A DNA stretch of 64,000 nucleotides, taken from an uncultured Acidobacteriota bacterium (GTDB lineage Bacteria; Acidobacteriota; Terriglobia; Terriglobales; Acidobacteriaceae). The stretch covers positions 154,421 to 218,420 of the forward strand of contig CAWKLF010000008.1 of NCBI GenBank assembly GCA_963850425.1, in the 5' to 3' direction. The position numbers and the translations under genes were made by a program. The notes under the pieces are model-generated. The model was not told the DNA's origin, made no database searches, and saw nothing but the letters and a program-made list of their open reading frames with translations. Below are positions 1-64,000 of the stretch, one piece after another. The first letter of the stretch is position 1, and each line of letters opens with the position of its first letter.

Positions 1-576
1 TTCGGTCAAAAACGCATCCTGAAAGCGCTCGATGGTCCAATCGAGGATGGAGACGATCATCTCCACATCGAGGTCCTTGCGCACCTCGCCGCGCTGCACG
101 CCAAACTTCACAAATGCAACGGTGCCGTACGGATCTTCAGTCATCAGGAAGCGGTTGATCTCCCGTTTCAGAGCCAGGTCGGTACCGTAGTTGCCCAGCA
201 GTGAGATGCGGTAAGGGATCCAATCTTCGTGCACCAGGTGTTCGGTGCGCTCGAGCCAGTAGCGGAGCACGCCGAAAAATCCGAGGGTCTGCACGTCGGC
301 GGGGGCATCGAGGTAAGCTGGAAACGCGCGTACCGCCTTCTTGTAGACCTCGAAGAACAGGCCGTCCTTGCTGCCGAAGTGCTGAAAGATCGATCCCTTG
401 GCGATATCCAATTCAGCAGCGATGTCTCCCACGCGGGCCGAGTGATAGCCCTGCTCGGCGAAGTGGCGCATGGCGGTATCGATGATGCGGGCGCGCTTTG
501 CTTCAGAACGGGGGCGCGGGGGAAGCTGGTTGCGATAACGGGGAGGAGAGATAAGACTGCTGGCGATGCCGCTCAT
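1..576 (-). CDS. TetR/AcrR-family transcriptional regulator (partial; C-terminus lies beyond the window edge)
   Basis: Not in the ORF track because there is no stop in the window. My translation from the ATG (complement of 574-576) reads MSGIASSLISPPRYRNQLPPRPRSEAKRARIIDTAMRHFAEQGYHSARVGDIAAELDIAKGSIFQHFGSKDGLFFEVYKKA..., a canonical TetR N-terminal HTH. It is divergent from the catabolic genes at 681 onward. Confidence 0.85.
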   Translation of the reverse strand, partial: MSGIASSLISPPRYRNQLPPRPRSEAKRARIIDTAMRHFAEQGYHSARVGDIAAELDIAKGSIFQHFGSKDGLFFEVYKKAVRAFPAYLDAPADVQTLGFFGVLRYWLERTEHLVHEDWIPYRISLLGNYGTDLALKREINRFLMTEDPYGTVAFVKFGVQRGEVRKDLDVEMIVSILDWTIERFQDAFLTE

Positions 577-615
577 AGATTGACCTCAAGTCACGGAACG
601 ATACCGAAAAATTCT

Positions 616-632
616 TTGGAATTCAATTCCAA
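616..632. promoter_or_regulatory. Perfect 8-1-8 palindrome TTGGAATT-C-AATTCCAA; candidate TetR operator
   Basis: Read directly at 616-632, inside the 104-nt divergent intergenic region between the TetR start (576) and the oxidoreductase start (681). Confidence 0.5.
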
Positions 633-680
633 TTTTTTAGGCTCCTGCGCTAGTGTATTGGCCCACAGACCATAGTCGGG

Positions 681-2331
681 ATGACTTTGAGTCAATCGCA
701 CATGCCGGATGCCGGAGGGAAATCTTACGACGCGATCGTGGTTGGCGGCGGCCACAACGGCCTGACCGCGGCTGCGTATCTTGCCCGCGCCGGGCTGACA
801 ACGCTCGTACTGGAGCGCCGCGAGATTGTCGGCGGCTGCTGCGTGACGGAGGAGATCGCTCCCGGATGCCGCGCGTCCACGACATCTTACATCGCCAGCA
901 TGCTGCGGCCGGAAGTAATCAGCGACCTGAAGCTTGCCGAGCACGGATTGCGGATGGTGCCGTGCGATCCGGCGATCCAGGTCGCATTCCCGGATGGCTG
1001 TGTGGTGCCGTGGTGGGCCGATCGAGATCGTGCTGCTGTTGAGTTCCGCAAGCATTCGCCCAAGGATGCGGAAACCTTCGTCCGGGTGGACGAAAAACTC
1101 AAAAAGCTGGCTCGATACTTGCAGCCATTTTTCCTCGAGCGTCCTCCGGAAATCGACACCAAGAGCATCCTCGGATGGAATGATCTGTTCCGCGTGGGCA
1201 AGCGATTTCGGAGCATCTCGAACTTGGAGATGGCCGAACTAGTCTCATTTCTTACTGGAAGTCTTGGCGAGTTCCTCGATCGGAACTATGAATCCCAGAC
1301 GATCAAGACCATGTTCCTCGCCAACAACGTGTATGGCAAACATGGCGGACCTTATCAGCCGGGGAGCGCGCTTGGGCTTCTTTTTCACCTGTTGAGTGGT
1401 GGCGAACATCAACTGCAAGGTTTTTACGGTCACGTAATGGGCGGCATGGGCGCGATCTCGGAAGCACTTGCCGCGGCAGGACGCAAATTCGGCGTCGAGA
1501 TCCGGACTTCCGCCTCGGTCGCCCAAATCCATACCCGCGGCGGCCGCGCCCGTGGTGTTGTTTTGGAAGATGGGACCGAGATCGGCGCGCGCATCGTTCT
1601 CTCCAACGCGGATCCGAAACGCACGTTTCTGAAAATGCTTCCTGAGCGGGAGCTGCCGGCAGAATTCGTGTAATGCCATTCGCGGGATCAAGATGGCCGG
1701 GCCGTGCGCGAAAGTGAATCTGGCCCTTTCCGAAGAGCCTCGCTTCACGGGGACGCCCTCGAGCTACACGCCCCTGGAAAGAACGTTCTACACGCTGGTG
1801 CCATCGCTCGAGTTTGCCGAGCGCTGCTACGACATTGCGAAGTTCGGCGAAATTCCGAAAGAGCTCTGGGTAGATTGCGTGGTTGCCTCGAATGCCGACG
1901 CATCCTTGGCACCTCGCGGCACTCACGTAATGACCTGTTTCGTGCAGTACGTTCCCTATCACCTGCGCACGGGGACGTGGGACGAAAATCGCGAATTGCT
2001 GGGTGACCGCGTTCTACGAAAGATCGGCGAATACGCCCCCAATGTGCCGGCGTCGGTGATTGCGCGCCAGACGTTGACGCCCCTTGATCTGGAGCGAACT
2101 TATGGACTGACCGAAGGAAACATCTTCCACGGCGATCTGGCACTGGAGCAATTGTTTTTCATGCGGCCCGTTCCGGGATGGTCTCAGTACCGGACGCCGA
2201 TTGACGGTCTTTACTTGTGCGGAGCAGGAGCCCATCCGGGTGGTGGGGTGACGGGAGCGCCTGGCCATAACGCAGCACAACAGGCTCTGCGGGACTGGAA
2301 GAAGGGTCGCTTCAAGGCGGGTGCGGCATGA
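681..2331 (+). pseudogene. CrtI/phytoene-desaturase-family FAD-dependent oxidoreductase, interrupted by an apparent +1 frameshift near 1671
   Basis: ORFs 681..1673 and 1693..2331 are the two halves of one fold. The N-terminus has YDAIVVGGGHNGLTAAAYLARAG (dinucleotide-binding motif) and the C-terminus has GLYLCGAGAHPGGGVTGAPGHNAA. The first frame ends ...LPAEFV*. The second frame is already open and reads NAIRGIKMAGPCAKVNLALSE. Dropping one T at about 1671 gives a continuous EFVNAIRGIK. Confidence 0.75.
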
Positions 2332-3506
2332 GCCTGAATGGGCACCGCTCAGCGGACATCGTGATTGTCGGCGCCGGAGTCATGGGCGCCTCCATAGCTT
2401 TCCACCTGGCGCAGCTCAAAGCAGGACGCATTCTGGTTATCGACAAGGAGCACGTCGGGTTCGGCGGCAGCGGGCGCTCTTCGGCGCTCATCCGCATGCA
2501 TTACAGCTTTCCAGCGGAAGTGCAATTGGCAGTCATTAGCCTCCGCATGTTTGAGCACTGGGAAGATCTAGTTGGAGAAGCGACGCTGTTTCACAAGACA
2601 GGTTTCATAAGGATCGTCCATCCCAATGAAACCGAACAATTGAAGCACAACGTGGAAATGCAGCGGAAATTGGGCGTAAACGTGAAGTTGATCTTGCAAG
2701 CAGAGCTTCATGATCTCGCGCCCGATTGGGTGGTCGACGAGGTGGCACAGGCTGCATATGAGCCGGACTCCGGCTACGGGGACGGAGCAGGAGTGGCCAA
2801 TGACTTTTTGAATCGGGCGCGCGAAATGGGTGTCGCATATTCCCCGCGCACACGAGTCACGGCATTCAAGACGGAGGCAGGGCGGATTTGCGGCTTGCAG
2901 ACCGATCAAGGCGACGTGACCGCCCGAATCGTGGTTGCAGCCAGCGGCCCCTGGACACGCCCCTTGTTCCAAGCTGCGGGCTACGACTTGCCGATCGAGA
3001 CTGAATATCACCAGGTCGCCATTCTTAAGAATGCTCCGGACTCGACGGGCCGAGGCTGCGCCTGCATCGATTCCGTTACAGCCACTTATTTCCGGCCAGA
3101 TGGACCCGATAAATTTCTGGTGGGCGACTTTTATGGAGAGCGGCCAGTCGACCCTGATGACTTCCCGCAACGTGCTTCCGACGAATCACTGGAAGAATTA
3201 ATCGAGCGCGCTTGCCGGCGTATTCCGAAACTTGAAAATGCCGAGGTCATGCGTGGCGTGACCGGCGTGTACGACATGACTCCAGATTGCCGGCCCTTGC
3301 TGGGACAGATTCCCGGCATCGAGGGGCTTTTTGTTTGTGCTGGGTTTTCGGGAATGGGGTTCAAGATTTCCCCGGCCATCGGCCTCGTAATGTCGGAGTT
3401 GCTGATGCATGGAATCGCGAACACGGTGGAGATTCAAGCGTTTGCTCCAAATCGGTTCGCTGAAGGCAAGCCGATCAAGGGAGAGTTCGAGTACGTCGAC
3501 GACTAG
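2328..3506 (+). CDS. FAD-dependent oxidoreductase, DAO family (sarcosine/dimethylglycine-oxidase-like)
   Basis: 392 aa. N-terminal ADIVIVGAGVMGASIAFHLA Rossmann motif. ATGA start/stop overlap with the upstream gene. Confidence 0.75.
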   Translation: MSLNGHRSADIVIVGAGVMGASIAFHLAQLKAGRILVIDKEHVGFGGSGRSSALIRMHYSFPAEVQLAVISLRMFEHWEDLVGEATLFHKTGFIRIVHPNETEQLKHNVEMQRKLGVNVKLILQAELHDLAPDWVVDEVAQAAYEPDSGYGDGAGVANDFLNRAREMGVAYSPRTRVTAFKTEAGRICGLQTDQGDVTARIVVAASGPWTRPLFQAAGYDLPIETEYHQVAILKNAPDSTGRGCACIDSVTATYFRPDGPDKFLVGDFYGERPVDPDDFPQRASDESLEELIERACRRIPKLENAEVMRGVTGVYDMTPDCRPLLGQIPGIEGLFVCAGFSGMGFKISPAIGLVMSELLMHGIANTVEIQAFAPNRFAEGKPIKGEFEYVDD

Positions 3507-3524
3507 CGGACGCAAGGAGAAAGC

Positions 3525-4520
3525 ATGAAAAAAAAAGGCATTCTGGAACGGTTGAAAGAGGGGCCGGTTCTGGGCGACGGGGGTTACCTGCTGGAGTTGG
3601 AGAAGCGCGGATGGGTACGGCCGGGTCCGTTCACTCCCGAGGTCGCGATCGTCTATCCGGATGCGCTGCGCGAATTGCACATCGAGTTCCGGCAAGCGGG
3701 GGCAGAAGTTCTTCAGGCCCTCACTTTCTATGCCAGCCGGGACAAACTGGCCACGGTGGGCTTGCAGGATAAGGTCGAGGACATCAACCGGTCCGCCGTC
3801 CGCATTGCGAAAGAAGTCGCAGGCGACGACTGCCTGGTGGCGGGGAATTTGAGCCTTACCTGGATGTATGAGCCGAACAGCCCGGCGGCAGCGGATCGCG
3901 TGCGTGAAACGTTCGATGAACAATTGCGCATCCAGCTGGAGGAAGGGGTCGACTTCATTGTCGGGGAAACTTTTTCGTGGCTGGGCGAGGCCTTGCTGGC
4001 GGTCGAACGTGCGAAGAAAACCGGACTCCCTGTGATGGTGACCATCTGCTTCGAGAACAAAGATGAAACGGCAGAAGGAACAAACGCAGCCGATGCCGCA
4101 AAGACGCTGCTCGACGCGGGCGCCGACATCGTAGGCATGAATTGCCTGCGGCCTCCAGAGCACATGCTCGGGCCGATGGAGCAGATGCGAAAGGCAGTGT
4201 CGGGTTATCTCGCCTGCCAACCAGTGGGGTACCGGACTCCCAAGGACAAGCCAGACTTCACGAGCCTGCCCGAATTTCCTTACGCTCTTGACCCGCTGCA
4301 GCTGACGCGCAAAGACATGGGTGCTTACGCCGCGCAGGCTCGAGAAATTGGAATCAATTACATCGGTTCCTGTTGCGGGTCGGTAGCCTCGCACGTTCGG
4401 GAAATGGCGAAGGTACTCGGCAAGCTTCCGCCTGACAACCGCGTTTGGAAAAAAGGCGGTGCCAAGCCGATGTCGGCTTACGAGTACTATGACCACGACA
4501 AAGCAGAAGTGAAGCGATAG
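3525..4520 (+). CDS. Homocysteine S-methyltransferase family protein (betaine-homocysteine methyltransferase-like)
   Basis: 331 aa. GDGGYLLELEKRGW N-terminus and a C-terminal GSCCG zinc-ligand motif, typical of the Pfam S-methyl_trans / BHMT family. Confidence 0.75.
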   Translation: MKKKGILERLKEGPVLGDGGYLLELEKRGWVRPGPFTPEVAIVYPDALRELHIEFRQAGAEVLQALTFYASRDKLATVGLQDKVEDINRSAVRIAKEVAGDDCLVAGNLSLTWMYEPNSPAAADRVRETFDEQLRIQLEEGVDFIVGETFSWLGEALLAVERAKKTGLPVMVTICFENKDETAEGTNAADAAKTLLDAGADIVGMNCLRPPEHMLGPMEQMRKAVSGYLACQPVGYRTPKDKPDFTSLPEFPYALDPLQLTRKDMGAYAAQAREIGINYIGSCCGSVASHVREMAKVLGKLPPDNRVWKKGGAKPMSAYEYYDHDKAEVKR

Positions 4521-4551
4521 CTGCGTAACTCTTCGCGCGAAAGACAAAGAC

Positions 4552-4577
4552 AAGGCCTGCTCCAACGAGCAGGCCTT
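4552..4577. terminator. Bidirectional hairpin between convergent genes
   Basis: AAGGCCTGCTC-caac-GAGCAGGCCTT, an 11-bp perfect stem, between the BHMT-like stop (4520) and the dps stop (4603). T/A-rich flanks are weak. Confidence 0.6.
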
Positions 4578-4602
4578 CTTCAATGCGCAATCTCTGCAGC
4601 GT

Positions 4603-5220
4603 TCAGGCTGCAGCTTCCGGGTCTTGAGCAATCACCAATGGCACGTTAACCAGATGCTCATTAATGAACCATTGCTGCAGCTCGTTGGTGCGTAAAACAT
4701 CGCTCACGACGAGATCGTTGGTCCCGTCGTCACCAATAGTCTGCGCGCGCTTTGCAAGTTTGCGACAGTGGCCGATGATGAGCTGATGGGCATCGAGCAA
4801 GCGTGAAATTTGTACTGGAACCTCTTCCCTGCCGCGCGGCGGTCGCTCGATCTGGGTCGTTTCCGCAATGTCGGGCGCCATTGCCAGGCTGATGCCGCCT
4901 AGCAACTGGATGCGCTCGGCAATCTGATCAACCAGTTCGTTCTGCTCTTCGTAGTGTTTGTCGTACAGCAAATGAAGCTGATAGAAGGTCGGCCCGGCCA
5001 CCTGCCAGTGCGATTTCTTATACAAGTCGCGCAGGGTCATTGTGTCAGCCAGAAGTTGATTGAGCTGTTCCGTCATCTCGAGACGAACCGGCTCTTCCAG
5101 TTCGAGGGGGACCAGGTGCTCCACGGTGCCGTAGGCTTGAAATTCTCGCGCTCTCTGGTGCAAGCGTGGTTGCGCACTCACTCTGCCACGATTGGCAGAT
5201 GCAGATTCCTTCTTTGCCAT
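4603..5220 (-). CDS. dps: Dps-family DNA-protection/ferritin-like protein with a long N-terminal tail
   Basis: 205 aa. HWQVAGPTFYQLHLLYDKHYEEQNELVDQIAERIQLLGG is the Dps ferroxidase-centre region. Confidence 0.85.
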   Translation of the reverse strand: MAKKESASANRGRVSAQPRLHQRAREFQAYGTVEHLVPLELEEPVRLEMTEQLNQLLADTMTLRDLYKKSHWQVAGPTFYQLHLLYDKHYEEQNELVDQIAERIQLLGGISLAMAPDIAETTQIERPPRGREEVPVQISRLLDAHQLIIGHCRKLAKRAQTIGDDGTNDLVVSDVLRTNELQQWFINEHLVNVPLVIAQDPEAAA

Positions 5221-5473
5221 GGGAAAACTCCTTGCGATGCGAAAGGGTGAGGCTGTAAGCAGGTGTCACACTAACCTTAGTAGCTGTCAGCCCGCCAAAG
5301 GGTTGGATGATACAGGCGAAGGGTTTGATTCCCGGGAATGCAAAGACAGAAACCTGGCCGGAGCCGCCGTTATTCACGGCTTTGTCTCATGAGCTTACAT
5401 GGAATACATCATTCACAACATGAGATCAACCCGTTCCCATCATGCGAGCTGCGTCGGAAGGCGGAGAACAGAT

Positions 5474-6169
5474 TCAGGATCGGCCTGGTTCGAAGCGATA
5501 TCCGACCCAGGGCTCGGTTATGATGTAGCGATGCGTTGATCCGTCCTTTTCCAGCTTTTTGCGAAGCTGGCCAACAAAGACCCGGAGATACTCGACCTGC
5601 TCCGTACTTTGGCCGCCCCAGATGGCCGCGAGCAGGGCGCGGTGGGTCACGACTTTTTCCGCGTGGCGCGCCAGGTAGACAAGCAGATCGAACTCTTTCG
5701 GAGTCAGATGTACTTCCTTTCCCGCGACCATAACCTTGTGGGCCGCCAAATCGATCAGAAAATCTCCAGTGGTGATCATCGAGGATTCTGCGTCCGAAGA
5801 TGGCGAACGGCGGAGAGAAGCACGGACACGCGCAAGCAATTCCTCCATCCCAAAGGGCTTAGTGACGTAGTCGTCAGCTCCCGCGTCGAGCGCCTGCACC
5901 TTTGTCCGCTCTTCTCCCCGCACCGAAAGAATGACAATCGGCACGCTACTCAGGGTTCGCAGCCGGCGCGTCAGCTCCAGCCCATCCATGTTGGGCATGG
6001 AGAGGTCGGTGATCACTAAATCGGGAGTCCAGTCCTTCATGATTTCGAGAGCTGTCTCTCCATCATTGGCAACTCTCACATCGTAGGAGTGCGTCGACAA
6101 ACTCGTGCGCAAAACCCGTGTGATCTGGGTCTCGTCGTCGACAACAAGGATTTTGCGGTGTTCTGCCAT
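5474..6169 (-). CDS. kdpE: OmpR-family response regulator, KdpE-like
   Basis: The ORF track gives 5474..6265. I place the start at internal M33 (ATG at 6169, MAEHRKILVVDDE...), 2 nt after the upstream gene's stop codon. It has a receiver domain plus a winged-helix C-terminus (RYIITEPWVGYRF). Confidence 0.8.
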   Translation of the reverse strand: MAEHRKILVVDDETQITRVLRTSLSTHSYDVRVANDGETALEIMKDWTPDLVITDLSMPNMDGLELTRRLRTLSSVPIVILSVRGEERTKVQALDAGADDYVTKPFGMEELLARVRASLRRSPSSDAESSMITTGDFLIDLAAHKVMVAGKEVHLTPKEFDLLVYLARHAEKVVTHRALLAAIWGGQSTEQVEYLRVFVGQLRKKLEKDGSTHRYIITEPWVGYRFEPGRS

Positions 6170-6171
6170 CG

Positions 6172-7293
6172 CTATGTCGGAGCCTGGGTCACGATGTGGA
6201 CGTCGACTGCGGGCGCGTCCCGCAGGAAGCGATGAATCGCTGAGATGTACAGATAACGACGCCATCCAGTCGTGGCAGAACGCCCGAAGACCACATGGGT
6301 GATGTGCTTTTCATGGACTACTTCGGCAACCGCTTCAGCGACCGTCTTCCCCTCCACACGAACGATGGTGGCACCGACGTTCTCGGCAAACTTCACGTTG
6401 GCTTCCAGGGATTTCTTGTCGCGCTCGGCGGCATCCTGCCCCATGTCGACGTAGATCACGTAAAGCTCCGCGTCGAGAGCTTCGGCCATGCGGGCGCCGC
6501 GTGCGATCAGATGCTGGGCTGCAGGATTGGAGCTGACACAAACGGCAATGCGTTCACGGACGCCGAGAGTCTTTCGGTTTTCTTGCTTGTCGAGATAAGT
6601 TTCCAGATTGCGGTCAACGGCGTTGGTCACATGACGGAGGGCCAGTTCCCGCAGCGCCATCAGATTTCCTTGCCGAAAGAAATTTCCCAGTGCCCGCTCG
6701 ACTCTTTCCAGTGGATAAATATCTCCGCGCCGCATGCGATTCTGCAGCGCCTCCGGCGTCAGATCAGCCATGACTACTTCGTCCACGCGCTTAAGGACCC
6801 AATCGGGCACGGTCTCGCGCACTTGAATTCCTGTAATGCCCTGCACCGTGGGGGTGACGCTCTCCAAATGCTGAATATTCATAGTGGAAAGAACATCGAT
6901 GCCGGCATCAAGGAGTTCGAAGACATCTTCGTAGCGCTTGCGATGCTTGCTTCCTTCAATATTGGTGTGTGCCAATTCATCGACAATGGCCACCCGAGGC
7001 CGGCGAGCCAAGATCGCGTCCACGTCCATCTCTTCGAATTGCGCACCTTTGTAATCAATCTTTTTCCGAGCAACCGGCTCCAACTGCGCAGCCAATTCGG
7101 CGGTCACCTTTCGTCCATGAGTTTCGACAACTCCGATCACGACGTCTTCGCCGCGACTATGGCGGCGGATTGCCTCACTCAACATGTTGTAGGTTTTGCC
7201 GACGCCCGGCGCGTAGCCAAGAAAAAGTTTAAAGACGCCACCCGGGCGGACGGGGGACGACTCTTCGAGCCATTGCTCGGGAGTTTTGGGCAT
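6172..7293 (-). CDS. kdpD: Stand-alone KdpD N-terminal sensor module (KdpD domain + Usp domain); no transmembrane or kinase part
   Basis: 373 aa. FKLFLGYAPGVGKTYNMLSEA Walker-A-like KdpD motif, followed by a USP-like domain (RIAVCVSSNPAAQHLI...HVVFGRS). The protein ends there. Confidence 0.8.
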   Translation of the reverse strand: MPKTPEQWLEESSPVRPGGVFKLFLGYAPGVGKTYNMLSEAIRRHSRGEDVVIGVVETHGRKVTAELAAQLEPVARKKIDYKGAQFEEMDVDAILARRPRVAIVDELAHTNIEGSKHRKRYEDVFELLDAGIDVLSTMNIQHLESVTPTVQGITGIQVRETVPDWVLKRVDEVVMADLTPEALQNRMRRGDIYPLERVERALGNFFRQGNLMALRELALRHVTNAVDRNLETYLDKQENRKTLGVRERIAVCVSSNPAAQHLIARGARMAEALDAELYVIYVDMGQDAAERDKKSLEANVKFAENVGATIVRVEGKTVAEAVAEVVHEKHITHVVFGRSATTGWRRYLYISAIHRFLRDAPAVDVHIVTQAPT

Positions 7294-7316
7294 GGCGAGT
7301 ATTTTGCTTTAGCCAG

Positions 7317-8789
7317 ATGAAATTGTCGAACCTCGGCTACAATCGCGTCGTGAACAAGCCACAGTCTCAGGAGATCCGTCGCTATGCCGGAGCGCTCCTG
7401 GCGGTTTGTATCGTGGTTTACGGTTACCGTGCGCTTCATGTGCACAACCCCACTACTGTTGCCTTAACTCTTCTGCTGACTGTGTTGATTATTTCCACGC
7501 GCTGGGCCCTGCGCGTCTCCGCCTTCACCGCCGTGATTGCTACACTGGGTTTCAACTACTACTTTCTCCCTCCCGTTGGCACTTTTGCCATCGCCGACCC
7601 ACAAAACTGGGTTGCATTATTTGCCTTCCTGGTCACAGCCGTGATCGCCAGCGAACTGTCGGCTCGCGCGCGCCACGAAGCTACGAATGCGATTGAGCGG
7701 CGCAAGGACGTCGAGCGGCTATACGCTTTCAGTCAGAAACTGCTCACAAGCGACAATGTGGTCGAGTTGCTGAACCTGCTTCCCAGGTACATTGTGGATG
7801 GGTTCGACGTGAGGAACGCAGCCATCTCATTGCCGGATCGTCCAGACATCTACCGTTCCAGCGCAGAAATCAGCGATTTAGAAGCTCACGACCTGCAACT
7901 GGTTTGCAGCCGCGGCGAGCCCAGGGTCGATCCGTCGCGAGGATTGGCGTTCATGCCTTTGCGGATGGGAGTCCGTACAGTGGGAAGCCTGGGCGTTTCA
8001 GGAAGTCAGCTTTCCCGGGAAACGCTAGAGGCGATGAGCAGCCTGATCGCCATTGCTATCGAGCGTGTGCGTGCGGTTGAAACGCTCAGCCGCACCGAAG
8101 CCGCGCGCGAGAGCGAGCAACTGCGCTCGGTCCTTCTGGATTCCATCACGCACGAATTTCGAACGCCGTTGACCGCGATTAAGGCGTCGGTGACGTCGTT
8201 ATTGTCGGGCACTCAAATCAGCCAGGCTCAGGAACGCGAGTTATTAACCGTGATCAATGAGGAGAGCGACCGACTGAACCGGTTGGTGGGCGAAGCTGCG
8301 GAGATGGCTCAACTGGAGGCAAACAAAGTGGAGCTTCATCTCGAGCCGGTGCCGATTCGAGAGGCGCTGGATCGCGCACTCGAGAGTTTGAGAAGCACTT
8401 TGGCTGCCCACCCTGTGGAAGTGCGGGTGCCCGAAAATCTACCGCTTGCGCGCATGGATGAGGGCCGCATTACGGAAGTCCTGATGCACCTGATTGAAAA
8501 CGCTGCGAAGTATTCCTCAGCGGACACGCCGATTCACATTGCGGCCGAAGTCCGAAATCAGCAGCTTACGACCAGCGTCGCGGACCGTGGCCCAGGAATC
8601 GATGACTTTGAGCAGGCTCTCATTTTCGATAAATTCTACCGGGGACGCAACCAGCGCATGAGCATCCAGGGCACCGGGATGGGCTTGGCGATTGCCAAGG
8701 CGATTGTCGAGGCCCATGGCGGAACGATCGGAGTGACCAGCCAGCTTGGACACGGGTCGGTTTTTTACTTCACGTTACCGCTCGCGTAG
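7317..8789 (+). CDS. Sensor histidine kinase corresponding to the C-terminal half of KdpD (DUF4118-type TM region, GAF-like, HisKA, HATPase_c)
   Basis: 490 aa. Four N-terminal hydrophobic helices, H-box HEFRTPLTAIKAS, and G-boxes DRGPGI / GTGMGLAIAK. Divergent from the KdpD-N gene with only 23 nt between the start codons. Confidence 0.8.
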   Translation: MKLSNLGYNRVVNKPQSQEIRRYAGALLAVCIVVYGYRALHVHNPTTVALTLLLTVLIISTRWALRVSAFTAVIATLGFNYYFLPPVGTFAIADPQNWVALFAFLVTAVIASELSARARHEATNAIERRKDVERLYAFSQKLLTSDNVVELLNLLPRYIVDGFDVRNAAISLPDRPDIYRSSAEISDLEAHDLQLVCSRGEPRVDPSRGLAFMPLRMGVRTVGSLGVSGSQLSRETLEAMSSLIAIAIERVRAVETLSRTEAARESEQLRSVLLDSITHEFRTPLTAIKASVTSLLSGTQISQAQERELLTVINEESDRLNRLVGEAAEMAQLEANKVELHLEPVPIREALDRALESLRSTLAAHPVEVRVPENLPLARMDEGRITEVLMHLIENAAKYSSADTPIHIAAEVRNQQLTTSVADRGPGIDDFEQALIFDKFYRGRNQRMSIQGTGMGLAIAKAIVEAHGGTIGVTSQLGHGSVFYFTLPLA

Positions 8790-9176
8790 TCAGAGAGCTG
8801 CGCCGAGCAGGCTATACATCAAGACCGCGAGCACAAAACTGGCCACTCCGACATAAAGCCAGTCACGCTCAAGCGCGAATGCAATGGCAGAAAAGGCGAC
8901 GCGCGCAACGGGGGTCGCGATCAGGAAGAGAATTCCAAGCTGAATGATGCCCCGCCCGTGCAGGGTACTTGCAGAGCGAAGAATCCCCTTCCACTGTCTG
9001 AGGTCAGATGGCTCGCCTGCGAAAGCGCGGTAGTGAGTGGGAGCAAGTCCGTGCCGAACGAGAAAGACGAGACCTCCGATGACCACTACCACCGCCGCCA
9101 AGGTCACGCCCGTGCGCAACAGGTTGGCGATCACGACTTCCATTTTGTGATCGGTCCAGTCAGCCTTTCGGAACAT
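8790..9176 (-). CDS. DUF1634-family small membrane protein
   Basis: 128 aa with 3-4 TM helices. Immediately downstream of a TauE/SafE permease, which is the usual partner arrangement. Confidence 0.6.
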   Translation of the reverse strand: MFRKADWTDHKMEVVIANLLRTGVTLAAVVVVIGGLVFLVRHGLAPTHYRAFAGEPSDLRQWKGILRSASTLHGRGIIQLGILFLIATPVARVAFSAIAFALERDWLYVGVASFVLAVLMYSLLGAAL

Positions 9177-9178
9177 AG

Positions 9179-10015
9179 TTAAATCTTCCCCGAAAGGGCG
9201 CCATACAGCATTTCGCCACCCAGTGCCACGATTACCGCAGCGAAGACCCAGCGCAATTGTTGTGTCTTAGTGCGTGCAAGCATTCGCGCTCCGACGAGCG
9301 AACCTGCAAGCACTCCTAGCACGACCGGCATTGCTAGTCCGGGATCGACGTAGCCGCGACTCAGGTAGACACCGGCGCTAGCCGCGGCTGTGACCCCGAT
9401 CATAAAGTTGCTGGTCGTCGTGGATACTTTGAAAGGGATGCCCATGGCGCGGTCCATCGCAAGAACTTTGACGGCTCCGGAACCAATGCCCAATAGGCCA
9501 GACAGGGCGCCTGCTCCGAACATTAAACCAAATCCGGCCGGAACGCGGTGAACGTAGTAGGCCTTTGGCCCAGCCAGCGATGGATAAACTCCGTTCATTC
9601 CAAGACGCGTCGCCAACGGGTCAGGAGGGTCGTCGGCGGGAACCTCCACCGGAGTTCTGCTCGAGGCATAGCCAGAATAAAGAAGAACGAGGCCGAAGAC
9701 CGCGCCGATCGCCGCCGTTGATACACGAGCTGCTAGAAATGCTCCAAAAAGTGCACCCAGCGTAGTCGCCACTTCCAGGAACATGCCAATCCGGATATTG
9801 GAGAAACCATCCTTCAGGTAAGCCACCGCAGCTCCTGATGACGTAGCAATCACTGATACCAAAGAGGCCCCCACGGCATACCGGATGTCCACCTTGAAAA
9901 CAAGAGTCAGCAGTGGGACGAGCACCACGCCTCCGCCTAGTCCCGTTAGCGCGCCCAGGAATCCCGCCATGAACGAGCCTAGGCCGACCAGGAACGTGAA
10001 CTCGAGATTGTTCAT
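9179..10015 (-). CDS. TauE/SafE-family sulfite/organosulfonate exporter-type permease
   Basis: 278 aa, polytopic and Gly-rich (GALTGLGGGVVLVPLL, and the repeat GLLGIGSGAV), typical of the TauE family. Confidence 0.7.
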   Translation of the reverse strand: MNNLEFTFLVGLGSFMAGFLGALTGLGGGVVLVPLLTLVFKVDIRYAVGASLVSVIATSSGAAVAYLKDGFSNIRIGMFLEVATTLGALFGAFLAARVSTAAIGAVFGLVLLYSGYASSRTPVEVPADDPPDPLATRLGMNGVYPSLAGPKAYYVHRVPAGFGLMFGAGALSGLLGIGSGAVKVLAMDRAMGIPFKVSTTTSNFMIGVTAAASAGVYLSRGYVDPGLAMPVVLGVLAGSLVGARMLARTKTQQLRWVFAAVIVALGGEMLYGALSGKI

Positions 10016-10172
10016 CCCGCCTCCCGATCCAGTGTGCCATAAGCGGCATCAACTGTTCCGGAATGAGGGTTGATACACGAGATGCTCTCTACATGTTTGA
10101 GGCAGGCGTACGAACTCCAGGCGGCTCGCTGAGGATAGAAGCCTGCTTATGTTGACGCGGCAAATCTTTGGA

Positions 10173-10934
10173 TTACGATCCGCCAGATAAGCCGATTTGG
10201 ACCAGCGGCACGTTCGCAGCGGGCGCGTCGGGTAAGTGCAGTCCGCACTCCGTCTTTTGAAATCCCGCCCAGCGGCCGGCGCGGGGATCTTCTCCTGGCC
10301 GAACCGCTCGGGTGCAATGGGTGCATCCGATGCTCGTGTAATTTGCGTCGTGCAGAGGATTGTATGGGACGTTGTTTTCGCGGATGTAGTCCCATACGTC
10401 ATCATTGGTCCAATCCGCAATGGGGTTGATCTTGACCAGCTGAAACTTCTGATCCCACTCAACCTTCCGGGCATTCGCCCGCTCCTTGGTCTGATCGCGC
10501 CGGATGGCGGTGATCCATGCCCGCAGCGAACTTAGCTTCTCTTTGAGCGGCTCAACTTTGCGCAAGGAGCAGCATTGATCGGGGTTCGTCGACCACAGCG
10601 CTTCTCCGTAGACTTCGGCTTGATCGGACGGCGTAAGCCGCGGCTGCACCCTCTCCACCTCAACTCCATAACGGCTCTCCACTTCGCCGATGAGCTGGTA
10701 GGTTTCGGGAAACAGAAATCCGGTATCGATGGTGAAAACGCGCAGCGAGGGATTGAGGCGAGCGGCGATGTCAATCAACGCCATGCCCTCCGGGCCGAAT
10801 CCGGACGCCATCTCGATGGTAGGGCCGAAGGTGCGGAATGACCATGCGAGCACTTCTTGCGGCGTCCAACCTTCTGCGATTTCCTGCGTTTCTTTCAGAT
10901 GCTTGATCACCGTCTCCACTCCAGGCGTTCCCAA
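10173..10934 (-). CDS. cysH: Assimilatory adenylyl-sulfate/PAPS reductase (Fe-S type)
   Basis: 253 aa. Has the CCSLRKVEPL and IGCTHCT cysteine pairs plus the C-terminal ECGLH catalytic motif. Confidence 0.85.
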   Translation of the reverse strand: MGTPGVETVIKHLKETQEIAEGWTPQEVLAWSFRTFGPTIEMASGFGPEGMALIDIAARLNPSLRVFTIDTGFLFPETYQLIGEVESRYGVEVERVQPRLTPSDQAEVYGEALWSTNPDQCCSLRKVEPLKEKLSSLRAWITAIRRDQTKERANARKVEWDQKFQLVKINPIADWTNDDVWDYIRENNVPYNPLHDANYTSIGCTHCTRAVRPGEDPRAGRWAGFQKTECGLHLPDAPAANVPLVQIGLSGGS

Positions 10935-11734
10935 AGCTCACGGGTGGCGAAAACGAATTGCGGCTCGCCAGCCCGGTGGATCGGCTGCGCTGACTTCCAC
11001 GAAGCCAATTCAACTTCCTCGACCACCGGCGCTGAGGCCAGAACCTCTCCAATCAACAAAAGCGTCGGTGCCGGCAGCTGCGGCGCTCCGGCCAATTCAG
11101 CGACCGTTGTCCGGTGAACCTGCTGTGCCTTTGAAGTTGCTCGTGAGACGATCGCACACGGTGTCGCGGGATTCATGCCGGCGCCAATCAACTGATCAGC
11201 CGTTTCGCCATAGTGAAAACCGGGCATGTAAACCGCAAGGGTCGCTCCCGATGCAACGTAGGCCGGCCAGGCCACTGCTTGTTCGGGATTCGCAGGATGA
11301 CTTGAGAGAAGGATCACTGCGGATGATTTGTCGCGGTGCGTAAGGGAGACGTGCGCCGCGGCGGCGGATGCAAGCGCCGAAGTCACGCCCGGAACAACTT
11401 CAAACTCGACGCTTGCTTTACCGAGAGCGTCCATTTCTTCGCCTCCCCGGCCGAAGATCGAAGGATCACCGCCCTTCAGACGAACCACCTGCAAACCGAA
11501 CGACGCGAAAGCGATCAGGAGTGCATTGATCTCCAGCTGCGGCGTACTCTTTCTGCCGCAACGTTTGCCGACGTTGCGGATATGCGCCGTGGCGGGAATC
11601 AATTCCAGAATTTCGGAGCTGATCAGATCATCGTGCAGGACGACGTCAGCGCTCCGGATTAACTTGAGAGCTTTGACGGTCAGCAAATCGGGATCGCCAG
11701 GACCCGCTCCGACGAGAAACACCTTACCGTTCAT
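10907..11734 (-). CDS. cobA: Uroporphyrinogen-III C-methyltransferase (SUMT)
   Basis: The ORF track gives 10907..11803. I place the start at ATG 11734 (MNGKVFLVGAGPGDPDLLTVKALKLIRSADVVLHDDL). It overlaps the upstream gene by 11 nt and cysH by 28 nt. Confidence 0.8.
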   Translation of the reverse strand: MNGKVFLVGAGPGDPDLLTVKALKLIRSADVVLHDDLISSEILELIPATAHIRNVGKRCGRKSTPQLEINALLIAFASFGLQVVRLKGGDPSIFGRGGEEMDALGKASVEFEVVPGVTSALASAAAAHVSLTHRDKSSAVILLSSHPANPEQAVAWPAYVASGATLAVYMPGFHYGETADQLIGAGMNPATPCAIVSRATSKAQQVHRTTVAELAGAPQLPAPTLLLIGEVLASAPVVEEVELASWKSAQPIHRAGEPQFVFATRELWERLEWRR

Positions 11735-12341
11735 GCGCGGCCTCCGGCACAAGGACGTCGCCGGGAAGGGTTGCATCAAAGGGCCTGCGCGCGGCCCATT
11801 CATGCAGCACCTTTCGCCGGTAATCCGGATTCAATGCCCGCCGGAATAGCTGGCTGCGAATCTTGCCCAGTTGCTCGATCCAGCCCGCGTAAAACGGCGC
11901 CAGTTGACCTTCAAATTCGCGGCGCAGCTTTTGCGCGAGTGCGGGACTCTTTCCTTCGGTGGAAATCGCAACCTGGAGAGCTCCACGCCGAACCACCGCT
12001 GGGTAATAGAAGTCGCAGCGGTCGGGGTCGTCCACCACGTTGCAGAGAATCTGACGGCGGGTAGCCTCGCGGTACACCAGATCGTTTATCGCAACTGAAG
12101 ACGTGGCGCTAATCACCAAAAAGATCGCATCAAGATCGGATGCTTCAAACTCGCGGGCTTCCCACGTGAGGACTCCCGTACGCGCCCAGCCAGCGACGGC
12201 AGGAGTCACCCAAGGAGCGACAACCCGAACCTTGGCATGAGCGACCAACAAGCTGCGAATCTTCGATTCACCAATCTTGCCGGCTCCCACCACCAAGCAC
12301 GACCGGCCTTCGAGTTTCAGGAACATTGGAAAAAGACTCAT
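11724..12341 (-). CDS. Precorrin-2 dehydrogenase / sirohydrochlorin ferrochelatase (CysG N-terminal-type, SirC/Met8-like)
   Basis: 205 aa. N-terminal MFLKLEGRSCLVVGAGKIG NAD-binding motif. Sits between sir and cobA. Confidence 0.75.
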   Translation of the reverse strand: MSLFPMFLKLEGRSCLVVGAGKIGESKIRSLLVAHAKVRVVAPWVTPAVAGWARTGVLTWEAREFEASDLDAIFLVISATSSVAINDLVYREATRRQILCNVVDDPDRCDFYYPAVVRRGALQVAISTEGKSPALAQKLRREFEGQLAPFYAGWIEQLGKIRSQLFRRALNPDYRRKVLHEWAARRPFDATLPGDVLVPEAAHER

Positions 12342-12359
12342 AGCGTCCTCTACTGCCCT

Positions 12360-14063
12360 CTATCCTTCAATTCCGTGCGGCACCCGCCCCGGCGACGGAT
12401 CGCGCAATACTGGGCCGATCCACTCCCCTGCCAAACACTCGCGCATCTCTTCATCACTATGGCGTGCAAAGAACTGGCGCAGGTTTTCTTTCGGGCGCCG
12501 ATCGTCGAGATAACGACGCAGTAGTCGCTCGATGGCATCGGGCACTTCACTGGCCAGGCAGCGATATCCGACCGCGCGTGCAATTGATTGGTGCACCCCT
12601 ACCGCTCCGCCGACGCAGAAGTAATAAGCGTCCTGCATGCGATCGCCTACCTTGATCTTCTTGCCCTCGATGCCAATGTCGGCGATCCAATGTTGGCCGC
12701 AACTGTTCGGGCAGCCGGTGACGTGCAGTTTCAGGTGCTGCTCAAATCCAGGAAGCCGCTCTTCCAGTTCCTCGACCAGCCAGCGTGAGAAAGCCTTGGT
12801 TTCGGTGATCGCAAGCTTGCAGAATTCGGAGCCGCTGCACGCAATTGCGCCCCGCCAGAAGGCCGAACCCTGCACAGGCATGCCGGCGGCAGTCAGCTCT
12901 TTTGCCAGCGGATCGACGTTCTCGCGCGGAACGTTCACAACGATTAAGTTCTGCATGTTGGTGATGCGGACTTCGCCGGTTGCCATACGATCCGCCAGAT
13001 CAGCGGCAGTCTGCATTTGCGCCGCTGAAATTCTTCCCCGCAACACCGCAGCACCCAGATAGAACTGGCCGGCCTGTTTCTGAGCATGGATACCAACGTG
13101 ATCGCGGTACACATCGTCTGGTGGTTGCTCGTCCGCAGCAGGTTCGAGTTTGAAACCGATGCGCTTCTCGAGTTCTCGTTGAAAGGTTTCCGCAGTCCAG
13201 CCATGGCGTAAAAATAGAAATTTCAAACGGGCGCGTTCGCGATTCTCGCGGAGGACATCGCTGTCACGGAAAATCTCGGCGATGCCCCGCAGGACCGGGA
13301 TAACCTCGCTTTGTCGCACGAATGCGTTAAGCCGGGTTGCAAGATGAGGATCAGCAGAAAGCCCTCCCGCGACCCGCAGCGAGAACCCAATTTCATTTTG
13401 GCTACGCAGCCGGCGGGTTACAGCAGTGAGTCCAACGTCATTAATCTCCGGATAAGCGCACCACGAGCGGCATCCCGTGATGCAAATCTTGAACTTTCGG
13501 GGGAGGTTGTAAAACTCGGCGTTGCCCACGAAGAAGCGGTTCGCCTCAAGTGCCAGGGCTGAGGCATCGAAAATCTCTTCGGCATCGACTCCGGCCAGCG
13601 GGCAACCTGTGATATTGCGTGTGTCGTCACCGCAGGAGCCTTTTGTCGTGAGTCCTGCTCCCCACAGGCTGTCGAGAACTTCGGGGAGGGCTTCAATCGT
13701 CACCCAATGTAACTGGATGTTTTGCCGGACCGTGAGGTCCGCATTCCCACGAGCGTAACGTTCAGTGACTTCAGCAATGGTGCGCAGTTGGTGAGCCTGC
13801 AACAAGCCGTTCGGTATCCGGATGCGCACCATGAAGTACGGCAGAGCTTTCCCCTCACCGTTCTTCCCTCCGACGACGCCCGCGCCATCGCCCTGGGTGT
13901 AAACGCCCCACCAACGGAAATATGTACCGATCCATTCCGGGGGAATTGCGGTGAAACCTTCCCGCGCGAACTGGCGAATCTCGTCGAGGCCCTCCCACGG
14001 GTTGCGCTCCCGTTTGAGCCGCTCGACACGTTGCGCTTTCGTTTCTTTGGCTGGAATTGTCAT
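12360..14063 (-). CDS. sir: Ferredoxin-type sulfite (nitrite/sulfite) reductase hemoprotein
   Basis: 567 aa. Two NIR_SIR repeats, with a siroheme/4Fe-4S cysteine cluster (CSGSEFCKLAITETK ... VTGCPNSCGQHW). Confidence 0.85.
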   Translation of the reverse strand: MTIPAKETKAQRVERLKRERNPWEGLDEIRQFAREGFTAIPPEWIGTYFRWWGVYTQGDGAGVVGGKNGEGKALPYFMVRIRIPNGLLQAHQLRTIAEVTERYARGNADLTVRQNIQLHWVTIEALPEVLDSLWGAGLTTKGSCGDDTRNITGCPLAGVDAEEIFDASALALEANRFFVGNAEFYNLPRKFKICITGCRSWCAYPEINDVGLTAVTRRLRSQNEIGFSLRVAGGLSADPHLATRLNAFVRQSEVIPVLRGIAEIFRDSDVLRENRERARLKFLFLRHGWTAETFQRELEKRIGFKLEPAADEQPPDDVYRDHVGIHAQKQAGQFYLGAAVLRGRISAAQMQTAADLADRMATGEVRITNMQNLIVVNVPRENVDPLAKELTAAGMPVQGSAFWRGAIACSGSEFCKLAITETKAFSRWLVEELEERLPGFEQHLKLHVTGCPNSCGQHWIADIGIEGKKIKVGDRMQDAYYFCVGGAVGVHQSIARAVGYRCLASEVPDAIERLLRRYLDDRRPKENLRQFFARHSDEEMRECLAGEWIGPVLRDPSPGRVPHGIEG

Positions 14064-14107
14064 AAATGCAAAAAGCCCACCGCCAGTTTGTCTACTGGCG
14101 GTGGGCT
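14064..14107 (-). terminator. Intrinsic-terminator-like hairpin immediately upstream of the sir start codon (attenuator)
   Basis: The minus strand reads AGCCCACCGCCAGT-agacaa-ACTGGCGGTGGGCT (14107->14074, a 14-bp perfect stem), then TTTTGCATTT, then the sir ATG (14063). The only purine-rich SD-like stretch (GGTGGG) lies inside the 3' arm. Confidence 0.7.
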
Positions 14108-14133
14108 GATAATTGCTGATTCTTAATGACTTA

Positions 14134-14226
14134 TTACGTCAGCAGCCTCCCAGTGCCAGAAGACACGTGTGCGCAACAACAAGTACAACAACACATCGTG
14201 GAGGTCTGGCGAGAGGCCAACATCAT
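14134..14226 (-). promoter_or_regulatory. Cysteine-rich leader peptide ORF (MMLASRQTSTMCCCTCCCAHVSSGTGRLLT*)
   Basis: Hand translation of the minus strand: atg atg ttg gcc tct cgc cag acc tcc acg atg tgt tgt tgt act tgt tgt tgc gca cac ... taa. Six Cys codons fall in a 7-codon run (14193-14173). It lies between a strong promoter and the terminator hairpin, upstream of the sulfate-to-sulfide (cysteine precursor) operon. Confidence 0.65.
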
Positions 14227-14232
14227 CGGCAG

Positions 14233-14261
14233 ATACTAGAGGGAAACCAGGATCCTGTCAA
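14233..14261 (-). promoter_or_regulatory. Sigma70-like promoter for the cys leader / sir operon
   Basis: The minus strand reads TTGACA (14261-14256), a 17-nt spacer, then TAGTAT (14238-14233). The first leader ATG (14226) lies 6 nt after the -10 element. Confidence 0.55.
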
Positions 14262-14339
14262 CTGCAGAAGTTGCCGGCCCTATGCAAAATTTGAATAGGT
14301 ACAATCGAATAATTGGAGTCACCGGTCTTCAGTTGGACT

Positions 14340-14368
14340 TTGACGAGCATTCCAAGCTGGATTATTGT
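14340..14368 (+). promoter_or_regulatory. Sigma70-like promoter for the his leader / his operon
   Basis: TTGACG (14340-14345), a 17-nt spacer, then TATTGT (14363-14368). The leader ATG lies 11 nt downstream. Confidence 0.5.
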
Positions 14369-14379
14369 GTGGAAGTCCG

Positions 14380-14448
14380 ATGCTGACCCATCGCCATCAC
14401 CGCCATCATCATCACGCGCACAGCGCGTTGGCGGCGGTGCCGGTCTAA
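14380..14448 (+). promoter_or_regulatory. hisL: Histidine operon leader peptide ORF (MLTHRHHRHHHHAHSALAAVPV*)
   Basis: Hand translation gives 8 His among codons 4-14. It is followed 29 nt later by an intrinsic terminator and then hisI. Confidence 0.85.
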
Positions 14449-14476
14449 GTCTGACTTAAGCACTCATCGAATCACG

Positions 14477-14519
14477 AGCCCGCTGACGCGAAAGCTTCAG
14501 CGGGCTTTTCTTTTTCTGC
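14477..14519 (+). terminator. his attenuator terminator
   Basis: AGCCCGCTGA (14477-86) pairs with TCAGCGGGCT (14497-506). There is an inner GC pair and a GAAA loop, then TTTCTTTTTCT. The hisI RBS (GGGGGAG) and ATG follow at 14530. Confidence 0.8.
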
Positions 14520-14529
14520 GGGGGAGAAT

Positions 14530-14895
14530 ATGGACATGAAGATCGATTTCGAAAAGATGCAGGGGCTGGTACCGGCTATTGTGCAGGACAAGGATACGGA
14601 GCAGGTCCTCATGCTGGGTTTCATGAATGAGCAGGCCTTTGCGCGCACTCTGGCATGCGGGTACGTCACATTCTTCAGCCGGACTCGCAATGAGCTTTGG
14701 ACCAAGGGTGAGACTTCCGGCAACCGGCTGAAAGTTCTTTCGATCAGCACCGATTGTGATCGCGATACTTTCCTGGTCCAGGTCCAGGTCGAGGGCGCAG
14801 GAGTCGTCTGCCATCTCGGAACCCGATCGTGTTTTACCGAGAGTCTGCCGATCGCGCCCCTGGCGATTGCCGGACCGCAGGAGGCAAAGCGATGA
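14530..14895 (+). CDS. hisI: Phosphoribosyl-AMP cyclohydrolase (monofunctional; no HisE domain)
   Basis: 121 aa: [26 protein letters not shown]...[13 protein letters not shown]...[11 protein letters not shown]. Confidence 0.9.
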
Positions 14896-15761
14896 AACTG
14901 CGATTGGGAATCCCCAAGGGCAGCCTTCAGGAAGCCACACTGCATCTGTTCGCGCGCGCCGGGTTGCGTGTTTATACAAACGCGCGCTCGTATTTCGCCT
15001 CCACCGGCGATCCGGATATCGAATGCATGCTGATTCGCGCACAGGAGATGGCGCGTTACGTGGAACACGGCGCCCTGGACGCCGGACTCACCGGCATTGA
15101 CTGGGTGGTAGAGAGCGGCCTCGAAGTTGTCCCGGTCGCCGACTTGATTTACGCGAAACAAAGTCGCGGAAAAGTCCGATGGGTACTCGCCGCTCCCGAG
15201 GACTCCGCGTTCCAACGAGCAGAAGACCTCGCTGGCAAGATCATCGCAACTGAACTGGTGAACGTCACTCGCAACTACTTCCGGGCCAGGAATGTAGACG
15301 TCCAAGTCGAGTTTTCCTGGGGCGCAACTGAAGTGAAACCTCCCATGCTCGCGGACGCGATCGTCGAAGTGACCGAGACCGGCAGTTCCCTGCGAGCTAA
15401 TCGGCTCCGCATTCTCGATACTGTGCTCGAGTCCAACACCCAAATTATCGCGAACCGTTCAGCATGGGCGGATAGTGAACGGCGGCGTAAGATCGAAAAT
15501 CTCGCATTGATGCTCCGCGGGGCGATGGAAGCCCAGGATCGCGTCGGACTGATGCTCAACGTGCGCAAACAGGATTTGAATGGCGTTTTAGCGGTATTGC
15601 CCGCCTTGCAGAATCCGACAATCTCGACGCTGAGTGACAGCGACTGGATGGCCGTCAACACCGTCATCGAGGAATCCGCGGCGTGGCAAGTGATTCCCCG
15701 CCTGAAGGCAGCACAAGCGGAGGGCATTGTCGAGTATCCGCTGAACAAGGTGGTGATGTGA
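14892..15761 (+). CDS. hisG: ATP phosphoribosyltransferase (long form)
   Basis: Start placed at ATG 14892 ([20 protein letters not shown]), with an ATGA overlap with hisI. The ORF-track start at 14829 lies inside hisI. Confidence 0.9.
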
Positions 15762-16996
15762 TGCGGATTCTTTCCGGAGATGCTGCTCTGCGCCGGGTAA
15801 GCAAACTGGAGTTCCGCAGCACAGACTTCGCAATTGTGGAGCCTAAGGTCCATAAGATTGTGGACGATGTCCGGCGCAGGGGTGACCGGGCCTTGCGCAA
15901 TTATGCGACAAAGCTGGATGGTTTGGCTCGCAACGCCCACATCAGGGTTTCGCAGGCCGAACTGAAAGCCTCGTGGGCACTTGCACCTCGGGATTTGCGG
16001 GTTTCGTTACGGCAGGCGGCCAGTAATATTCGGCGTTTCTGCCGATGGCAACGTCCGCGAGAGTGGAGTCGGAGCGCGCGAGGCATCTCGGTGGGCCAGG
16101 TGCTGCGCCCGCTCGGATCCGTCGGCTGTTATGTTCCGGGTGGAAGGCATCCACTGGTTTCCACACTCCTGATGACTGCGATCCCGGCGCAGGTCGCCGG
16201 GGTGAAGAATATTCGAGTAGTCAGCCCCAACCCGGGGAGTGAGATGCTCGCAGCAGCATACATGCTGGGCCTGCGTGAAGTTTACCGGGTGGGAGGCGCG
16301 CAGGCCATTGCCGCTCTGGCGTACGGCACGAGCAGCCTTCCACGGGTCGACAAAATTGTTGGGCCCGGCAATGTCTATGTGACGGTGGCGAAGAAACTGG
16401 TGTCATTTGATTGCGCCATTGATTTCCTTGCCGGCCCGACAGAGGTGGTGGTTTTTAGCGAACGTGGGCGCGCAGAGTTCATAGCGGCAGACCTGATTGC
16501 ACAAGCCGAGCACGATCCAGCTGCTTTGCCCATCTTCATCACGACTTCGAAACGGCTCGCTCGAGACGTGAGCCGAGCCCTGTCGAACGTTCGAAATCAG
16601 ATCGCATCTCAATCGATTCAGCGGAATGGAGCCATCCTGCTGGCCAAGTCACGTTCCCAGGCGCTGGCGTGGACCAATCGGATCGCCGCCGAACACATCA
16701 CCGTAGACGCGAGAGATTTGCCTTTTGTTCACAACGCAGGCTCGATTTTCATCGGTGACTATTCGGCGCAGGCGGCAGGCGACTACGCGTCCGGACCAAA
16801 TCATGTGTTGCCAACCGCCGGAGTCGCACGCTTCCGCGGTGGACTCACGGTGAACGACTTCGTCAAAGTGATTACCGTTCAACAGCTTTCAAAATCCGGG
16901 CTCAACCGGATCGGCAGGGCGGTCATCTGCCTGGCCGAGATAGAAGGATTGACTGCACACGCCGAATCCATTCGCACGAGGTGTCCCGATGCTTAA
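15761..16996 (+). CDS. hisD: Histidinol dehydrogenase
   Basis: Start placed at ATG 15761 ([10 protein letters not shown]...), a 1-nt overlap with the hisG stop. Conserved AQAEHD and GDYASGPNHVLPT motifs. Confidence 0.9.
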   Translation: MRILSGDAALRRVSKLEFRSTDFAIVEPKVHKIVDDVRRRGDRALRNYATKLDGLARNAHIRVSQAELKASWALAPRDLRVSLRQAASNIRRFCRWQRPREWSRSARGISVGQVLRPLGSVGCYVPGGRHPLVSTLLMTAIPAQVAGVKNIRVVSPNPGSEMLAAAYMLGLREVYRVGGAQAIAALAYGTSSLPRVDKIVGPGNVYVTVAKKLVSFDCAIDFLAGPTEVVVFSERGRAEFIAADLIAQAEHDPAALPIFITTSKRLARDVSRALSNVRNQIASQSIQRNGAILLAKSRSQALAWTNRIAAEHITVDARDLPFVHNAGSIFIGDYSAQAAGDYASGPNHVLPTAGVARFRGGLTVNDFVKVITVQQLSKSGLNRIGRAVICLAEIEGLTAHAESIRTRCPDA

Positions 16997-18068
16997 AGGG
17001 CGGAGTGCAGTGCGTAATCTGCCTGGTTACCATCCGCCCCTCGGGGGCCGCGCTGGGTTACGGCTCGATTTCAACGAAAACGCGGTGGGGTGTTCGCCCC
17101 GAGTTCTCGAACGGCTCCGCAAAATTGGCGCGGAGGAGCTCTCGCGCTATCCCGAGCGCGACCCGGTGGAGGCTGTTGCCGCCGGGCATCTGGGCGTGAA
17201 ACCTGAAGAACTGCTGCTCACCAACGGTGTGGACGAAGCCATCCACCTCGTGTGCCAAACCTATCTGGATGCCGATGACGAAGTCATGATCGTGGTGCCG
17301 ACGTTCGCGATGTACGAGATTTTCGCGTCGGCGACCGGAGCCCGAATGGTCAAGGTACCCGCAGGCGCTCACTTTTCATTTCCGACCAACACTGTTCTGC
17401 AACACATCACTCCCCAGACACGGCTCATTGCGATCGCGAACCCCAATAACCCCACGGGCACGGCGGTGTCATTGGATGACCTGCGTCTCATTGCGCGATC
17501 GGCACCCGACGCGGCAGTTCTGGTGGACGAGGCCTACTACGAATTTCACGGCGAATCACTGCTGCGCCAATGGACCGAATTCCCGAATATTTTCGTGGCC
17601 CGCACTTTCTCGAAAGCGTACGGCCTCGCCGGACTGCGAGCGGGCCTGTTGATGGGCAGCGCGGAGGCCATGCAGCAGGTTCGTAAAGTTGCGTCCCCCT
17701 ACAGCGTGAACGCTGTCGCGCTCGCATGTCTGCCAGATGCGCTGCGCGATGCCGCCTATGTCCACGACTACGTGAAAGATGTCTGCGCCGGACGGGATAG
17801 ATTGGAGGAGAAGTTGAAGGGTCTTGGCATTCCCTTCTGGCCTAGCCGGGCGAACTTCGTGCTCATACGCATCGGCGAACAGAACTCCGCTTTTGTTCGG
17901 GCAATGCGGGAGCGCGGAATTCTCGTGAGAGACCGGTCGCGCGATACGGGGTGCGAAGGTTGCGTACGCATCACGCTTGGGTCGATGAAACAGACCGACC
18001 AACTGCTTTCGGCCTTGCGGGAGACCCTGCAGGAGCTCGGCCTCGCGCGGCAGGAGGTACGTCCATGA
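16989..18068 (+). CDS. hisC: Histidinol-phosphate aminotransferase
   Basis: 359 aa, class-II aminotransferase. Has [14 protein letters not shown] (PLP lysine). Confidence 0.9.
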
Positions 18069-18652
18069 GAAAGGCGCGAATCCACCGCCCCACCAAAGAA
18101 ACAGACATTCTGGCTGTTTTGAATATCGACGGCCAGGGTCGCTACAAAGTTTCCACCGGCATACGCTTCTTCGATCACATGCTCGAATTGTTCGCCCATC
18201 ATGGCGGTTTCGACCTGGAAATCAAGGCACGAGGTGACCTTGATGTAGATCAGCACCATACGGTGGAAGATGTTGGCATCGTCCTCGGCCAAGCCTTTGA
18301 CAAGGCGCTCGGCAACAAAAAAGGGATCCTGCGAGCAGGATATTTCCTGATGCCGATGGATGAGACGCTAGGGATGGCCGCCGTGGACTTTTGCGGCCGC
18401 ACTTCGATTCGCGTGGACACCAAGGTGCGCGCGCGCCTGGTGGGTGATCTGCAAGCCGAACTCGTGCATGACTTTTTTGAAGGCTTCGCTCGCGGCGCTC
18501 GAGCGAACGTTCACACGCGTGTCTTATACGGCCGCTCGAACCACCACAAGGTCGAGTCCTTGTTCAAGGCTTTCGCCCGGGCGGTTCGCGGCGCTTGCTG
18601 GCGGGATCAGCGCATGGCCCGTTTCATTCCCAGCACCAAAGGCGTTTTATGA
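18065..18652 (+). CDS. hisB: Imidazoleglycerol-phosphate dehydratase (monofunctional)
   Basis: Start placed at ATG 18065 ([15 protein letters not shown]), with an ATGA overlap with hisC. Has the [12 protein letters not shown] and HHKVES motifs. Confidence 0.9.
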
Positions 18653-19248
18653 GCATCGCGATCGTCGACTACGGCGCAGGAAACCTGGCATCGGTCAAGA
18701 AAGCTTTTGATGCGCTGGGCGAAACCGCTCTGGTTACGAGCGATCCCACCTGTGTTTTGAAGGCCGACAGAGTCGTCGTCCCCGGCGTGGGCCACTTCGC
18801 GGCAACCACAGGGCTGAAGGATCGTGGGCTAACGGACGCCATCTCCAAAGCGATCGCGCAAGGCAAAGCAGTCCTGGGGATATGCCTTGGAATGCAATGG
18901 ATGTTCGGATCGAGTACCGAGGCCGCGGACCTCAATGGTCTCGGAATCTTCCCCGGAGCCTGTACGCGGTTCCCTGCGGAGGTGAAAGCTCCGCATGTGG
19001 GGTGGAATCAACTATTTCGCAACGGAGATTCGCGACTGCTACGCGGCATTGCAGAGGGCGCATTCGTGTATTTCACGCACTCCTATCGCGCGCCAGTGGT
19101 CGAGCAAACGGTGGCCAGTTCCGAGTACGGCGGCTGGTTTTCCGCAGCAGTCGAGCAAGCAAACATCTTCGGCGTTCAATTTCATCCGGAGAAATCCGGA
19201 CCAGCCGGCAGGCAATTGCTCCAAAATTTCTGCGAGCTGGCATGCTGA
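18649..19248 (+). CDS. hisH: Imidazole glycerol phosphate synthase, glutamine amidotransferase subunit
   Basis: Start placed at ATG 18649 ([16 protein letters not shown]), with an ATGA overlap. Has GICLGMQ (catalytic Cys) and FHPEKS. Confidence 0.9.
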
Positions 19249-20006
19249 CGAAACGCATTATCGCGTGCCTCGACGTGACGGGCGGCCGCGTCGTCAAGGG
19301 AGTGCAGTTCATGAACCTGCGAGATGCGGGAGACCCGGCAGAATTGGCGGAGGCGCACAGCAAAGCTGGAGCCGACGAGATCGTACTGCTCGATATCTCT
19401 GCCACCGCTGAGCAACGCGCGACTCTGCTCGACACGGTGCGGCAAGCTGCGAGCAAGCTTTTTATTCCCTTCACGGTGGGTGGTGGCATTGGTTGTTTGG
19501 AGGATGCTTCGGCGGTGTTCGACGCCGGCGCCGACAAGGTAAGCATTAATTCTGCGGCACTGGTAGATCCCGGCCTCATCACCCGCATTGCGAATTGTTT
19601 TGGCGCACAAGCCGTGATTGTTGCGATCGATGCCAAACGTGTTGACGAGAATCGCTACGAAGCGTTTTCCAAAGGTGGCAGAATAAACACGGGACGCGAC
19701 GCGGTAGCATGGGCGAAGGAAGCCGAAGAGCGTGGAGCCGGAGAGATTCTGCTGACCTCAATGGATCGAGACGGCACCGGTGAGGGCTTCGATTGTAGAC
19801 TGACTCGCCAGGTAGCGGAGGTAGTCCGCATTCCGGTGATCGCTTCCGGCGGCGCCGGTTCTGCCGCTCACTTCATCGAAGTCTTTCAGGCCGGCCACGC
19901 GGATGCCGCCCTGGCGGCCTCGATCCTGCACTACGGCACCACCGCGATGGCGGAGCTCAAGGGTTCGTTGCTTGCCTCCGGAATACCTGTGAGGTGGCCG
20001 TGCTGA
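19242..20006 (+). CDS. hisF: Imidazole glycerol phosphate synthase, cyclase subunit
   Basis: Start placed at ATG 19242 ([21 protein letters not shown]). Has [12 protein letters not shown] and [10 protein letters not shown]. Confidence 0.9.
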
Positions 20007-20689
20007 TTCCATCGATTGACCTGATGGCGGGAAAGATCGTTCAGCTCGTCCAGGGAGAAAAGAAAGCCCTGGAGTTCGATGATTTCGAGGAGTGGATCAT
20101 ACGCTTCGCCGGTTTCCCTTTAGTGCAGCTCATCGATCTGGACGCAGCGATCGGAACGGGAAGCAATCGCGCATTGCTGGGTAAATTTACAAACCGCCTT
20201 CCCTGCCAGGTCGGCGGGGGGATTCGCTCATGGGAAGACGGCGCCGAATGCTTGGCAAATGGTGCCCACCGGATCATTCTCGGGTCGGCCCTAATCAGGG
20301 ACGGCTCTATTAACATTCCAGCCGCGCGTCAGTTTGCCGAAAAGCTGGGGGCGGAGCGTCTAACATTCGCTGTCGATTCCAGGGAAGGAAAAGTCGCGAT
20401 CAAGGGCTGGCGCGAAGTGACTTCGATCGAAGCCTCGGCCATGCTGCAAGTTCTCGAGCCCTATTGCACGGCTTTCCTGTACACGCACATCGATACGGAG
20501 GGCCTTCTCAAAGGCATTCCACTCGATACGGTCAGCCGCCTGCGCAGGCTGACATCCCGAAAGCTCATTGTTGCCGGCGGCATTCGCAGCCAGGACGAAG
20601 TCAATCAACTGGACGCGCTGGGCATCGATGCGGTGGTTGGAATGGCAATCTATTCCGGGCAGATGAAGCTAGATGGGATTCCGGGCTGA
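19994..20689 (+). CDS. hisA: ProFAR isomerase (HisA family)
   Basis: GTG start. [19 protein letters not shown]-terminus and a (beta/alpha)8 HisA/HisF-like sequence. Located after hisF rather than between hisH and hisF. Confidence 0.8.
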
Positions 20690-20717
20690 ACCGCAAGCAC
20701 GTGCGACGAGCGCGTTT

Positions 20718-21776
20718 TCAGTTCCGAGGCCGATAGCGGGCCATTGCCAGATCGACAATTTCACCAATCAACTGAGTATAGGAACGCCCTGAAGCTTTCG
20801 CCGCCATGGCAAATTCCTGTTTGCTCGAAAGCCAGGGATTTGGATTTGCTTCGAGAACGAAGACTTCTCCCTTCGCGGAAAGCCGCATGTCAATGCGCCC
20901 ATAATCGCGGAGTTTCACCGCGCGATGGGCCGCGAGCGCTGTTTGCGTCAAGCGTTCCACGGCTTCTTCATCCAGATCCTCGGCGATGCTCGACTTGGTC
21001 AATTTATAAGCCTCGGCGTCTTTTTCGAATTTCACATCGTAGCTGGCAATTTTTGGCGTGCCTTTGGGAAGTTTCGAAAAATCCAGCTCTACCAGCGGAA
21101 GAGCTTGCGCATATTCGTAACTGCCAAGGATGGCTGCGTAGATTTCCCGGCCTTCTATGTACTCTTCTATGATGGCCGGGGAATCAAATTCGTCTTGAAT
21201 GTACTGGACACGTTCCATTAATTCTTTCACGCTGTCGACTACCGCATTCGAATTGATTCCGATCGATCCATCCTCCGCCAGCGGCTTTACGATGAGCGGG
21301 AAGGCGATGTCGTGTGCGTGTTCGATGGTTCCGCGATAGGATGTGGCGAAGTACGGCGTACGGATTCCGTGAAATGCGAACATCTTCTTGGCAATTGCCT
21401 TGTCCTGTGCGAGAAAGCTGGCATGTGGCCCAGCGCCGGTGTAGCGCAAACCGAGCAGGTCAAGGTAAGCGGCGACGTGCATTTCCTTTGTGTCATCGCC
21501 CGCAAAAGACTCAGTGAGATTGAAAATCAGGTCGGCTTCGCACTTCGCCAATGAAGTCAGTCCTTGCGGACTGCCATCCAAAATCAGGTACGAGGGCTCG
21601 TGTCCAAGTTTCTCGAGCGCCTCAAAGATTTCTTCGCGATCTTCCTTTTCGCGCTTTTTCTTTTTGCGGGCTTTCTTCTTGCGGGTAGCCGGCTTGGGTT
21701 CGGGAGGAGGTTCAGGAATCGCGCCTTCTTCCTCCCAGATATCGTAAAGGATGGCGATCTTCATCGCGAATTCCAT
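20718..21776 (-). CDS. ATP-grasp enzyme, D-alanine--D-alanine-ligase family, with an N-terminal lysine-rich insert
   Basis: 352 aa. Ddl-like core (FPLIVKPLAEDGSIGI, EEYIEGREIY, DYGRIDMRL...VFVLEANPNP). Residues ~25-50 are PEPKPATRKKKARKKKKREKEDRE. The start could be M5 (21764). Confidence 0.7.
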   Translation of the reverse strand: MEFAMKIAILYDIWEEEGAIPEPPPEPKPATRKKKARKKKKREKEDREEIFEALEKLGHEPSYLILDGSPQGLTSLAKCEADLIFNLTESFAGDDTKEMHVAAYLDLLGLRYTGAGPHASFLAQDKAIAKKMFAFHGIRTPYFATSYRGTIEHAHDIAFPLIVKPLAEDGSIGINSNAVVDSVKELMERVQYIQDEFDSPAIIEEYIEGREIYAAILGSYEYAQALPLVELDFSKLPKGTPKIASYDVKFEKDAEAYKLTKSSIAEDLDEEAVERLTQTALAAHRAVKLRDYGRIDMRLSAKGEVFVLEANPNPWLSSKQEFAMAAKASGRSYTQLIGEIVDLAMARYRPRN

Positions 21777-21824
21777 CCCGGCTTGAGCCGTTTGCTCATC
21801 TTCATCATCATAATTCGCGCGAAG

Positions 21825-22838
21825 TCATGTCTGCACGAACTTGCCGCGAGTCATATAGTTCGTGGCCAGCGTCGTTGCATAGACAGTGATCTCAGCAAGA
21901 TGTTCCGCTTCCCGCCGCGTATCCGCGCGCAATCCCAATTCGCCGATCCGCTTCTCGATCGCTTCCACCAGCTGCTTGATCAAAGGACGTTGTACTCCCG
22001 TCCAGTACGTTACTTTGTCGACCACCGTCTTCCGGTGCTGCCGCAAAAATTCGTGCGCAGGGCGGACGGTCTTCTTCTGGCGCTTGGATACATTAAAAAT
22101 ATCTACCAAGTCGGTGTCCAGCGCCAAGTCCACAACTGGGATCGCTTCGGAAGCGGACTGACGATAGAAATCCGCAACTGTCGATTCCATTTCGTCGACT
22201 GTGATGTCGGGATATCCGCGGCGACGAACCGGATCCACATTTCCAAGTTCACGCGCAATGCGATCCATGTAGCGCAATTTCGCCATCGCTCCCCATCCCC
22301 GATAACGCTTGCGCCATCCGCTCCTCGGCGTCAACCAGACCGCGAAGGTTTCCGCGAAATCCTCATCCGGATGTTTCTGCGCATACCAGCCGGCCAAATG
22401 GCGAACGTAGTTCCGCGAGAAAGGAACAGGCCGGTAGTTATCGAGGTAGCGGCGGCGAAACGGCCCGAACAAAGTTTTCCATTCTGGATTTCGATAAAGC
22501 TTGTACGCATAATTAAATGCGTGCCCAGCTTCGTGCCGAAGGTACATCATGACTTCGCGTTGGTCCTCGAGGTCATTCATTTCTTTTTCGAGCGAAGCGA
22601 GGTCGGGATTGGCGAGATAAAACGGGATCCCGATGACCGGCTCGCCCGAGGGACAGCCCCATTCGTCGGTGAGATAGCAGGCTGGCCGGAATTTTGCGAG
22701 ACCCTTGCGTCCCAGTTCTTCGTAGAGTTGGTGTACGAAGCGCTCGATGGGCGAACCCTCCAGTTTCAAACCGAGTTCGCGGATCGGCTTGCCTAGGATC
22801 TCCTGCAAAGTCGTTTTCGGTTTTTCGGTGAGCTCCAT
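21825..22838 (-). CDS. Putative zinc metallopeptidase (HExxH)
   Basis: 337 aa. HEAGHAF motif in MMYLRHEAGHAFNYAYKL. Co-directional with, and 48 nt upstream of, the ATP-grasp gene. Confidence 0.6.
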   Translation of the reverse strand: MELTEKPKTTLQEILGKPIRELGLKLEGSPIERFVHQLYEELGRKGLAKFRPACYLTDEWGCPSGEPVIGIPFYLANPDLASLEKEMNDLEDQREVMMYLRHEAGHAFNYAYKLYRNPEWKTLFGPFRRRYLDNYRPVPFSRNYVRHLAGWYAQKHPDEDFAETFAVWLTPRSGWRKRYRGWGAMAKLRYMDRIARELGNVDPVRRRGYPDITVDEMESTVADFYRQSASEAIPVVDLALDTDLVDIFNVSKRQKKTVRPAHEFLRQHRKTVVDKVTYWTGVQRPLIKQLVEAIEKRIGELGLRADTRREAEHLAEITVYATTLATNYMTRGKFVQT

Positions 22839-23030
22839 GGTCGGGTGGCGAAGGCTTCGTTACGTTCCGGGGTAGGAAATGGCTGGCCCACCCAGGCACA
22901 ACTAGTATAGAGGCGAGCTCGCCACGTCATCGCGGCTAGCATTGAAGCCCTCGTAAGCACAGGCGAGCCATCCGGTCACCTCAATACAAGCCTAGTTATT
23001 TCAACGCGATATAAGGGTTACATCTCAGTT

Positions 23031-23876
23031 TTACTGGAATGTATTGCAGGAGTCGATGGTCCCCCCATTCATGCCGCGCTGAAACCACTCCATTCTCTGT
23101 GCAGAAGATCCATGGGTGAAGGAGTCGGGACTGACTTGACCTCTCGACATGCGCTGCAGGCGATCGTCGCCGACGGCGGAAGCCGCACCTAACGCGCTCT
23201 CAACATCGCCGCTCTCCAGAAGATTTCGTTGTTGCGTCGACTTTGCCCATACGCCGGCAAAGCAATCGGCCTGCAATTCCATTCGCACTGAGAGCGCGTT
23301 TTCTGAACCTGGATTGCGTCCCTGCAGGCTGCGGACTTTACTCTCGATGCCAAGCAAATTCTGAACGTGATGTCCTAATTCATGAGAAAGCACGTAGGCT
23401 TGCGCGAACTGGCCGGGCGCACCGAATCTGCGCTGCAGTTCGTCGTAGAACCCCAGATCGATGTATACCTTTTGATCTGAGGGACAGTAGAACGGTCCAG
23501 TGGCCGATTGGGCTGCTCCGCAGCCCGATGAAGTGACATCGCGAAAGAGCACGAGCTTCGCGTGCTGGTACTGAATTCCCTGCTGCTGCAAAATCCCAGC
23601 CCAGGTTTTCTGCGTGTCATCGAGCACAAACGAAACAAACTGGACAAGCGGCTCTTCCCGCGCATCCCGCTGCGGGTCGGACTGGCTCACCGCGGGTCCG
23701 GTCGCAACTCCCTGCCCACCAAGAAGTGAGAAGAAGTCGCGTTTGAAAACTAAGCTGAGAACCAGGAGAATCAGGAACCCGCCGATTCCAATGTGCATTC
23801 CCCCAATACCGCCGCCCCCGCCTTCGTCTCGACGATCTTCCATGTCATCGCTCTTACCACCCGGCGTCCAACGCAT
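23031..23876 (-). CDS. YpfJ-family neutral zinc metallopeptidase, membrane-anchored
   Basis: Start placed at M26 (MRWTPGGKSDDMEDRRDEGGGGG..., the typical family N-terminus). Has a TM helix, then YCPSDQKVYIDLGFYDEL and AYVLSHELGHHVQN. Confidence 0.8.
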   Translation of the reverse strand: MRWTPGGKSDDMEDRRDEGGGGGIGGMHIGIGGFLILLVLSLVFKRDFFSLLGGQGVATGPAVSQSDPQRDAREEPLVQFVSFVLDDTQKTWAGILQQQGIQYQHAKLVLFRDVTSSGCGAAQSATGPFYCPSDQKVYIDLGFYDELQRRFGAPGQFAQAYVLSHELGHHVQNLLGIESKVRSLQGRNPGSENALSVRMELQADCFAGVWAKSTQQRNLLESGDVESALGAASAVGDDRLQRMSRGQVSPDSFTHGSSAQRMEWFQRGMNGGTIDSCNTFQ

Positions 23877-24038
23877 ACCGCACCTCTCGCAGGAAAATTG
23901 ACGCAACCGATTATACGGTTCTGTGATGCAGGGATAGTGACTGTGGGACATACAGAATTGTTAATTGTCTGTGCCACTCCACGCCTTCCGGACTCCTGCG
24001 ATACACTAGAAAACTTTGACAGCTAAAGGAGGATTTCT

Positions 24039-24884
24039 ATGCCCGATGCCACTCTCAGTGGCGCAGATTTCAAGAAGCAGTTGCGCGAAGGCAAGCCCAA
24101 GATGGGTTTGTTCCTGAACGCGCACAGCCCCACCGTCGCCGAGCAGCTGGCGCACAGCGGTTACGACTGGTTGCTGGTCGATACCCAGCACGGTCCCATG
24201 GGGTATGAGAAGCTTTCCGCAATGCTCTCCGGGATTGCCAATGGCGGCGCGAAATCGATGGTGCGCGTAGGGGGCTATGACGATCGTCCCGGCATCCAGC
24301 AGGCACTGGACATGGGAGCCGATGGTGTTCTCGTCCCTTACATCAATACCGCTGAAGAAGCGCGTCAGGCGGTGAGTTGCACCAAATACCCGCGAACTGG
24401 AACACGCTCTGTCTACTTCCCGCAGCGCAGTATGAACCGCGCCGGACTCCTGGGATACGCCGGCAATTTCAATAACAACGGCATAATCGCTCTCCAGGTG
24501 GAAACCGCTTCCTGCATCGACAACATTGCCGAGATCGCAGCCGTCCCCGGCGTGGACATACTTTTTCTGGGACAGAATGATTTATGCATGTCGATGGGCT
24601 TGTATGAAAAGTATGAGTTCCCTCACATGTATACCTCGCCCGAACTGGGTGCGGCGACGCAAAAGCTAGTTGAACATGCGCGCAAAAACAACGTCATTCT
24701 GGGCCTCTTCCTCTTTGGCACCACGCGCGTTGGAGAATTTCTGGAAAAGGGCTTCACCTTCATCAGCGTTGGCAACGACCTGCACCACGTCTTGACGCAG
24801 GCCGGCGCCTACGTGAAAGACATGGAAGGCATCGCGAAAGAGAAAGGCAAAGACTGGACTCGACGTCCTACTGCCCTGTTCTAA
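24039..24884 (+). CDS. HpcH/HpaI-family aldolase
   Basis: 281 aa. GYDWLLVDTQHGP, MVRVGG, and GADGVLVPYINTAEEA are typical of the family. Confidence 0.8.
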   Translation: MPDATLSGADFKKQLREGKPKMGLFLNAHSPTVAEQLAHSGYDWLLVDTQHGPMGYEKLSAMLSGIANGGAKSMVRVGGYDDRPGIQQALDMGADGVLVPYINTAEEARQAVSCTKYPRTGTRSVYFPQRSMNRAGLLGYAGNFNNNGIIALQVETASCIDNIAEIAAVPGVDILFLGQNDLCMSMGLYEKYEFPHMYTSPELGAATQKLVEHARKNNVILGLFLFGTTRVGEFLEKGFTFISVGNDLHHVLTQAGAYVKDMEGIAKEKGKDWTRRPTALF

Positions 24885-24961
24885 CTCGGTGTTCGAGCTT
24901 GCTTGGATAGCGCTCCGGAGAACTCGGGGCGCTACTCTTGCTTTCAAACCTAACCCATACG

Positions 24962-25834
24962 TCACAACGCTCTACTCGTCAGTTCCTCCGCAAGCATCAA
25001 GACTTGTTCTGGACTTTTCCCGCTTTCTCTTAAATGACGAATGCTCAGTGAGTCATGACGCTTCGCCATTCGCTGGCCCGTTGAATCGCGGGTCAGGCTG
25101 CAGTGATAATAGGCGGGCGATCCAAGGCCCAGAGCCCGAAAAATCATAATTTGGCGAGCCGTGGACTTCAGCAGATCCGCTCCTCGCACAACTTCGGTCA
25201 TCTCCATCTGAGCATCATCGACGGCGACGGCCAGCTGGTAGGCCGGCACATCATCGCGCCGCCAAACGATAAAATCTCCATAGTCCTTCCCTGCAACAAA
25301 GGTTTGTGCGCCGAAGTGCCCATCCACAAAGGCGATCGGCTCGCCATCGGGAACGCGAAAACGCCAATTCATGCCCACCGGGGAATCGAAGGCCTTGGCG
25401 TCGATTCGCGAGCGGCACTTTCCCGGATAGATCGGCTCATCGTCGGAGTCGTTCGGCGCGGCAGCAGCCGCCGCAAGATCTTTTCGAGAACAGGTGCAGG
25501 GATAAATCCAGCCACCATCACGAAGTTTCTTCCACGCCTCGAAGTAAAAAGATCCACGCCGGCTTTGCTCATAGGGTGTATACGGCCCACCTTCCTCTGG
25601 CCCTTCTTCCCAGTCAATACCCAGCCACCGCAAGTCTTCGTACATCGCAGCCGCAAACTCGGGCCTGCAACGTTGCGGGTCGAGGTCCTCATTCCGCAAA
25701 ATTAGCGTTCCTCCATGCTGGCGAGCCCGCTCCGCAGCAATCCAGAACGTGCGGGCGTGGCCAAGATGAAGCAAGCCGGTTGGCGAGGGAGCCAGGCGTC
25801 CCCGGTATTTTGTATGGGATGAAGATGAACTCAC
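24962..25834 (-). CDS. gluQ: tRNA glutamyl-Q(34) synthetase
   Basis: 290 aa. GRLAPSPTGLLHLGHARTFW (HIGH region) and a truncated GluRS catalytic domain with no anticodon-binding domain. Confidence 0.85.
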   Translation of the reverse strand: MSSSSSHTKYRGRLAPSPTGLLHLGHARTFWIAAERARQHGGTLILRNEDLDPQRCRPEFAAAMYEDLRWLGIDWEEGPEEGGPYTPYEQSRRGSFYFEAWKKLRDGGWIYPCTCSRKDLAAAAAAPNDSDDEPIYPGKCRSRIDAKAFDSPVGMNWRFRVPDGEPIAFVDGHFGAQTFVAGKDYGDFIVWRRDDVPAYQLAVAVDDAQMEMTEVVRGADLLKSTARQIMIFRALGLGSPAYYHCSLTRDSTGQRMAKRHDSLSIRHLRESGKSPEQVLMLAEELTSRAL

Positions 25835-25843
25835 GGCGGCATT

Positions 25844-27244
25844 CTACTGGGAAGATTGCCGGATCGAGGTGCCGGCGGCCACCTCAAGAGAATCGGATTG
25901 ACCAGCTGGAAACTCACCTTCCCACACAGCAACCACAACCGTGGCCAGACAGTTCCCCAACACATTGACGGAGGTGCGAGCCATATCCATCAACTGATCG
26001 ATTCCCAGGAGTACGAAGACAGGCTCCACCGGCAACCCAAATGAGCCCACCGTCCCGAGAAGAATGACAATTGAGGCGCGGGACACACCCGCCACGCCCT
26101 TGCTGGTCAAAAGCAAGGTAAGCATGATGAGCAACTGCTGCCCCAGGCTGAGGTGAATCCCCGCGGCTTGCGCTACGAAAATTGACGCCAATGAAAGATA
26201 AAGAGTGCTGCCATCGAGATTGAAGCTGTAGCCTGCCGGCATTACAAAAGCGACTATTTCCCGCGGCACTCCGAGGCCTTCCATTGCTTCCATAGCGCGC
26301 GGCAAGGCCGCTTCCGAGTTCGCCGTTCCGAAGGCGATGGTGACTGGCTCAGCAACGGCCGCAACGAATTTTCTCAACGGAACACCCACCACGAAGGCGA
26401 TCGGAAGCAGCACTCCGAAAACGAAAATCAGCAAAGCCACATACAACGTGGCGAGCAGGCGTGCCAGATTAAATAGAATCCCCATGCCAGTACTGCTCAC
26501 GGTGTAGGCGATCGCCGCCCCGACACCAATGGGAGCAAAGTACATGACGAGGTTCGTGAACTTGAACATCGTCTCGGCCAGGCTCTCGGTGAAATTAAGC
26601 AATGGTCGACGGCGTTCTTCACGCACCTGGGCGAGCGCGATGCCGAACAATATGCTGAAGACCACGACTTGGAGAATCTGGCCTTCAGCGACAGATTTCG
26701 CCAGATTCTCGGGAAAGATGTGCAGGATCGTTTCGCTGGCCGTGAGCTTTTGCACCTGCAGGGTTTCAGCGTTGGCGGTCGTCGGCACCTTCGCCCCCAC
26801 TCCCGCCTTGCTCACATTGATGGCGGCCAGTCCAATAATCAGCGCGATGGTCGTGACGACCTCAAAGTACACGATCGCTTTCACGCCCATTCGCCCAACC
26901 TTTTTCAGATCGGAGTGTCCGGCGATGCCACTCACTAAAGTGGCAAATAACAGGGGCGCGACTATCGTCCGAATTAGGCGCAAAAAGATCAGGCCCAGAA
27001 CCCGAACATTCAGCGCAATCTGCGGGAAATCATGTCCCAGGGCCGCGCCCGCGATCATCGCGATGAAAATCCAGGTTGTCAGGGATCGCCGGTAGAGGCC
27101 GTAGGGGATAAACGCAAAAATTGCGATCCAGCGAACCAGCAATACAAGCTGTGCCGGAACAGGCGTCCCGTGATGAGCCACCACACTGAGGATCGTGCTG
27201 GCAGTTACCATGCCGGCGAGCACCATCCACCATCGCCTCATCAT
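25844..27244 (-). CDS. Dicarboxylate/amino acid:cation symporter (DAACS/GltP family)
   Basis: The ORF track gives 25844..27388. The likely start is MMRRWWMVLAG at 27244. Polytopic, with family motifs such as FGTANSEAALP and the LTSKGVAGV-type reentrant loops. Confidence 0.8.
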   Translation of the reverse strand: MMRRWWMVLAGMVTASTILSVVAHHGTPVPAQLVLLVRWIAIFAFIPYGLYRRSLTTWIFIAMIAGAALGHDFPQIALNVRVLGLIFLRLIRTIVAPLLFATLVSGIAGHSDLKKVGRMGVKAIVYFEVVTTIALIIGLAAINVSKAGVGAKVPTTANAETLQVQKLTASETILHIFPENLAKSVAEGQILQVVVFSILFGIALAQVREERRRPLLNFTESLAETMFKFTNLVMYFAPIGVGAAIAYTVSSTGMGILFNLARLLATLYVALLIFVFGVLLPIAFVVGVPLRKFVAAVAEPVTIAFGTANSEAALPRAMEAMEGLGVPREIVAFVMPAGYSFNLDGSTLYLSLASIFVAQAAGIHLSLGQQLLIMLTLLLTSKGVAGVSRASIVILLGTVGSFGLPVEPVFVLLGIDQLMDMARTSVNVLGNCLATVVVAVWEGEFPAGQSDSLEVAAGTSIRQSSQ

Positions 27245-27579
27245 CGCGCCGCACCCTTCTGATCGGGCTGGAGAGCATCCATCTCCAACGCGTGGGTTGT
27301 ACAAGCGACCGATTGTAGACAACGATCTGCAACGCTCAAACGAAATATCGTTATCTGCCGTACATTGCACCGTTTTTCGTGCAGGCAAATATTCTCCGGA
27401 CCCCGCCCTTAAAGTCCTCAGATGAGCTAGAATTCCAGCGCCACTCAGGATGGCCCTGACAAGCTACGATCTTTCCACCGCTCTGACGATCGCGGCCCGA
27501 TCCTGCCGCTCAGCATTTGTGTTTTCTCATAGGATTCCGAGGCGCCACATCGACGTCCAACACATCAAGGAGGAAAGTC

Positions 27580-29085
27580 ATGGTAACGGCCCTGCCGAAC
27601 GTCCAATTGCAGAACAAAGTTCTGGAGTTCATTTCCAAACCGCGCAAGATGTTGATCAACGGAAAGTGGGTGGAATCCGCTTCCGGAAAGACTTTCCCAA
27701 CGTACGATCCCTCGACCGGTGAAGTGCTGGCCCGCATTGCCGAAGGAGATCGAGAAGACATCGATCGCGCCGTAAAGTCCGCCCGCGCCGCGTTTGAGAC
27801 GGGCCCGTGGCCGCTCCTGACAGCGTCCGAGCGAGGGAAAATGGTCTGGAAACTCGCCGACCTGATTGAGCAGCACCTGCAGGAATTTGCTGAACTCGAG
27901 ACCCTCGACAACGGCAAACCTTTGAAGGTCGCACGCGCGGCCGATGTTCCGCTCGCAGTCGATCTATTCCGCTACATGGCCGGTTGGGCCACCAAGATTG
28001 AGGGCAACACCATCCCGATCTCGGTGCCGTACGCGCCCGGCGCAAAGTTTCTGGCGTACACGCTAAGAGAGCCGGTGGGCGTTGTGGGCCAGATCATCCC
28101 GTGGAATTTCCCTTTGCTGATGGCAGCGTGGAAGCTGGGACCCGCGCTCGCGACCGGATGTACCGTAGTCATCAAACCTGCCGAGCAGACTCCCCTCTCC
28201 TGCCTGTTGCTAGGCGAACTGGTGCAAGAAGCGGGAATTCCGGATGGCGTTGTCAACATCGTCCCGGGCTACGGCGAGACTGCCGGAGCAGCCTTGGCCG
28301 CGCATCCCGACGTTGACAAGGTCGCCTTCACGGGATCGACCGAGGTCGGCAAATTGATTTTGCAGGCTGCGGCCGGTAACCTGAAGAAAGTCTCCCTCGA
28401 GTTGGGCGGAAAATCTCCCAACGTCGTTTTTGGAGACGTCGATATCGATGCCGCCGTGGCCGGATCGTCGAGCGCGATCTTCTTCAATCACGGACAGTGC
28501 TGCTGCGCCGGATCTCGCTTGTACGTCCAGAACGACATCTTCGACAAGGTAGTCGAAGGCGTATCGGCCCGCGCCGACAAAATCCGCGTCGGTCCCGGCA
28601 TGGACTCCTCAACCGACATGGGCCCGCTGGTTTCAGAAGAGCAACTGAAACGAGTTTGCGGCTATCTCGAATCCGGCTTCTCCGAGGGCGCCAAGGCACT
28701 CACCGGCGGACAGAGGCAAGGCGACAAGGGTTACTTCGTGAAACCCACCGTTCTCGTCAACACGAACGAAAAGATGAAGGTGGTGCAGGAAGAAATCTTC
28801 GGCCCGGTCGTCACCGCCATCCCTTTCAAAGACTCGAACGAACTGGTCGCGAAGGCGAATGACAGCGCTTATGGCCTGGCAGCCGGCATCTGGACACGGG
28901 ATATCCAGAAAGCTCATCGCCTGGCCGCTCAATTGCGCGCTGGAACGGTGTGGATCAACTGCTACAACATATTCGACGCAGCGCTTCCCTTCGGCGGGTA
29001 TAAGCAATCCGGCTGGGGACGCGAGATGGGACACGATGCGCTCGAACTTTATACGGAAGTGAAGGCAGTGTGCGCAGCGCTGTAA
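27580..29085 (+). CDS. NAD-dependent aldehyde dehydrogenase
   Basis: Start placed at ATG 27580, preceded by GGAGGA. Has KVAFTGSTEVGK, LELGGKSP and FFNHGQCCCAGSR (catalytic Cys). Confidence 0.9.
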   Translation: MVTALPNVQLQNKVLEFISKPRKMLINGKWVESASGKTFPTYDPSTGEVLARIAEGDREDIDRAVKSARAAFETGPWPLLTASERGKMVWKLADLIEQHLQEFAELETLDNGKPLKVARAADVPLAVDLFRYMAGWATKIEGNTIPISVPYAPGAKFLAYTLREPVGVVGQIIPWNFPLLMAAWKLGPALATGCTVVIKPAEQTPLSCLLLGELVQEAGIPDGVVNIVPGYGETAGAALAAHPDVDKVAFTGSTEVGKLILQAAAGNLKKVSLELGGKSPNVVFGDVDIDAAVAGSSSAIFFNHGQCCCAGSRLYVQNDIFDKVVEGVSARADKIRVGPGMDSSTDMGPLVSEEQLKRVCGYLESGFSEGAKALTGGQRQGDKGYFVKPTVLVNTNEKMKVVQEEIFGPVVTAIPFKDSNELVAKANDSAYGLAAGIWTRDIQKAHRLAAQLRAGTVWINCYNIFDAALPFGGYKQSGWGREMGHDALELYTEVKAVCAAL

Positions 29086-29107
29086 AGAGTATTTCCAACA
29101 CAAATCA

Positions 29108-29130
29108 GGGGAGCTTCGGCTCCCCTTTTT
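29108..29130. terminator. Bidirectional intrinsic terminator
   Basis: GGGGAGC-ttcg-GCTCCCC followed by TTTTT, between the convergent aldehyde dehydrogenase and K+ channel genes. Confidence 0.8.
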
Positions 29131-29145
29131 ATTTCGATGAGGCAG

Positions 29146-30186
29146 TTAACCTCGACAGTCCTGCCGCGCTCGTTGAATGTCCTTCATATCCCCCATGGCG
29201 ATAATCACCCACTGGCTCGGCACGACGGCATGGTCGGGAGGATTGATCACGAGTTCACTACCTCCAGGCTGCATAGGGTTCTTCAGTCCAAGGACCAGGA
29301 GATTGTATTGCCCCTTCAAGTTAAGGTCATGAAGCGCGCTTCCAACCCACTTCGAGGAAGAAGTGACCTCAATCTCTTCAACTCTCAAAGTACTTCCCTG
29401 CTCTTTGAGCATTTGATCGAGGAATCCGACCACATGCGGACGGATAAGTTCGCTTGCCATTCTCAGTCCGCCGATCTGGCTAGGCGAAACTGTTGAACTT
29501 GCGCCCGCCCTCATCATCCGATCGGCAAATTTCTTGTCTGTGGACCGCGCTACGATGCGCATCGCAGGAAAGCGCTGGCGCACGATAACGGTAATGACGA
29601 GATTGTCCTTATCATTGGGCAGCGCTGCAATCAGTCCTCGGGCACGGTCCAGCCCCGCCCTGTGCAGGATTTCTTCTTCGGTAGCGTCGCCCAGCGTATA
29701 AAGCATTTGGCCCAGAGTTTCGGGATGCAGGTCGCGCATCTTCTTCACATTCTCTTCGGAGATGTCGACCACGACGAATGGCGTTGCGGTTTTCTGTAGT
29801 TCAGCAACCGCGTGGCGCCCGGTGTCTCCCAGCGCGCAGACAATAAAATGTTGGTTGAGCTCATCGATGCGCTTTTGCATCCTGCGCCTCCAGAAAGGTT
29901 TGGTGGCTTCGACTTCCACCAGGAAAGCCGCGACCACCGAAAACACGTAGACGGTAACCGCCACGCCGAACAGAACAATGCCGATGTTGAAGACGCGTAG
30001 CGCTGGATTGTGGCTGGTGTCGACGATCTCCCCGTAGCCCACTCCGGCCAGGGTAATGACCGCCATGTAAAACGCCTGCAGAAAAGAGACCGAGTCGCCA
30101 CCGAGCAGCCGATAACCGGTTACGCTGATGCAGAGCAAGCCAACCAGCAAGGCGAGCGCGAACAAGAGGCGTTTCCGCAAGGCCAT
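29146..30186 (-). CDS. Potassium channel with RCK (TrkA-N/TrkA-C) cytoplasmic domains
   Basis: 346 aa. Selectivity filter TLAGVGYGE, two flanking TM helices, then FIVCALGDTGRH (Rossmann-like RCK). Confidence 0.8.
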   Translation of the reverse strand: MALRKRLLFALALLVGLLCISVTGYRLLGGDSVSFLQAFYMAVITLAGVGYGEIVDTSHNPALRVFNIGIVLFGVAVTVYVFSVVAAFLVEVEATKPFWRRRMQKRIDELNQHFIVCALGDTGRHAVAELQKTATPFVVVDISEENVKKMRDLHPETLGQMLYTLGDATEEEILHRAGLDRARGLIAALPNDKDNLVITVIVRQRFPAMRIVARSTDKKFADRMMRAGASSTVSPSQIGGLRMASELIRPHVVGFLDQMLKEQGSTLRVEEIEVTSSSKWVGSALHDLNLKGQYNLLVLGLKNPMQPGGSELVINPPDHAVVPSQWVIIAMGDMKDIQRARQDCRG

Positions 30187-30190
30187 CAGT

Positions 30191-32884
30191 TCACCGCCGC
30201 CACTCGTCGATCAGGTTCGCGACCAGGCCGCTCCACCCTGTCTGGTGGCTAGCGCCCAGTCCCATGCCGGAGTCTCCGTGGTAGTACTCGTTGAACAGTA
30301 GGCAGTCTCGCCAATGATCGTCCTTCTGGAATTTCTCATAGCGCCCAAAACACGGACGCCTTCCATTCGAGTCCCGGCTGAAAATGGAGATCATCCGATT
30401 GGCGGCCTCTTGCGCCATCGCAGTGGGCGTGATCGGACGGCCCTGGCTGCCGCGGGTGCTCACCGCCGAGGACGATCCGAGGGCCTGATCGAAACGCACG
30501 AAGGAGTGAATGAGCAGATAAGAAGTGGGAAACCACACCGGTCCGCGCCAGTTCGAGTTCCCGCCCTTCAGCTTCACCTCCGCCTCGCCCGGTTCGTATC
30601 CGAGTGAGCGATCGCCGAATTGAAATGGGTTCTGTCGATGGTATTGCGAGAGGCTGCGAATCCCATGGGGCGACAGGAATTCATCTGGATCCCAGATCCG
30701 TTCCAGGAGACGCTTGAACTGATTCGGATCCGCGATGGACAACACGTATCGCCGGTCTCCATTGCCCACCGCATAACAAGCATCGCCCACCAGGTCGGGA
30801 CGATTCTTGATGAACCATTCGACGTCGCGCAGAAAGTTCGGGTGTGACTGCAGTTCCTCGTGTTCGAGCACTTCGATTGCGTAAAGCGGGATCAGCCCCA
30901 CCAGCGAACGCAGCCGAAACTTGTGAAACTCGCCATTCGGAAAACGCAGAACGTCGTAAAAGAACCCGTCCTTATCATCCCAGAGTTGATAGTTCCGGCC
31001 ACCCATCTTCTTCATCGCCGCGCCGATGTATACGAAATGCTCAAAGAACTTGGTCGCGACACCTTCATAGACGGGATTCTCGCCCGCCAGCTCTAATGCA
31101 ATACGCATCAGATAGAGACAGAAAAATCCCATCCACCCGGTGGCATCGGACTGCTCGAGAATCGCTCCGTTGGGAAATTTCTCCCCGCGATCGACCACCG
31201 CAATATTGTCGAGTCCCAGAAAGCCGCCTTCAAACACGTTGTTGCCTGCACTATCGACGCGATTCACCCACCAGGCAAAATTCATCAGCAGCTTATGAAG
31301 GCATTTCTCCAGAAAGCCGCGGTCCCCTTTCCCGGTCCGTTGCTTTTCGAGCTGGTAGACACGCCAGCAGGCCCAGGCGTGCACCGGCGGATTCATATCC
31401 GAAAATTCCCATTCGTAGGCAGGGATCTGCCCGTTTGGATGCTGAAATTGTTCGAATAAAAGTATCCAAAGGTTTTCTTTCGCAAACTCCGGATCAACCA
31501 GCGCAAGCGTGATGCACTGGAAAGCCAGATCCCAAGCCGCAAACCACGGAAACTCCCACTTATCCGGCATGGAAAGCACGCGCATGGAATTCAGGTGGCG
31601 CCAGTGAACATTGCGCATGTGCTTGCGCGATTCCGGCGGGGGTGTCTTGGGATTGTCGCCCTCGAGCCAGAGGTTCACATCCCAGAGATAGATCTGTTTG
31701 CTCCACAACATTCCGGAGAGGGCCTGCCGCTGAACCATTTTCTCGTCGCTGGACGCGCGCGACGGATGAATTGTCGCGTAGAACTCATCGGCTTCCGCTT
31801 TCCTCTGGCCGACGACGCGATCGATATCCGCAAAAGCATTGTCCATCTGCTGAGGAGCCAGTCGCAATCGCAGAACGACGGAGTCTCTCGCAGGAACGTC
31901 GTAGGTGTATCGAATACAGGCCTTGGTGCCACGCCGCATGGGGTTGACGCAGTTTTCTCTATGAATGATATGGCGATGAAAAGCGTCCTTCACGAATGGC
32001 TTGCGGTTAGAAGTGCAGCCATAAAGCTGGATGGCATTACTTTCGTTGTCCGTGGAGAGCGCTTCGCCGCCCGCGGGAGAGTGCAGATATCTCTTTCCGA
32101 GCGAATAAGGAAACTGGAGATTGCGCAACTGCACACGACCGAAATCGTCGGCCGTCAGGACGATCGGGCCTTGGCCGGCAGGTTCGCTTGTGATGATCGG
32201 CTCGCTGGCGGGCGGGTCCGTCCATGCCCATGTATTGCGAAACCACAGGTGGGGCAGCAGGTGCAGAGTCGCCGTTTCTGGGCCCCGGTTGAAAGCCTCG
32301 ATGCGGATGCAAATGTCTTCAGCTTCGGCCTTGGCGTATTCAATGACGACATCGAAGTATCGGTTATCGTCGAAGATGCCCGTGTCGAGGAGTTCGTACT
32401 CCGGCGCTCCGACCTTTCCCCAGCGGCGCCGATTCTCTTCCAGCAACTGCGTGTAGGGAAACTCTCGCTGCGGATACTTGTAAAGAAGCTTTTGATAACT
32501 ATGCGTGGGAGTATTGTCGATATAAAACCAATACTCCTTCGCATCTTCGCCATGGTTGCCCTCGTTTCCCGAAAGACCGAACATGCGTTCCTTCAGGATT
32601 GGATCTTTGCCATTCCACAAAGCCAGGGCGAACACCAGCAACTGATAACGATCACAAATGCCAGCAATACCATCTTCACCCCAACGGTAGGCCTTGCTGC
32701 GAGCCATGTCATGCGTCAGAAACTCCCACGCACAACCGTCGGGGCTGTAGTCTTCGCGCACGCTTCCCCATGACCGCTCGCTTACATAAGGCCCCCACTT
32801 CCGCCAAGGGGCTACAAATCCTGTATAGGGTTCGGCAAGACGTTCGTGCTCTTTGCTGCGAGGCTTACCCGCGGAGGAATTCAT
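30191..32884 (-). CDS. Large cytoplasmic glucosidase-like protein (GH63-type (alpha/alpha)6 barrel family)
   Basis: 897 aa with no signal peptide. The N-terminal [21 protein letters not shown]... and C-terminal [26 protein letters not shown] resemble bacterial ~890-aa GH63-like glucosidases as I recall them. Recognition is from memory only. Confidence 0.6.
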
Positions 32885-32886
32885 TC

Positions 32887-34221
32887 CTACTGGCTCGCTT
32901 TCTCGTACCGGCCGGCGCGAGAGAGTGCAGCACTGACCTTCTGCATTTGCGCCGCGAAGCGAGGAGCGTTGTATGCCGATGGATTGTCAACCTGCTGGAA
33001 TAGCCCTTTTATCGCTTCTCGCATGTCGGCATCGTTTGCGCCTTTGTTGTTTTGCATGTAGGCAGCGAAGAGCGAGTCGAGCGACATCGCGGCCTGCTCG
33101 GCTGCGCGTTGCCCCTGCACCGAGATCGAATCGCCATCCTGCGCGATTGATTTCATAACCGCGAGAGCGAAAGCTTGATCGTACGATTTCGCATTTAATT
33201 GCTGAGCAAATTGCGCCGCAGTCGCCGCAGCGTGAGTTGCCGTGCTCGCAATTTCCTGAGGACTGCCGTTGCGTGTGCCCAGCAAGGCCGCCAACTTCGT
33301 GATGTCCACATCCAACTGCTGAGCCTTATCAGGGCTGCTCCGTTTTGCAATGTGCCGGAAAACCACGTACCGCGATTGGTTCCAGGCGGCAACTCCTGGT
33401 TCCCTTCCGCCATAACCAACTTCTTGCCTCCAGCTGTCTTCTGGCTTGGTGAGGCTGTGGTGGCAAGCGAAGCAATCGAGTTCACCGTACTCCGGCCAGG
33501 AAGAACTTCCCGCCCGGCGCGCCAGTCGCTCCAATCCTTTTTGTAGTTGCACGGCTTCCCCGACGCCCCACACTTGCACGCCGCGCCATGCGTTATCGGT
33601 GGGCTCTTTCCAGTGCAGCGGCATGACCGAGCTGAACAGGTTGAGTTCGAAAGTTAAGTCCGGATGCCCGGCCGCGATCATCTCATGGTCGACAAACTTC
33701 TCCGAAGTTCCAAGGTGACAGGCCAGACACCGCTCGCTGCGCTTGATCAGGTCGCGCGTATCATACATTCCAAGCTGCACCGACTTTTCATGCGGCCAGT
33801 CCTTGGTGGTATGCGGCCCCAGCCATCCGGAAGCAGGACCGTGACAGCTTTCACAACTCACTCCATCGACGAGTTCAAAGGTTTCAGCGCGCTGCTCGCT
33901 CGGCACCGACAAGGCATGGCACGCCAGGCACTTCTGCGACTGATCCGGGCGTCCAATGTTAAGAATCTTCCCGATACGCAACGAGACTGCATTGGAGAGC
34001 ACCTGGTAAGCGCGCGCATGCTTGTCCTGTCCCGCCCAGATGCTGTACTCGTTTTGCGATACGTGGGTGATTTGCCGGGGCTGGATACTGCCATGACAGC
34101 TGCTGCTGGCGCATCCACCGGGCCCGTTGTATTTCCCGGTCGGTGCGTTTTGCGCAGAGGCACACGAGAGCAGTACCAGACACACGACTGCGTGCCATGC
34201 CGGGTTGGCCTTGTTGCGCAT
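32887..34221 (-). CDS. Periplasmic multiheme cytochrome c (4 CXXCH + 1 CX4CH)
   Basis: 444 aa. Signal peptide [15 protein letters not shown]. Motifs CASSSCH, CLACH, CESCH, CLACH, CFACH. C-terminal helical domain. Its stop lies 2 nt before the GH63 start. Confidence 0.8.
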
Positions 34222-34448
34222 TGCGTCTGCGTAGGTAGAGTCCGCGCGCGATTTTGCAGCCGGATGGCCTTGCTTATACCTATTCCAGAAGCTGGAATCA
34301 ATTGACAGTTTGGTACGTCGGCAGCACGACCGTACAGGGACCTCTAGTCATTCGGTGTCCCAAGATCGGCATTCCCGCCGACCATCATTGACGATAAGAT
34401 TTCAGCAATCTTTCCATCGTGATCGAGTCTTAAGGGGACACTAGCGCC

Positions 34449-36122
34449 TTGTTCGACCAACTCAGGGCGATTCAGCAGAAGTTTGGCTACTTGCCGGCTG
34501 ATCAACTCCACCAACTAGCTGCCCGGATCAACGTCCCGGTAAGCCAGATTCATACGGTCGCCAGCTTCTATCCTCATTTCCATCTGACCCCGCCTCCACG
34601 CGCGGAAGTGAAGGTTTGCGCCGACATGACTTGCCACCTCCGCGGCGGCCCGGAACTTAAAGCGGAGCTGGAACAAACCTTCCGAGGCAGCAGCCCCGAC
34701 GACGTTTCCATTCGCGACGTTTCTTGCCTCGGTCGCTGCGACAAAGCCGCCGCTCTCGCAATCAATGATCGGATTTATTGCGGACTGGACGCACGCGAGG
34801 CCGTCGCCATCGCGCGCAATGCAGCAGCCGGCCGTCCGCTTCCGCCCGAACCCCGCGATCGTCCGCAGGTGTCCGTAATCTCCGACCCATACTCTGGCGC
34901 CCCTAGTTACTCCCTGGTGCGACGCTTTGTAGAGACACGCGACTGGAGCAGCACCATCGCCACCCTGAAAGCCAGCGGCCTGCGCGGGATGGGAGGTGCG
35001 GGTTTTCCCACTGGCAACAAGTGGGAGATCGTTCGCAACGCCCCAGGCAAAGCCAAGTACATTGTCTGCAATGCCGACGAGAGCGAACCGGGCACCATCA
35101 AGGACCGGTTCATCATGGAAGCAGTCCCCCACCTGGTGATCGAAGGCATGATCATCGCGGGACTTGTCACCGGAGCACAGCAAGGCATTCTCTACATCCG
35201 GCACGAATACGAAGAACCGCGGGAAGTCCTTCAGCAAGAGATTGACCGCTGTTACCACGCCGGATTGCTCGGGAAAAAAATTCTGGGCTCCGAGTTGACG
35301 TTCGAGCTCGAAATCTTCATCAGTCCCGGCGGGTACATCTGCGGCGAAGAAAGTGCGCTTCTCGAGGCCATCGAAGGCAAGCGATCCGAGCCGCGCAACA
35401 AGCCGCCCTTTCCGGGAACCAATGGCCTTTGGAACCAGCCAACCGTCATCAATAACGTCGAAACATTTACGTTTGCGACTGCCATCCTGGCGCGCGGCGC
35501 CGACTGGTTCAAGGCTCAGGGCAAGAACGGGTCAGCCGGGATGAAATTCGTAGGCATCAGCGGGGACGTCAACTCCCCCGGCGTCTTCGAAGTGCCCATG
35601 GGCACGACGTATTCCGAACTCATTCACGAGAAAGCTGGCGGCATCGAGGGACAACGGAAGTTGCTGGCCTTCGCTCCTTCTGGCCCGTCGTCCGGTTATC
35701 TGCCCGCATCGATGGTGGACCTGCCACTCGACTGGAACGCCGTGGCGGCTGCCGGATCCATGGTGGGCTCGGGCGCCATCGTTGTCTGCGCCGAAGGCCG
35801 TTGCATGCTCGACATGGCGCTCAATGCTGTCCGTTTCTATCGAAACGAATCCTGCGGCAAGTGCGTTCCCTGCCGATTGGGATCGCAGAAGATGGTCGAA
35901 ATGCTAACTGGATGGACCGAAGGCCGATCAGCAAGCACAGATCGCCAGGTTCTCGATGAACTCTCCAGCGCGATGAAGCTGACCTCCATCTGCGGCCTGG
36001 GTCAGGTTGTTCCCGTTCCCATAGCATCCGTCCTAAAGCATTTCCCGGAAGTGGTCGAGGAACACATCACTGGCCGCCGCTGTCCCGCCGGTGTTTGCTT
36101 CACGAAGCGAGGCTCGGCATGA
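34449..36122 (+). CDS. NuoE-NuoF fusion: NADH-oxidising FMN/Fe-S flavoprotein
   Basis: 557 aa, TTG start. The N-terminus has a thioredoxin-like 2Fe-2S fold (CADMTCH ... SCLGRCD). This is followed by GLRGMGGAGFPTGNKW (FMN), YIVCNADESEPGT (NADH), YICGEESALLEAIEGKR, and ESCGKCVPCRLG ... SICGLG (N3-type 4Fe-4S). Confidence 0.85.
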   Translation: MFDQLRAIQQKFGYLPADQLHQLAARINVPVSQIHTVASFYPHFHLTPPPRAEVKVCADMTCHLRGGPELKAELEQTFRGSSPDDVSIRDVSCLGRCDKAAALAINDRIYCGLDAREAVAIARNAAAGRPLPPEPRDRPQVSVISDPYSGAPSYSLVRRFVETRDWSSTIATLKASGLRGMGGAGFPTGNKWEIVRNAPGKAKYIVCNADESEPGTIKDRFIMEAVPHLVIEGMIIAGLVTGAQQGILYIRHEYEEPREVLQQEIDRCYHAGLLGKKILGSELTFELEIFISPGGYICGEESALLEAIEGKRSEPRNKPPFPGTNGLWNQPTVINNVETFTFATAILARGADWFKAQGKNGSAGMKFVGISGDVNSPGVFEVPMGTTYSELIHEKAGGIEGQRKLLAFAPSGPSSGYLPASMVDLPLDWNAVAAAGSMVGSGAIVVCAEGRCMLDMALNAVRFYRNESCGKCVPCRLGSQKMVEMLTGWTEGRSASTDRQVLDELSSAMKLTSICGLGQVVPVPIASVLKHFPEVVEEHITGRRCPAGVCFTKRGSA

Positions 36123-38281
36123 GTACGAAGCCGGGCGCTGAGATCCAGTTGACGATCGACGGAACCAGCGTCTCGGTCCCGACGGGCACAACCATTTTCG
36201 ATGCCGCCCGCTTGAATGGAATTCCAATTCCCACTCTTTGCCACCAGCAGAACGAAAATCCGGTCGGAGTTTGCAGAGTTTGCGTGGTCGATATCGGCCA
36301 GCGTGTCTATGCGGCGTCCTGCATCCGGCAGGCTGAGCCGGGCATGAACGTAAAGACATGCTCCGATCCGGTGAAAGCGGCGCGCCACACGCTCATCGAA
36401 CTGTTGATGTCGGATCATCCCGCGCCCTGCGCTCGCCAGCAACACTCCGGCGACTGTGAACTGGAACGGCTCTCGGCAGCTACCGGGATCAGCGAGGTTC
36501 GCTTCCCAAAACGCTCCACTCCACGCGGAAAGGACGATTCCTCCGCGGTCATTGCCGTCGATCACGAATCGTGCATCCTTTGCGATCGCTGTGTGCGCGG
36601 CTGCGACGACATCCGCCACAACTGGGTGCTGGCGCGGCGCGGCAAGGGATATCAGGCAGGCATCGCCTTCGACACCAATCTACCGATGGCCGAATCGTCC
36701 TGTGTGTCGTGCGGGGAGTGCATGGTCTCGTGCCCCACCGGCGCGCTTACCAACAAGCGCGTCGTCGGAACCCAATTGGGCGAAGGCGAGGTTCTCGACC
36801 CCACGGAACTTCTCGGCCTGCCGATCTTCCAGAACGTATCTGGAACCTTCCTCGAACTCAATCAGAAGGCTGTAGTCAAGCGCCACTACCGGGCCGGAGA
36901 GATTATCTGTCGTGAAGGCGACTTCGGCTCAACCGCTTTCTACATCCTCGAAGGTAAGGCGGAGGTTTTTCTCGCAAGTCCCATGGCGCATGTAGAGACC
37001 AATGGCACCAGCCAGGGATTCTTCAGAAAGCTGAAGAGCATGCTCAGCACCCGTGGACAACACCGCCGCAGCGAAGAATCGGATCGGCCCTTTATCCCCA
37101 TCGATGCGTCCGTTGACCTTCCCTACGACCGGCCGATCGCCGACCTGAATCCTGGGGACCTGTTCGGCGAGATGACCTGCATGAGCTATTACCCGCGCTC
37201 GGCAACCGTGCGGGCCAAGACCGATTGCGTGATGCTCGAGATGCTGCGCAACGTCCTCGACATCCTGCAGCGGAACAAGACATTCCGGGCGCAGTTGGAA
37301 CGGAACTACCGGGCGCGCGCTCTTGATTCCCATTTGCGCAGCGTGCCCATCTTCTCGTCGCTCACCAAGGACTTCATCGATCACCTTCGCGACCGCGTCG
37401 AACTCCTGCGCTTCAGTCCCGGTCAGGTCATCTGCCGGCAAGGGGACGTGGCCGACAGCTTTTATCTCGTGCGCATCGGCTTCGTCAAAGTGTCCGAAGA
37501 TCGTCCCGGAGGCGAGTTGATCCTCGCTTACCTCGCGCGCGGAGGATATTTCGGTGAAATCGCCCTGCTCAGCGGAAGCCCAAGGACCGCCACCTGCACG
37601 GCACTCGACCACGTGGAAGTCGTACGCATCGCGCGTGATGACTTTGAATTGATGCTCGAGCGCTTCCCGGAAGTGCGCGCCAAACTTGAGGCCATTGCAC
37701 AGGAACGCGCCGCGGAGAATCGCCGCCGCACAGCTCAGTTGCAGACGCTGCCAGTTGATCAATTTCTCGCCAACGGCTTGATGGAAGCCCAGAGCCTGCT
37801 GGTTCTCGACCTGGAGCGCTGCACGCGCTGCGATCAGTGCGTACGCGCTTGCGCCGATGCCCACGACGGCGTCAGCCGCCTGGTGCGCGAAGGTCTACGC
37901 TTCGACAAATACCTGGTCGCAACTTCCTGCCGCCAGTGCCGCGACCCGCTATGCATGGTCGGCTGCCCCGTCGGTTCCATCCGTCGCCGGAATTCGCTCG
38001 AGGTCATCATCGAAGACTGGTGCATCGGGTGTGGATTGTGCGCGAACAATTGCCCGTACGGCAACATTAACCTCCACCCGTTCCCGGTGGAACTCGACGA
38101 TCCCGCGCATCCGGGACGGAAAATTGCCAGCACACGCGTCAAAGCAACCTCGTGCGATCTTTGTCACGATCACGCCGAGCCCAGCTGCGTTTATGCGTGC
38201 CCGCATGATGCGGCACATCGCGTGAACCCGCCCGAGTTCTTCGCCGGACTCCTCAAGCTGCCCAGCGGAGCAAAGGGCTAG
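36119..38281 (+). CDS. Multidomain Fe-S protein: NuoG-N-terminal-like 2Fe-2S + His-ligated 4Fe-4S + 2x[4Fe-4S], two cNMP-binding domains, then a C-terminal DmsB/NrfC/HybA-like polyferredoxin
   Basis: Start placed at ATG 36119 (ATGA overlap with the upstream stop). The N-terminus has IQLTIDGTSVSVPTGTTIFDAARLNGIPIPTLCH..CRVC..C, SDHPAPC..GDC, and CILCDRCVRGC / CVSCGECMVSCP. The cNMP phosphate-binding cassettes are FGEMTCMSYYPRSATVRA and FGEIALLSGSPRTATCTA. The C-terminus has CTRCDQCVRAC, CRQCRDPLCMVGCP, CIGCGLCANNCP and CDLC..PSCVYACP. Confidence 0.8.
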   Translation: MSTKPGAEIQLTIDGTSVSVPTGTTIFDAARLNGIPIPTLCHQQNENPVGVCRVCVVDIGQRVYAASCIRQAEPGMNVKTCSDPVKAARHTLIELLMSDHPAPCARQQHSGDCELERLSAATGISEVRFPKRSTPRGKDDSSAVIAVDHESCILCDRCVRGCDDIRHNWVLARRGKGYQAGIAFDTNLPMAESSCVSCGECMVSCPTGALTNKRVVGTQLGEGEVLDPTELLGLPIFQNVSGTFLELNQKAVVKRHYRAGEIICREGDFGSTAFYILEGKAEVFLASPMAHVETNGTSQGFFRKLKSMLSTRGQHRRSEESDRPFIPIDASVDLPYDRPIADLNPGDLFGEMTCMSYYPRSATVRAKTDCVMLEMLRNVLDILQRNKTFRAQLERNYRARALDSHLRSVPIFSSLTKDFIDHLRDRVELLRFSPGQVICRQGDVADSFYLVRIGFVKVSEDRPGGELILAYLARGGYFGEIALLSGSPRTATCTALDHVEVVRIARDDFELMLERFPEVRAKLEAIAQERAAENRRRTAQLQTLPVDQFLANGLMEAQSLLVLDLERCTRCDQCVRACADAHDGVSRLVREGLRFDKYLVATSCRQCRDPLCMVGCPVGSIRRRNSLEVIIEDWCIGCGLCANNCPYGNINLHPFPVELDDPAHPGRKIASTRVKATSCDLCHDHAEPSCVYACPHDAAHRVNPPEFFAGLLKLPSGAKG

Positions 38282-38286
38282 TCCCC

Positions 38287-39207
38287 ATGCTTATCGATCA
38301 CACCCACCGCAAATGGCTCGTCGGCAGCATGGCAGTCTTGGTTGTGGCGGGAGCGACTTACATTCCCTACAGCCTTCGCTCGCCACAAGGACCGCGCGGT
38401 AGCAGTGTTCCGGGAATCGTTTACGGAAGCGTCGGATTTGCGTTCATGCTGTTCGCAGGCCTCTTGGGGCTGCGCAAGAAATTTCCCGTCTGGCGCATCG
38501 GACGGGCCAAGGCGTGGATGCGCGGCCATCTCTGGCTGGGCTTTATAAGTTTTCCGCTCATTCTCCTGCATGGCGGCTTCCACTTCGGCGGCCCACTGAC
38601 GCGTGTCCTGATGTGGCTGTTCGTTTTTGTCTTTGCCAGCGGAATTCTGGGAGCCGCCCTGCAACACTTCCTTCCGCGCCTTCACACAGCCCAACTTCCA
38701 ATGGAAACCATCTACGAGCAGATCGACCGGGTTCGCGGCCAGCTTATGGAGGAAGCCGAACGAGTGGTGAAGGAATCGTGCGCAGCTCTCGAAGGCGACG
38801 TCCCCAGCGCAACCGAACGGCAACGGGCCGCGGCGGCATCGGCGGGAGCCAGCTGGGATGTAACGGTTGCCTCCGGCATGCAAGTGGACGAGCAAGCGAG
38901 TGCTGAACTGCGCCGCGTGCTTTCCGCTGAAATCTGTCCTTACCTGAGTAAGGCAGGAGCGCGAACTGCCCGGATCGCAGATCCGCAAGTTGCTAGCGCA
39001 CTATTCCGTCAGCTGCGCGTGTTGCTGCCGGCGACCTTGCATCCGAATATGGACGATCTGGAAAACATCTGCGAAGAAAAACGCCAGCTCGATAAGCAGA
39101 ACCGGCTTCACAAGATTTTGCATGGCTGGCTGCTGGTTCACGTGCCCATCTCCTACGCATTAATTCTGCTCGGAGCATGGCACGCAATCGTGGCTCTGAG
39201 ATTCTAG
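38287..39207 (+). CDS. Integral membrane protein, 5 predicted TM helices with conserved-looking histidines (possible b-heme/quinone subunit); family not recognised
   Basis: 306 aa. Helices around WLVGSMAVLVVAG, GIVYGSVGFAFMLFAGLL, HLWLGFISFPLILLHGGFHF, VLMWLFVFVFASGILGAALQHF and LHGWLLVHVPISYALILLGAWHAIVAL. A ~150-aa soluble loop precedes the last helix. Spacing is 5 nt after the upstream gene and 10 nt before the next. Confidence 0.55.
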   Translation: MLIDHTHRKWLVGSMAVLVVAGATYIPYSLRSPQGPRGSSVPGIVYGSVGFAFMLFAGLLGLRKKFPVWRIGRAKAWMRGHLWLGFISFPLILLHGGFHFGGPLTRVLMWLFVFVFASGILGAALQHFLPRLHTAQLPMETIYEQIDRVRGQLMEEAERVVKESCAALEGDVPSATERQRAAAASAGASWDVTVASGMQVDEQASAELRRVLSAEICPYLSKAGARTARIADPQVASALFRQLRVLLPATLHPNMDDLENICEEKRQLDKQNRLHKILHGWLLVHVPISYALILLGAWHAIVALRF

Positions 39208-39217
39208 GCCGACGGCA

Positions 39218-40583
39218 ATGCTGCGAAGAATACGCACCACCAAAAAACTCGCGCGGCGCATCGATCTCCAGTACTTCAAGCACTCTCATCCGCTCCGACG
39301 ATGGCGATTCTGGCTCTCGGTAGCCGTACCGGTGATCGCAATCGGCTGGCTCCTTACCCAGCGCGCGCAAGGCGGCCAGAAAGCATATTCCAGCGGCCCG
39401 CTCTCGGCTTCCCACGCCGTTTTCACTCAGCAGTGCAGCCTCTGTCACGTGACGCGCAGCTGGAGCATTCTTCAAAGAGGTCACCGACAACGCCTGCCTA
39501 ACTTGCCACGATGGTCCGGTGCACCACGCCAACCAGGTGTTCACGCCTTCCTGCTCATCCTGTCACATCGAACATAAGGGGTCGGCCCGTTTGGCGGTCA
39601 CGTCGACGGCCAGTTGCACCCAATGCCATGCATCCCTTCATACCCGCGACGGTCAGCCACACTTTGCCGTGGCGATCTCCGGTTTCAATCGCACTCACCC
39701 TGAATTCTCTCCGACAACGAAGCACATGACCGACCCCGGCCAGGTGCGCCTCAATCACTACCTGCACATGAAGCCGGAGCTCGTCGGCCCGAACAGCCAG
39801 CGAGTTCAAATGGCTTGCGAGGACTGCCATCGTTTGACCGGAGTCCAGGATCACTTTCCGTATGCGGGTGAGTTGGCTCAAACCACGACCTCGAATGACC
39901 CGAGCATCGCAAAGCTCTCGCTCATTTCCGCCACAATGTCCCCAGTGAGGTTTGCGAACCATTGCGCGGGCTGCCACACGCTCCAGTTCGACGCCCGGTT
40001 TGCAGGGCAGCAAGTGCCGCACGAAAAGCCTGAATTCATCCATGCCTTTCTCGTAAAGCGCTTTCAGGAATACATCGCGGCGAATCCTGCGGCAGTTCAT
40101 CAGATCGAGCCGCCGGGCCGGGGAGTTCCACGGCGTGACCGGCCCGTCCGAATCGCGCGAAATGGTGAGGAATGGGTACAGTTCCGCGTGGATGATGCCG
40201 AATGGCTCCTTTGGACTAAGACCTGCAAGCAATGCCACGCCATCAACTCTGCCGGCAGCGCTTTGCCCGAGATCGTTCCGTCACAAATTCGTTCCCGTTG
40301 GCTGGAGCATGCGACTTTCGATCATCATGCGCACCGCATGATGTCCTGCACCTCCTGTCATGGAAAAGCAATCGAGAGCCATGACACAGCGGATCTCTTA
40401 CTACCCGAAATTGAGACCTGCCGAGAGTGCCACCGTGATCAGGCTGGATCGAAAGAGGTTGCGGAAGGGCGCTGCTTTGAATGTCACCAATATCATGACT
40501 GGAGCAAGGCCCGCAGAACGAAAGGCCGTTTCAGCATTCCTGAGCTCCGCGGAACTGCGCAATTGCAACCTCCGCGGCGTTAG
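39218..40583 (+). pseudogene. Membrane-anchored decaheme cytochrome c, split by an apparent +1 frameshift at ~39450-39470
   Basis: ORF 39218..39577 gives a TM anchor (WRFWLSVAVPVIAIGWLL) plus CSLCH and then degenerates. Frame 0 is open from 39453 and reads RAAGAFFKEVTDNACLTCHDGPVHHANQ..., with no start codon before the GTG at 39519, so the CLTCH motif would be orphaned. ORF 39519..40583 adds CSSCH, CTQCH, CEDCH, CAGCH, CKQCH, CTSCH, CRECH and CFECH. The total is 10 CXXCH. Confidence 0.75.
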
Positions 40584-40608
40584 GCAACCGCCCTCGAATC
40601 TCTCATCG

Positions 40609-43600
40609 TTATTCGCTGGCCTTTTGAGCGCCTGGCGCAGCTGGCGGGTCATCTGTGACCGTGAAAAGATGACCATCGCGTAGATACATTCTCTCCATCT
40701 CTGCCTGATTGAATGGACGCGAGCCGCGCCGGCCAAAAACCGCCAACTGGTTCCCACTCTCATCCACCGCCCGATCGCGATCAATGCCCCTGGAAACTGC
40801 CAGGGCCGCGTCGCGTGTCCTGTAACCAGCAATCCACTTCGGCGTGGGCCTGGGACTGAACCCGCTGAATGCGGGGTTGTCCACCGGAGAGAACAATTGC
40901 ACGACCTGCAGCCCGTTCTTGCCATCGGCGACGTACGCGAACAAGCTCGAACTGACCATACCCAGCTTCACATCGTTCGAGTCCTGCAACCGGCCGCCAG
41001 CGTTAAATATTTGATCCAGCTTTGGTGACTCCGGATGTTCCACGTCAACAATCGCGAGTCCCTTTCGTCCTGCCGCGACGTAAGCATACGTGCGTGCCAC
41101 GTAAAGATTCCGCGCATCGTCGATCGCCACCTGCCCTCCGGGTAGTGGCTTCGGCTGATCAAGAGCGGTCACATCGAGCACCTTTAACCCCTCCCGATCC
41201 ACCACAAACGCATAACGGAATTGAATGGCGATTCCCCGAGGTTCCAGGAGCGCAGGGGGTCCAATCTCTGCAGTGACCTTTGGCTGCAGCGGGTTGTCGA
41301 TATCGACGACGACCAACCCGCGATCACACAAAACGTACGCATAGGTTCCGGCAATCGCGATACGACGCGCGCCGTTCAGGATTCCGTTCGGATTGAATGC
41401 CAGTGCTCTCTTAAGGAAGTTGTTCGCTGGATTCCCATCGAGCAGTGTTCCCACTCCCGGACTCTTGCTCTTAAGGTCTGGATTGCCGACGATCACCAGA
41501 CCCTCATATTTGTCCGCCACGTAAAGAAACCCGTACATCAAGTGAATCGTCTGCTCCTCGTTTTCCTTTCGATGAGACCGCAGCGGGTCCACTCCTAAAG
41601 TGGTCGGACTTGCGACAGCCATCGCATATTTGGTTGGCAGATAAAACCGCTGTCCCAGTGGCGACACGGGAGCCGTCACAACCCGTTCTGAGATGTCCTT
41701 GTTGTCGACATTGGCGATATCAAAGACCCGCAAGCCGCCCTTGCCCATCGCGGCATACAAGTATTCGCCGCGCGCTTGGACGTCCAGAACTTCAGACCCC
41801 GCGTGGTGGTAGGCCTCCCTCAATTTGCCGTCGCCCTCGAGGTGCTTCTTATAGTTCTCGGGATAAGCGATCTTCTGAAAATCGCTGCCCAACACCGCGG
41901 GCGGTTCCTCGTGCTCGGTCACGGCAATTGTTTCAAATCCACTCTTCCCGTCCGCAACGAACACATAACGCCCCATGAAATTCATGAAGCCCGTGCCCTG
42001 CAACAACAGTTGGGCCATCCATGCATTATTGTCGTGGGCTCGCGAGACGTGGCAGTCCGTGCAGCCCTTGGTTTCTCTACCGCGAACGGTGTGCGGCACA
42101 AACGTTGAGAAAGCCTGCCCGCTGAACCCCTCCGCTGAGATCGTTTGCTGCTGGGAGTAGAGCCAGTCGCGATCGCTATTCTGCGAACTCACGACAACCG
42201 CACATGCGGATCGAACCGGCGCAACGCGATGCCCGGTGACCGTCCCGTCGATTCCAAGCGTGTAGATGTCGTCGCGCAATACCTGGAAGTTGTACGAGGT
42301 CCAGTTGCGCGTCGTCAGGCCCTCGTTGTGCAGCATGGGCGTCCGCTGGTTCGCGGTCATCGACAGATGACATCCGTAGCAAGTGGGTGCCCAGGAGGAG
42401 TGACACGCGTAGCACGTCATACGGCTGTTCGCGTGCGCCAGTTCCGACTGATCTGTGGGAACTTCTCCCCACGACACTCCATCCTGCTGGATGGTCTTCG
42501 CCAGCCGCGACTTCTCGCTGTAGTGTTGGTTGCCGGGCGTGATCGTATCGACAACCTGCACGACCTCCCATTCCGTATGCTCGTCGAGCATCGACCGCTG
42601 GTAGAGATGATCTTCTTTCCAGTAGAAACGGCGCTCTTTCCAGGGCGTTCGCAATGCAGCCAGGTTCGTTCCGTGCTCGGGAGCCGCTATGCCCGAAGTG
42701 ATCAACGTCGACTTCTGCTGCACGGTGCCATGGCAATCCACACAATCGATCTCAACCGCGTTCCGCGTCTCCCCATAAAGCTTGCCGTTGCCATGGCTGT
42801 CCTGTTCAAAATGGCAATCGATGCAGTGCATGCCCTTTTCAAGATGAATGTCCTTGAGATGGACAGCCTTGTTAAATTTCTCCGCATCATTGAACGCGAC
42901 CGGCTTGTCTTCGCTGTCCAGCAGCGTACCCTTGCGATCGTGCTTGAAGGCCGCGCGGAAAATCCAGCCGTGGCTGTGGAAGTCGGCAAACTGTGTGTGC
43001 TCGAGTTTCTTGTTGAACTCGGGCGTCCCGGTTTTTTCTAGAAAATTCACGTCGGACCACAGTCCGCGCACCGCCGACCCCTCAGGATTGCGAGCTTCAA
43101 TCCGGCTGCGTTCCTCTGCCTTCGGGTGCCTTTGTTGCATGGGCCACATGTACTTCCCGTCCATTTCGTTGTCCCACCACGTATAACCGAAGTACGTCGC
43201 TACCATGTTCGTGCCCGGATGGATGTGACAAACCATGCACTGGCTGGACGGAATGGACCGTGTGAACTGGTGGCGAATCGGATGGCCAGATTCGCCGTGC
43301 GGAATGGTAGGATCCTGCGTCGCGCTCTGCCCCAGGTTGCCGTACTCCGCGGATGAGCCGGAATGATCCTTGGATCGATCGTTCGCATAGACCACGTGGC
43401 ATCCGCTGCAGCCGCTGGCGCGATAGTCCCCTGGATGATCGTTCGTCCCGGGAAACGACAGCAGTGGATCGAGCAGTCGAGTCTTCTGCAGCCCGAGAAA
43501 TACTGGATCTGTCCGCAACTCGGTACCGAATCCGCGCTCGCTGAGCTTGATTTCCGGCTTCCCCGGATCTTCTTCTAAATCAGGATTCCCGATCTCCGCG

Positions 43601-44355
43601 CGCTTCCGTCCGCCGCGTTCAAACACGCGCAACACATTCCCCGGTTGTGAAACCTCCCATCGTTGCAGCGGTTCGAGGAAGGGCAAAACACCTTTTTTCT
43701 CGATCTCTTCAGCCGTAGGAGCTGGAAACGTCATAAGCCGCCGCGGTCGCCCATCTTTCCCGTAGCTCTCGCCGAATTGTGGAGACTTCAATGGAAACGC
43801 ACCGTTGTTGTAAAGCGCTGCTCCCCACAGCATGGCGCCATGAGTCATCATGCTGGTCTGCACCTTGCGGACCTCCGCCGAATGACACCCGCTAAGCCCG
43901 CAAGTCTTTTCTGCAACGCGAAGATCGCCAGGGTTCACAAAGCGCACATAGTCCCAATCCTCCCGTAGCCACTCGGTGTAGGCGCGCTCGGGATTAGCCG
44001 GCGATGAAAGCAAAATCCTGGGCTGAGGATGGGCTCGCTTCTTGTCTCGTTCGTACTCGGCCGACTTGGGACTCCCTCCCTGGCTCACATGAATCTCAGC
44101 ATTGCCTCCGTGACAATCGATGCACCCCAGTCGCACCGTTCCCGTCGAATGCATAGTCGCGCTGTCGGTTGAGGTATGGCAGGTCACACATCCGCTGGAT
44201 TTGCGATCCGCATCCGCCTGCGACTGCTGCAACAGAATGTTCTCGGGAGGAGGCTGCGATTGAGCGTGTCCCAAAGAGCACGCCGTAGCCAGGGCGCAAT
44301 GCAACAAGGCGAGAACAATTATTTTCAAAGTTCGCGAAGCGGCGCTCAGGGACAC
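40609..44355 (-). CDS. Large secreted multiheme cytochrome c (9 CXXCH + 1 CX4CH) fused to a C-terminal LVIVD-repeat beta-propeller
   Basis: The ORF track runs to 44805, but that overlaps the upstream gene (stop at 44555). I favour the GTG at 44355, giving [31 protein letters not shown]|QS as a signal peptide. The start is uncertain (alternatives 44499 and 44550). Heme motifs are CVTCH, CIDCH, CGLSGCH, CSGCH, CMVCH, CIDCH, CVDCH, CYACH, CYGCH and CTDCH. The last ~480 aa carry repeats such as [47 protein letters not shown] and NGLQVVQL. Confidence 0.75.
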
Positions 44356-44554
44356 ATTTTGGTTCAAGCACTTCTTCTCGCCCTTTGCGCATTCCTTAGC
44401 TTCCTTTGCCGTCAAGAGCTTTTTGTCCACGCCCGATGCGGAACCATTGAACGTCGCAGCCCCAGCGGACGAACTCCAGCCATTTACTCCGCCGAACATG
44501 ACGCGGAACGATATTCTTGCCGCGGTCCTCTTGATCAGTGCGTGGACCATATTC

Positions 44555-46772
44555 CTAAAATTGAAATCGAACATTCCCGAACAACGAGAACAGCGTCTGA
44601 CCGTTGTAGATTTGCTTAAGGCCTTCGGCTGGAACCAGTGCAGATGCCCCGCCTCGCACAACAATGTTCTCCGACAGAGGTGGCCGGTATTCAACCCCGA
44701 CTCCACAATCTGTTCCAATGCCGTGCTCGATCGGCCTCTGGAACAGCACCAATTCCAACGGTTCTGTCCGATCAAAACGCAAGTAGCTTGTGTTGGCGAA
44801 GGCACGCAACTTGGGCGTGAGATTAAAGTCAGCTCCCAGATTGAACACCATCACCCCAGGGTTGACGAAGTTGGCTTGCCCCTCTTCTTTATTGGAGCGC
44901 AAGTTCGGCAACAAACTTATGGGTGTGGTCAGCGCCAGGCCGGTCCCCGTCAACCGAATACCTTCGCTGTTCCAGAAGCTGAAGTCAGAGCCGCCGAAAT
45001 GCGTGTCGTCAACAATGGAGTCGAACGCGTGAGCCGTACCGTCAGTCCGGGCCGCGCCTGACCGGTTGCTCGAGTCGCCCGACGCATAGAAAAACGAGGC
45101 GCGGTATCGTGCCCAATCTTTGTCGATCGAAAGCTCGACGGCTCCCATGCGCGCGTTGATATCGACTCGACGACCGGCAAGCGTGTTGAAGTCGTCATGA
45201 CCCAGCGCCTGGTAGAACGCATGGCTGACATTCAGACGTCCGATGTGGCCGTTGCTGGCCCATCCCACGTAATAGGCTCGAATCGGGTGTGTACGAATTG
45301 TCCCGTTCACGACTGCCCCAATCGGAGCGGGCCGCACCAGGAAGCCGTTGTCGTCAAAGTGCACACCACCATCGTCGCGGTTGTAGTGGAAACTGAACTC
45401 GGTCGTGTACCCCTTGGCCAGGAAATCCTGCACGTAAACGTTGGCGACGTAGACTTGCTGATCCCGCTTTTGAAAGGTATTGAGCCCGCTGTTTGTGTTC
45501 TTCTCGAGAAAGTAGAACCACGCCAGGTTGTAAGCAATCCGGTTCGAGCGCAGATTTCCAAAAATACGAATGCCCGGCTGTTCTTCGGAAAATAGAAACC
45601 CACGGAAATCGCTCGTGAATTGCTGAATCCCTGCTCGAATCGAAACAAAATCGTAGTTTGGACTCAGGTCGCGCAACTTTGCTTCGACAAACGCCTCCTG
45701 CACCCCCACATGAGCATCGAAGCGATCCGTTCCCTTGCGCGGATCGATGTTGACGATTCCCCGTTCGCGCGCCTGCAGGAAATTCAAATTGACTTCCGGC
45801 GTAAAGCGAAACCGCAGATCCGCCGGCCGAAAGCTGGTGTCGCCTCGAAACAGGTCGAGCGAGAAACGCAAAGTTTCCGACGCAAGAAGCTTGTTCTCCC
45901 CGCCCAAAAAATCCGCTGCTGCCCGGATTCGCAGTGTCCACTCCGCTCGGTACCGGCAGCCGTCTCAAGTCCACGCCGGTCTGGCTCCTTCCAGTCACAT
46001 TCAGAAACCAGCGCTGCCCGAAAATCGGATAGTCTCCTTTGAGCTTGTTGCGGTTGAAAGGGTCATACCAGCGACCCTTCACATAAGGCGCGTCCGACTG
46101 GGTTTCATAGCGGCGCCACTCGGGCATCGCGACGTCCCAACGGTCGGGAGCCGGTTCAAAGTTCGCAGAGTCGGGCGGAAGGGACTCGGTTGGCTGGAGG
46201 GACGCCGATTTCTCGGGTGCAGGATTTCTAAGGCCTGGATACGCACTCCCTTGGGGTGTCGGGCCAGCGGGTATCCGCGAGCCTCCGGGCACTCCGGAAA
46301 CGCCTTTCGGTGGAGTGGCCGTCGTCCCTAAAGCCTTGATCTTCAACTCCAACACGACCAGACCGGCGGCACTCACTTGCACGCGTTCCACCACCAGAGG
46401 CTCGTATCCCTCGCGCACTGTGCGAAGTTCATACGCATCGAGGGGCACATCCCGCAGGCGAAAAATTCCCTCTGCATCCGTCGTAGTTTCAAAACTTGAT
46501 CCGTTCGATAGTGAACGAATCTTCAGCGCAACGCCGGGAACAGCGCGATCCTCTTCGTCGCGCACCCGCCCTTGCAAGCTGGCCTTCGCCGGAGTGGAGC
46601 GCTCCGGAATGCGACGCGCCGGCGGAAGCTGGGCCGTCGAATAGTCGGGTTGTTGCCCGAGCACAGTGCCCAAGCCTGCCAGGGACACGCATACCATTCG
46701 CAGTGACCACACTCCGATTCGCGCCCCAAGCCTTTGGGGCACACGCCCGCCCATCCGCACTTGTCCCACCAT
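44555..46772 (-). pseudogene. Outer-membrane beta-barrel protein with an N-terminal carboxypeptidase-regulatory-like domain, split by an apparent frameshift at the A6/T6 run 45906-45911
   Basis: ORF 45354..46772 is meaningful up to ...NPGSSGFFGRGEQ and then becomes Arg-rich nonsense. It includes a signal peptide and a QGRVRDEEDRAVPGVALKIRSLSNGSSFETTTDAEGIFRLRDVP CarbopepD_reg-like domain. ORF 44555..45907 continues in the other frame (GGENKLLASETLRFSLDLF...) as alternating-pattern beta strands ending ...LFGNVRFQF, with the C-terminal Phe typical of OMPs. Confidence 0.7.
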
Positions 46773-46918
46773 CCCGTTTGCAATGATGTTTCTTTTGGTA
46801 CCACAGCGCTATCGTGGGTACAAGATAACTGCGTGGCAGGACTTTGGTTTGTCAACGGTACCGACTATCGAAACAGACGCTAGCCGCGTGCTTGCTAAAC
46901 TTTTCTCAACCCACAAGG

Positions 46919-48466
46919 ATGAGCACTCCTATGCCTCAAGAAGCGAAATCAGAAGCTACTGAGCGAATCGGGCGCCCCGGCGACCCATGCGTCATGGTGA
47001 TTTTTGGCGCTTCGGGCGACCTTACTCGCCGCAAGCTGATTCCCGCTCTCTATAATCTGGGAAAAAATCATCTGCTGTCCCAGGAATTTGCGGTCGTCGG
47101 CGTTGCCAAGGATGCGATGTCCACCGACGATTTCCGCGCCAAGCTCAAGCAGGACCTCCAGCAATTCGCCGACGTGGAACTCGATGTCAAGCTGGAAGAG
47201 TGGTTCCAGAGCCGCATGTATTACCTTACCGGCGAATTCGGCAACGCGCAGACGTTCCAGCAACTGAAAGACCTGCTGGCGAAGATGGATACCGATCACG
47301 GCACCCATCAGAACTATTTTTATTATCTCGCGATCTCCCCCGACTTCTTTGGACCTGTAGTCGAGCAACTGAGCTCCGCCGGCTTGATGTCCGAAGAAAA
47401 TCAGCACTGGCGCCGCGTCATCGTCGAAAAGCCCTTTGGTCGCGATCTCGAATCCGCCAAGGCTCTGAACAAGCAACTCCTCAGCGTCGTCAGCGAGTCG
47501 CAAATCTACCGTATCGATCACTACCTGGGAAAAGAAACAGTTCAGAACATCATGGCGTTCCGTTTCGCCAATGGCATCTTCGAGCCCATCTGGAACCGCC
47601 GCTACATCGATCACGTCCAGATTTCCGTGGCGGAAACGGTTGGGGTCGAGCAGCGCGGCGGTTACTACGACCATGCTGGCGCGCTGCGCGATATGGTGCC
47701 AAACCACATCATGCAGCTCATCAGCCTCACGGCCATGGAACCTCCCATCTCGTTCCAGGCCGACGCCGTGCGCGACGAGCAGGCCAAGATCCTCCACGCC
47801 ATCCAGCCCTTAAGCGCCGAAGACGTTCTTAGCCGCACAGTTCGCGGCCAGTATGGCGATGGCGAACTCCTCGGACAACATGTTCCCGGCTATCGCTCCG
47901 AGGCTGGCGTGCCCCCCGACTCACGAACTGAAACGTACGTGGCCATCAAGCTGCAGATCGACAACTGGCGCTGGGCCGGAGTTCCTTTTTACGTGCGCAC
48001 CGGCAAGCGCATGCCCGCGCGCAGCACGCAGATCGTAATCCAGTTCCGCCAGGCTCCCTTCGTGTTGTTCCGAGACACCAGTGTCGAAAACCTCATGCCC
48101 AATCAACTGGTGCTCCACATTCAGCCGGAGGAAGGTATCTCGCTGCGGTTCGCAGCCAAAACTCCCGGCCCGGTCATGCGCTTGGGGACGGTCGACATGG
48201 ACTTCAATTACACCGACTACTTCGGCAAACAGATTAGTACCGGCTACGAGCGCCTGCTGCATGACTGCATGGTGGGCGACGCGACATTATTCCAGCGCGC
48301 CGACATGGTAGAAGCGGGCTGGAGCGTCGTAAGTCCGATTCTCGATGTGTGGAAAGCTCTACCCCCGCGCAGCTTCCCCAATTACGCAGCCGGCACCTGG
48401 GGGCCCAAAGAAGCTGAAGCGCTTCTTGAGCACGACGGCCGCCATTGGCGGAATTTTGAGAAGTAG
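46919..48466 (+). CDS. zwf: Glucose-6-phosphate 1-dehydrogenase
   Basis: Start placed at ATG 46919 after AAGGA. Has [28 protein letters not shown] and VEKPFGRDL. Confidence 0.9.
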
Positions 48467-48468
48467 GA

Positions 48469-50826
48469 TTACTTCGACTTCATGACGTGTACGCCGTCCC
48501 AGCCAGTTTCCGGCGCATGTTCACGGAAGTCGAGCGCTCGCTGCAGGAAGATCTGTGTTGGCCCATCGTCAGGAAACGATGTCAGCAACGTTCCGAACTG
48601 AAGAACTGCCTCATTCCAATCCTGTTCACGATAGGCCGCCATTGCGCTGGCGAACTGTTCCAGCAGCACACTGTATTTCGCGTGATTTTCAGCGCCATCC
48701 AGTAGTTCGTAGATCGCCACTGGCTGCAACTTCCCCTTCACCCGAATTCGATCGAGATCTCTGCAGACAAACTGCTGTGCGACCTGGCGGTAAGTCCCTT
48801 CGCTGATCACAACGCGGACCCGGTACTGCTTGGTCATCCCTTCCAAACGCGACGCCAGGTTCACGTTGTCGCCCATGACCGTCCACGCCAGTCGCTTATC
48901 GGACCCCATGTTGCCCACGTTAACCGGACCCGTATTGAGCCCGATGCCAATCGAAATCGGTTTCCTACCTTCAGCTTTCCACTTTGCATTCAGCTTTTCA
49001 AGGCTGCGCGACATCTCCAGCGCGCAACTGCAGGCGCGGGTAGAGTGGTCGTCCTGGGGATAAGGCGAGCCCCAGAAAGCCATGATGGCATCGCCAATGT
49101 ACTTGTCGAGCGTACCCAGATTTCGGAAAAGGACATCAGTCATCTCGCCGAGATATTCATTGAGCAAGTGAACCAGTTCATCGGCACTCAAGCCTTCGGA
49201 AAGCGCCGTGAAGTCGCGAATATCGCTGAACATCACAGTCAATTCTTTCGTCTCACCACCCGGACGAATGTACCTTTGCGGATCCTTCTCGATCAGCCCG
49301 ATCACGCCCGGCGACAGATATTGTGAGAATGTCTTCCTGATCTTGCGCTTCTCGCGCTCCTCGAAAATCATGCGGAAGCTCGTGATGGCTGCGTAGTTCG
49401 CCACCAGCGTCGTAGCCGGTATCGCAAAACTCAGCCAGCTTCCCCAGCGCACGAAGCTGAAATAGACGAACCAGCCAAACGCCGCAAGAACGAGGATCAA
49501 AGCCACCGTCGAGTACAACGGCTTAACCTTCCCGAACCAGATTCCCATGCCAGTGCCGAACAGCAGGATGAACGCGATGTCGATCATCTCCTCGCGCGCG
49601 CCACGAGTCAGGAAGCTCCGTCCGGCTTCCCCGCTGTGCAGCAGGTTGTCGATAATGTTGGCATGCACCTCGACCCCCATGTACGCGTCGCCATTCTGGA
49701 AGGGCGTAATCCGAAGATCGCCAATCGCCTTGGCGGTCGCCCCAAACAACACGATCTTGTTCTTGAACGCATCAGGGGGAGTAGAGCGCGAGATCACATC
49801 CCACATGGAGTAGTGCGGATAGCTTCCATAAGGGCCGACATAGTTGATAATTGCCGTCCCATCGCGCGAGGGACGCAGGGGATGCGAGCCAAATTGAATC
49901 CGCTCGAGCCCGTTTTCGGCGATATAGGCTGCGATCTCCTGATCGGGAATTTGCTCAAACTCACGCAATACCTGCATGGCGAGCGAGGGAAAGAAGTCCT
50001 GATCGCGATACCGCATAATCAAAAGCGCGTGCCGCAAGGTTCCATCCGGATCAGGATTAATATCGATGAAGCCATAGGATACAGCTGCTTCGGCAAGCTT
50101 CGTGATGTTCGCTTCGGCGCCCGCCGCCACTGTGCCGCCGCTATTCACCCAGGCCTGCGCCAGATCAAAGTCCTTGCCATCCTTCGATTTGACCTTCAGT
50201 ACCTGGGGGAATGACTTCGCCCACACAATGTTGAAGTACTCTTCCTCGAGTTTGGGATTGGAGTTCTTGGCGCGCTCCGCATCAAGAAACAGATGCCCTA
50301 AAACCACATTGCCAGAAGCCTTGAGTGAAGCGGCAAATGCGCCGTCCTGGTCGCTCTCGATCTTCAGGCGCTTGATCTCCTGATCAACACTGGAAGGAGC
50401 GGATGCGCCGAGGTTCGCCTGCAGCTTGTTTAGCGCCTGAGTTGCAGAATTGCTTTCCGGAGTCGGGAACGTGGCATCGAAGGCTACCACGCGCGCACCT
50501 TCTGCGCTGAGTCGCTTTACCAACTCGGCATACGCACGCCGAGGAAGCGGAAACGATCCCTCGTGCATCAGCGTCTTCTCATCGATGCCGACGATGACAA
50601 TTCGTTCGTCAGGCTTGCGCGATCCGCGCAGTTCGAACCGGGTGTCCAGCAGGCTTTGTTCTACGTTCTGAAGAAAGAGAAAGCCGGCACCACGATTTCC
50701 GCCGATGCCGGCAAATGCAAACAGGAGCAATCCGCCCGCCGTAACCAGTAGTGCCAGAGCCACGTCAACCTGGCGAGTCGATATCCGGCTCAACCACTGG
50801 GACCAGCGCTGCGAATTTGGCGTCAT
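48469..50826 (-). CDS. CHASE2-domain membrane sensor fused to a class III adenylate/guanylate cyclase, with a C-terminal helical-repeat tail
   Basis: 785 aa. N-terminal TM helix plus a periplasmic CHASE2 region (IVIVGIDEKTL...), three TM helices, then a cyclase core (TVMFSDIRDFTALSE ... KYIGDAIMAFWG ... GLNTGPVNVGNMGS ... WTVMGDNVNLASRLE). Confidence 0.85.
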   Translation of the reverse strand: MTPNSQRWSQWLSRISTRQVDVALALLVTAGGLLLFAFAGIGGNRGAGFLFLQNVEQSLLDTRFELRGSRKPDERIVIVGIDEKTLMHEGSFPLPRRAYAELVKRLSAEGARVVAFDATFPTPESNSATQALNKLQANLGASAPSSVDQEIKRLKIESDQDGAFAASLKASGNVVLGHLFLDAERAKNSNPKLEEEYFNIVWAKSFPQVLKVKSKDGKDFDLAQAWVNSGGTVAAGAEANITKLAEAAVSYGFIDINPDPDGTLRHALLIMRYRDQDFFPSLAMQVLREFEQIPDQEIAAYIAENGLERIQFGSHPLRPSRDGTAIINYVGPYGSYPHYSMWDVISRSTPPDAFKNKIVLFGATAKAIGDLRITPFQNGDAYMGVEVHANIIDNLLHSGEAGRSFLTRGAREEMIDIAFILLFGTGMGIWFGKVKPLYSTVALILVLAAFGWFVYFSFVRWGSWLSFAIPATTLVANYAAITSFRMIFEEREKRKIRKTFSQYLSPGVIGLIEKDPQRYIRPGGETKELTVMFSDIRDFTALSEGLSADELVHLLNEYLGEMTDVLFRNLGTLDKYIGDAIMAFWGSPYPQDDHSTRACSCALEMSRSLEKLNAKWKAEGRKPISIGIGLNTGPVNVGNMGSDKRLAWTVMGDNVNLASRLEGMTKQYRVRVVISEGTYRQVAQQFVCRDLDRIRVKGKLQPVAIYELLDGAENHAKYSVLLEQFASAMAAYREQDWNEAVLQFGTLLTSFPDDGPTQIFLQRALDFREHAPETGWDGVHVMKSK

Positions 50827-50900
50827 GAAGTGCCCACCGGGGGGCTCAGTGATAAGGGTTCCGCGTACCTATTCAATTTCGACGATTTTGCTCTGCACAA

Positions 50901-51728
50901 TCATCCACACAGCTTGGGATTTGGATTGGTCTGGCAATTCGGGACTCGCGGCAAGGCCGATCCGCCGCTTGAATTCAGCTGCGTATATCCAACTGCCCAT
51001 CCCGTAGCCGCCGCTCCGATACCGATGATCAGGTTGCGCACCAGGTGCGGATGCACCGAGGGCAGGGGCCCATCGGGCACGTTCGTATCGGTCATGCTAG
51101 CCTGCAGTAGATCCGAAGACGCCGGATTGGATTGGAATCCCGCCGCAGCCAGGGCCGAGCTAATGACCACCATCTGGCCCTCAGATACGGCGATCGAATT
51201 CGAACTTGCATCGGCCTGCCCTGAATTCTTCATGATCTTCGCATTGCCCGAGGGCGTGACCATGACTTTGCCGCGATAACAAATGACCGTGGTCCGGTCG
51301 GCATCGTAACCAACATAGAAGTCTGTCCCGACCACGCCGATCACCGCGTTCGGCGTCTTGATCTCAAATTTTCCGTTAGGCTGGGTGATTTTCACGACCT
51401 TGCTGCGCACCTTGCCGAAATTCATTTCCAGCGATGTCTGTTGCGAAGCCGCATCGTGCTGCACCACGCGCAGCTCGCTGTTGGAGCCCACGCTCAGGAT
51501 CGAACCGTCTTTCAAACCGGCGCGCAGACGGCCCGATTTCTGCGTCTGCAAAAGGTCGTTCCAATCCAGATCGTCTTTCACCTTGGCAGGCTTGGCATTT
51601 CGCGTCGCATCGGGCACAAGCGCATTGATCTGTCCTGCGTGGTCGCCCGAAGCCGACTGACAAACGGCCGGAAATGGCGAAAGTAGCAGGCAAAGTAGGG
51701 CCGCGGTCAATCGTTTATAGGTATTCAA
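50901..51728 (-). CDS. Secreted FecR-domain protein
   Basis: 275 aa. Signal peptide, then RLRAGLKDGSILSVGSNSELRVV ... FEIKTPNAVIGVVGTDFYV. Lies upstream of, and co-directional with, the CHASE2 cyclase. Confidence 0.75.
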   Translation of the reverse strand: MNTYKRLTAALLCLLLSPFPAVCQSASGDHAGQINALVPDATRNAKPAKVKDDLDWNDLLQTQKSGRLRAGLKDGSILSVGSNSELRVVQHDAASQQTSLEMNFGKVRSKVVKITQPNGKFEIKTPNAVIGVVGTDFYVGYDADRTTVICYRGKVMVTPSGNAKIMKNSGQADASSNSIAVSEGQMVVISSALAAAGFQSNPASSDLLQASMTDTNVPDGPLPSVHPHLVRNLIIGIGAAATGWAVGYTQLNSSGGSALPRVPNCQTNPNPKLCG

Positions 51729-51935
51729 GTGAGGTTCTCCCCTAGTTCTCAGGAAATGATTGAGGTCTGAGCGAATTCTGCCAGAGTGACAGGGATTGTC
51801 AACGTTACGAGGCGGCGGGATTAATCAATCTGGTTACACGAAAGTCGCAGCACTGTCGTTCTCGACCGCAACCCATATTACATTCGGAATGCGATAAGTT
51901 TCTCGCTGAGACATCGTGATCTTGTGTCGCCCTGA

Positions 51936-53480
51936 ATGAGACTCTTCCGCCAACGACGCCGGTTGCTGCTTGCACTCTGTGCAATATTGCTGCCCTGTTT
52001 AGGTATGATTCTTGTATCGTGCAGTGGAAGCGGGTCTTCAGCCACCAGTCCACTCCCGCCGTCGCCTGCGGTTCCACTTAGCGCCACCGAAGTGGACACC
52101 ATAGTCCAGAATGCGGTTGTATCCGTCAACGTACCGCTGGTCGTCGCGGTCTCCGACCGAAGCGGCATCGTGCTGGCAGTTTTTCAGACACCCGGCGCGC
52201 CCGCCACGGCGATCGGAAACTTCGGAGCAGTTGTCGACAGCAACGAGCTCGCAGTCGCCCTCGCACGAACGGCCGCGCTTTTCAGCAACGACCAAGCCCC
52301 CCTTTCGAGCCGTACTGTCCGCTTCATCAGTGGCATCCATTTTCCGCCCGGCGTGTCGTTCGCTCCCAACGCCGATTTGTTTGGCATTGAGAATACCAAT
52401 CGCGGCTGCCCGTTGAATGCCGCATTCAATGCCGGAAAAACCGTCAATCCCGCGCGTTCCATCAACGGCGCGAACCTGGGACTCGGGGTAATCACCGGCA
52501 AGGCTGACGTTATGGACAGCGATCCCACGGCCGTCAATCCAGGCGGTGTTCCTCTTTTCAAAAATGGACACGTGGTCGGTGGAATCGGAGTGGTGAGCAG
52601 TTCTACGAGCGTATCCGAGTTCGCCGCGTTCTCGGGAGCCGCCCACACGGGCTTCTTACCGAACGCCGCACAGCTTCCCCCTCCCGGAGTTGTCGTGATC
52701 GGCGGAATTTCGCTACCGTTTGTAAACCAGACAACTTTGCCAGCAGGAGTTTCTGCCGGAGTTGCCGGGGGCACGTACGTGGCGGGTCCAATCGCTGGGT
52801 CGCTTCCGCCCGAGGGCGATCTTGTCGGTCCGAACGCAGGTGCGGGCGGACTGACTCAGGCAGATGTAACTTCGATCGTCAATCAGGCAGTTGCCACGGC
52901 GGAGATAACACGGGCGGTCATTCGCCTGCCTTCGGCTTCGCGTTCACGCATGACCATCGCCGTTGCAGATCTCGACGGTACAATTCTCGCCTTGCGTCGC
53001 ATGCCCGACGCCACCGTTTTCAGCATCGATGTCGCAGTCGCCAAGGCGCGCAACGTCATTTACTTCAGCAGCACTGGCATCGCGGATATGCCGGGCGTTC
53101 CCGCACAGACGGCCGTCACCAATCGCACGATTGGTTTCGGAGCGCAGCCCTTGTTCCCGCCCGGAATCGACGGATCAAATCCCGGACCCTTCTTCACTTT
53201 GTACACACAGGATTTCTCGAACCCCTGCACTCAGGGTTCGCAACCTTCCAATCCAAATCAGAATGGCGTTGTATTTTTCCCGGGAAGTCTGCCGCTTTAC
53301 AAGAACGGCGTTCTCGTCGGAGGTCTCGGCGTGAGCGGCGACGGTGTTGATCAAGATGACTATGTGACCAATGCCGGAGCTCAGGGCTTTGATGCCCCCG
53401 ACAATATCCGCGCAGATCAAGTCATGATCGACAATGTCCGTTTGCCCTATCTGAAGTTCCCTCGCAACCCGCTAAATTAG
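51936..53480 (+). CDS. Lipoprotein with two tandem GlcG/DUF336 (HbpS-like) domains
   Basis: 514 aa. Lipobox ILVSC. Domain 1 has VVAVSDRSGIVLAVF ... GGVPLFKNGHVVGGIGV. Domain 2 has IAVADLDGTILALRRMPDA ... AVAKARNV ... GSLPLYKNGVLVGGLGVSGDGVDQDD. Confidence 0.7.
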   Translation: MRLFRQRRRLLLALCAILLPCLGMILVSCSGSGSSATSPLPPSPAVPLSATEVDTIVQNAVVSVNVPLVVAVSDRSGIVLAVFQTPGAPATAIGNFGAVVDSNELAVALARTAALFSNDQAPLSSRTVRFISGIHFPPGVSFAPNADLFGIENTNRGCPLNAAFNAGKTVNPARSINGANLGLGVITGKADVMDSDPTAVNPGGVPLFKNGHVVGGIGVVSSSTSVSEFAAFSGAAHTGFLPNAAQLPPPGVVVIGGISLPFVNQTTLPAGVSAGVAGGTYVAGPIAGSLPPEGDLVGPNAGAGGLTQADVTSIVNQAVATAEITRAVIRLPSASRSRMTIAVADLDGTILALRRMPDATVFSIDVAVAKARNVIYFSSTGIADMPGVPAQTAVTNRTIGFGAQPLFPPGIDGSNPGPFFTLYTQDFSNPCTQGSQPSNPNQNGVVFFPGSLPLYKNGVLVGGLGVSGDGVDQDDYVTNAGAQGFDAPDNIRADQVMIDNVRLPYLKFPRNPLN

Positions 53481-53803
53481 CCGGACAGACTAGAAGTTAC
53501 CTTCTGACTTGTATTGCGTTATATCGAAGCGCATCAATACTCAGAGGGACGTTACTTTTGGCGAACAGGTCGGACACCCCACCTCTCATACCACCGTGTC
53601 CTTGTCGACGATGGCGTCCACTATTACTGTCCCTAGTAATGAATTCCGATTTCATCTAGGCCCTTCGCGTGAGCGCCACTGAAAGCAGTCCTGCCGCTTA
53701 GAAGCGTGCTTCGTCATAAGGCTGGAGCATTCCAACAATCTGCATCCTTCGTCCCCCATCGGCATTCGTGTGCGCCACACGGCCGCCGAAGAAAGGAAGC
53801 AAC

Positions 53804-56464
53804 GTGAACTTCAGGAGATCTCTGCTCACCCTCAAAGCCTCGGCCGTCGTCAAGCCGAATCGTTTCGATTCACGCAAGCTGCTTACCCTCACCCGCTGGT
53901 CCTGGATCGTCCTCGCTCTGCTGGCTACCGTTCAATGGTCGATTCCGGCCTCGGCCAGCAGCGGCGGTATTTCAGGATTTTCAGGCAAGAGTACATCGAC
54001 CTGCACGTCCTGCCACAGCGGCAGTAGTAGCATACCGACCGTCACCCTCTCCGGTCCCACCAGCGTCGCCTCCGGCTCGACCAATAGTTACACGATCTCG
54101 GTCAGCATCATTGCGGCCGGCAATGGCGGCGTCGATGTAGCGGCGTCGGCAGGAACCTTCGCGGCCGGAACTGGCACCAAGGTGCTCAACGGCGAGATCG
54201 TTCACAGTGCACCAAGCAGCACTCATAGCTGGACCTTCAGTTGGACGGCACCCACCGTTACCGCCAACACGACCGCCACGCTGTACGCGGCCGCAATCGA
54301 TAGCTACGGTGGCGGCACCGGTACGATCCGCCAGGCCATCACCGTCAATGCCCCAGCGCCTGCCCCGACCATCGCCGTCAGCCCGGCGAGTCTTACTTTT
54401 AACTATCAGAGCGGTGGCACCATCCCGGCAGCGCAGAATGTCGCGGTCAGCAGTAGCGGCACCGCATTCAATTACACAGTGTCCACCTCCGCGACCTGGC
54501 TTACGGCCACGCCCGCCACTGGAAGTACTCCGGGCAGCGTAGCTGTTTCCGTGAATCCGGGCTCTCTCGCGGCCGGCATGTACACCGGCACCGTCTCGAT
54601 TGCGTCTGCGGGCGCGTCCAATAGCCCCAAGACTGTCGCCGTTACCTTGAATGTCACGGCTGCGGCCTTGCCTACCTTGACTGCGAATCCCGCCAGTCTG
54701 ACCTTTACTTATCAGATCGGTGGCAGCACACCTGCCGCACAGGCCGCTGCCATTACCAGCAGCGGGGCGGCGGTCAACTTCACCACCGCAACCTCCGCCA
54801 CGTGGTTGTCGGCAACACCCAGCGGAATGACTGGCGGCAACGTCAGTGTCACGATCAATCCTTCGGGATTGACCGCCGGGACATACAACGGCAACGTGAC
54901 GATAACCTCCGCGGGAGCCGCGAACAGCCCGAAAGTAGCCGTGTCGCTGACTGTATCGACAGCTCCCGTGACAACTCTTACCGTCACTCCCGCGAGCTTG
55001 TCTTTCAGCTACCAGATAGGTGGAAGCGTGCCCGCGAGCAAGATGATCAACGTCACGGGCAGCAGCGCAATGAGCTACAGCGCAAGTTCCTCGAGCGCAT
55101 GGCTTACGGTCTCTCCTGCAAGTGGCAACACTCCCGGCAGCCTGACCGCATCGGTGAATCCGTCCGGTCTCTCCGCTGGAACCTATAACGGGACGGTCAC
55201 CGTGACAGCGTCCGGAGCATCCAACTCTCCGCAGACGGTCGCCGTTTCGCTAACTGTAACAGCGGCTCCCTCCGGAAATCCGGCGCTGAACATCAGCCCT
55301 GGAACTTTGTCGTTCAGCTACCCAGCCGGGTCGACGACTTCCGGTACACAGACGGTGACGATCGCCAGCAGCGGGTCGCCACTGAGCATCACGGCGGCTG
55401 CTTCCGGCGGTGCCTGGCTTAGCGTCAGTCCCCCCTCCGGCTCGACACCCTCAACGCTGACGGTGAGCGCAAATCCTTCCGGCCTGGCAGCAGGAACCTA
55501 CAATGGAAGCATAACGATCACCTCCAGTGGGGCCTCGAACTCACCGCAGACACTGCCCGTAAAACTTGTGGTCACGACCACGCGCGGTTCGGGCAGGCTC
55601 AGAGTTTGGCCGTCGAAGGCAGCCTACTTTGAATACGAAGCGGGTCACTCCACTCCGGCACCACGGACCGTCCGCGTCTACAGCTATGGAGCGCCTCTTG
55701 GCTTCACAGCTGCGGCCCACGGCGGAACTTGGTTGTCGGTCACTCCATCGGGAGGCACAACCCCCGGATCGCTGAGCATCTCGGTAGATCCGACCGGCTT
55801 GGCCTCGGGCACGTATACTGCAACGATCGCGATCGCAGCAACTGGCTCCGTCGGAGTCAACCTGCCCGTCATCCTCAAGGTTGCTACCGAAGATGACGGT
55901 GGTGGAGAAGACGACAGACCTGACAGCGGAACCAGCGGCAGCACCGAACAGCTGCGTGCCTGGCCGTTTGCCTACGATCCCGCATCCTCGAACACCGTGG
56001 CTGCCACCTGGATGGACGGCACCGGTGTCTCCTCAACCGCCAGCAACACCTCCGATACTCGTAACCAGGGCTTGTTGTTGTCTAAGACCAGCGCCGCGTC
56101 CAACCAGGCGCAAGCTGGTATTGTCGTCCGTGACGTTGAGGGGATGTCTCTCACCGAACTCGGCTATGACATTCGCAATGGCGGGCAATGCACGTCAACC
56201 ACACCTCGATTTGCGATTGTGACCATTGACGATGTCGTCCATAAGACGGGATGCGCGTCGGGCACAACGCAATCGGCACCAGTCGCTGGATGGAAGCGCC
56301 TGCGCTTTGATCCCGCAAATCCGGCGCAAACCAATCCGCCCATCGCTCCAGGTAGCAAGATCAAGAGCGTCTACCTGGTGATGGACGGCGGACCAGAAAC
56401 GGGCTCCACCGTTGTGGTGCTCGACAACGTCGACATTAACGGCAAGATCATCGGCAAGCAGTAG
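53804..56464 (+). CDS. Large secreted protein: N-terminal single-CXXCH module, five tandem ~100-aa Ig/BACON-like repeats, acidic linker, C-terminal beta-rich domain
   Basis: The ORF track starts at GTG 53768. I prefer GTG 53804, preceded by AAAGGAAG. Signal peptide WSWIVLALLATVQWSIPASA, then STCTSCHSG, then five repeats (see the repeat feature), then EDDGGGEDDRPDSG, then a ~170-aa C-terminal domain. Confidence 0.7.
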   Translation: MNFRRSLLTLKASAVVKPNRFDSRKLLTLTRWSWIVLALLATVQWSIPASASSGGISGFSGKSTSTCTSCHSGSSSIPTVTLSGPTSVASGSTNSYTISVSIIAAGNGGVDVAASAGTFAAGTGTKVLNGEIVHSAPSSTHSWTFSWTAPTVTANTTATLYAAAIDSYGGGTGTIRQAITVNAPAPAPTIAVSPASLTFNYQSGGTIPAAQNVAVSSSGTAFNYTVSTSATWLTATPATGSTPGSVAVSVNPGSLAAGMYTGTVSIASAGASNSPKTVAVTLNVTAAALPTLTANPASLTFTYQIGGSTPAAQAAAITSSGAAVNFTTATSATWLSATPSGMTGGNVSVTINPSGLTAGTYNGNVTITSAGAANSPKVAVSLTVSTAPVTTLTVTPASLSFSYQIGGSVPASKMINVTGSSAMSYSASSSSAWLTVSPASGNTPGSLTASVNPSGLSAGTYNGTVTVTASGASNSPQTVAVSLTVTAAPSGNPALNISPGTLSFSYPAGSTTSGTQTVTIASSGSPLSITAAASGGAWLSVSPPSGSTPSTLTVSANPSGLAAGTYNGSITITSSGASNSPQTLPVKLVVTTTRGSGRLRVWPSKAAYFEYEAGHSTPAPRTVRVYSYGAPLGFTAAAHGGTWLSVTPSGGTTPGSLSISVDPTGLASGTYTATIAIAATGSVGVNLPVILKVATEDDGGGEDDRPDSGTSGSTEQLRAWPFAYDPASSNTVAATWMDGTGVSSTASNTSDTRNQGLLLSKTSAASNQAQAGIVVRDVEGMSLTELGYDIRNGGQCTSTTPRFAIVTIDDVVHKTGCASGTTQSAPVAGWKRLRFDPANPAQTNPPIAPGSKIKSVYLVMDGGPETGSTVVVLDNVDINGKIIGKQ
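54365..55888 (+). repeat. Five in-frame tandem coding repeats (~300 nt / ~100 aa each) inside the 53804-56464 gene
   Basis: The recurring pattern is P(A/G)SL(T/S)F.Y..GG..PA.Q...(I/V).SSG....(F/Y)......(A/T)WL(S/T).(T/S)P..G(S/N)TPG.(L/V)...(V)NPSGL.AGTY.G.(V/I)T(I/V)(T/A)S.GA.NSP.... Copies are diverged, and the fifth is the most divergent. Confidence 0.8.
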
Positions 56465-56485
56465 CCGAACCTGCCCCAAACCCTT

Positions 56486-56526
56486 CCGGGCTGGCTCCGA
56501 CAGTCGAGAGCCGGCCCGGTTTTTTT
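56486..56526 (+). terminator. Intrinsic terminator after the repeat-protein gene
   Basis: CCGGGCTGGCTC (56486-97) pairs with GAGCCGGCCCGG (56508-19) with one G-U pair, followed by seven T. Confidence 0.75.
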
Positions 56527-56652
56527 GGCCCACTCTGTCGCGGAGCTAGCCCATCGGCTTGGCAATCCCGGTGTATCCGATGAGAGTCTTGTCGCATATC
56601 GCGTCTGCATGCTGTACTACCAGATGAGTTTTTTTCCCGCGTCAGGATTTCC

Positions 56653-58059
56653 ATGAGCTTGGTGGTCATGAAGTTCGGCGGCACTTCCGTCGGAAATGCC
56701 GAACGGATCCGGCAAGCAGCCGCAATCGTGCAGCGCCACGCGCAGCAGGGCGGCTCCGTAGTCGTCGTAGTTTCCGCCCTCTCCAAGGTCACCGACCTGA
56801 TCCTGAGCGTCCTGAATTCCGCGCGCACCGGCAATGGCAGGCAAATGGAGGACGGCCTTCTTCAACTGCAGACCCGTCACGAACAAGTCGTCGCAGAGCT
56901 CTTCTCCGGCCAAACTCAGAAAGCAGTCGCAACCCGGGTGCAGTCCACCCTCAACCGCTTGCGCGAGCTGTCTTCCGCGCTGCTGCTATTGGGTTCGGCC
57001 ACGCCGCAGGTCACGGACATGGCGCTTCCCCTCGGCGAGCAAATGTCCGCCCACATCTTCGCCGCCTGCCTGAACGAACTCGGCGCAAAAGGTGTGTTCG
57101 TCGATTCCGCCCGTGTCGTCGCCACCGACGACAAATTCGGCGATGCCTCGCCCGACATGGACGCAACCCGCCGCCAGTGCGCCGACGCGCTGAACCCGCT
57201 CCTGCAGCAAGGCCAGATTCCGGTGGTGATGGGCTACAGCGGCGCAACCGCATCGGGACAGGTGACGACCCTAGGCCGCGGCGGCTCCGACTATTCCGGC
57301 ACGATCCTCGGCGCCGCTATGGACGCCCACGAAGTCTGGATCTGGACCGACGTCGACGGTGTCCTGACGGCCGACCCGCGCGTCTGTCCCGATGCCGTCA
57401 CTCTGCCCGAAATCACTTTTGCCGAAGCCATCGAGCTCTCCTACTACGGAGCGAAGGTCATCCACCGCAAAGCCATCTGGCCCGCCATGGATCGCGGCAT
57501 CCCCGTCTGGATCAAGAATTCCTTCAAGTCCGAGGTACCAGGCACTAAAATCGTCGAGCGCCTTCCCGAAAGCACTCGTCCCGTAAAGGCTGTCACCGCC
57601 GTGACGCAAGCCTCGCTCGTAACGCTCACCACGCGGCGCGACGTGCATTTCGCCGAGATCTTTGGCCGCCTGTTCTTGAGGCTTGGCCATGAACACGTCG
57701 ATGTATTGTTCTCCACGCAATCATCGTCCGAAGATTCCCTGGGTTTGGTATTACGCGAAGCCGACACCGAGCGCGTCGTCCACGCCATCCAGAGACTGTT
57801 CCGCACCGAACTCAAACACGGAGTCCTGAATCCTGTAACCGTTCACCGCGACATCGCCGTGATTGCCGTCCTCGGCTCCGGCATGAAAGGAACGTGCGGC
57901 ATCCTCGGACGCCTGTTCTCCGTGGTCGCCCGTAACAATGTAAGCGTGATCGCCGTCGCTCAGGGCGCCAGTGAATTGAACATCTGTTTCGCGGTAACGA
58001 ATTCGCGGGTCGACGACGTCGTTCGCGCTGTTCACCAGGAATTTTTGAGCGCCCAATAA
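56653..58059 (+). CDS. lysC: Aspartate kinase
   Basis: 468 aa. MSLVVMKFGGTSVGNAERI, a GRGGSDYSG-type motif, and two C-terminal ACT domains. Confidence 0.9.
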   Translation: MSLVVMKFGGTSVGNAERIRQAAAIVQRHAQQGGSVVVVVSALSKVTDLILSVLNSARTGNGRQMEDGLLQLQTRHEQVVAELFSGQTQKAVATRVQSTLNRLRELSSALLLLGSATPQVTDMALPLGEQMSAHIFAACLNELGAKGVFVDSARVVATDDKFGDASPDMDATRRQCADALNPLLQQGQIPVVMGYSGATASGQVTTLGRGGSDYSGTILGAAMDAHEVWIWTDVDGVLTADPRVCPDAVTLPEITFAEAIELSYYGAKVIHRKAIWPAMDRGIPVWIKNSFKSEVPGTKIVERLPESTRPVKAVTAVTQASLVTLTTRRDVHFAEIFGRLFLRLGHEHVDVLFSTQSSSEDSLGLVLREADTERVVHAIQRLFRTELKHGVLNPVTVHRDIAVIAVLGSGMKGTCGILGRLFSVVARNNVSVIAVAQGASELNICFAVTNSRVDDVVRAVHQEFLSAQ

Positions 58060-58114
58060 GCATCGAGACTGCCGCCAGCAGGCACAGCGTAACCGAAGCA
58101 CAAGCAATCTTTTT

Positions 58115-59410
58115 ATGACCCTAAAGGAAGTTCGAGTCGGCATCGTCGGGTTCGGAACAGTAGGCCGTGCCACGGCTGACATCATCGCCAAACACGGGGA
58201 CCTCATTTCCCATCGCAGCGGCATCCGGCTTGCCGTCACGGCAGTCTGCCGCCGATCCAGCATCGATCGCACCGACACGCCCGCAAACGCGCGCGTGTAC
58301 ACCGACTGGAAGCAACTGCTGCAAGACCCCAACGTCGACGTCGTCGTCGAAACTGTGGGCGGCACCGGCGATTCGCTCCAGCTCGTACGTAGCTCCCTTG
58401 AGCAGGGCAAGCCTGTGGTCACCGCCAACAAGAATCTTCTCGCCGGCCACGGAGACGAACTCTTTTCGCTTGCCGTAGCCCGCAGGCTGCCTATCGGATT
58501 CGAAGCCAGCGTGGCCGGCGGCATCCCCATCCTGCGCGTCATCCATGAGTCGACAGCCGGCGACCGTCTCCGCTCCGTCCACGGAATTTTGAACGGAACA
58601 GCCAACTACATCCTCACCCAGATGGAGAGCCGCGGCATCGAGTTTGCTGAAGCTCTTGCCGAAGCCCAGAAAGCTGGGTTCGCGGAAGCTGACCCTTCTT
58701 TCGACATCGACGGACAAGATGCTCGCGACAAGCTCTGCATTCTCGCCCGCATGGCGTTCGAGGGCGCCCTCGATGTCGGGCACATTCCGACTTATGGCAT
58801 CCGCCATGTCCGCGCCATCGACATCCACTCCGCCAATCGTCTCGAAAGCACCATTCGTCTGGTTGGTTCCGCACAGCAGACCGACGCGGGCCTTGAAGTT
58901 TCGGTCCGTCCATGGCTCGTCAGCCGCCGCTCCATGCTGGCCAAGGTCGAGGGAGTGAACAACGCCGTCTTCCTCGTCGGAGACAAGATCGGCACGCAAA
59001 TGTTCTACGGCCGGGGCGCTGGGGGCGACGCGACGGGATCCGCGGTGGTTTCCGACCTCATCGAAATCGCGCGCGACTTCGCCGCCGGCCAACTTACCGC
59101 CAAGAACATCCCGGGCTTCCTGAGTTCGCGCCAGCTGCCGCTATCCCAACATCCCCGGCCCGTCAGTTGGTACCTCAGGCTGACCGTAAAAGATCAGCGC
59201 GGAATCGTAGCCCGCGTCGCTGAGGTGATCGCGCAGGAATCCATCAACATCGATTCCCTTGAGCAAGAACCGCACCTGCCCAAGGACCGCGTCTCCTTCG
59301 TTATCACCGTTGAGCCGGTTTCCGAACCCGTAATTCGCCGCGCCATCAACAAAATCAACGAATTCGAATTCATGGTCGAACCCGTTTTGCTGCTCCGCAT
59401 CGAGGAATGA
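58115..59410 (+). CDS. hom: Homoserine dehydrogenase
   Basis: 431 aa. VGIVGFGTVGRA, NGTANYILT, and a C-terminal ACT domain. Confidence 0.9.
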   Translation: MTLKEVRVGIVGFGTVGRATADIIAKHGDLISHRSGIRLAVTAVCRRSSIDRTDTPANARVYTDWKQLLQDPNVDVVVETVGGTGDSLQLVRSSLEQGKPVVTANKNLLAGHGDELFSLAVARRLPIGFEASVAGGIPILRVIHESTAGDRLRSVHGILNGTANYILTQMESRGIEFAEALAEAQKAGFAEADPSFDIDGQDARDKLCILARMAFEGALDVGHIPTYGIRHVRAIDIHSANRLESTIRLVGSAQQTDAGLEVSVRPWLVSRRSMLAKVEGVNNAVFLVGDKIGTQMFYGRGAGGDATGSAVVSDLIEIARDFAAGQLTAKNIPGFLSSRQLPLSQHPRPVSWYLRLTVKDQRGIVARVAEVIAQESINIDSLEQEPHLPKDRVSFVITVEPVSEPVIRRAINKINEFEFMVEPVLLLRIEE

Positions 59411-59446
59411 AGCAGCCGCGCGGGAGGCACACCAGAGAGATTGCCC

Positions 59447-59475
59447 TTGACTCGGCCGTCAGGAACATTTACAAA
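59447..59475 (+). promoter_or_regulatory. Sigma70-like promoter upstream of ilvBN
   Basis: TTGACT (59447-52), a 17-nt spacer, then TACAAA (59470-75). Confidence 0.45.
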
Positions 59476-59498
59476 CGTCGGATACTCGTTGGTGCCTG

Positions 59499-59600
59499 AT
59501 GCAAGCTTTCGCACCCAATTCGACGCGAATTGTACGGAGCCGCCGACTTATTTGCGCTGGCGTCGTACGGGTATTTGTAGGAAACGACTGCAGCGGATGA
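59499..59600 (+). promoter_or_regulatory. Candidate branched-chain (Val-rich) leader peptide ORF MQAFAPNSTRIVRSRRLICAGVVRVFVGNDCSG*
   Basis: Hand translation. The C-terminal part, AGVVRVFVGN, recalls the E. coli ilvBN leader as I remember it (...AAVVVVRVVVVVGNAP). A 15-bp terminator hairpin starts 24 nt after the stop. Confidence 0.4.
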
Positions 59601-59623
59601 TGTAACGCTCAGCCAAGCTTCTG

Positions 59624-59665
59624 AACGGGCCATCATCCAAACGAGGATGATGGCCCGTTTGTCTT
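59624..59665 (+). terminator. Strong hairpin + T-rich tail between hom and ilvB (attenuator or hom terminator)
   Basis: AACGGGCCATCATCC (59624-38) pairs with GGATGATGGCCCGTT (59645-59), a 15-bp perfect stem, followed by TGTCTT. GGATGATG at 59595-59602, which overlaps the leader stop codon, is complementary to CATCATCC in the 5' arm. Confidence 0.65.
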
Positions 59666-59792
59666 AAGCTGAATTTACGGCACCCGCGATACGAAGTCTG
59701 TAGCGGCGGGCTGCCTGCCCTGAGCGAAGTGAAGGACCGTCGTCTGCCAAGCGAGCGGCTCAGATGACAGATGAAGACAAGGGAGTGACACA

Positions 59793-61505
59793 ATGACAAA
59801 AACCGGCGCACAAATCCTCTGGGAGTGTCTGGAGCGCGAAAACGTAACACATGTGTTCGGCTATCCCGGCGGCGCCATCCTTCCCGCCTACGACGCCTTG
59901 AAGCACAGCAAAATTCATCACGTCCTGGTGCGTCACGAGCAGGGCGCCACGCACATGGCTGATGGCTACGCGCGAGCCAGTGGTGAAGTGGGCGTCGCCG
60001 TCGCTACCTCGGGGCCGGGCGCCACCAACATGGTCACCGGCATCGCCACCGCCATGCTCGATTCCTCGCCCATCGTTTGCATCACTGGTCAAGTCGGCAG
60101 CAAGCTGATCGGTTCCGACGCCTTTCAGGAGACCGACATCACCGGCGTCACCCTACCGATCACCAAGCACAATTACCTCGTGACCCACGCCAACGAAGTG
60201 GCCCGCACTATTCGCGAGGCCTTCTACGTTGCCCGCTCCGGCCGCCCGGGCCCCGTGCTTGTCGACATCACGAAAGACGCGCAGCAGACCACCTGCGAAT
60301 TCGACTGGGATGCCGCCAAGCCGCAATTGCCCGGCTACCGTCCCGACCTGTCGCCCGACGCGAAAGAGTACGAGCAGGCCCTCGAACTGATCCAGAACGC
60401 CAAGCGTCCCGTGATTCTTGCGGGCCACGGCATCATCATCTCCGGCGCCATGAAGGAAGTTCGCGACTTCGCTGAACGCACGGGAATCCCGGTCGCGCTC
60501 ACCTTGCTGGGCCTCGGCGCTCTCCCAGCCTCGCATCCACTCAATCTAGGCATGATGGGCATGCACGGCGAAGCCTGGGTCAATCACACTATTCAGGAAG
60601 CCGACCTCCTCCTTGCCTTCGGCATGCGCTTCGACGATCGCGTCACCGGAAATCTGAAAACCTACGCCCCTAACGCAAAGAAGATTCACGTAGAAATCGA
60701 TCCCGCCGAGATCAACAAGAACGTGAAAGTCGATGTTGCCCTGGTCGGCGATCTGCGTGAGGTCCTGCACGAACTCCTGCCGCACGTGAGTTCCGTCAAT
60801 CGCAGCGACTGGCTCGATTTCATTGATCAACTCAAGGGCGACGCGGCCGTGCGCGACATCCAGAACCTTCCCGACAACGGCCACCTTTATGCCGCGCACG
60901 TGATTAATGACCTTTGGCACGAAACCCGGGACGTGGATTCCATCGTGGTCACTGATGTCGGCCAGCACCAGATGTGGGAGGCACAGTACTACAAACACGA
61001 ACGGCCCCGCTCCCTCATCACCTCGGGTGGTCTGGGCACAATGGGCTTTGCCTTGCCTGCCGCCATCGGTGCGAAAGTTGCGCGTCCCGAATCGGAAGTG
61101 TGGGTGGTAGTCGGAGACGGCGGATTCCAGATGACGATGTCCGAACTCGCCACCCTCGTGCAGGAAAATCTGAAAGTCAACATCGCCATCATTAACAATG
61201 GCTTCCTCGGCATGGTGCGTCAGTGGCAGGAATTTTTCTACGAACGCAACTACCAGGCGACGCCCCTGCTGAATCCCGACTTCGCCAAACTCGCTGACGC
61301 CTACGGCATCCGCAGCGCCACGGTTACGAAGCGCTCCGAAGTCGTGCCCACTGTCCGCGACGCGCGCCGGCACAACGGTCCCGTGCTGATCAACTTCAAA
61401 GTCGAACAGGAAGACACCGTCTATCCGATGGTCGCCGCGGGAGCATCGCTTCACGAGATGATTCGCCGTCCCAGCCCGATCGTGGAAACGGCGGCTGACG
61501 AGTAA
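59793..61505 (+). CDS. ilvB: Acetolactate synthase, large (catalytic) subunit
   Basis: 570 aa. GAQILWECLERENVTHVFGYPGGAILP and a ThDP motif GDGGFQM...NNGFLGMV. Confidence 0.9.
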   Translation: MTKTGAQILWECLERENVTHVFGYPGGAILPAYDALKHSKIHHVLVRHEQGATHMADGYARASGEVGVAVATSGPGATNMVTGIATAMLDSSPIVCITGQVGSKLIGSDAFQETDITGVTLPITKHNYLVTHANEVARTIREAFYVARSGRPGPVLVDITKDAQQTTCEFDWDAAKPQLPGYRPDLSPDAKEYEQALELIQNAKRPVILAGHGIIISGAMKEVRDFAERTGIPVALTLLGLGALPASHPLNLGMMGMHGEAWVNHTIQEADLLLAFGMRFDDRVTGNLKTYAPNAKKIHVEIDPAEINKNVKVDVALVGDLREVLHELLPHVSSVNRSDWLDFIDQLKGDAAVRDIQNLPDNGHLYAAHVINDLWHETRDVDSIVVTDVGQHQMWEAQYYKHERPRSLITSGGLGTMGFALPAAIGAKVARPESEVWVVVGDGGFQMTMSELATLVQENLKVNIAIINNGFLGMVRQWQEFFYERNYQATPLLNPDFAKLADAYGIRSATVTKRSEVVPTVRDARRHNGPVLINFKVEQEDTVYPMVAAGASLHEMIRRPSPIVETAADE

Positions 61506-61511
61506 ACCAAC

Positions 61512-62063
61512 ATGATGAACACTTTTGTGGTCTACGTCGAAAATAAACCGGGCGTGCTCACTCGCGTCGCTTCCCTGTTTCGCCGGCGCGCCTTCAACAT
61601 CGACTCCCTCACCGTCGGCCGCACCGAGAAGCCCGAAGTCTCGCGCATGACGATCACCGCCGAAGCCGATCGCGACCAGGCGCGCCGCATCGAGGCCAAT
61701 CTCTACAAGCTCGTGAATGTCCTGTTGGTCGAAAACATCACCAACGAACCCGCCATCGTCCGCGACCTCGCCATGATCAAGGTGGCCGCCACCCACGAGG
61801 CCCGCTCGCACGTCCTGGAATTGGCCAGCGTGTTCCGCGCCCGCGTCGTCGACGTTGCCCCCGATTCGCTCACCATCGAAATCACCGGCGCGGAAGACAA
61901 GATCGACGGCCTGCTCGAGGTCCTTCGCCCATACGGCGTTCTGGAGATGGTACGCACCGGAATCGTCGCCATGCGCCGTGGCAGCAAATCGTCGATCGGA
62001 AACGCTGCAAGCAGCACGCTGGCCCAGATAGCCGCCGATGACGACGTTTCCTACTCGGTCTAG
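61512..62063 (+). CDS. ilvN: Acetolactate synthase, small (regulatory) subunit
   Basis: 183 aa. ACT domain (VENKPGVLTRVASLFRRRAFNIDSLTVG) plus the ALS_ss_C domain. Confidence 0.9.
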   Translation: MMNTFVVYVENKPGVLTRVASLFRRRAFNIDSLTVGRTEKPEVSRMTITAEADRDQARRIEANLYKLVNVLLVENITNEPAIVRDLAMIKVAATHEARSHVLELASVFRARVVDVAPDSLTIEITGAEDKIDGLLEVLRPYGVLEMVRTGIVAMRRGSKSSIGNAASSTLAQIAADDDVSYSV

Positions 62064-62170
62064 AAAATGGCCTCGGAAATACCACGAGCCGAGGGTGCCC
62101 CATGTTTGCGCGCTCTTTGCGCAAACATGGGATTCCACGCCTGCCGCAAACTAGACTCTTACCCTACATT

Positions 62171-62290
62171 TTTAAGAGTGTCATCCTGAGCGCAGCGAAG
62201 GACCTATGCATTTAAGAGTGTCATCCCGAGCGCAGCGAAGGACCTATGCATTTAAGAGTGTCATCCTGAGCGCAGCGAAGGACCTATGCA
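62171..62290. repeat. Three perfect-tandem copies of a 40-bp unit TTTAAGAGTGTCATCC(T/C)GAGCGCAGCGAAGGACCTATGCA
   Basis: The units are at 62171-62210, 62211-62250 and 62251-62290. The only difference is T>C at 62226. They lie between the convergent ilvN and ackA genes. Confidence 0.9.
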
Positions 62291-62333
62291 TTGTGATGGA
62301 GACGCTACGGGGCCCATATCTCCTCAGACTCCC

Positions 62334-63575
62334 TCAGGACGAACGCGCCTCCCCTAAAACACATCGCACCGTATCCCGCGCAATCACAAGTTCTTCATCC
62401 GTCGGAATCGCGTACACCGCTGCTTTCGAGGAATCACTGCTGATCAATCCCTCTTGCCCGACAGTCCTCTGATTCCGCTCCGCATCCATCACGACCCCTG
62501 CCCATTCCATCCCTGCACAGATCTGTGCGCGAATCGCCGGAGAATTTTCCCCAATCCCACCCGTAAACACGATTCCATCCGCGCCTCCCATCCCTGCCAG
62601 ATACGCTCCGATATATTTGCGTGCGCGGTAGCAGAAAATATCAATTGCCAGTTGTGCGCGACGATTGCCGGCCTTTGCCGCAGCCTGCAGTTCCCGCATA
62701 TCATTCGTGAGCCCCGACACGCCCAGCAAACCCGATCTTTTATTTAGCAGCACTTCGACGTCCGGGGCGGATAAGTTTTCTCGGGCAGCAATCACCGAGA
62801 CAACCGCCGGATCCAAATCTCCCGAACGGCTCCCCATCACCAAGCCCTCCAGCGGAGTCATGCCCATCGAAGTATCCACGGAGCGCCCGTGCTTGATCGC
62901 AGTTGCGGAGCAGCCGTTTCCGAGGTGCAGGGTGATCACATTTGTCTCTTCCATCGTCAAACTGCGCAGCGACCGGTAGCGCTCTGCCACGAACCGATGC
63001 GATGTCCCATGAAATCCGTATCGCCGGATGCGGTGTCGCTCATAAAAATCGAATGGGATCGCATACGCGTATGCGTGCTCGGCAATGGAATGATGAAACG
63101 CCGTGTCGAACACGGCAACCTGCGGAACCTTCGCGCCCAGGATCTTCTGCGCAGCCACAATGCCTTTAATGTTGTCGAGGTTGTGAAGTGGCGCCAACTG
63201 GCTGCACGCCTCGATCCCTTTTAGAACCTCCTCCGTCACTACTACGGACTCGACGAAGCGCTCACCGCCATGCACCACGCGATGCCCAACCGCATGCACG
63301 TCTTCCGGGCCGCGCACTTCTGACAGTTCGGACTGATCTGACGTCACCCACCGGATCACGAAGTCGAGCGCTGCGCCGATGTCCGGCAAAGAAGCCGTCA
63401 GCGTGTGCCGCGCCCCATCCTTCTTTTTGAGCGTAACCTTCGCATCTCCGCCAAACTGTTCCACCTCCCCACGAAGCAGCCGCACATCCGCGTTCCGCCG
63501 AGCATGCTCCGGGTCCGTGCTGATGAGCTGAAACTTAAGGCTGGAACTGCCCGAGTTTAGAACGAGAACGTTCAT
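62334..63575 (-). CDS. ackA: Acetate kinase
   Basis: 413 aa. MNVLVLNSGSSSLKFQL, HRVVHGG, and YGFHGTSH. Confidence 0.9.
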   Translation of the reverse strand: MNVLVLNSGSSSLKFQLISTDPEHARRNADVRLLRGEVEQFGGDAKVTLKKKDGARHTLTASLPDIGAALDFVIRWVTSDQSELSEVRGPEDVHAVGHRVVHGGERFVESVVVTEEVLKGIEACSQLAPLHNLDNIKGIVAAQKILGAKVPQVAVFDTAFHHSIAEHAYAYAIPFDFYERHRIRRYGFHGTSHRFVAERYRSLRSLTMEETNVITLHLGNGCSATAIKHGRSVDTSMGMTPLEGLVMGSRSGDLDPAVVSVIAARENLSAPDVEVLLNKRSGLLGVSGLTNDMRELQAAAKAGNRRAQLAIDIFCYRARKYIGAYLAGMGGADGIVFTGGIGENSPAIRAQICAGMEWAGVVMDAERNQRTVGQEGLISSDSSKAAVYAIPTDEELVIARDTVRCVLGEARSS

Positions 63576-63602
63576 GAGATCTGAGGGAACGAAGAGAGAG
63601 CA

Positions 63603-63641
63603 CTCTCCGCGTTCTCTGCGGGTGTCTCTGCGTCCTCTGCG
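63603..63641. repeat. Four closely spaced direct copies of a (C/T)CTCTGCG-like motif in the xfp-ackA spacer
   Basis: The copies are CTCTCCGCG (63603-11), TCTCTGCG (63613-20), TCTCTGCG (63625-32) and CCTCTGCG (63634-41). Confidence 0.6.
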
Positions 63642-63728
63642 TTTTAAGGTTCTGAAGGGAACTCTGCCTGTGACTTTGCGCCCTTTGCACGCCCGCCAGC
63701 ACCCTCGCAGTTAAAGGCTTTGACCTTC

Positions 63729-64000
63729 CTAGTAGGGCCACTTCCAGTTCTTGATCTCGGGCATATCGTCCCCGCGGTCATCTACGTACTGCTTGTGATC
63801 CACGAGCTTATTCCGCAGGAACTGCTTGAAGTGCGCCCCCATCCGCTGCAACCGGGGAACGCGATCAATTACATCCCCCGCCAGGTGGAAGCGGTCCAGA
63901 TCGTTCTGCACCGCCATGTCGAACGGAGTAGTCGTCGTGCCCTCTTCCTTGTAACCGCGCACGTGCAGGTTATCGTGATTGGTCCGTCGATAGGTGAGTC
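63729..64000 (-). CDS. xfp: Phosphoketolase (xylulose-5-P/fructose-6-P), C-terminal end only
   Basis: The frame is open to the window edge and reads ...[42 protein letters not shown]...[28 protein letters not shown] is the conserved phosphoketolase C-terminal signature. It is followed by ackA, the usual partner. Confidence 0.85.

Follow-up and report, generated by a model that had tools for sequence, protein, structure and literature searches.

In this study, we found that the sulfite reductase gene sir of a Terriglobales (Acidobacteriota) genome is preceded, on the minus strand of the 64,000-nucleotide stretch of DNA analysed (the window), by a compact leader element comprising a promoter, a short open reading frame (sORF) with a run of cysteine codons, four blocks able to form alternative pairings, and a U-tract. 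The full element is conserved in 81 of 81 loci with its reading frame and geometry intact. With a probability of roughly 85%, we interpret it as a ribosome-mediated leader-peptide transcription attenuator that would read charged tRNA-Cys and decide whether transcription continues into the sulfate-assimilation genes sir, cysG(N), cobA and cysH. A preliminary description of this DNA had suggested a Cys-sensing transcription attenuator of the sulfite reductase operon, and the conservation in all 81 loci, the kept frame, the invariant geometry and the mutually exclusive pairings argue for such a role.

Locus and features of the leader

The genes downstream of the leader form the operon that had been expected from the sequence, sir followed by siroheme synthesis genes and cysH, as indicated by matches to the NirA, TIGR01470, NF004790 and NF002537 families. 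Homologs of the first gene carry the name "sulfite reductase (ferredoxin)". The ORF called for cobA is probably too long and its true start later, with the NF004790 match running from residue 24 on. The features of the leader and operon, in the direction of transcription, are as follows.

14256 to 14261, minus strand: -35 hexamer TTGACA (promoter scan)
14233 to 14238, minus strand: -10 hexamer TAGTAT, with its end 6 nt from the first ATG and 9 nt from the conserved one (promoter scan)
14134 to 14226, minus strand: leader ORF of 30 codons from the first ATG, encoding MMLASRQTSTMCCCTCCCAHVSSGTGRLLT, with its stop codon TAA at 14134-14136 (ORF list)
14205 to 14221, minus strand: region 1 (GUUGGCCUCUCGCCAGA), predicted partner of region 2 when no ribosome is present (minimum free energy, MFE, folds)
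14173 to 14193, minus strand: Cys codon run TGT TGT TGT ACT TGT TGT TGC (read from the sequence)
14139 to 14161, minus strand: region 2 (UUCUGGCACUGGGAGGCUGCUGA), the 3' end of the ORF, pairing with region 1 or region 3 (near-invariant nucleotides)
14095 to 14119, minus strand: region 3 (UCAGCA...AGCCCACCGCCAG), able to form the anti-terminator with region 2 and doubling as the terminator 5' arm (2:3 pairing, ribosome-masked MFE)
14074 to 14107, minus strand: intrinsic terminator hairpin (regions 3:4) of 14 bp with 10 GC pairs and a 6-nt loop (terminator scan)
14064 to 14073, minus strand: U-tract (TTTTTGCATTT region), leading straight to the sir ATG (sequence and terminator scan)
12360 to 14063, minus strand: sir, ferredoxin-type sulfite/nitrite reductase, first gene under the leader (NCBIfam NirA / ferredoxin-nitrite-reductase families, E ~1e-115)
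11724 to 12341, minus strand: siroheme synthase N-terminal domain protein, precorrin-2 dehydrogenase / ferrochelatase (TIGR01470, 1e-46)
10907 to 11803, minus strand: uroporphyrinogen-III C-methyltransferase, cobA / cysG C-terminal (NF004790, 8e-83)
10173 to 10934, minus strand: cysH, (P)APS reductase (NF002537, 2e-82)

The sequence elements, their conservation, frame and geometry and the alternative pairings are shown by the analysis, and we infer where transcription starts, that the ORF is translated, that ribosomes stall at its Cys codons, and the regulatory outcome. Transcription would start at, or no more than ~6 nt before, the ATG of a ~29-codon ORF (~0-3 nt in the window), and a ribosome would load without a Shine-Dalgarno sequence and trail the polymerase. 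With ample Cys-tRNA, the ribosome would reach the stop codon and cover region 2, allowing the 3:4 terminator to form and the transcript to end at ~150-160 nt. When Cys-tRNA is scarce, the ribosome would stall in the Cys run, cover or disrupt region 1 and halt just short of region 2, which would then pair with region 3, leaving region 4 partnerless and the polymerase free to continue into sir. If no ribosome were present, regions 1 and 2 would pair and the terminator would form, so the default state would be off.

The putative promoter is a near-consensus match, as previously noted (TTGACA-17-TAGTAT), with its hexamers at 14261-14256 and 14238-14233 and a score of 10/12 in the promoter scan. 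Its -35 motif TTGAC[A/G/C] is kept in 76 of 81 loci at 17-18 nt from the -10 position, where a TAnnnT column is conserved in our alignment (A2). The distance from the -10 box to the ATG is 6-12 nt across the family (mode 10), and the closeness of this sigma-70-type promoter to the ATG predicts a 5' UTR of ~0-6 nt in 76 of the 81 loci. Such spacing leaves no room for a Shine-Dalgarno sequence, and the sORF would thus be translated without one. In the one clade without this adjacent promoter, an SD-like GAAGG, or GAGGG, is found 7-8 nt ahead of the ATG instead.

The leader ORF itself is present at 14226-14134 as first described, but the start codon that is conserved is the second ATG (14223) and not the first. 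The start ATG column is conserved in 74 of 81 loci. In all 74, this promoter-anchored start shares its frame with the Cys run and the stop, even though these ORFs are of six different lengths (26-31 codons across loci). Promoter and first gene are therefore separated by a short ORF with signs of translation. The terminator also sits between the promoter and sir, and no upstream gene on the minus strand needs termination.

A his operon that diverges from the same intergenic region has its own His-run leader and its own terminator, and on that opposite strand an Rfam scan of the region gave a His_leader match below threshold. No family reached its gathering score when the whole window was scanned against Rfam 15, and on the Cys-leader strand the only match with an E-value up to 10 was to Qrr (16.8 bits), which we took to be a chance match. 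The Cys leader is consequently not a member of His_leader, Trp_leader, Thr_leader, Leu_leader or the other Rfam leader families.

Conservation of the cysteine run and terminator

The upstream regions of relatives were examined for Cys-run ORFs and compensatory changes, a check suggested in the preliminary description. The relatives comprised the best 80 of at least 590 sir loci, taken at species level from Terriglobales/Terriglobia and with sir genes 73-95% identical. A Cys-run sORF was found upstream of sir in all 80 of these reference-genome loci, and compensatory changes were found at five terminator pairs. The element is also carried by ~93 metagenome contigs, in which the identity of sir extends down to 68% (L189), and in three metagenome contigs it stands ahead of cysG-cobA-cysH without sir. 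About 25 of 120 metagenome matches to the region 2 motif had neither a Cys run nor a terminator and were taken as chance matches.

Six Cys codons in seven had been reported for the run in the window, and this count is correct (five TGT and one TGC). Leaders at the 81 loci have 4-10 Cys codons (mean 7.1), of which 72% are TGT, compared to 19-30% in long ORFs, and the amino acid matches the pathway encoded downstream, which includes sulfite reductase, siroheme synthesis and (P)APS reductase. Outside the leader, at least five Cys codons in eight occurred in a handful of places in 1.5 Mb of sequence read in six frames. This rarity, together with the conservation of the element with its frame and geometry in 81 of 81 loci, refutes the idea that a Cys-rich ORF and a terminator merely happen to stand together, for which nothing speaks beyond short ORFs being common and to which we assign a practically negligible probability.

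Two other Cys-rich candidates were rejected. The third Cys-rich stretch of the window (38948-39163, plus strand) was dismissed because a 306-aa ORF read in another frame encloses it. An apparent second family of Cys-run sORFs (MCCDCRCC..SG.IRTP.., at loci L111, L132, L162 and L177) proved to be a conserved enzyme-coding sequence (..GNVLRLSLLRSPEWPDPHAD..) read in its alternate frame, and it lacks a terminator. As a result of the latter rejection, no evidence of a wider Cys-leader regulon was found in the 1.5 Mb of sequence.

The terminator scan confirmed that a 14-bp GC-rich hairpin is followed by TTTTGCATTT and then by the sir ATG at 14063, placing an intrinsic terminator between the ORF and the first gene. 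The T-run is conserved in 81 of 81 loci, 96.2% of cells in the terminator alignment are paired, and the compensatory changes at five pairs occur along with a level of pairing that none of 500 shuffles reached. The energy of the hairpin is -28.2 kcal/mol in the window (mean over the 81 loci, -26.6 kcal/mol).

These data bear on whether the element may act on translation, as Ms5788A of Mycobacterium smegmatis does, or by dual control, with the hairpin hiding the sir ribosome-binding region, a Cys stall exposing it and termination being secondary. That possibility was worth considering as the sole polyCys sORF dissected experimentally acts on translation, and in the window the hairpin and U-tract end ~10 nt before a sir ATG with no visible Shine-Dalgarno sequence. 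However, the hairpin is a canonical intrinsic terminator, GC-rich, 14 bp long and followed by a U-run at every one of the 81 loci. Its distance to sir varies from ~10 nt, as in the window, to ~100 nt among loci, and in many relatives an equally conserved hairpin is 60-100 nt upstream of sir, where it cannot cover the sir start. This variable spacing indicates that the conserved function is termination and not occlusion of the sir ribosome-binding site. In addition, the Cys tract was in a local hairpin or loop in every fold and did not pair with the sir start region, as would be required for pairing of the mycobacterial kind. We therefore consider translational or dual control unlikely compared to transcription attenuation.

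Alternative pairings and ribosome position

A search for alternative structures, also suggested in the preliminary description, revealed competing 1:2, 2:3 and 3:4 helices in a leader whose fold as a whole is considerably more stable than those of dinucleotide shuffles (z = -5.2). The three pairings are mutually exclusive and so provide both an anti-terminator and a protector. The 1:2 pairing is extensive and takes in the 5' end of the ORF. Its duplex has an energy of -23.9 kcal/mol in the window and -25.7 kcal/mol on average over the 81 loci, and the base flanking it covaries in 68 of 81 loci, compared to 12% in a cross-clade control.

The anti-terminator turned out to be larger than originally described. 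The segment CTGGCACTGGG lies inside the ORF after the Cys run, at 14159-14149, as had been stated, and it can pair with the terminator 5' arm, but the predicted helix is longer than the proposed 5+4 bp, consisting of CUGGCG/CGCCAG, GGG/CCC and UGCUGA/UCAGCA with interruptions. Similarly, the "small 6-bp hairpin" formed by TGCTGA (14144-14139) and TCAGCA (14119-14114) is present, but is really the inner stem of this much larger anti-terminator, whose loop contains the stop codon of the ORF. For 2:3, 88.6% of cells are paired, compared to 30-50% in slid controls. When a stalled ribosome was masked, the MFE structure was the 2:3 helix (-19.6 kcal/mol in the window; mean, -21.8 kcal/mol over 81 loci), as it was in all six loci from different clades that were inspected. 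Covariation within 2:3 is minimal because the helix is nearly invariant. Since the anti-terminator and most of the terminator are near-invariant, support for 2:3 comes from conservation, the slid controls and energy rather than from covariation. The terminator is thermodynamically favored over the anti-terminator, and therefore the switch must be kinetic, as in trp.

The degree of invariance of regions 2-4, unusual for a simple terminator/anti-terminator pair, might point to a leader RNA that binds a ligand or protein, either riboswitch-like or the target of an RNA-binding regulator, in which blocks 2-4 would be the sensor and expression platform and the Cys codons incidental. We regard this as very unlikely, as the three-way pairing constraints (1:2, 2:3 and 3:4) already account for the invariance, and the frame, start codon, Cys run and stop position are all conserved, none of which a ribosome-independent switch needs. 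Nor was any Rfam family found on the Cys-leader strand.

The spacing of the elements is consistent with a role for the ribosome in a leader-peptide attenuator. Region 2 begins 13 nt (range 13-16) after the last Cys codon, and from its start to the stop codon there are exactly 23 nt in 81 of 81 loci. Ribosome positions were simulated with a footprint assumed to extend from -15 to +12 nt relative to the A-site. In this simulation, the full anti-terminator required an A-site no further along than codon 19 (codon 18 is the last Cys), and no anti-terminator formed from codon 24 to the stop, nor without a ribosome. Under the assumed footprint, then, the positions of the Cys codons and of the stop suit release and masking of region 2. 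Both the spacings and the modelling agree with the earlier suggestion that a stall at Cys would free the CTGGCACTGGG segment and a ribosome at the stop codon would cover it. In the window's clade, the core of region 1 is 10-15 nt upstream of the first Cys codon. Stalling at later Cys codons would expose that core, and only steric arguments would then block re-forming of 1:2.

A different use of the sORF, as the gene for a functional Cys-rich micropeptide (e.g., metal- or sulfur-binding, or a small subunit) with the hairpin as its own terminator or an unrelated regulatory RNA, is suggested by the Cys cluster and by a C-terminal ...SGAGRLLT that is conserved as peptide in most loci. Nevertheless, region 2 is near-invariant at the nucleotide level, third codon positions included. 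In the 3' part of the ORF, the codon-position entropies are 0.62/0.46/0.64, with third positions invariant and the variable sites being predicted loop positions, at which the residue is freely L, P, K or Q. Judged from the aligned sequences, variation here tracks RNA pairing and not codon position, and peptide-level constraint on ...SGAGRLLT was rejected in favor of RNA-level constraint. Moreover, leaders differ in how many Cys residues they have (4-10) and in how these are arranged, conservation does not extend to the N-terminus, and usage of the rare TGT codon suits a stalling sensor rather than efficient expression. Were the hairpin only the end of a peptide transcript, sir would need its own promoter, which the 10-nt gap ahead of it does not provide. 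Taken together, these observations make a micropeptide quite improbable.

Implications and comparison with known systems

The element is conserved across abundant, little-studied soil bacteria and represents a textbook-complete, predicted terminator version of a cysteine leader ahead of a sulfite-reduction operon. It would offer a compact natural system for attenuation via translation that does without a Shine-Dalgarno sequence and would extend leader-peptide attenuation well past Proteobacteria and Actinobacteria. On a bolder reading, which we consider less likely than not, the ribosome would have to load on the 5' end quickly, before the polymerase has copied region 2. The leader would then be a three-state device that is off when untranslated, off with fast translation and on only at a Cys stall, and its output would reflect tRNA-Cys charging as well as the cell's capacity to initiate without a Shine-Dalgarno sequence. 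Together with the neighbouring His leader, it would on this reading also suggest that Acidobacteria rely widely on this form of control. For annotation, the sORF and leader should not be labelled as a hypothetical protein or plain intergenic DNA, and alignment A2 can serve as the basis for a covariance model.

Cysteine regulons are usually explained by CysB, CymR, or T-box and S-box RNAs. The attenuation mechanism is textbook, yet it is rarely reported for cysteine. Classical leader-peptide attenuators are those of trp, his, leu, thr, ilv and pheA of Enterobacteria, with which the Acidobacteriota element shares a promoter, a short ORF rich in codons for the pathway amino acid, four segments with exclusive 1:2, 2:3 and 3:4 pairings, an intrinsic terminator ahead of the first gene, and a stop codon that lets a finishing ribosome block the anti-terminator. 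There is also a precedent for the use of rare synonymous codons in the leu leader. However, the element differs from the classical attenuators in sensing cysteine, in its phylum, and in having no Shine-Dalgarno sequence, with a start codon that is 0-6 nt from the predicted transcription start and part of region 1. It has no sequence similarity to Rfam leaders.

The preliminary description had considered Cys leaders to be rare and was unable to verify whether any had been reported; they are indeed rare, but have already been reported (PMC1262725; 10.1101/834739; PMC8632094). Nothing relevant on a Cys leader or uORF in Acidobacteria or with sulfite reductase was found in the literature searched, whose coverage excluded most subscription journals. 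In 2010, the Acidobacteria were described as having almost no functionally assigned attenuators (PMC2965389). Tentatively, and with considerable doubt, this may be the first time that a classical cysteine attenuator based on a terminator is described for an operon of cysteine/sulfate assimilation, and it would in addition be driven by a leaderless-type sORF with its start region in the 1:2 helix.

In Rhodobacterales, the uORFC-8-2 motif precedes cysS, the cysteinyl-tRNA synthetase gene, and has been predicted to be a ribosome-mediated transcription attenuator (Brewer et al. 2021, PMC8632094). It is from Alphaproteobacteria and has two tandem Cys codons, usually UGC, near positions 14-15 and a two-stem structure (PMC8632094). 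Like our element, it combines a uORF containing Cys codons with a terminator stem and U-run, but in ours sir and sulfate assimilation are downstream, there are 4-10 Cys codons, and the helix layout and phylum are different. Based on the published description, these differences set our element apart from uORFC-8-2, of which it is not a member. In Actinobacteria, candidate Cys leader peptides were predicted upstream of cys/cbs operons (Seliverstov et al. 2005, PMC1262725), for which that study found neither a terminator nor a conserved hairpin and proposed that Rho is involved (PMC1262725). Those candidates resemble the Acidobacteriota element in being short ORFs with Cys-codon runs upstream of cysteine biosynthesis operons, whereas the latter has an explicit terminator and alternative helices.

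To our knowledge, experimental proof of ribosome-mediated cysteine sensing exists only for mycobacteria, where it acts on translation. The mycobacterial polycysteine leaderless sORFs are Ms5788A and six further loci, with a cysteine response shown by experiment (Canestrari et al. 2020, 10.1101/834739). Ms5788A (M. smegmatis) is a translational attenuator whose Cys tract pairs with the Shine-Dalgarno sequence of the next gene, and it has no terminator (10.1101/834739). A short ORF with consecutive Cys codons and the position as first cistron of cysteine-related operons are common to the two systems, and for our element a leaderless-type start and the sensing of tRNA-Cys charging by ribosome pausing are predicted as well. 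In the Acidobacteriota element, in contrast, the Cys tract is not a pairing partner, and a canonical terminator/anti-terminator is present. The difference in phylum and the lack of any resemblance beyond the Cys run suggest that it arose independently of the mycobacterial sORFs.

Organization of the leader and its operon

Upstream of sir on the minus strand of the window lies a Cys leader, in which a promoter, a Cys-rich short ORF and a terminator precede the first gene. A preliminary description made from the sequence had listed a promoter, a Cys-run ORF and a GC-rich hairpin, and each was found as described.

Features of the Cys leader, its operon and the divergent His leader
14261-14256, minus: -35 box TTGACA, then a 17-nt spacer
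14238-14233, minus: -10 box TAGTAT
14226-14134, minus: leader short ORF, beginning 6 nt past the -10 box
14107-14074, minus: terminator hairpin of 14 bp, 10 GC, followed by TTTTGCATTT and the sir ATG at 14063
12360-14063, minus: sir, ferredoxin-type sulfite/nitrite reductase, ORF of 567 aa
11724-12341, minus: siroheme synthase N-terminal domain protein
10907-11803, minus: uroporphyrinogen-III methyltransferase (cobA)
10173-10934, minus: (P)APS reductase (cysH)
9179-10015, minus: TauE/SafE permease
8790-9176, minus: DUF1634 protein
14340-14368, plus: His-leader promoter TTGACG-17-TATTGT
14380-14448, plus: His-leader short ORF, MLTHRHHRHHHHAHSALAAVPV and a stop
14476-14515, plus: His-leader GC-rich terminator

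The leader promoter matches the consensus at 10 of 12 positions, and the 1.5 kb scanned has just one other promoter-like site. The codons of the short ORF are ATG ATG TTG GCC TCT CGC CAG ACC TCC ACG ATG TGT TGT TGT ACT TGT TGT TGC GCA CAC GTG TCT TCT GGC ACT GGG AGG CTG CTG ACG TAA. Structure prediction, which had been put forward as a check on the proposal, gave a fold of -72 kcal/mol for the 170-nt leader (z = -5.2 against dinucleotide shuffles). No minus-strand gene lies upstream, the neighbor being the divergent hisG-hisD-hisC operon, and the hairpin between the promoter and the first gene therefore terminates nothing else. The 323-aa ORF at 14472-15443 (minus), antisense to the His-leader terminator and hisG and without a family match, is most likely a spurious call.

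Downstream of cysH, after a gap of 157 nt, the permease and DUF1634 genes may be part of the same sulfur operon. The cobA ORF as called overlaps the preceding siroheme synthase gene by 80 nt, with its family match beginning at residue 24; in relatives the overlap is 4 nt (ATGA), and the true start is probably near 11727-11737.

The intergenic region also holds a histidine leader 5' of hisG-hisD-hisC, whose ATG, only 11 nt past the -10 box, likewise implies a very short leader. It scored 27.6 bits against Rfam His_leader, below the gathering score of 49, and is kept in the 12 of the best 80 sir loci that have his as the divergent neighbor.

Conservation among relatives

A sir profile search returned at least 590 loci, of which the best 80 at species level (sir identity 73-95%) were compared; all are from Terriglobales/Terriglobia (Acidobacteriota), as are the closest sir homologs, in soil and peat metagenome assemblies. 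Examination of orthologous upstream regions, another check that had been suggested, revealed a Cys-run short ORF 5' of sir in all 80 of these best loci, with peptides such as MLASSQTFTVCCCTCCCAHVSSGTGRLLT, MSASCLTRCQCCTCCCMCVSTGARGLLT, MMSFSNLRQTCMCACCCCACVCSGAGRLLT and MFDQYQKNFDCMCCCTCCCAVVSSGAGRLLT. Mean column identity in the 81-sequence leader alignment was only 58%, yet certain blocks stand out as strongly conserved: the -35 and -10 boxes, the ATG and a TGY run; then CTGGCGnnGGGAGGnnGCTGACnTAR and TCAGCAnTTAT; and finally CCCACCGCCAG, a loop, CTGGCGGTGGG and a T-run.

The motif of region 2, the second of four pairing blocks, matched at least 120 stretches in a metagenome scan, and a Cys run was present in ~93 of the matches listed. 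Where enough downstream sequence was available, nearly all of the latter were followed by sir (68-87% identity). Three metagenome contigs (L094, L112 and L139) have the leader and terminator directly 5' of cysG(N)-cobA-cysH with no sir between; in this form of the operon sir is either missing or encoded elsewhere, and the leader is accordingly associated with the sulfate-assimilation operon rather than with sir itself. No second Cys-leader family was found in the 1.5 Mb of sequence searched. A conserved 'Cys-run ORF' beginning MCCDCRCC in L111 (plus, ~14318) and, on the minus strand, in L132, L162 and L177 was rejected as an alternate frame of conserved enzyme-coding sequence (GNVLRLSLLRSPEWPDPHAD), and represents a pitfall for automated Cys-leader searches.

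The TTGAC[A/G/C]-17/18-TAnnnT promoter ends 6-12 nt 5' of the conserved ATG, mostly 9 or 10 (76/81 loci), so that the predicted 5' UTR is ~0-6 nt with no space for a Shine-Dalgarno sequence. Of the two ATGs that open the ORF in the window, it is the second (14223) that is conserved; the first (14226) falls on the predicted start site. A four-locus clade (L060, L066, L075 and L076) has no ATG-adjacent promoter; it has GAAGG or GAGGG 7-8 nt 5' of the ATG, in a leader ~100 nt upstream of sir, and its attenuator has apparently exchanged leaderless-type for SD-led initiation. With the ATG column set by promoter distance, independently of reading frame, the interval to region 2 was 1 mod 3 in all 74 sequences that have the column, despite spanning six lengths (55-70 nt), and each length change is therefore a multiple of three. 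Leaders contain 4-10 Cys codons, 72% of them TGT, whereas in long ORFs TGT accounts for 19% (the 80 loci) or 30% (the window); such a bias to a rare, wobble-read codon would be expected of a stalling sensor.

The C-terminal ...SGAGRLLT was considered as peptide-level conservation and rejected, as the constraint falls on nucleotides. Across the final 13 codons, entropy averages 0.62, 0.46 and 0.64 at codon positions 1, 2 and 3, and GGC, GGG, AGG and CTG show virtually no third-position variation. Region 2 varies at positions 7-8, 14-15 and 21-22, which are predicted to be internal-loop or unpaired, and the amino acid there is freely replaced by L, P, K or Q.

Alternative helices and ribosome position

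The terminator helix (regions 3:4) is paired in 96.2% of alignment cells, with changes on both sides at five pairs; these values were matched by none of 500 shuffles, and out-of-register controls gave 31-51%. The anti-terminator (2:3) is a long interrupted helix (CUGGCG/CGCCAG, GGG/CCC and UGCUGA/UCAGCA) paired in 88.6% of cells versus 30-50% in slid controls, and shows little covariation because it is almost invariant. The preliminary description had recognized 5+4 bp of this longer, family-wide helix; its separate small 6-bp hairpin is the inner stem of the anti-terminator, whose loop holds the stop codon. Region 1, at the 5' end of the ORF, consists of AUGUCAGC or UUCAGCAA, then CUUCC, then CGCCAG; it is a counterpart of region 3 and, as a protector (1:2), pairs along the whole length of region 2. 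The base 5' of CUGG in region 2 (T, A or G) complements the base after CCAG of its own region 1 in 68 of 81 sequences, versus 12% for cross-clade pairings. Both terminator arms are fixed in sequence, unusually for a plain terminator, and the three-way pairing constraint accounts for this.

Spacing is also strongly conserved: region 2 begins 13 nt (range 13-16) after the last Cys codon and exactly 23 nt 5' of the stop codon in all 81 loci, and region 3 follows the stop by 26-32 nt. When the 5' part was masked to mimic a ribosome halted at the last Cys codon, 2:3 was the minimum free energy structure in every clade inspected. We modeled the window leader with an assumed footprint of -15 to +12 nt relative to the start of the A-site codon. 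Without a ribosome, 1:2 would form and leave region 3 free for the terminator. For A-sites no further than codon 19 (the last Cys is codon 18), 2:3 would form, with 5 or 9 of 11 core region-3 bases paired to region 2 and energies of -19.6 to -21.9 kcal/mol within the Cys run; it erodes at codons 20-23 and is absent from codon 24 to the stop. As modeled, this dependence is trp-type logic. Because the region-1 core of the window clade is 10-15 nt 5' of the first Cys codon, a ribosome stalled at late Cys codons would have to exclude 1:2 sterically. Mean energies over the 81 loci were -25.7 (1:2), -21.8 (anti-terminator) and -26.6 kcal/mol (terminator); as the terminator is the more stable, the choice between it and the anti-terminator would have to be kinetic and co-transcriptional.

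In the window clade sir has no recognizable Shine-Dalgarno sequence in the stretch before its ATG (14064-14075, minus), where the U-tract reaches within a few nt of the start. Across relatives the terminator-to-sir distance varies from ~10 to ~100 nt (60-100 nt in other clades), and the conserved role is therefore termination rather than occlusion of the sir start.

Comparison with known systems

At the sequence level, the Cys leader has every hallmark of the classical leader-peptide transcription attenuators and would be expected to work like that class; we consider an attenuator mechanism highly probable (roughly 0.85). The original proposal of a Cys-sensing attenuator is supported by conservation, frame, geometry and alternative helices, with refinements.

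No Rfam 15 family matches the Cys-leader strand, and a literature search of incomplete coverage found no Cys leader or uORF in Acidobacteria or with sulfite reductase. Cys-run leader peptides were predicted 5' of actinobacterial cys/cbs operons, with no terminators found (Seliverstov et al. 2005, PMC1262725), and a terminator-associated uORF containing two Cys codons was predicted 5' of cysS in Rhodobacterales (Brewer et al. 2021, PMC8632094). In M. smegmatis, leaderless polyCys sORFs were shown to confer a cysteine response, uORF-mediated attenuation for cysteine being stated as previously undescribed; the mechanism is translational, as the Cys tract of Ms5788A pairs with the next gene's Shine-Dalgarno sequence (Canestrari et al. 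2020, 10.1101/834739). The Cys leader would have the cysteine signal and its predicted leaderless-type start in common with the mycobacterial sORFs, but not the mechanism demonstrated for them. As a predicted attenuator it is a new family among leader-peptide attenuators and not a new principle, and represents a clean, widely conserved and hitherto unannotated candidate cysteine attenuator in an understudied phylum.

Follow-up and report, generated by a model that had tools for sequence, protein, structure and literature searches.

The closest described counterparts of the locus analysed here are NADH-oxidizing flavoprotein modules, namely the HoxEFU diaphorase from NAD-reducing hydrogenases, FdsB/Fdh1B together with the FdsA N-terminus from NAD-dependent formate dehydrogenases, and NuoEFG, which forms the complex I N-module, and complexes that carry electrons across the cytoplasmic membrane. 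In sulfate reducers, Tmc and Hmc (and also DsrMKJOP) combine an Fe-S protein in the cytoplasm with a cytochrome b in the membrane and a multihaem cytochrome c in the periplasm. Hmc and Tmc, like NarGHI, move electrons inward, in the case of Hmc and Tmc to sulfite reduction. NarHI and FdnHI are quinone-reactive and have a di-haem b subunit to which a four-cluster ferredoxin is docked; the Fe-S subunit NarH is cytoplasmic and NarI has five transmembrane (TM) helices. To our knowledge, the known inner-membrane entries to extracellular electron transfer, CymA, ImcH and CbcL of Geobacter and Shewanella, are all quinol oxidases. Their membrane-bound multihaem cytochromes c feed periplasmic cytochromes, and CbcL adds a di-haem b domain. 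Paired H-x13-H motifs are the cytochrome b pattern of bc1 and of NOX/ferric reductase domains (FRD). Inside-to-outside transfer through a pair of b haems, for which two helices provide four His ligands, has been described for NOX/FRD, MsrQ, PepSY-like FoxB and DUF4405, and haem b binding by DUF4405 has been demonstrated experimentally (PMC11334425). For Methanosarcina, a preprint describes a membrane complex, Rnf, coupled to the multihaem cytochrome c MmcA (bioRxiv 10.1101/2022.07.20.500911).

The 64,000-nucleotide stretch of Acidobacteriota DNA that we analysed (the window) contains four genes on the forward strand whose products would form a previously undescribed relative of known transmembrane redox complexes. 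The initial annotation knew of no characterized complex of such composition, and our literature searches likewise found no published description of one. The genes are:

34449-36122, forward strand: gene 1, NuoE-NuoF fusion, 557 aa, TTG start
36119-38281, forward strand: gene 2, Fe-S protein with cNMP-binding domains, 720 aa, ATG at 36119
38287-39207, forward strand: gene 3, putative di-haem cytochrome b, 306 aa, 5 TM
39218-40583, forward strand: gene 4, periplasmic decahaem cytochrome c with a membrane anchor; a 1-nt insertion at 39458 breaks the frame

The tight packing reported initially is borne out by the ORF coordinates, with a 4-nt overlap followed by gaps of 5 nt and 10 nt (the gene 4 ATG lies at 39218). 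The profile and structure searches that had been proposed for the four products identified domains in genes 1, 2 and 4. Our analysis establishes which domains are present, how far ligands are conserved, what topology is predicted and that synteny is kept: apart from the His-cluster motif of gene 2, the cofactor ligands of genes 1-4 are invariant in 100-157 orthologues with a minimum identity of 34-60%. On balance, we favour the view that the four products make up an NAD(P)H:multihaem-cytochrome-c oxidoreductase that is bound to the membrane and independent of quinones, albeit by a modest margin over doubt.

Gene 1 matched four Pfam families above cut-off: 2Fe-2S_thioredx (PF01257; 90.1 bits, cut-off 24.8), Complex1_51K (PF01512; 141.8 bits, cut-off 31.2), NADH_4Fe-4S (PF10589; 90.1 bits, cut-off 23.5) and SLBB. 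Cys57/62/93/97 of the NuoE thioredoxin-like [2Fe-2S] domain and Cys469/472/475/515 of the C-terminal [4Fe-4S], or N3, domain were present in 100/100 orthologues, which confirms the NuoE-NuoF fusion recognized earlier. The product is a predicted NAD(P)H-oxidizing flavoprotein with FMN, one [2Fe-2S] and one [4Fe-4S] cluster, a composition that it shares with HoxEFU, FdsB/Fdh1B with the FdsA N-terminus, and NuoEFG. Its nearest solved structures are HydB subunits of HydABC hydrogenases (E 3e-117), and 7e5z_B, the fused NuoE-NuoF subunit of M. extorquens FDH, aligns over residues 2-538. Gene 1 stops at an invariant CPAGVC motif, which aligns to the same motif in HydB, and is without the additional C-terminal two-[4Fe-4S] domain of that protein. 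An assignment as the complex I NuoF orthologue was rejected, with a TIGR01959 score of 437.7 bits below the cut-off of 558.65 and no flanking nuo genes; gene 1 is a paralogue of the HoxF/FdsB/HydB kind. Unlike in HoxEFU, FdsB and NuoEFG systems, the operon is not followed by a hydrogenase, molybdopterin or quinone module. In agreement with the initial annotation, Pfam revealed no hydrogenase, FDH or molybdopterin genes among the 19 larger ORFs of the window that were scanned. Rnf or Nqr genes are not present here.

Gene 2 comprises three parts:

36137-36760, forward strand: HoxU/NuoG-N-like module, aa 7-214 (Pfam Fer2_4, NCBIfam HoxU-like)
~36836-37708, forward strand: two cNMP-binding (CNB) domains, aa ~240-530 (Pfam cNMP_binding)
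37784-38224, forward strand: four-cluster polyferredoxin, aa 556-702 (Pfam Fer4 families)

The N-terminus aligns over ~205 residues with HoxU, HydA, FdsA and NuoG. A [2Fe-2S] motif, CX10CX2CX12C (C41/52/55/68), and two CxxCxxCxxxC motifs (C152/155/158/162 and C195/198/201/205) each occur in 114/114 orthologues, and the N-terminal Cys motifs aligned with those of HydA and FdsA. In contrast to HoxEFU and NuoEFG, the His-cluster motif (H100-x3-C104-x2-Q107-x5-C113) has Gln in place of the second Cys, in 111 of the 114 orthologues, and PF10588 reached only 24.7 bits, under its cut-off of 27. The NuoG/HoxU-like N-terminus of the initial annotation is thereby upheld for the [2Fe-2S] and both [4Fe-4S] motifs, but the His-ligated 4Fe-4S site is degenerate, and because it lacks one Cys the internal electron path in gene 2 is uncertain. 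Two further differences separate the locus from HoxEFU and NuoEFG: genes 1 and 2 score below the NuoF and HoxU equivalog cut-offs, respectively (the NCBIfam HoxU-like match of gene 2 being 165 bits), and the N-terminal module of gene 2 is fused to CNB domains and a polyferredoxin. The two mid-protein CNB domains (PF00027, 140 bits) had been left out of the earlier gene list. The phosphate-binding cassette of CNB-A (FGEM...PRSAT) is invariant among orthologues and that of CNB-B (FGEI...PRTAT) is largely conserved. At the C-terminus, the Cys groups C568-578, C604-616, C635-645 and C679-694 are invariant (114/114), save C682 (108/114). This agrees with the polyferredoxin part of the original DmsB/NrfC/HybA-type assignment, but the family-level scores fall below cut-off (Fer4_11, PF13247, 18.8 bits vs 26.2; NCBIfam HydN, 62 vs 260, and DmsB, 46.5 vs 214), and the predicted domain is like four-cluster ferredoxins in kind while lying outside the HydN/DmsB equivalogs.

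Gene 3 had no match in Pfam or NCBIfam searches and belongs to a family without a Pfam model. A confident AF2 model (pLDDT 89.8) supports the five TM helices proposed initially (residues 5-31, 41-65, 74-96, 103-136 and 249-305). Counts of Lys and Arg agree with an N-in topology, and the large helical domain between TM4 and TM5 is therefore predicted to be cytoplasmic. Histidines had been noted in TM3, TM4 and TM5; those of TM3 (H81, H95) and TM5 (H279, H285, H299) are invariant (157/157), but H127 of TM4 varies (126/157). Four of the invariant His form two H-x13-H pairs, H81/H95 in helix 74-96 and H285/H299 in helix 249-305, and gene 3 is a putative di-haem cytochrome b of a novel family. The 13 residues between the paired His of TM3 and TM5 are as in FRD proteins. 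In addition, weak Pfam matches link the gene 3 family to DUF4405 (17/41 members, best E 9e-4), Ferric_reduct (13/41, best E 3e-4) and Ni_hydr_CYTB (6/41), and NCBI has annotated one homologue as 'ferric reductase-like'. In contrast to FRD and DUF4405 proteins, however, all matches of the gene 3 family remained under the Pfam cut-offs and no structural match was obtained: among solved structures in the PDB, Foldseek recovered no cytochrome b (best E 0.13), and a profile search gave no hit among PDB sequences. Gene 3 also differs from FRD in having five rather than six TM helices plus the large cytoplasmic insert, and its proposed donor is an Fe-S chain instead of a fused FAD/NADPH domain or Fre.

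The pairing of genes 2 and 3 recalls NarH-NarI and FdnH-FdnI, with four [4Fe-4S]-type Cys motifs beside a membrane protein that carries two His pairs, and with a cytoplasmic Fe-S subunit and a five-helix b subunit, as in NarH and NarI. No sequence relation between gene 3 and NarI or FdnI was detected, however, and a decahaem cytochrome c partner replaces the quinone site, or adds to it. Similarly, the resemblance to Hmc/Tmc put forward in the initial annotation extends to the architecture and to the lack of a catalytic metal site in either system, but not to the individual parts, since searches of the four products found neither a NarI/HdrE-type cytochrome b (PF02665) nor an HdrD-like CCG-domain subunit.

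Gene 4 is interrupted in the window. Frame 2 is open from 39218 to 39577 and then reaches a stop, which truncates the protein after the first haem motif; the other nine CXXCH motifs are read in frame 0, which stays open between 39453 and 40583. Compared with L001 and with the 98-99% identical locus L003, the window carries one additional A at 39458, and this base causes the frameshift; with this A removed, gene 4 encodes 454 aa with 10 CXXCH, and the genes of relatives are intact (451-454 aa). The TM-anchored cytochrome with 10 CXXCH described initially thus exists after frame repair, but in the window it spans two frames and the shift had been read through. That this is a real mutation, leaving a recent pseudogene and an inactive operon in the source genome, seems doubtful, and would concern the state of this copy rather than the function of the system. 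The extra A does lie outside any homopolymer and cuts the protein off after its first haem motif; against this, the rest of gene 4 keeps all ten haem sites and shares 99% protein identity with the unbroken L003 gene, a second frameshift in the window affects a CarboxypepD_reg gene relative to L004, and the nearest relatives are long-read MAG assemblies with split genes of their own, a pattern of assembly indel errors. Ten CXXCH motifs were found in 122/123 orthologues together with 10 additional invariant His, consistent with bis-His ligation of the haems. The Pfam Cytochrome_C7 score was 37.9 bits, and the C-terminal triheme part has a weak likeness to cytochrome c7 (E 0.002). An N-terminal signal anchor, one TM helix and a cytoplasmic tail that is conserved and positively charged are present. 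In its membrane-bound multihaem cytochrome the operon resembles CbcL, ImcH and CymA, none of which has an NADH dehydrogenase, polyferredoxin or cNMP domains. Rnf-MmcA and the rnf-linked cytochromes of Desulfovibrio also join a pyridine-nucleotide- or ferredoxin-linked membrane complex to a multihaem cytochrome c, but Rnf is ion-pumping and flavin-based and its subunits are unrelated.

The scanned loci numbered 160, 80 from genomes and 80 from metagenomes. In all loci with enough flank, except the L089/L090 variant, the gene order g1-g2-g3-g4 was held, and the neighbourhood survey suggested initially found the quartet kept in relatives down to 37-50% gene 3 identity, with the order retained in L170 at 37%. 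Median intergenic gaps were ~4-9 nt, and translational coupling is preserved across loci. With order and orientation kept in loci from two collections, the co-occurrence of the four genes is far beyond chance, and the operon is tightly conserved in soil Acidobacteria. Distant relatives reveal a wider core made up of the cNMP-polyferredoxin together with a cytochrome b and a decahaem c. Across variants these three components always occur together, the cytochrome c having exactly ten CXXCH, and it is the input module that differs: NuoEF and the HoxU-like extension occur in only some lineages and are absent from many relatives. The NuoEF/HoxU-like head is a modular add-on, and because many relatives are without NuoEF, NADH does not serve as donor throughout the family. 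A different NADH flavoprotein closes one variant operon: it is NDH-2-like, contains an NDH2_C domain and is fused to a cNMP domain.

Three neighbouring genes in the window are relevant to the operon:

32887-34221, reverse strand: secreted c554-family cytochrome with 4 CXXCH and 1 CX4CH (Pfam Cytochrome_C554; signal-like N-terminus)
40609-44805, reverse strand: multihaem cytochrome (9 CXXCH and 1 CX4CH) fused to LVIVD beta-propeller repeats (Pfam LVIVD, 90.6 bits)
48469-50826, reverse strand: CHASE2-adenylate/guanylate cyclase (Pfam CHASE2, 200 bits; Guanylate_cyc, 94 bits)

The c554-family gene, a candidate periplasmic shuttle, is divergent from the operon and adjoins it in most loci, also in distant variants. 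The convergent LVIVD cytochrome gene, a candidate downstream electron acceptor, is kept downstream in most Terriglobia loci and in the distant variants L166, L167, L168 and L089. The CHASE2 cyclase occupies the same relative place in L003, the remaining loci being too short to reach it, and might supply the nucleotide that gene 2 would sense. HbpS-like proteins are also encoded near the operon.

From these features we infer that a complex forms and binds haem b, in which direction electrons flow, that cNMP gates them and which acceptors they finally reach. NADH would be oxidized at the FMN of the NuoE-NuoF fusion, and electrons would pass from the gene 1 [4Fe-4S] cluster to the HoxU-like clusters of gene 2 and onward to the four [4Fe-4S] clusters of its polyferredoxin, docked to the cytoplasmic face of gene 3. 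The route across the membrane would be two stacked b haems, one towards the cytoplasm with ligands H81/H285 and one towards the periplasm with H95/H299; from there electrons would enter membrane-anchored gene 4 with its ten bis-His c haems and finally reach the periplasmic pentahaem c554-like and LVIVD multihaem proteins. The two cNMP domains, which separate the Fe-S input module of gene 2 from its output module, probably gate this wire by cAMP/cGMP. Direct electron transfer through the complex would be directed outward because of its NADH dehydrogenase head, in contrast to the inward flow of Hmc/Tmc. The single transmembrane conduit postulated initially held up in all tests applied, with the invariant ligands, a fitting predicted topology and the conserved neighbourhood in its favour; the gene 4 frameshift and the non-universal NADH head qualify it.

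It is possible, though unlikely, that gene 3 instead reacts with quinones, in the manner of the cytochromes b NarI and FdnI and the b domain of CbcL, with electrons travelling via the quinone pool; in that case the complex would work as a non-pumping NADH:menaquinone oxidoreductase, as a menaquinol:multihaem cytochrome oxidoreductase, or as both. NarHI and FdnHI share the design of a four-cluster ferredoxin on a di-haem b subunit, the known gateways CymA, ImcH and CbcL all oxidize quinol, the Ni_hydr_CYTB matches point the same way, and NDH-2-like proteins with NDH2_C, such as that of the variant operon, usually reduce quinone. However, gene 3 has no significant similarity to the NarI, FdnI or NrfD families, no quinone-binding motif was identified in it, and its invariable partner, a decahaem subunit with a conserved cytoplasmic tail, fits a direct wire.

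Regulatory domains are unusually dense: every gene 2 homologue has two CNB domains, L089 carries FHA domains on the Fe-S and cytochrome subunits, a cNMP-binding Ser/Thr kinase adjoins L169, and the CHASE2 cyclase and HbpS-like proteins lie in the vicinity. Even so, we regard it as very unlikely that the complex passes signalling-level currents to report the redox state of the periplasmic cytochrome pool to cNMP and FHA/kinase signalling, as at least 20 redox centres and a dedicated NADH dehydrogenase head would be costly for a sensor, and the core subunits in the window have no fused output domain (DNA binding, kinase).

Inward flow, in which periplasmic cytochromes reduce cytoplasmic NAD+ as in Hmc/Tmc, has a slim chance at best. 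Hmc/Tmc and NarGHI do carry electrons inward through a like architecture, and the periplasmic side (decahaem, c554-like and LVIVD cytochromes) is constant and the cytoplasmic partner variable. On bioenergetic grounds, however, bis-His c haems tend to be less reducing than the NAD+/NADH couple (-320 mV), and the electrons would move against the membrane potential, with no ion-translocating subunit to meet either cost; a donor near the H2/formate potential would be needed, and the resulting span of ~0.1 V falls short of an ordinary membrane potential. The reversal towards NAD+ considered in the initial annotation is for these reasons improbable. Equally remote is flavin-based bifurcation, in which one branch of the NADH electrons would go to the high-potential cytochromes and the other to a low-potential acceptor, for instance ferredoxin: the solved structures nearest to gene 1 and to the N-terminus of gene 2 are the bifurcating hydrogenase subunits HydB and HydA, and NfnABC, and CPAGVC is shared with HydB, but gene 1 lacks HydB's extra two-[4Fe-4S] domain, it has the same architecture as the fused NuoE-NuoF of FDH and HoxF, which do not bifurcate, and the cluster has no conserved ferredoxin or second-acceptor gene.

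Under the favoured reading of a direct NAD(P)H:cytochrome c wire, outward flow would be aided by the membrane potential and would conserve no energy, so that the complex would serve as a regulated valve for the discharge of NADH. If this is true, the valve would unload NADH to periplasmic or extracellular acceptors, including those with potentials too low for the menaquinone route.

The four genes of the operon lie on the forward strand with exactly the spacing assigned to them in the initial annotation, a 4-nt overlap followed by gaps of 5 nt and 10 nt (the last to an ATG at 39218), and the intergenic gaps stay short across related loci. The first three reading frames and the region upstream of them are as follows.

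34283-34297: perfect palindrome TTCCAGAAGCTGGAA, within the 227-bp divergent intergenic region between the c554-like cytochrome gene (32887-34221, reverse strand) and gene 1
34449-36122, forward strand: gene 1, NuoE-NuoF fusion, 557 aa, TTG start
36095-38281, forward strand: gene 2, Fe-S protein with cyclic-nucleotide-binding (CNB) domains; the ATG at 36119 gives 720 aa
38287-39207, forward strand: gene 3, putative cytochrome b, 306 aa

The palindrome was retained only in the three closest relatives (L003-L005) and thus gives no evidence of a conserved operator. A promoter scan returned no promoters, and terminator-like sites were fewer than expected from shuffled sequence.

Gene 4 had been read as a cytochrome c with ten CXXCH motifs, which holds for the repaired gene, but in the window the coding sequence is divided between two frames. 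The start frame, from 39218 to its stop at 39577, covers the membrane anchor and only the first CXXCH; the remaining nine motifs are in another frame, open over 39453-40583. Alignment with two relatives placed one extra A at 39458, the deletion of which yields a protein of 454 aa with ten CXXCH motifs; in relatives the gene is intact and encodes 451-454 aa. The extra base is likelier to be an assembly indel than a real mutation, since a second frameshift is present in the window, in a CarboxypepD_reg gene (44555-46772, reverse strand, junction near 45900) whose product is a single 750-aa ORF in the close relative L004 (14155-16404), and since the nearest relatives, which are long-read MAGs, contain split genes too. 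Programmed frameshifting was ruled out because the extra base is missing in relatives and because gene 4 is a single full-length ORF in 123 of the 152 orthologues found, the others being cut by contig ends or split.

All Pfam domains of the NuoE-NuoF fusion scored above cut-off in gene 1, and its score fell below the equivalog cut-off for NuoF of complex I. Among solved structures it comes closest to HydB, HoxF and the fused NuoE-NuoF subunit of an NAD-dependent formate dehydrogenase, the last of which aligns with residues 2-538. A role in serving a nearby hydrogenase or formate dehydrogenase found no support, as neither gene was present among the 19 larger window ORFs scanned. Gene 2 opens with about 205 residues of HoxU/NuoG/HydA type, followed by two CNB domains, of which the first carries a large insert, and closes with four ferredoxin-type Cys motifs. 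The head of the complex is the same as the diaphorase modules of the Hox, Fds and Nuo systems.

To assess ligand conservation, we aligned the orthologues that are encoded by a single ORF in the fetched loci. The Fe-S cysteines of genes 1 and 2 were all invariant except C682 of gene 2 (108/114). The His-ligated 4Fe-4S site originally assigned to gene 2 was not borne out in that form: the motif is H-x3-C-x2-Q-x5-C, and 111 of 114 orthologues have Gln at a position occupied by Cys in HydA and FdsA. Of the two phosphate-binding cassettes, the one in the first CNB domain (GEM...PRSAT) was invariant and the one in the second largely conserved. Invariant cysteines also occur outside the cluster motifs. 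C264 (nt 36908-36910) and C354 (nt 37178-37180) of gene 2 both fall in the first CNB domain, where one is part of the phosphate-binding cassette, and C545 and C550 of gene 1 (nt 36081-36098) form a C-terminal CPAGVC that aligns with the same motif in HydB. These residues may mark an additional metal site, a redox switch or the missing ligand of the His cluster.

Gene 3 matched no Pfam and no NCBIfam model. Five of its histidines (H81, H95, H279, H285 and H299) were invariant in 157 sequences with identity down to 40%, and four of them form two pairs, H81/H95 on TM3 and H285/H299 on TM5, with 13 residues between the members of each pair. H-x13-H pairs on two helices are characteristic of di-haem binding in cytochrome b and in NOX/ferric reductase domains. 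The AF2 model (pLDDT 89.8) contains five long helices compatible with membrane spans, and a helical domain separates TM4 from TM5; positive charges are concentrated in the N-terminus and the TM2-TM3 loop, which predicts an N-in topology and hence a cytoplasmic helical domain. Foldseek comparison of the model with the PDB gave nothing better than E 0.13, with helical sensor domains as top matches, and a family profile searched against PDB sequences gave nothing meaningful. Individual family members showed sub-threshold matches to DUF4405, Ferric_reduct and Ni_hydr_CYTB, and one homologue is named "ferric reductase-like" by NCBI. DUF4405, MsrQ and PepSY-like proteins are transmembrane electron carriers with four histidines and two haems, and haem b binding has been demonstrated for DUF4405 (PMC11334425). 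On these grounds we regard gene 3 as a new family that is putatively akin in function to these carriers, and it defines an unannotated family of probable di-haem cytochromes b. Long homologues of 600-880 aa carry no Pfam domain in their cytoplasmic inserts.

Gene 4 matched generic multihaem Pfam models only, and in a profile search against PDB sequences its C-terminal triheme part showed a weak likeness to cytochrome c7. The ten CXXCH motifs (ten in 122 of 123 orthologues) and ten further histidines were invariant, a set that fits ten predicted bis-His haems serving as an electron wire and not for catalysis. The AF2 model of the orthologue P0416 was poor (pLDDT 44.4).

Homologues of genes 2 and 3 are abundant in soil metagenomes and Terriglobia MAGs, and relatives of gene 3 fall into 2267 clusters at 50% identity. 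When one genome per species was scanned for gene 3, at least 587 stretches matched, the best 80 of which were from Acidobacteriota, mostly Terriglobia/Terriglobales, with one contig labelled Limnocylindrales. All sufficiently flanked loci among these 80 shared the order and orientation g1-g2-g3-g4, and most of them are flanked by genes for a c554-family cytochrome, upstream and divergent, and for an LVIVD-repeat multihaem protein, downstream and convergent. Starting from distant relatives, a scan of metagenomes added 80 loci of the same order with 41-53% gene-3 identity. The quartet is thus kept as a neighbourhood in relatives, which was a check proposed in the initial annotation, and the exception across genome and metagenome loci is the L089/L090 variant. 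Further features around the operon in the window are listed here.

12360-14063, reverse strand: ferredoxin-type nitrite/sulfite reductase (NIR_SIR), about 20 kb upstream, beside histidine biosynthesis genes
40609-44805, reverse strand: LVIVD cytochrome, 1398-aa ORF, nine CXXCH and one CX4CH fused to LVIVD beta-propeller repeats
48469-50826, reverse strand: CHASE2-sensor adenylate/guanylate cyclase, about 8 kb downstream of the operon, also found in L003
51936-53480, forward strand: HbpS-like protein

The first ~150 residues of the LVIVD ORF resemble non-coding sequence; translation probably begins close to a signal-like segment. The CHASE2 cyclase could be a source of the regulatory nucleotide for the CNB domains of gene 2. 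Large HbpS-like (PF03928) proteins adjoin the system in four independent contexts, distant variants included (also L089 11873-14080, L166 16587-16891 and L170 581-2119). The NIR_SIR gene is in an ordinary assimilatory context, unrelated to the operon.

The distant variants differ from the window in what accompanies genes 2 and 3.

L170 (37% gene-3 identity): full quartet including NuoEF; decahaem c, c554-like, HbpS-like
L166: CNB-CNB-polyferredoxin without HoxU part or NuoEF; decahaem c, c554-like, LVIVD cytochrome, HbpS-like
L168, L171: CNB-CNB-polyferredoxin without HoxU part or NuoEF; decahaem c, c554-like; LVIVD cytochrome in L168
L169: CNB-CNB-polyferredoxin without HoxU part or NuoEF, divergently transcribed; decahaem c, c554-like; adjoining cNMP-binding Ser/Thr kinase (551-2200)
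L167: without NuoEF, operon ending in an NDH-2-like flavoprotein fused to a cNMP domain (12018-13655); decahaem c, c554-like, LVIVD cytochrome
L089/L090: FHA on both the Fe-S protein and the cytochrome (L089 8906-11746 and 14263-16824); decahaem c, HbpS-like, LVIVD cytochrome
L164/L165, Phycisphaerae MAG: gene 2 with HoxU-like N-terminus, without NuoEF; no cytochrome c gene adjacent

The planctomycete MAG (GCA_036505095.1) holds only the gene 2 and gene 3 pair (L164 205-3507, L165 752-4054). In the seven variants with a cytochrome, this protein had exactly ten CXXCH motifs in every case and aligned with gene 4 from the cytoplasmic tail onward, and the Fe-S partner aligned with gene 2 residues ~223-709. 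The constancy of both argues for a conserved core of cNMP-polyferredoxin, cytochrome b and decahaem c. The NuoEF/HoxU-like head of the window is one among several input modules. This modularity supports a putative physical contact between gene 3 and the C-terminus of gene 2, and the variant loci show NADH to be a lineage-specific donor. Given the NDH-2-cNMP, FHA and cNMP kinase variants, control by second messengers and by phosphorylation seems characteristic of the family.

In the proposed mechanism, which is the simplest reading, NADH would be oxidised at the FMN of gene 1 and electrons would pass along the Fe-S chain of genes 1 and 2, traverse the membrane via the two b haems of gene 3 and leave through the ten c haems of gene 4 to periplasmic cytochromes. 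Alternatively, gene 3 may contain a quinone site and pass its electrons via quinone, a less likely reading that the NDH-2 variant (L167) keeps alive. For direct transfer from NADH to gene 4, we infer an outward direction, since the path from NADH (-320 mV) to bis-His haems is downhill and the membrane potential helps. Inward transfer to NAD+ is disfavoured because redox span and membrane potential would both oppose it and there is no ion-pumping subunit. The outward reaction would dissipate membrane potential, which fits a regulated valve and would explain the allosteric domains built into the wire, and it would permit the reduction of acceptors below menaquinone potential. Apart from the frameshift and the degenerate His-cluster site, the four genes are as initially annotated. 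The NADH-to-cytochrome conduit of the initial annotation is largely upheld, and refined to what is probably a modular, cNMP-gated electron-export complex.

Full-text literature searches found no description of the quartet. Its layout is like that of Tmc/Hmc and NarHI, although their membrane and CCG subunits are without homology to it, and the closest systems in function are NOX/ferric reductases and Fre-MsrQ, where cytoplasmic reductant is likewise carried over two b haems. We rate the window complex as widespread, uncharacterised and related to known transmembrane redox complexes. A 2026 peat preprint on Acidobacteriota multihaem clusters describes outer-membrane conduits of other composition and leaves the inner-membrane donors open; its EET1 (porin, NHL propeller and cytochrome) differs in cluster type from the LVIVD cytochrome of the window, and NADH is unmentioned (bioRxiv 10.64898/2026.05.27.727921). 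CymA, ImcH and CbcL differ from the window complex in being quinol-fed. To our knowledge, every characterised bacterial pathway that links metabolism to multihaem cytochromes of the periplasm or the cell exterior begins at the quinone pool. A route fed directly by NADH would solve the bioenergetic problem differently: no energy would be conserved, but low-potential acceptors would come within reach and reductant would be disposed of quickly.

Relatives of gene 3 come mainly from Terriglobia, a class that dominates acidic soils and peat. What accepts the electrons that keep anaerobic CO2 production going in these habitats is an open question (bioRxiv 10.64898/2026.05.27.727921). The presence of cNMP-binding domains within the Fe-S wire suggests that electron flow is under allosteric control, a point open to experiment. 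Tentatively, the complex might be the first second-messenger-gated respiratory-type complex, a cAMP/cGMP-controlled, quinone-bypassing NADH:multihaem-cytochrome oxidoreductase in which membrane potential pushes electrons out. If so, it would be the missing inner-membrane feeder of the outer multihaem machinery of Acidobacteriota, its cNMP-polyferredoxin, cytochrome b and decahaem core would be a general socket for NuoEF, NDH-2-like and FHA-regulated donors, and the abundant Terriglobia of soil and peat could reduce extracellular acceptors such as humics and crystalline Fe oxides below menaquinone potential.

Follow-up and report, generated by a model that had tools for sequence, protein, structure and literature searches.

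Gene and domain architecture of the CNB-ferredoxin protein

Within the 64,000-nt stretch of DNA analysed here (the window), one gene places two cyclic-nucleotide-binding (CNB) domains between the Fe-S modules of a predicted electron transfer protein, raising the question of what a putative second-messenger receptor does in such a position. The coding region is a single plus-strand open reading frame (36095 to 38281; 728 aa counted from TTG). The ATG at 36119 is the likely start, because homologues are ~720 aa long and this ATG overlaps the stop codon of the upstream NuoE-NuoF (NuoEF) gene as ATGA. The operon junctions are tight, with this overlap followed by gaps of 5 and 10 nt. An AlphaFold2 model of the protein reached a pLDDT of 83.6 and a pTM of 0.77. 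The module boundaries proposed in the earlier note fall in this frame: nt 36143 to 36748 correspond to aa 17 to 218, nt 36815 to 37669 to aa 241 to 525 (both CNB domains), and nt 37796 to 38224 to aa 568 to 710. Coordinates of the protein, its parts, and its neighbours are collected in Table 1.

Table 1. Features of the CNB-ferredoxin island and of the nearby cyclase locus, with the evidence for each
Feature	Coordinates	Strand	Evidence
Cytochrome c554-like multihaem cytochrome, divergent from operon	32887..34221	-	Pfam Cytochrome_C554 E 6e-12
NuoE-NuoF fusion, NADH/FMN dehydrogenase input module	34449..36122	+	Pfam, NCBIfam
HoxU-like Fe-S module + CNB1 + CNB2 + four-cluster ferredoxin	36119..38281	+	Pfam, NCBIfam, AlphaFold2
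HoxU/HydA/NuoG-N-terminal-type module	36143..36760	+	Pfam, NCBIfam, Cys positions, Foldseek
CNB domain 1, aa 241-405	36815..37309	+	Pfam cNMP_binding; Foldseek PKA-R/PKG tandem CNB
Insertion within CNB1 beta-barrel, aa 295-351	36977..37147	+	Model, TAF-to-GE distance
CNB1 phosphate-binding cassette FGEMTCMSYYPRSATVRA, aa 357-374	37163..37216	+	Family alignment
CNB domain 2, aa 406-545	37310..37729	+	Pfam aa 439-523; model
CNB2 phosphate-binding cassette FGEIALLSGSPRTATCTA, aa 486-503	37550..37603	+	Family alignment
HycB/HydN/DmsB-type ferredoxin, four predicted [4Fe-4S] clusters	37796..38224	+	Cys conservation, PDB relatives, NCBIfam
Membrane protein, 306 aa, five predicted helices	38287..39207	+	His pairs, weak Pfam matches, conserved adjacency
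Membrane-anchored decahaem cytochrome c, PtdG-like	39218..40583	+	Two overlapping ORFs; Pfam Cytochrome_C7, Paired_CXXCH
Large multihaem cytochrome with LVIVD beta-propeller repeats	40609..44805	-	Pfam LVIVD E 4e-26; CxxCH motifs
Outer-membrane beta-barrel (probable), N-terminal CarboxypepD_reg	44555..46772	-	Pfam
CHASE2-domain class III adenylate cyclase	48469..50826	-	Pfam CHASE2 E 5e-59, Guanylate_cyc E 1e-26
FecR-domain protein adjoining cyclase	50901..51728	-	Pfam FecR E 1e-18

Pfam confirmed that Fe-S modules flank the CNB pair on both sides. At the N terminus, it detected Fer2_4 (aa 15 to 88, E = 8.5e-17) and Fer4_Nqo3, and two ferredoxin-type 4Fe-4S motifs lie at aa 152 to 222. The ligands of the [2Fe-2S] cluster are C49/C60/C63/C76, and those of the two [4Fe-4S] motifs are C160/163/166/170 and C203/206/209/213. 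Foldseek matched this module to HydA, FdsA, and Nqo3 with an rmsd of 2 to 3 Å across ~215 residues. The clusters had earlier been called NuoG-like; this holds for the presence of the Fe-S module and fails for the His-ligated cluster of NuoG (N5/FS4C, H-x3-C-x2-C-x5-C). That motif is incomplete here (H108, C112, Q115, C121), with Gln in place of the middle Cys, and throughout the family: it was complete in 0 of 39 aligned members, and Pfam NADH-G_4Fe-4S_3 scored 24.6 on the degenerate site against a cutoff of 27. On this basis, the only cluster sites in the module are those for one [2Fe-2S] and two [4Fe-4S]. Scores fell below the NCBIfam equivalog thresholds for both HoxU (165 bits versus 333) and NuoG (115 versus 470), and orthology with either is rejected.

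The C-terminal module carries four Cys groups of the CxxCxxCxxxC(P) type (C576-586, C612-624, C643-653, and C687-702), with Pfam Fer4 dicluster matches at aa 606 to 706. All 16 of these cysteines are conserved in at least 118 of 126 sequences. The NCBIfam HydN profile matched at E = 5e-17 with a score of 62, below its cutoff of 260, and this is a family-level match only.

Conservation of the tandem CNB domains and their cassettes

The two CAP/PKA-type CNB domains reported earlier are genuine. Pfam cNMP_binding (PF00027) matched at E = 2.3e-41, its 140.1 bits exceeding the gathering score of 27.5; the match falls into three stretches for two domains because an insertion splits CNB1. The modelled pair resembles the eight-stranded beta-barrel CNB fold with its flanking helices, and Foldseek aligned it with the tandem CNB-A/B domains of cAMP- or cGMP-bound PKA-R and PKG (E ~1e-17). 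In the AlphaFold2 model, the long C-terminal helix of CNB2 (helix residues 517 to 541) runs into the ferredoxin module and is followed by a low-confidence linker.

The CNB1 insertion, previously estimated at ~50 aa, is also real: the distance from the TAF to the GE motif is 81 aa in the window protein versus 32 to 44 aa in insertion-free family members (P0164, P0171, and P0243 lack the insertion). Family-wide, this spacing ranges from 32 to 134 aa. The insertion is partly disordered (pLDDT < 50 at model residues 293 to 299 and 310 to 318), and its distal motif, IPIDAxVDL...PxAxL, recurs within the family.

Both phosphate-binding cassettes that the earlier note had quoted, each with its Arg, were found in the protein, with the cores FGEM...PRSAT in CNB1 and FGEI...PRTAT in CNB2. 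In canonical cassettes, the Gly-Glu pair contacts the ribose 2'-OH and the Arg contacts the phosphate. Loss of the cassette Arg and Glu from orthologues had been named beforehand as evidence against a regulatory role. Among 134 representatives that are at most 50% identical and come from at least three phyla, the Gly-Glu and Arg of both cassettes were instead kept in 85 to 100%. By non-gap counts, G358, E359, and R368 of CNB1 were conserved in 124/124, 120/124, and 122/129 sequences, and G487, E488, and R497 of CNB2 in 128/129, 115/128, and 107/126. Two cysteines in or beside the cassettes that belong to no cluster are conserved as well: C362, inside the CNB1 cassette (110/126), and C501 (87/127).

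Fusion history of the family

Domain composition across the family reveals how the CNB pair came to lie between two Fe-S modules. Of the top 150 representative clusters, 58 contain the HoxU fusion, 50 the CNB-CNB-ferredoxin core alone, 13 an FHA domain or other N terminus, and 1 a NuoEF-HoxU-CNB-Fd chain. HoxU is a separate upstream gene in locus L081 and is absent from L085 and L086; in P0182, NuoEF is fused to HoxU-CNB-Fd in one chain. The conserved ancestral unit, an invariant core of the family, is thus CNB-CNB-ferredoxin, to which HoxU has been fused in the window protein. The earlier description of a CNB pair inserted into the middle of an Fe-S subunit does not stand, since the pair is the conserved N-terminal part of a protein that occurs alone in one-third of the top clusters.

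This history bears on the mechanism first proposed, in which a cyclic nucleotide would open or close a gap within the protein, from the last cluster of HoxU to the first of the ferredoxin. Such a hinge has some appeal, given that in the fused proteins nothing but the CNB pair joins the Fe-S modules covalently and that the HoxU fusion is common. However, the CNB pair and its cassettes are equally conserved in proteins without the HoxU module, and they are also conserved in L081, where HoxU is a separate polypeptide. Conservation that is independent of the fusion cannot reflect a function specific to the HoxU-ferredoxin gap, and we regard the hinge as unlikely. Because CNB-CNB-ferredoxin exists without a fused HoxU, any regulation concerns the ferredoxin module and its partners generally rather than a single intramolecular gap.

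A second alternative gives the CNB pair a structural role, as a scaffold or dimerisation module that binds nucleotide constitutively or never, leaving electron flow free of second-messenger control. CNB-fold domains serve as nonsignalling scaffolds in some proteins, and the pTM of the model suggests a rigid, compact assembly. Had ligand binding not been under selection, conservation of the Gly-Glu and Arg in both domains would nevertheless be difficult to account for, which argues against a scaffold. So do the additional signalling domains that some members have acquired at the same position, namely, FHA domains, a PilZ-like insertion, or an extra CNB domain. The FHA and PilZ-like additions mark the CNB-ferredoxin protein as a signalling target, and we consider the scaffold reading improbable.

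Conserved membrane and cytochrome partners

The upstream NuoE-NuoF fusion comprises a thioredoxin-like [2Fe-2S] domain, an FMN site, and a 4Fe-4S domain (Pfam 2Fe-2S_thioredx, Complex1_51K at E = 2e-41, and NADH_4Fe-4S; NCBIfam nuoF_fam at E = 3e-131). Its gene adjoins the CNB-protein gene in 78 of 80 and in 72 of 80 related loci.

Immediately downstream, the membrane-protein gene adjoins the CNB-protein gene in 78/80 and 69/80 loci, as well as in distant contexts. Four histidines of its product are invariant and form two pairs (H81/H95 and H285/H299), 14 residues apart in each. Pfam matches over 14 orthologues were weak but convergent, pointing to families of di-haem b cytochromes, cytochrome b561 among them (DUF4405 in 11/14, Ni_hydr_CYTB in 5/14, and Ferric_reduct in 2/14 with a best E of 8.5e-6); every match of the window protein itself was under the gathering score (DUF4405, E = 0.052), and those of the orthologues were weakly significant. 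A homologue, P0297, is named [quoted passage not shown] by NCBI. Foldseek returned no matches at E ≤ 0.001 for the weak model of the membrane protein (pLDDT 65.8). From its histidine pairs and profile matches, it is probably a transmembrane di-haem b electron conduit, ferric reductase-like and PtdF-like (see below), and it is the likely acceptor for the ferredoxin module.

Multihaem cytochromes complete the island. The decahaem cytochrome is an intact single ORF of ~454 aa with 10 CxxCH motifs in L001; in the window, it is read in two frames owing to a 1-nt insertion near nt 39458, seen as a 1-nt gap relative to L001 to L003. The gene for the probable outer-membrane barrel is likewise split by a 1-nt indel in the window, visible as one alignment gap, and it forms a single ORF of ~730 to 750 aa, ending in ...RFQF, in L001, L002, and L006. 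If these frameshifts in two island genes are real and not assembly errors, the window copy of the conduit is defective. The c554-like cytochrome recurs in 71/80 and 46/80 loci and also in distant contexts, and the LVIVD cytochrome in 61/80 loci as well as in L085, L086, L088, and L089. Across Acidobacteriota, Planctomycetota, and further lineages, the CNB-protein gene keeps genes for the membrane protein and a multihaem cytochrome beside it.

These partners weigh on a third alternative, that signalling runs in reverse: the Fe-S clusters would sense the redox or NADH state and alter the cyclic-nucleotide affinity or partner binding of the CNB pair, making the protein a redox-dependent cyclic-nucleotide receptor or buffer. 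The FHA and PilZ-like variants suggest a place in a signalling network, C362 and C501 could be redox reactive, and the P0182 fusion lacks cytochrome and membrane-protein neighbours at its locus. Elsewhere, the partnership with the membrane protein and multihaem cytochrome is near-universal, extending to NuoEF in many lineages, and speaks for bulk electron flux; for a sensor, as many as seven clusters in a chain would also be excessive. We judge reverse signalling very unlikely.

Candidate ligand and nearby cyclase

Both the CHASE2 adenylate cyclase and the FecR neighbour described earlier were recovered by Pfam. The cyclase is the only one in the window. Its closest solved relative is CyaB (3r5g, E = 5e-43), and it has Lys/Thr at the substrate-specifying positions. 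The FecR gene co-occurs with the cyclase in L030, L033, L050, L073, L078, and L153, and the island is bordered by genes for a cyclase, a cAMP phosphodiesterase, or both in the window, L081, and L088. Co-occurrence of the CNB protein with cyclases, which the earlier note had proposed as a check, is common among close Terriglobia relatives, where a cyclase lies near the CNB-protein locus in 20 of 87 loci, and rare in the diverse set (2 of 80), a rarity that would also suit a scaffold. Cyclase proximity is thus lineage specific and the tie to the CHASE2 cyclase speculative; this enzyme is a possible source of the ligand for the CNB pair.

That the domains bind another nucleotide or metabolite in place of cAMP or cGMP is highly improbable: the CNB fold of the CRP/FNR superfamily is ligand promiscuous, with members that sense haem, 2-oxoglutarate, and other effectors, and CNB1 has an unusual variable insertion and a conserved cassette Cys, but both cassettes fit the canonical signature F-G-E-x...P-R-[ST]-A-T, and the best matches in sequence and in fold are to PKA-R and PKG domains with bound cAMP or cGMP.

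Proposed mechanism

The reading that we prefer, and to which we give an even chance of being right, is that the window protein takes in electrons on the cytoplasmic side of a conduit that spans the envelope independently of quinones and in which coupling of the ferredoxin module is gated by a cyclic nucleotide. The NuoE-NuoF fusion would oxidise NADH, and the electrons would enter the [2Fe-2S] and two [4Fe-4S] clusters of the HoxU-like module and move from there to the C-terminal HycB-type four-cluster ferredoxin. The ferredoxin would reduce the putative di-haem b protein, which would carry electrons across the membrane to the membrane-anchored decahaem cytochrome and on to the c554-like and LVIVD multihaem cytochromes and the outer-membrane barrel. 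Since NuoEF and HoxU are missing from many family members, lineages may differ in their electron donor and even in which way the electrons run.

Within this conduit, the CNB pair would act as a PKA-R-like tandem sensor; by descent, it goes with the PtdE-like ferredoxin half of the protein. When a 3',5'-cyclic nucleotide binds, with cAMP as the likeliest candidate, the CNB2 C-helix and the attached ferredoxin module could be reoriented, so that coupling to the donor (HoxU), to the acceptor (the membrane cytochrome b), or to both would be switched on or off and NADH would be drained to the outside only on signal. As judged from sequence, such gating of electron flow is plausible. More tentatively, we suggest that the ligand, probably cAMP, comes from envelope-sensing cyclases such as the CHASE2/FecR pair and that its binding repositions the four-cluster ferredoxin as a valve on a conduit from NADH to an extracellular acceptor. 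If true, a second messenger would here be seen for the first time to gate an electron transfer chain directly at the protein level, by a valve mechanism common to hundreds of species in several phyla. The CNB-ferredoxin architecture itself is real, widespread, and unstudied, and it represents a new type of output for CNB domains.

Comparison with known systems

The individual modules have well-characterized relatives. HoxU, the HydA N-terminal domain, FdsA, and NuoG share the [2Fe-2S] ferredoxin fold and the 2x[4Fe-4S] ferredoxin domain of the window protein, which, like HoxU-type systems, is partnered by a NuoE/NuoF-type flavoprotein. Sequence matches include HoxU (E = 2e-48) and group A6 hydrogenase (E = 8e-60), with every score below the curated equivalog cutoff. 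Unlike HydA- and FdsA-type proteins, the window protein has no catalytic H-cluster or Mo-pterin domain. The ferredoxin module shares the typical spacing of its four Cys groups with HycB, HydN, NrfC, and DmsB, and its nearest solved relatives are HycB3/HycB4 of HDCR (7qv7), HycB of formate hydrogenlyase (7z0s), and NrfC/PsrB (2vpw). Subunits of the HycB/NrfC type serve as electron relays linking a catalytic module with a partner or membrane subunit. In contrast to those systems, the ferredoxin module of the window is fused behind two CNB domains, and a small, His-rich membrane protein takes the place of an NrfD/PsrC-type or hydrogenase membrane subunit.

The closest counterpart in gene order is the ptdABCDEFG cluster, whose PtdC-G module has been described with its function unknown. 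That cluster encodes a CNB protein with 4Fe-4S clusters, then a ferric-reductase-like transmembrane protein, then a decahaem cytochrome, and it also contains additional multihaem cytochromes together with an outer-membrane barrel or porin (bioRxiv 10.1101/2023.11.21.568154, 2024). Likened by gene order and description, the window matches PtdE-F-G in running from CNB-ferredoxin to membrane protein to 10-CxxCH cytochrome. It differs from Ptd in its donor, which is a NuoE-NuoF fusion with the HoxU module fused straight to the PtdE-like protein; in its accessory cytochromes, which are c554-like and LVIVD type; and in its host, a soil Terriglobia acidobacterium rather than a marine proteobacterium, a member of the Nitrospirales, or a planctomycete.

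As a functional analogy only, exporters of the NOX/DUOX and MsrQ type also connect a cytoplasmic NAD(P)H dehydrogenase to a di-haem b helix bundle that crosses the membrane; the window membrane protein is assigned to the ferric reductase family by weak profile matches only. In NOX5 and DUOX, the switch is a fused sensor of the second messenger Ca2+. In the window, by comparison, the dehydrogenase is Fe-S/FMN based and on separate chains, and the sensor would be the CNB pair.

The CNB pair itself is most similar to CNB-A/CNB-B of PKA-R and PKG, which likewise consist of two contiguous domains with canonical cassettes. The Foldseek matches reached TM scores of 0.43 to 0.48 normalised to the target (4z07, 5j3u, and 1rl3), and phmmer gave E ~1e-23 (3of1). 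We rejected identity as a PKA regulatory subunit, given that a HoxU-type module precedes CNB1, that the operon encodes no kinase partner, and that the likeness is confined to the tandem CNB arrangement. The partly disordered insertion of 40 to 50 aa in CNB1 further sets the window protein apart from PKA-R and PKG. In those proteins, ligand moves the B/C helices and thereby releases or activates an attached effector; the window protein has no kinase, pseudosubstrate, or docking domain, and its effector would be the four-cluster ferredoxin.

Architecture of the fusion protein

The fusion protein is encoded by a single ORF of 728 amino acids, counted from a TTG codon (see the table below). Because homologues are about 720 amino acids long and the upstream gene ends in a stop codon that shares an ATGA overlap with the ATG at 36119, this ATG is the likely start. 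Two cyclic-nucleotide-binding (CNB) domains lie between two Fe-S modules, and the nucleotide ranges that the earlier note assigned to these parts translate exactly to the modules detected by Pfam. N-terminal sites for three clusters account for 12 of the 36 cysteines, and another 16 fall into four C-terminal CxxCxxCxxxC(P)-type groups. From an alignment of 53 sequences, AlphaFold2 gave a confident model (mean pLDDT 83.6, pTM 0.77), with disorder only in an insertion within the first CNB domain (CNB1) and in the linker preceding the ferredoxin. Foldseek matched the N-terminal ~215 residues to HydA, FdsA, and Nqo3 (rmsd 2-3 A) and the middle of the protein to the tandem CNB-A/B domains of PKG and PKA regulatory subunits. 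The closest solved relatives of the ferredoxin module were HycB3/4, HycB, and NrfC. Among the solved structures matched, none spans more than one module. Chance or an annotation artifact was rejected as the origin of this arrangement, given an E value of 2e-41 and a full-length architecture kept in hundreds of genomes.

The N-terminal clusters had been described as NuoG-like. Three cluster sites are indeed present, but the motif for the His-ligated [4Fe-4S] cluster of NuoG and HydA appears in the window protein as H108-x3-C112-x2-Q115-x5-C121, without its middle cysteine. The complete motif was never found across the family, and some subgroups are without any cysteine at the site; this cluster has probably been lost family-wide. 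Identification of the protein as NuoG itself was rejected: it has no Mo-pterin-like domain, its N5 motif is incomplete, and its scores fall under the equivalog cutoffs.

Coordinates of the fusion protein, its modules, and neighboring genes in the window, with conservation of the genes across 80 Terriglobia genome loci and 80 diverse metagenome loci
Feature	Window (nt)	Residues (aa)	Strand	Terriglobia loci	Metagenome loci	Remarks
GH63/MGH1-like glycoside hydrolase	30191-32884		-	49/80		adjoins cytochrome island
c554-like cytochrome	32887-34221		opposite to operon	71/80	46/80	
NuoE-NuoF fusion (NuoEF)	34449-36122			78/80	72/80	first operon gene
Fusion protein ORF	36095..38281		+			
Fer2_4 [2Fe-2S] domain		15-88				Pfam
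NADH-G_4Fe-4S_3		97-136				Pfam, sub-threshold (24.6 bits vs cutoff 27)
His-ligated cluster motif, incomplete	36416-36457	108-121				
Two ferredoxin-type 4Fe-4S motifs		152-222				Pfam
CNB1 cassette		357-374				
Cys362	37178-37180					
cNMP_binding		second domain 439-523				Pfam, three stretches, E 2.3e-41
CNB2 cassette		486-503				
Cys501	37595-37597					
Fer4 dicluster matches		606-706				Pfam
Membrane protein, 306 aa	38287-39207			78/80	69/80	downstream of fusion protein gene
Membrane-anchored multihaem (decahaem-type) cytochrome	39218-40583		+	78/80	61/80	after membrane protein gene
Multihaem LVIVD-repeat protein, 1398 aa	40609-44805		opposite to operon	61/80	11/80	
Probable outer-membrane barrel	44555-46772		-			CarboxypepD_reg N terminus; C-terminal ...RFQF in relatives
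514-aa protein	51936-53480		+			C-terminal HbpS-like haem-degrading/haem-binding domain; just past FecR-cyclase pair

Distribution and origin of the architecture

Scanning all 1.84 billion representatives of a library clustered at 50% identity yielded 1650 representative clusters at E <= 1e-30, a count that takes in matches that are partial or cover only a domain. Relatives occur in at least 568 species-level genomes. Members of the family are abundant in Acidobacteriota of soil and peat, and others come from Planctomycetota and Ca. Riflebacteria; they carry only the public names "cyclic nucleotide-binding domain-containing protein" or "CRP-like cAMP-binding protein/ferredoxin."

We mapped four modules on the best 150 representatives, using non-overlapping best matches (ferredoxin motifs cross-match). 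The arrangement of the window protein, with a HoxU-like module followed by CNB-CNB and ferredoxin, was found in 58 clusters. CNB-CNB and ferredoxin made up the whole protein in 50 clusters and followed some other N terminus (FHA, Pro/Ala-rich regions, or an extra CNB) in 13, whereas a single cluster (P0182, 1483 aa) joined NuoE, NuoF, HoxU, CNB-CNB, and ferredoxin in one chain. In the genome encoding representative P0146, the HoxU-like module has a gene of its own (395 aa), which comes after NuoEF and immediately precedes, with an overlap, the gene for CNB-CNB-ferredoxin. NuoEF and HoxU are both absent from the gene contexts of P0176 (from a Planctomycetota MAG) and P0193 (from another genome). 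Fusion and fission events tie NuoEF, HoxU, and CNB-CNB-ferredoxin together. Given these architecture counts and gene contexts, the CNB pair is part of the ferredoxin half, and the window protein is a CNB-CNB-ferredoxin protein to which HoxU was fused. This corrects the earlier proposal that CNB domains had been inserted into an Fe-S subunit, as the CNB-CNB-ferredoxin unit occurs without HoxU.

Several relatives depart from these layouts. The P0182 contig is planctomycete-like (PSCyt2, PSD1, and DUF1501 neighbors), and neither a membrane-protein nor a cytochrome neighbor was found on it. P0131 (616 aa) has a PilZ-like insertion (RRSLR...NLSNHG) within the second CNB domain (CNB2), P0142 (locus L084, 2463-4682) has two FHA domains at its N terminus, and CNB domains number three or four in P0153, P0184, and P0175. 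P0183, P0240, and P0270 are giant proteins (2651-3779 aa) with 11-13 tandem CNB domains and no ferredoxin module.

Conservation of the CNB sites

Both phosphate-binding cassette strings quoted in the earlier note are present in the window protein. Across 133 representatives aligned with it and counted at non-gap positions, the cassette Gly, Glu, and Arg were conserved in 124/124, 120/124, and 122/129 sequences for CNB1 and in 128/129, 115/128, and 107/126 for CNB2, with the Ala-Thr after the Arg conserved to a similar degree. Orthologues thus retain the Arg and Glu, whose loss the earlier note had named as a refuting observation. Because these residues are conserved, both sites look selected to bind a ribose-cyclic-phosphate. 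The ~50-aa insertion previously described in CNB1 is real but varies within the family: the TAF-to-GE interval ranges from 32 to 134 aa, the insertion is absent in some members, and its only recurring part is the distal motif IPIDAxVDL...PxAxL.

Three non-cluster-ligating cysteines are also conserved: Cys362, inside the CNB1 cassette (110/126 sequences); Cys501, beside the CNB2 cassette Arg (87/127); and Cys272 (95/124). They could act as redox-reactive thiols within the ligand sites.

Operon and cytochrome island

The operon genes are tightly packed in the window; conservation of the island genes in the two sets of 80 loci is given in the table. In distant contexts too, the CNB-CNB-ferredoxin gene is followed by genes for the membrane protein and a multihaem cytochrome. 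The GH63/MGH1-like gene also adjoins the island at two loci of a distant lineage, L081 (14067-16754) and L088 (861-3569).

Pfam searches with the 306-aa membrane protein gave no significant match. Fourteen orthologues gave weak matches that converge on DUF4405 (11/14), prokaryotic cytochrome b561 (5/14), and Ferric_reduct (2/14; best E 8.5e-6), and the NCBI name of one homologue is that of a ferric reductase-like transmembrane protein. H81, H95, H285, and H299 are invariant in the 14 orthologues, forming two pairs with 14-residue spacing in predicted helices. The AlphaFold2 model was weak (pLDDT 65.8, shallow alignment), and a fold search of the PDB with it returned nothing significant. We infer from the histidine pattern and family matches that this protein is a putative di-haem b conduit.

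Two island genes are interrupted in the window. The decahaem cytochrome is intact in the closest relatives (loci L001-L003) as one ORF of ~454 aa with 10 CxxCH motifs; relative to these, the window copy has a 1-nt insertion near nt 39458 and occupies two frames, which may reflect either an assembly error or a pseudogene. Likewise, the probable barrel gene comprises two overlapping ORFs (1-nt indel) that form one gene of ~730-750 aa in L001, L002, and L006, where the C-terminal ...RFQF is of the kind typical for outer-membrane beta-barrels. The presence of two frameshifts in the island points to sequence-quality problems.

Linkage to cyclase genes

The neighboring CHASE2 class III cyclase has the adenylate cyclase CyaB as its best solved relative (E 5e-43) and carries Lys and Thr at the substrate-specifying positions, a pattern established for adenylate cyclases of class IIIb. 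The 64-kb window encodes no second cyclase, nor any CNB protein besides the fusion protein. At 12/80 Terriglobia loci, an orthologous cyclase was located no more than ~10 kb from the operon, in positions that differ between loci. At L081 and L088, which belong to another lineage, a cyclase together with a class II cAMP phosphodiesterase flanks the island; the PDEase_II genes lie at 16933-17593 and 1-770, respectively, with the class III cyclase within ~5 kb of the operon in each. Family-wide linkage to cyclases and phosphodiesterases was rejected: any cyclase domain was present at 20/87 loci among close relatives, whereas an HMM search of six-frame translations from the diverse metagenome sample detected a cyclase at 2/80 loci and a phosphodiesterase at 1/80. 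Cyclase proximity is therefore lineage-specific. Because a cyclic nucleotide (cNMP) acts in trans, such proximity neither establishes nor refutes a functional link.

Proposed mechanism and comparison with known systems

All Fe-S modules are cytoplasmic, as the protein has no signal peptide or transmembrane segment and has an NADH-oxidizing partner. The partnership with the His-rich membrane protein and periplasmic cytochromes is conserved, and the ligand-binding motifs are intact. In the model that we propose, electrons would pass from NADH to FMN, along the Fe-S chain to the HycB-like ferredoxin, and then through two b haems across the membrane to the cytochrome network without involving quinones. 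Because a conduit of this kind would conserve little or no energy, it would need control, which the CNB pair is positioned to supply. A conserved FLxQGL linker joins the C-terminal helix of CNB2 (model residues 517-541) directly to the ferredoxin; in analogy to PKA-R and PKG, a bound ligand would be expected to shift this helix. We give roughly even credence to the general model that the fusion protein is a cNMP-controlled electron input module. The version in the earlier note, in which cNMP gates the intramolecular gap between the two cluster sets, seems to us less probable than this general model since proteins that lack HoxU, or have it as a separate chain, conserve the CNB pair just as well.

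Control of respiration and extracellular electron transfer is usually ascribed to transcription and substrate availability. If the CNB pair regulates the wire, post-translational second-messenger control would be added to these processes. The NADH-to-multihaem-cytochrome conduit would bypass the quinone pool and could therefore matter for the reduction of iron and humic substances in soils. CNB domains are known from effectors such as kinases, ion channels, transcription factors, exchange factors, acetyltransferases, and encapsulin shells. To our knowledge, no Fe-S electron-transfer protein is among them, and none demonstrated as such was found in the literature searched. The novelty of the fusion protein would lie in a CNB-domain effector whose output appears to be an Fe-S electron-transfer module.

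Real as well as ancient and widespread, this architecture has one passing mention in a preprint and has never been characterized. A literature search for a characterized cNMP/Fe-S fusion or an acidobacterial LVIVD-cytochrome electron-transfer system returned only this 2024 preprint, on the ptd cluster (bioRxiv 10.1101/2023.11.21.568154). According to the preprint, marine Proteobacteria, Nitrospirales, and Planctomycetes carry the cluster, whose function is given as unknown. The preprint describes PtdE as a cyclic nucleotide-binding protein with 4Fe-4S clusters, PtdF as a ferric reductase-like membrane protein, and PtdG as a decahaem protein; by this description, the PtdE/F/G core is the equivalent of the CNB-ferredoxin, membrane protein, and decahaem core of the window.
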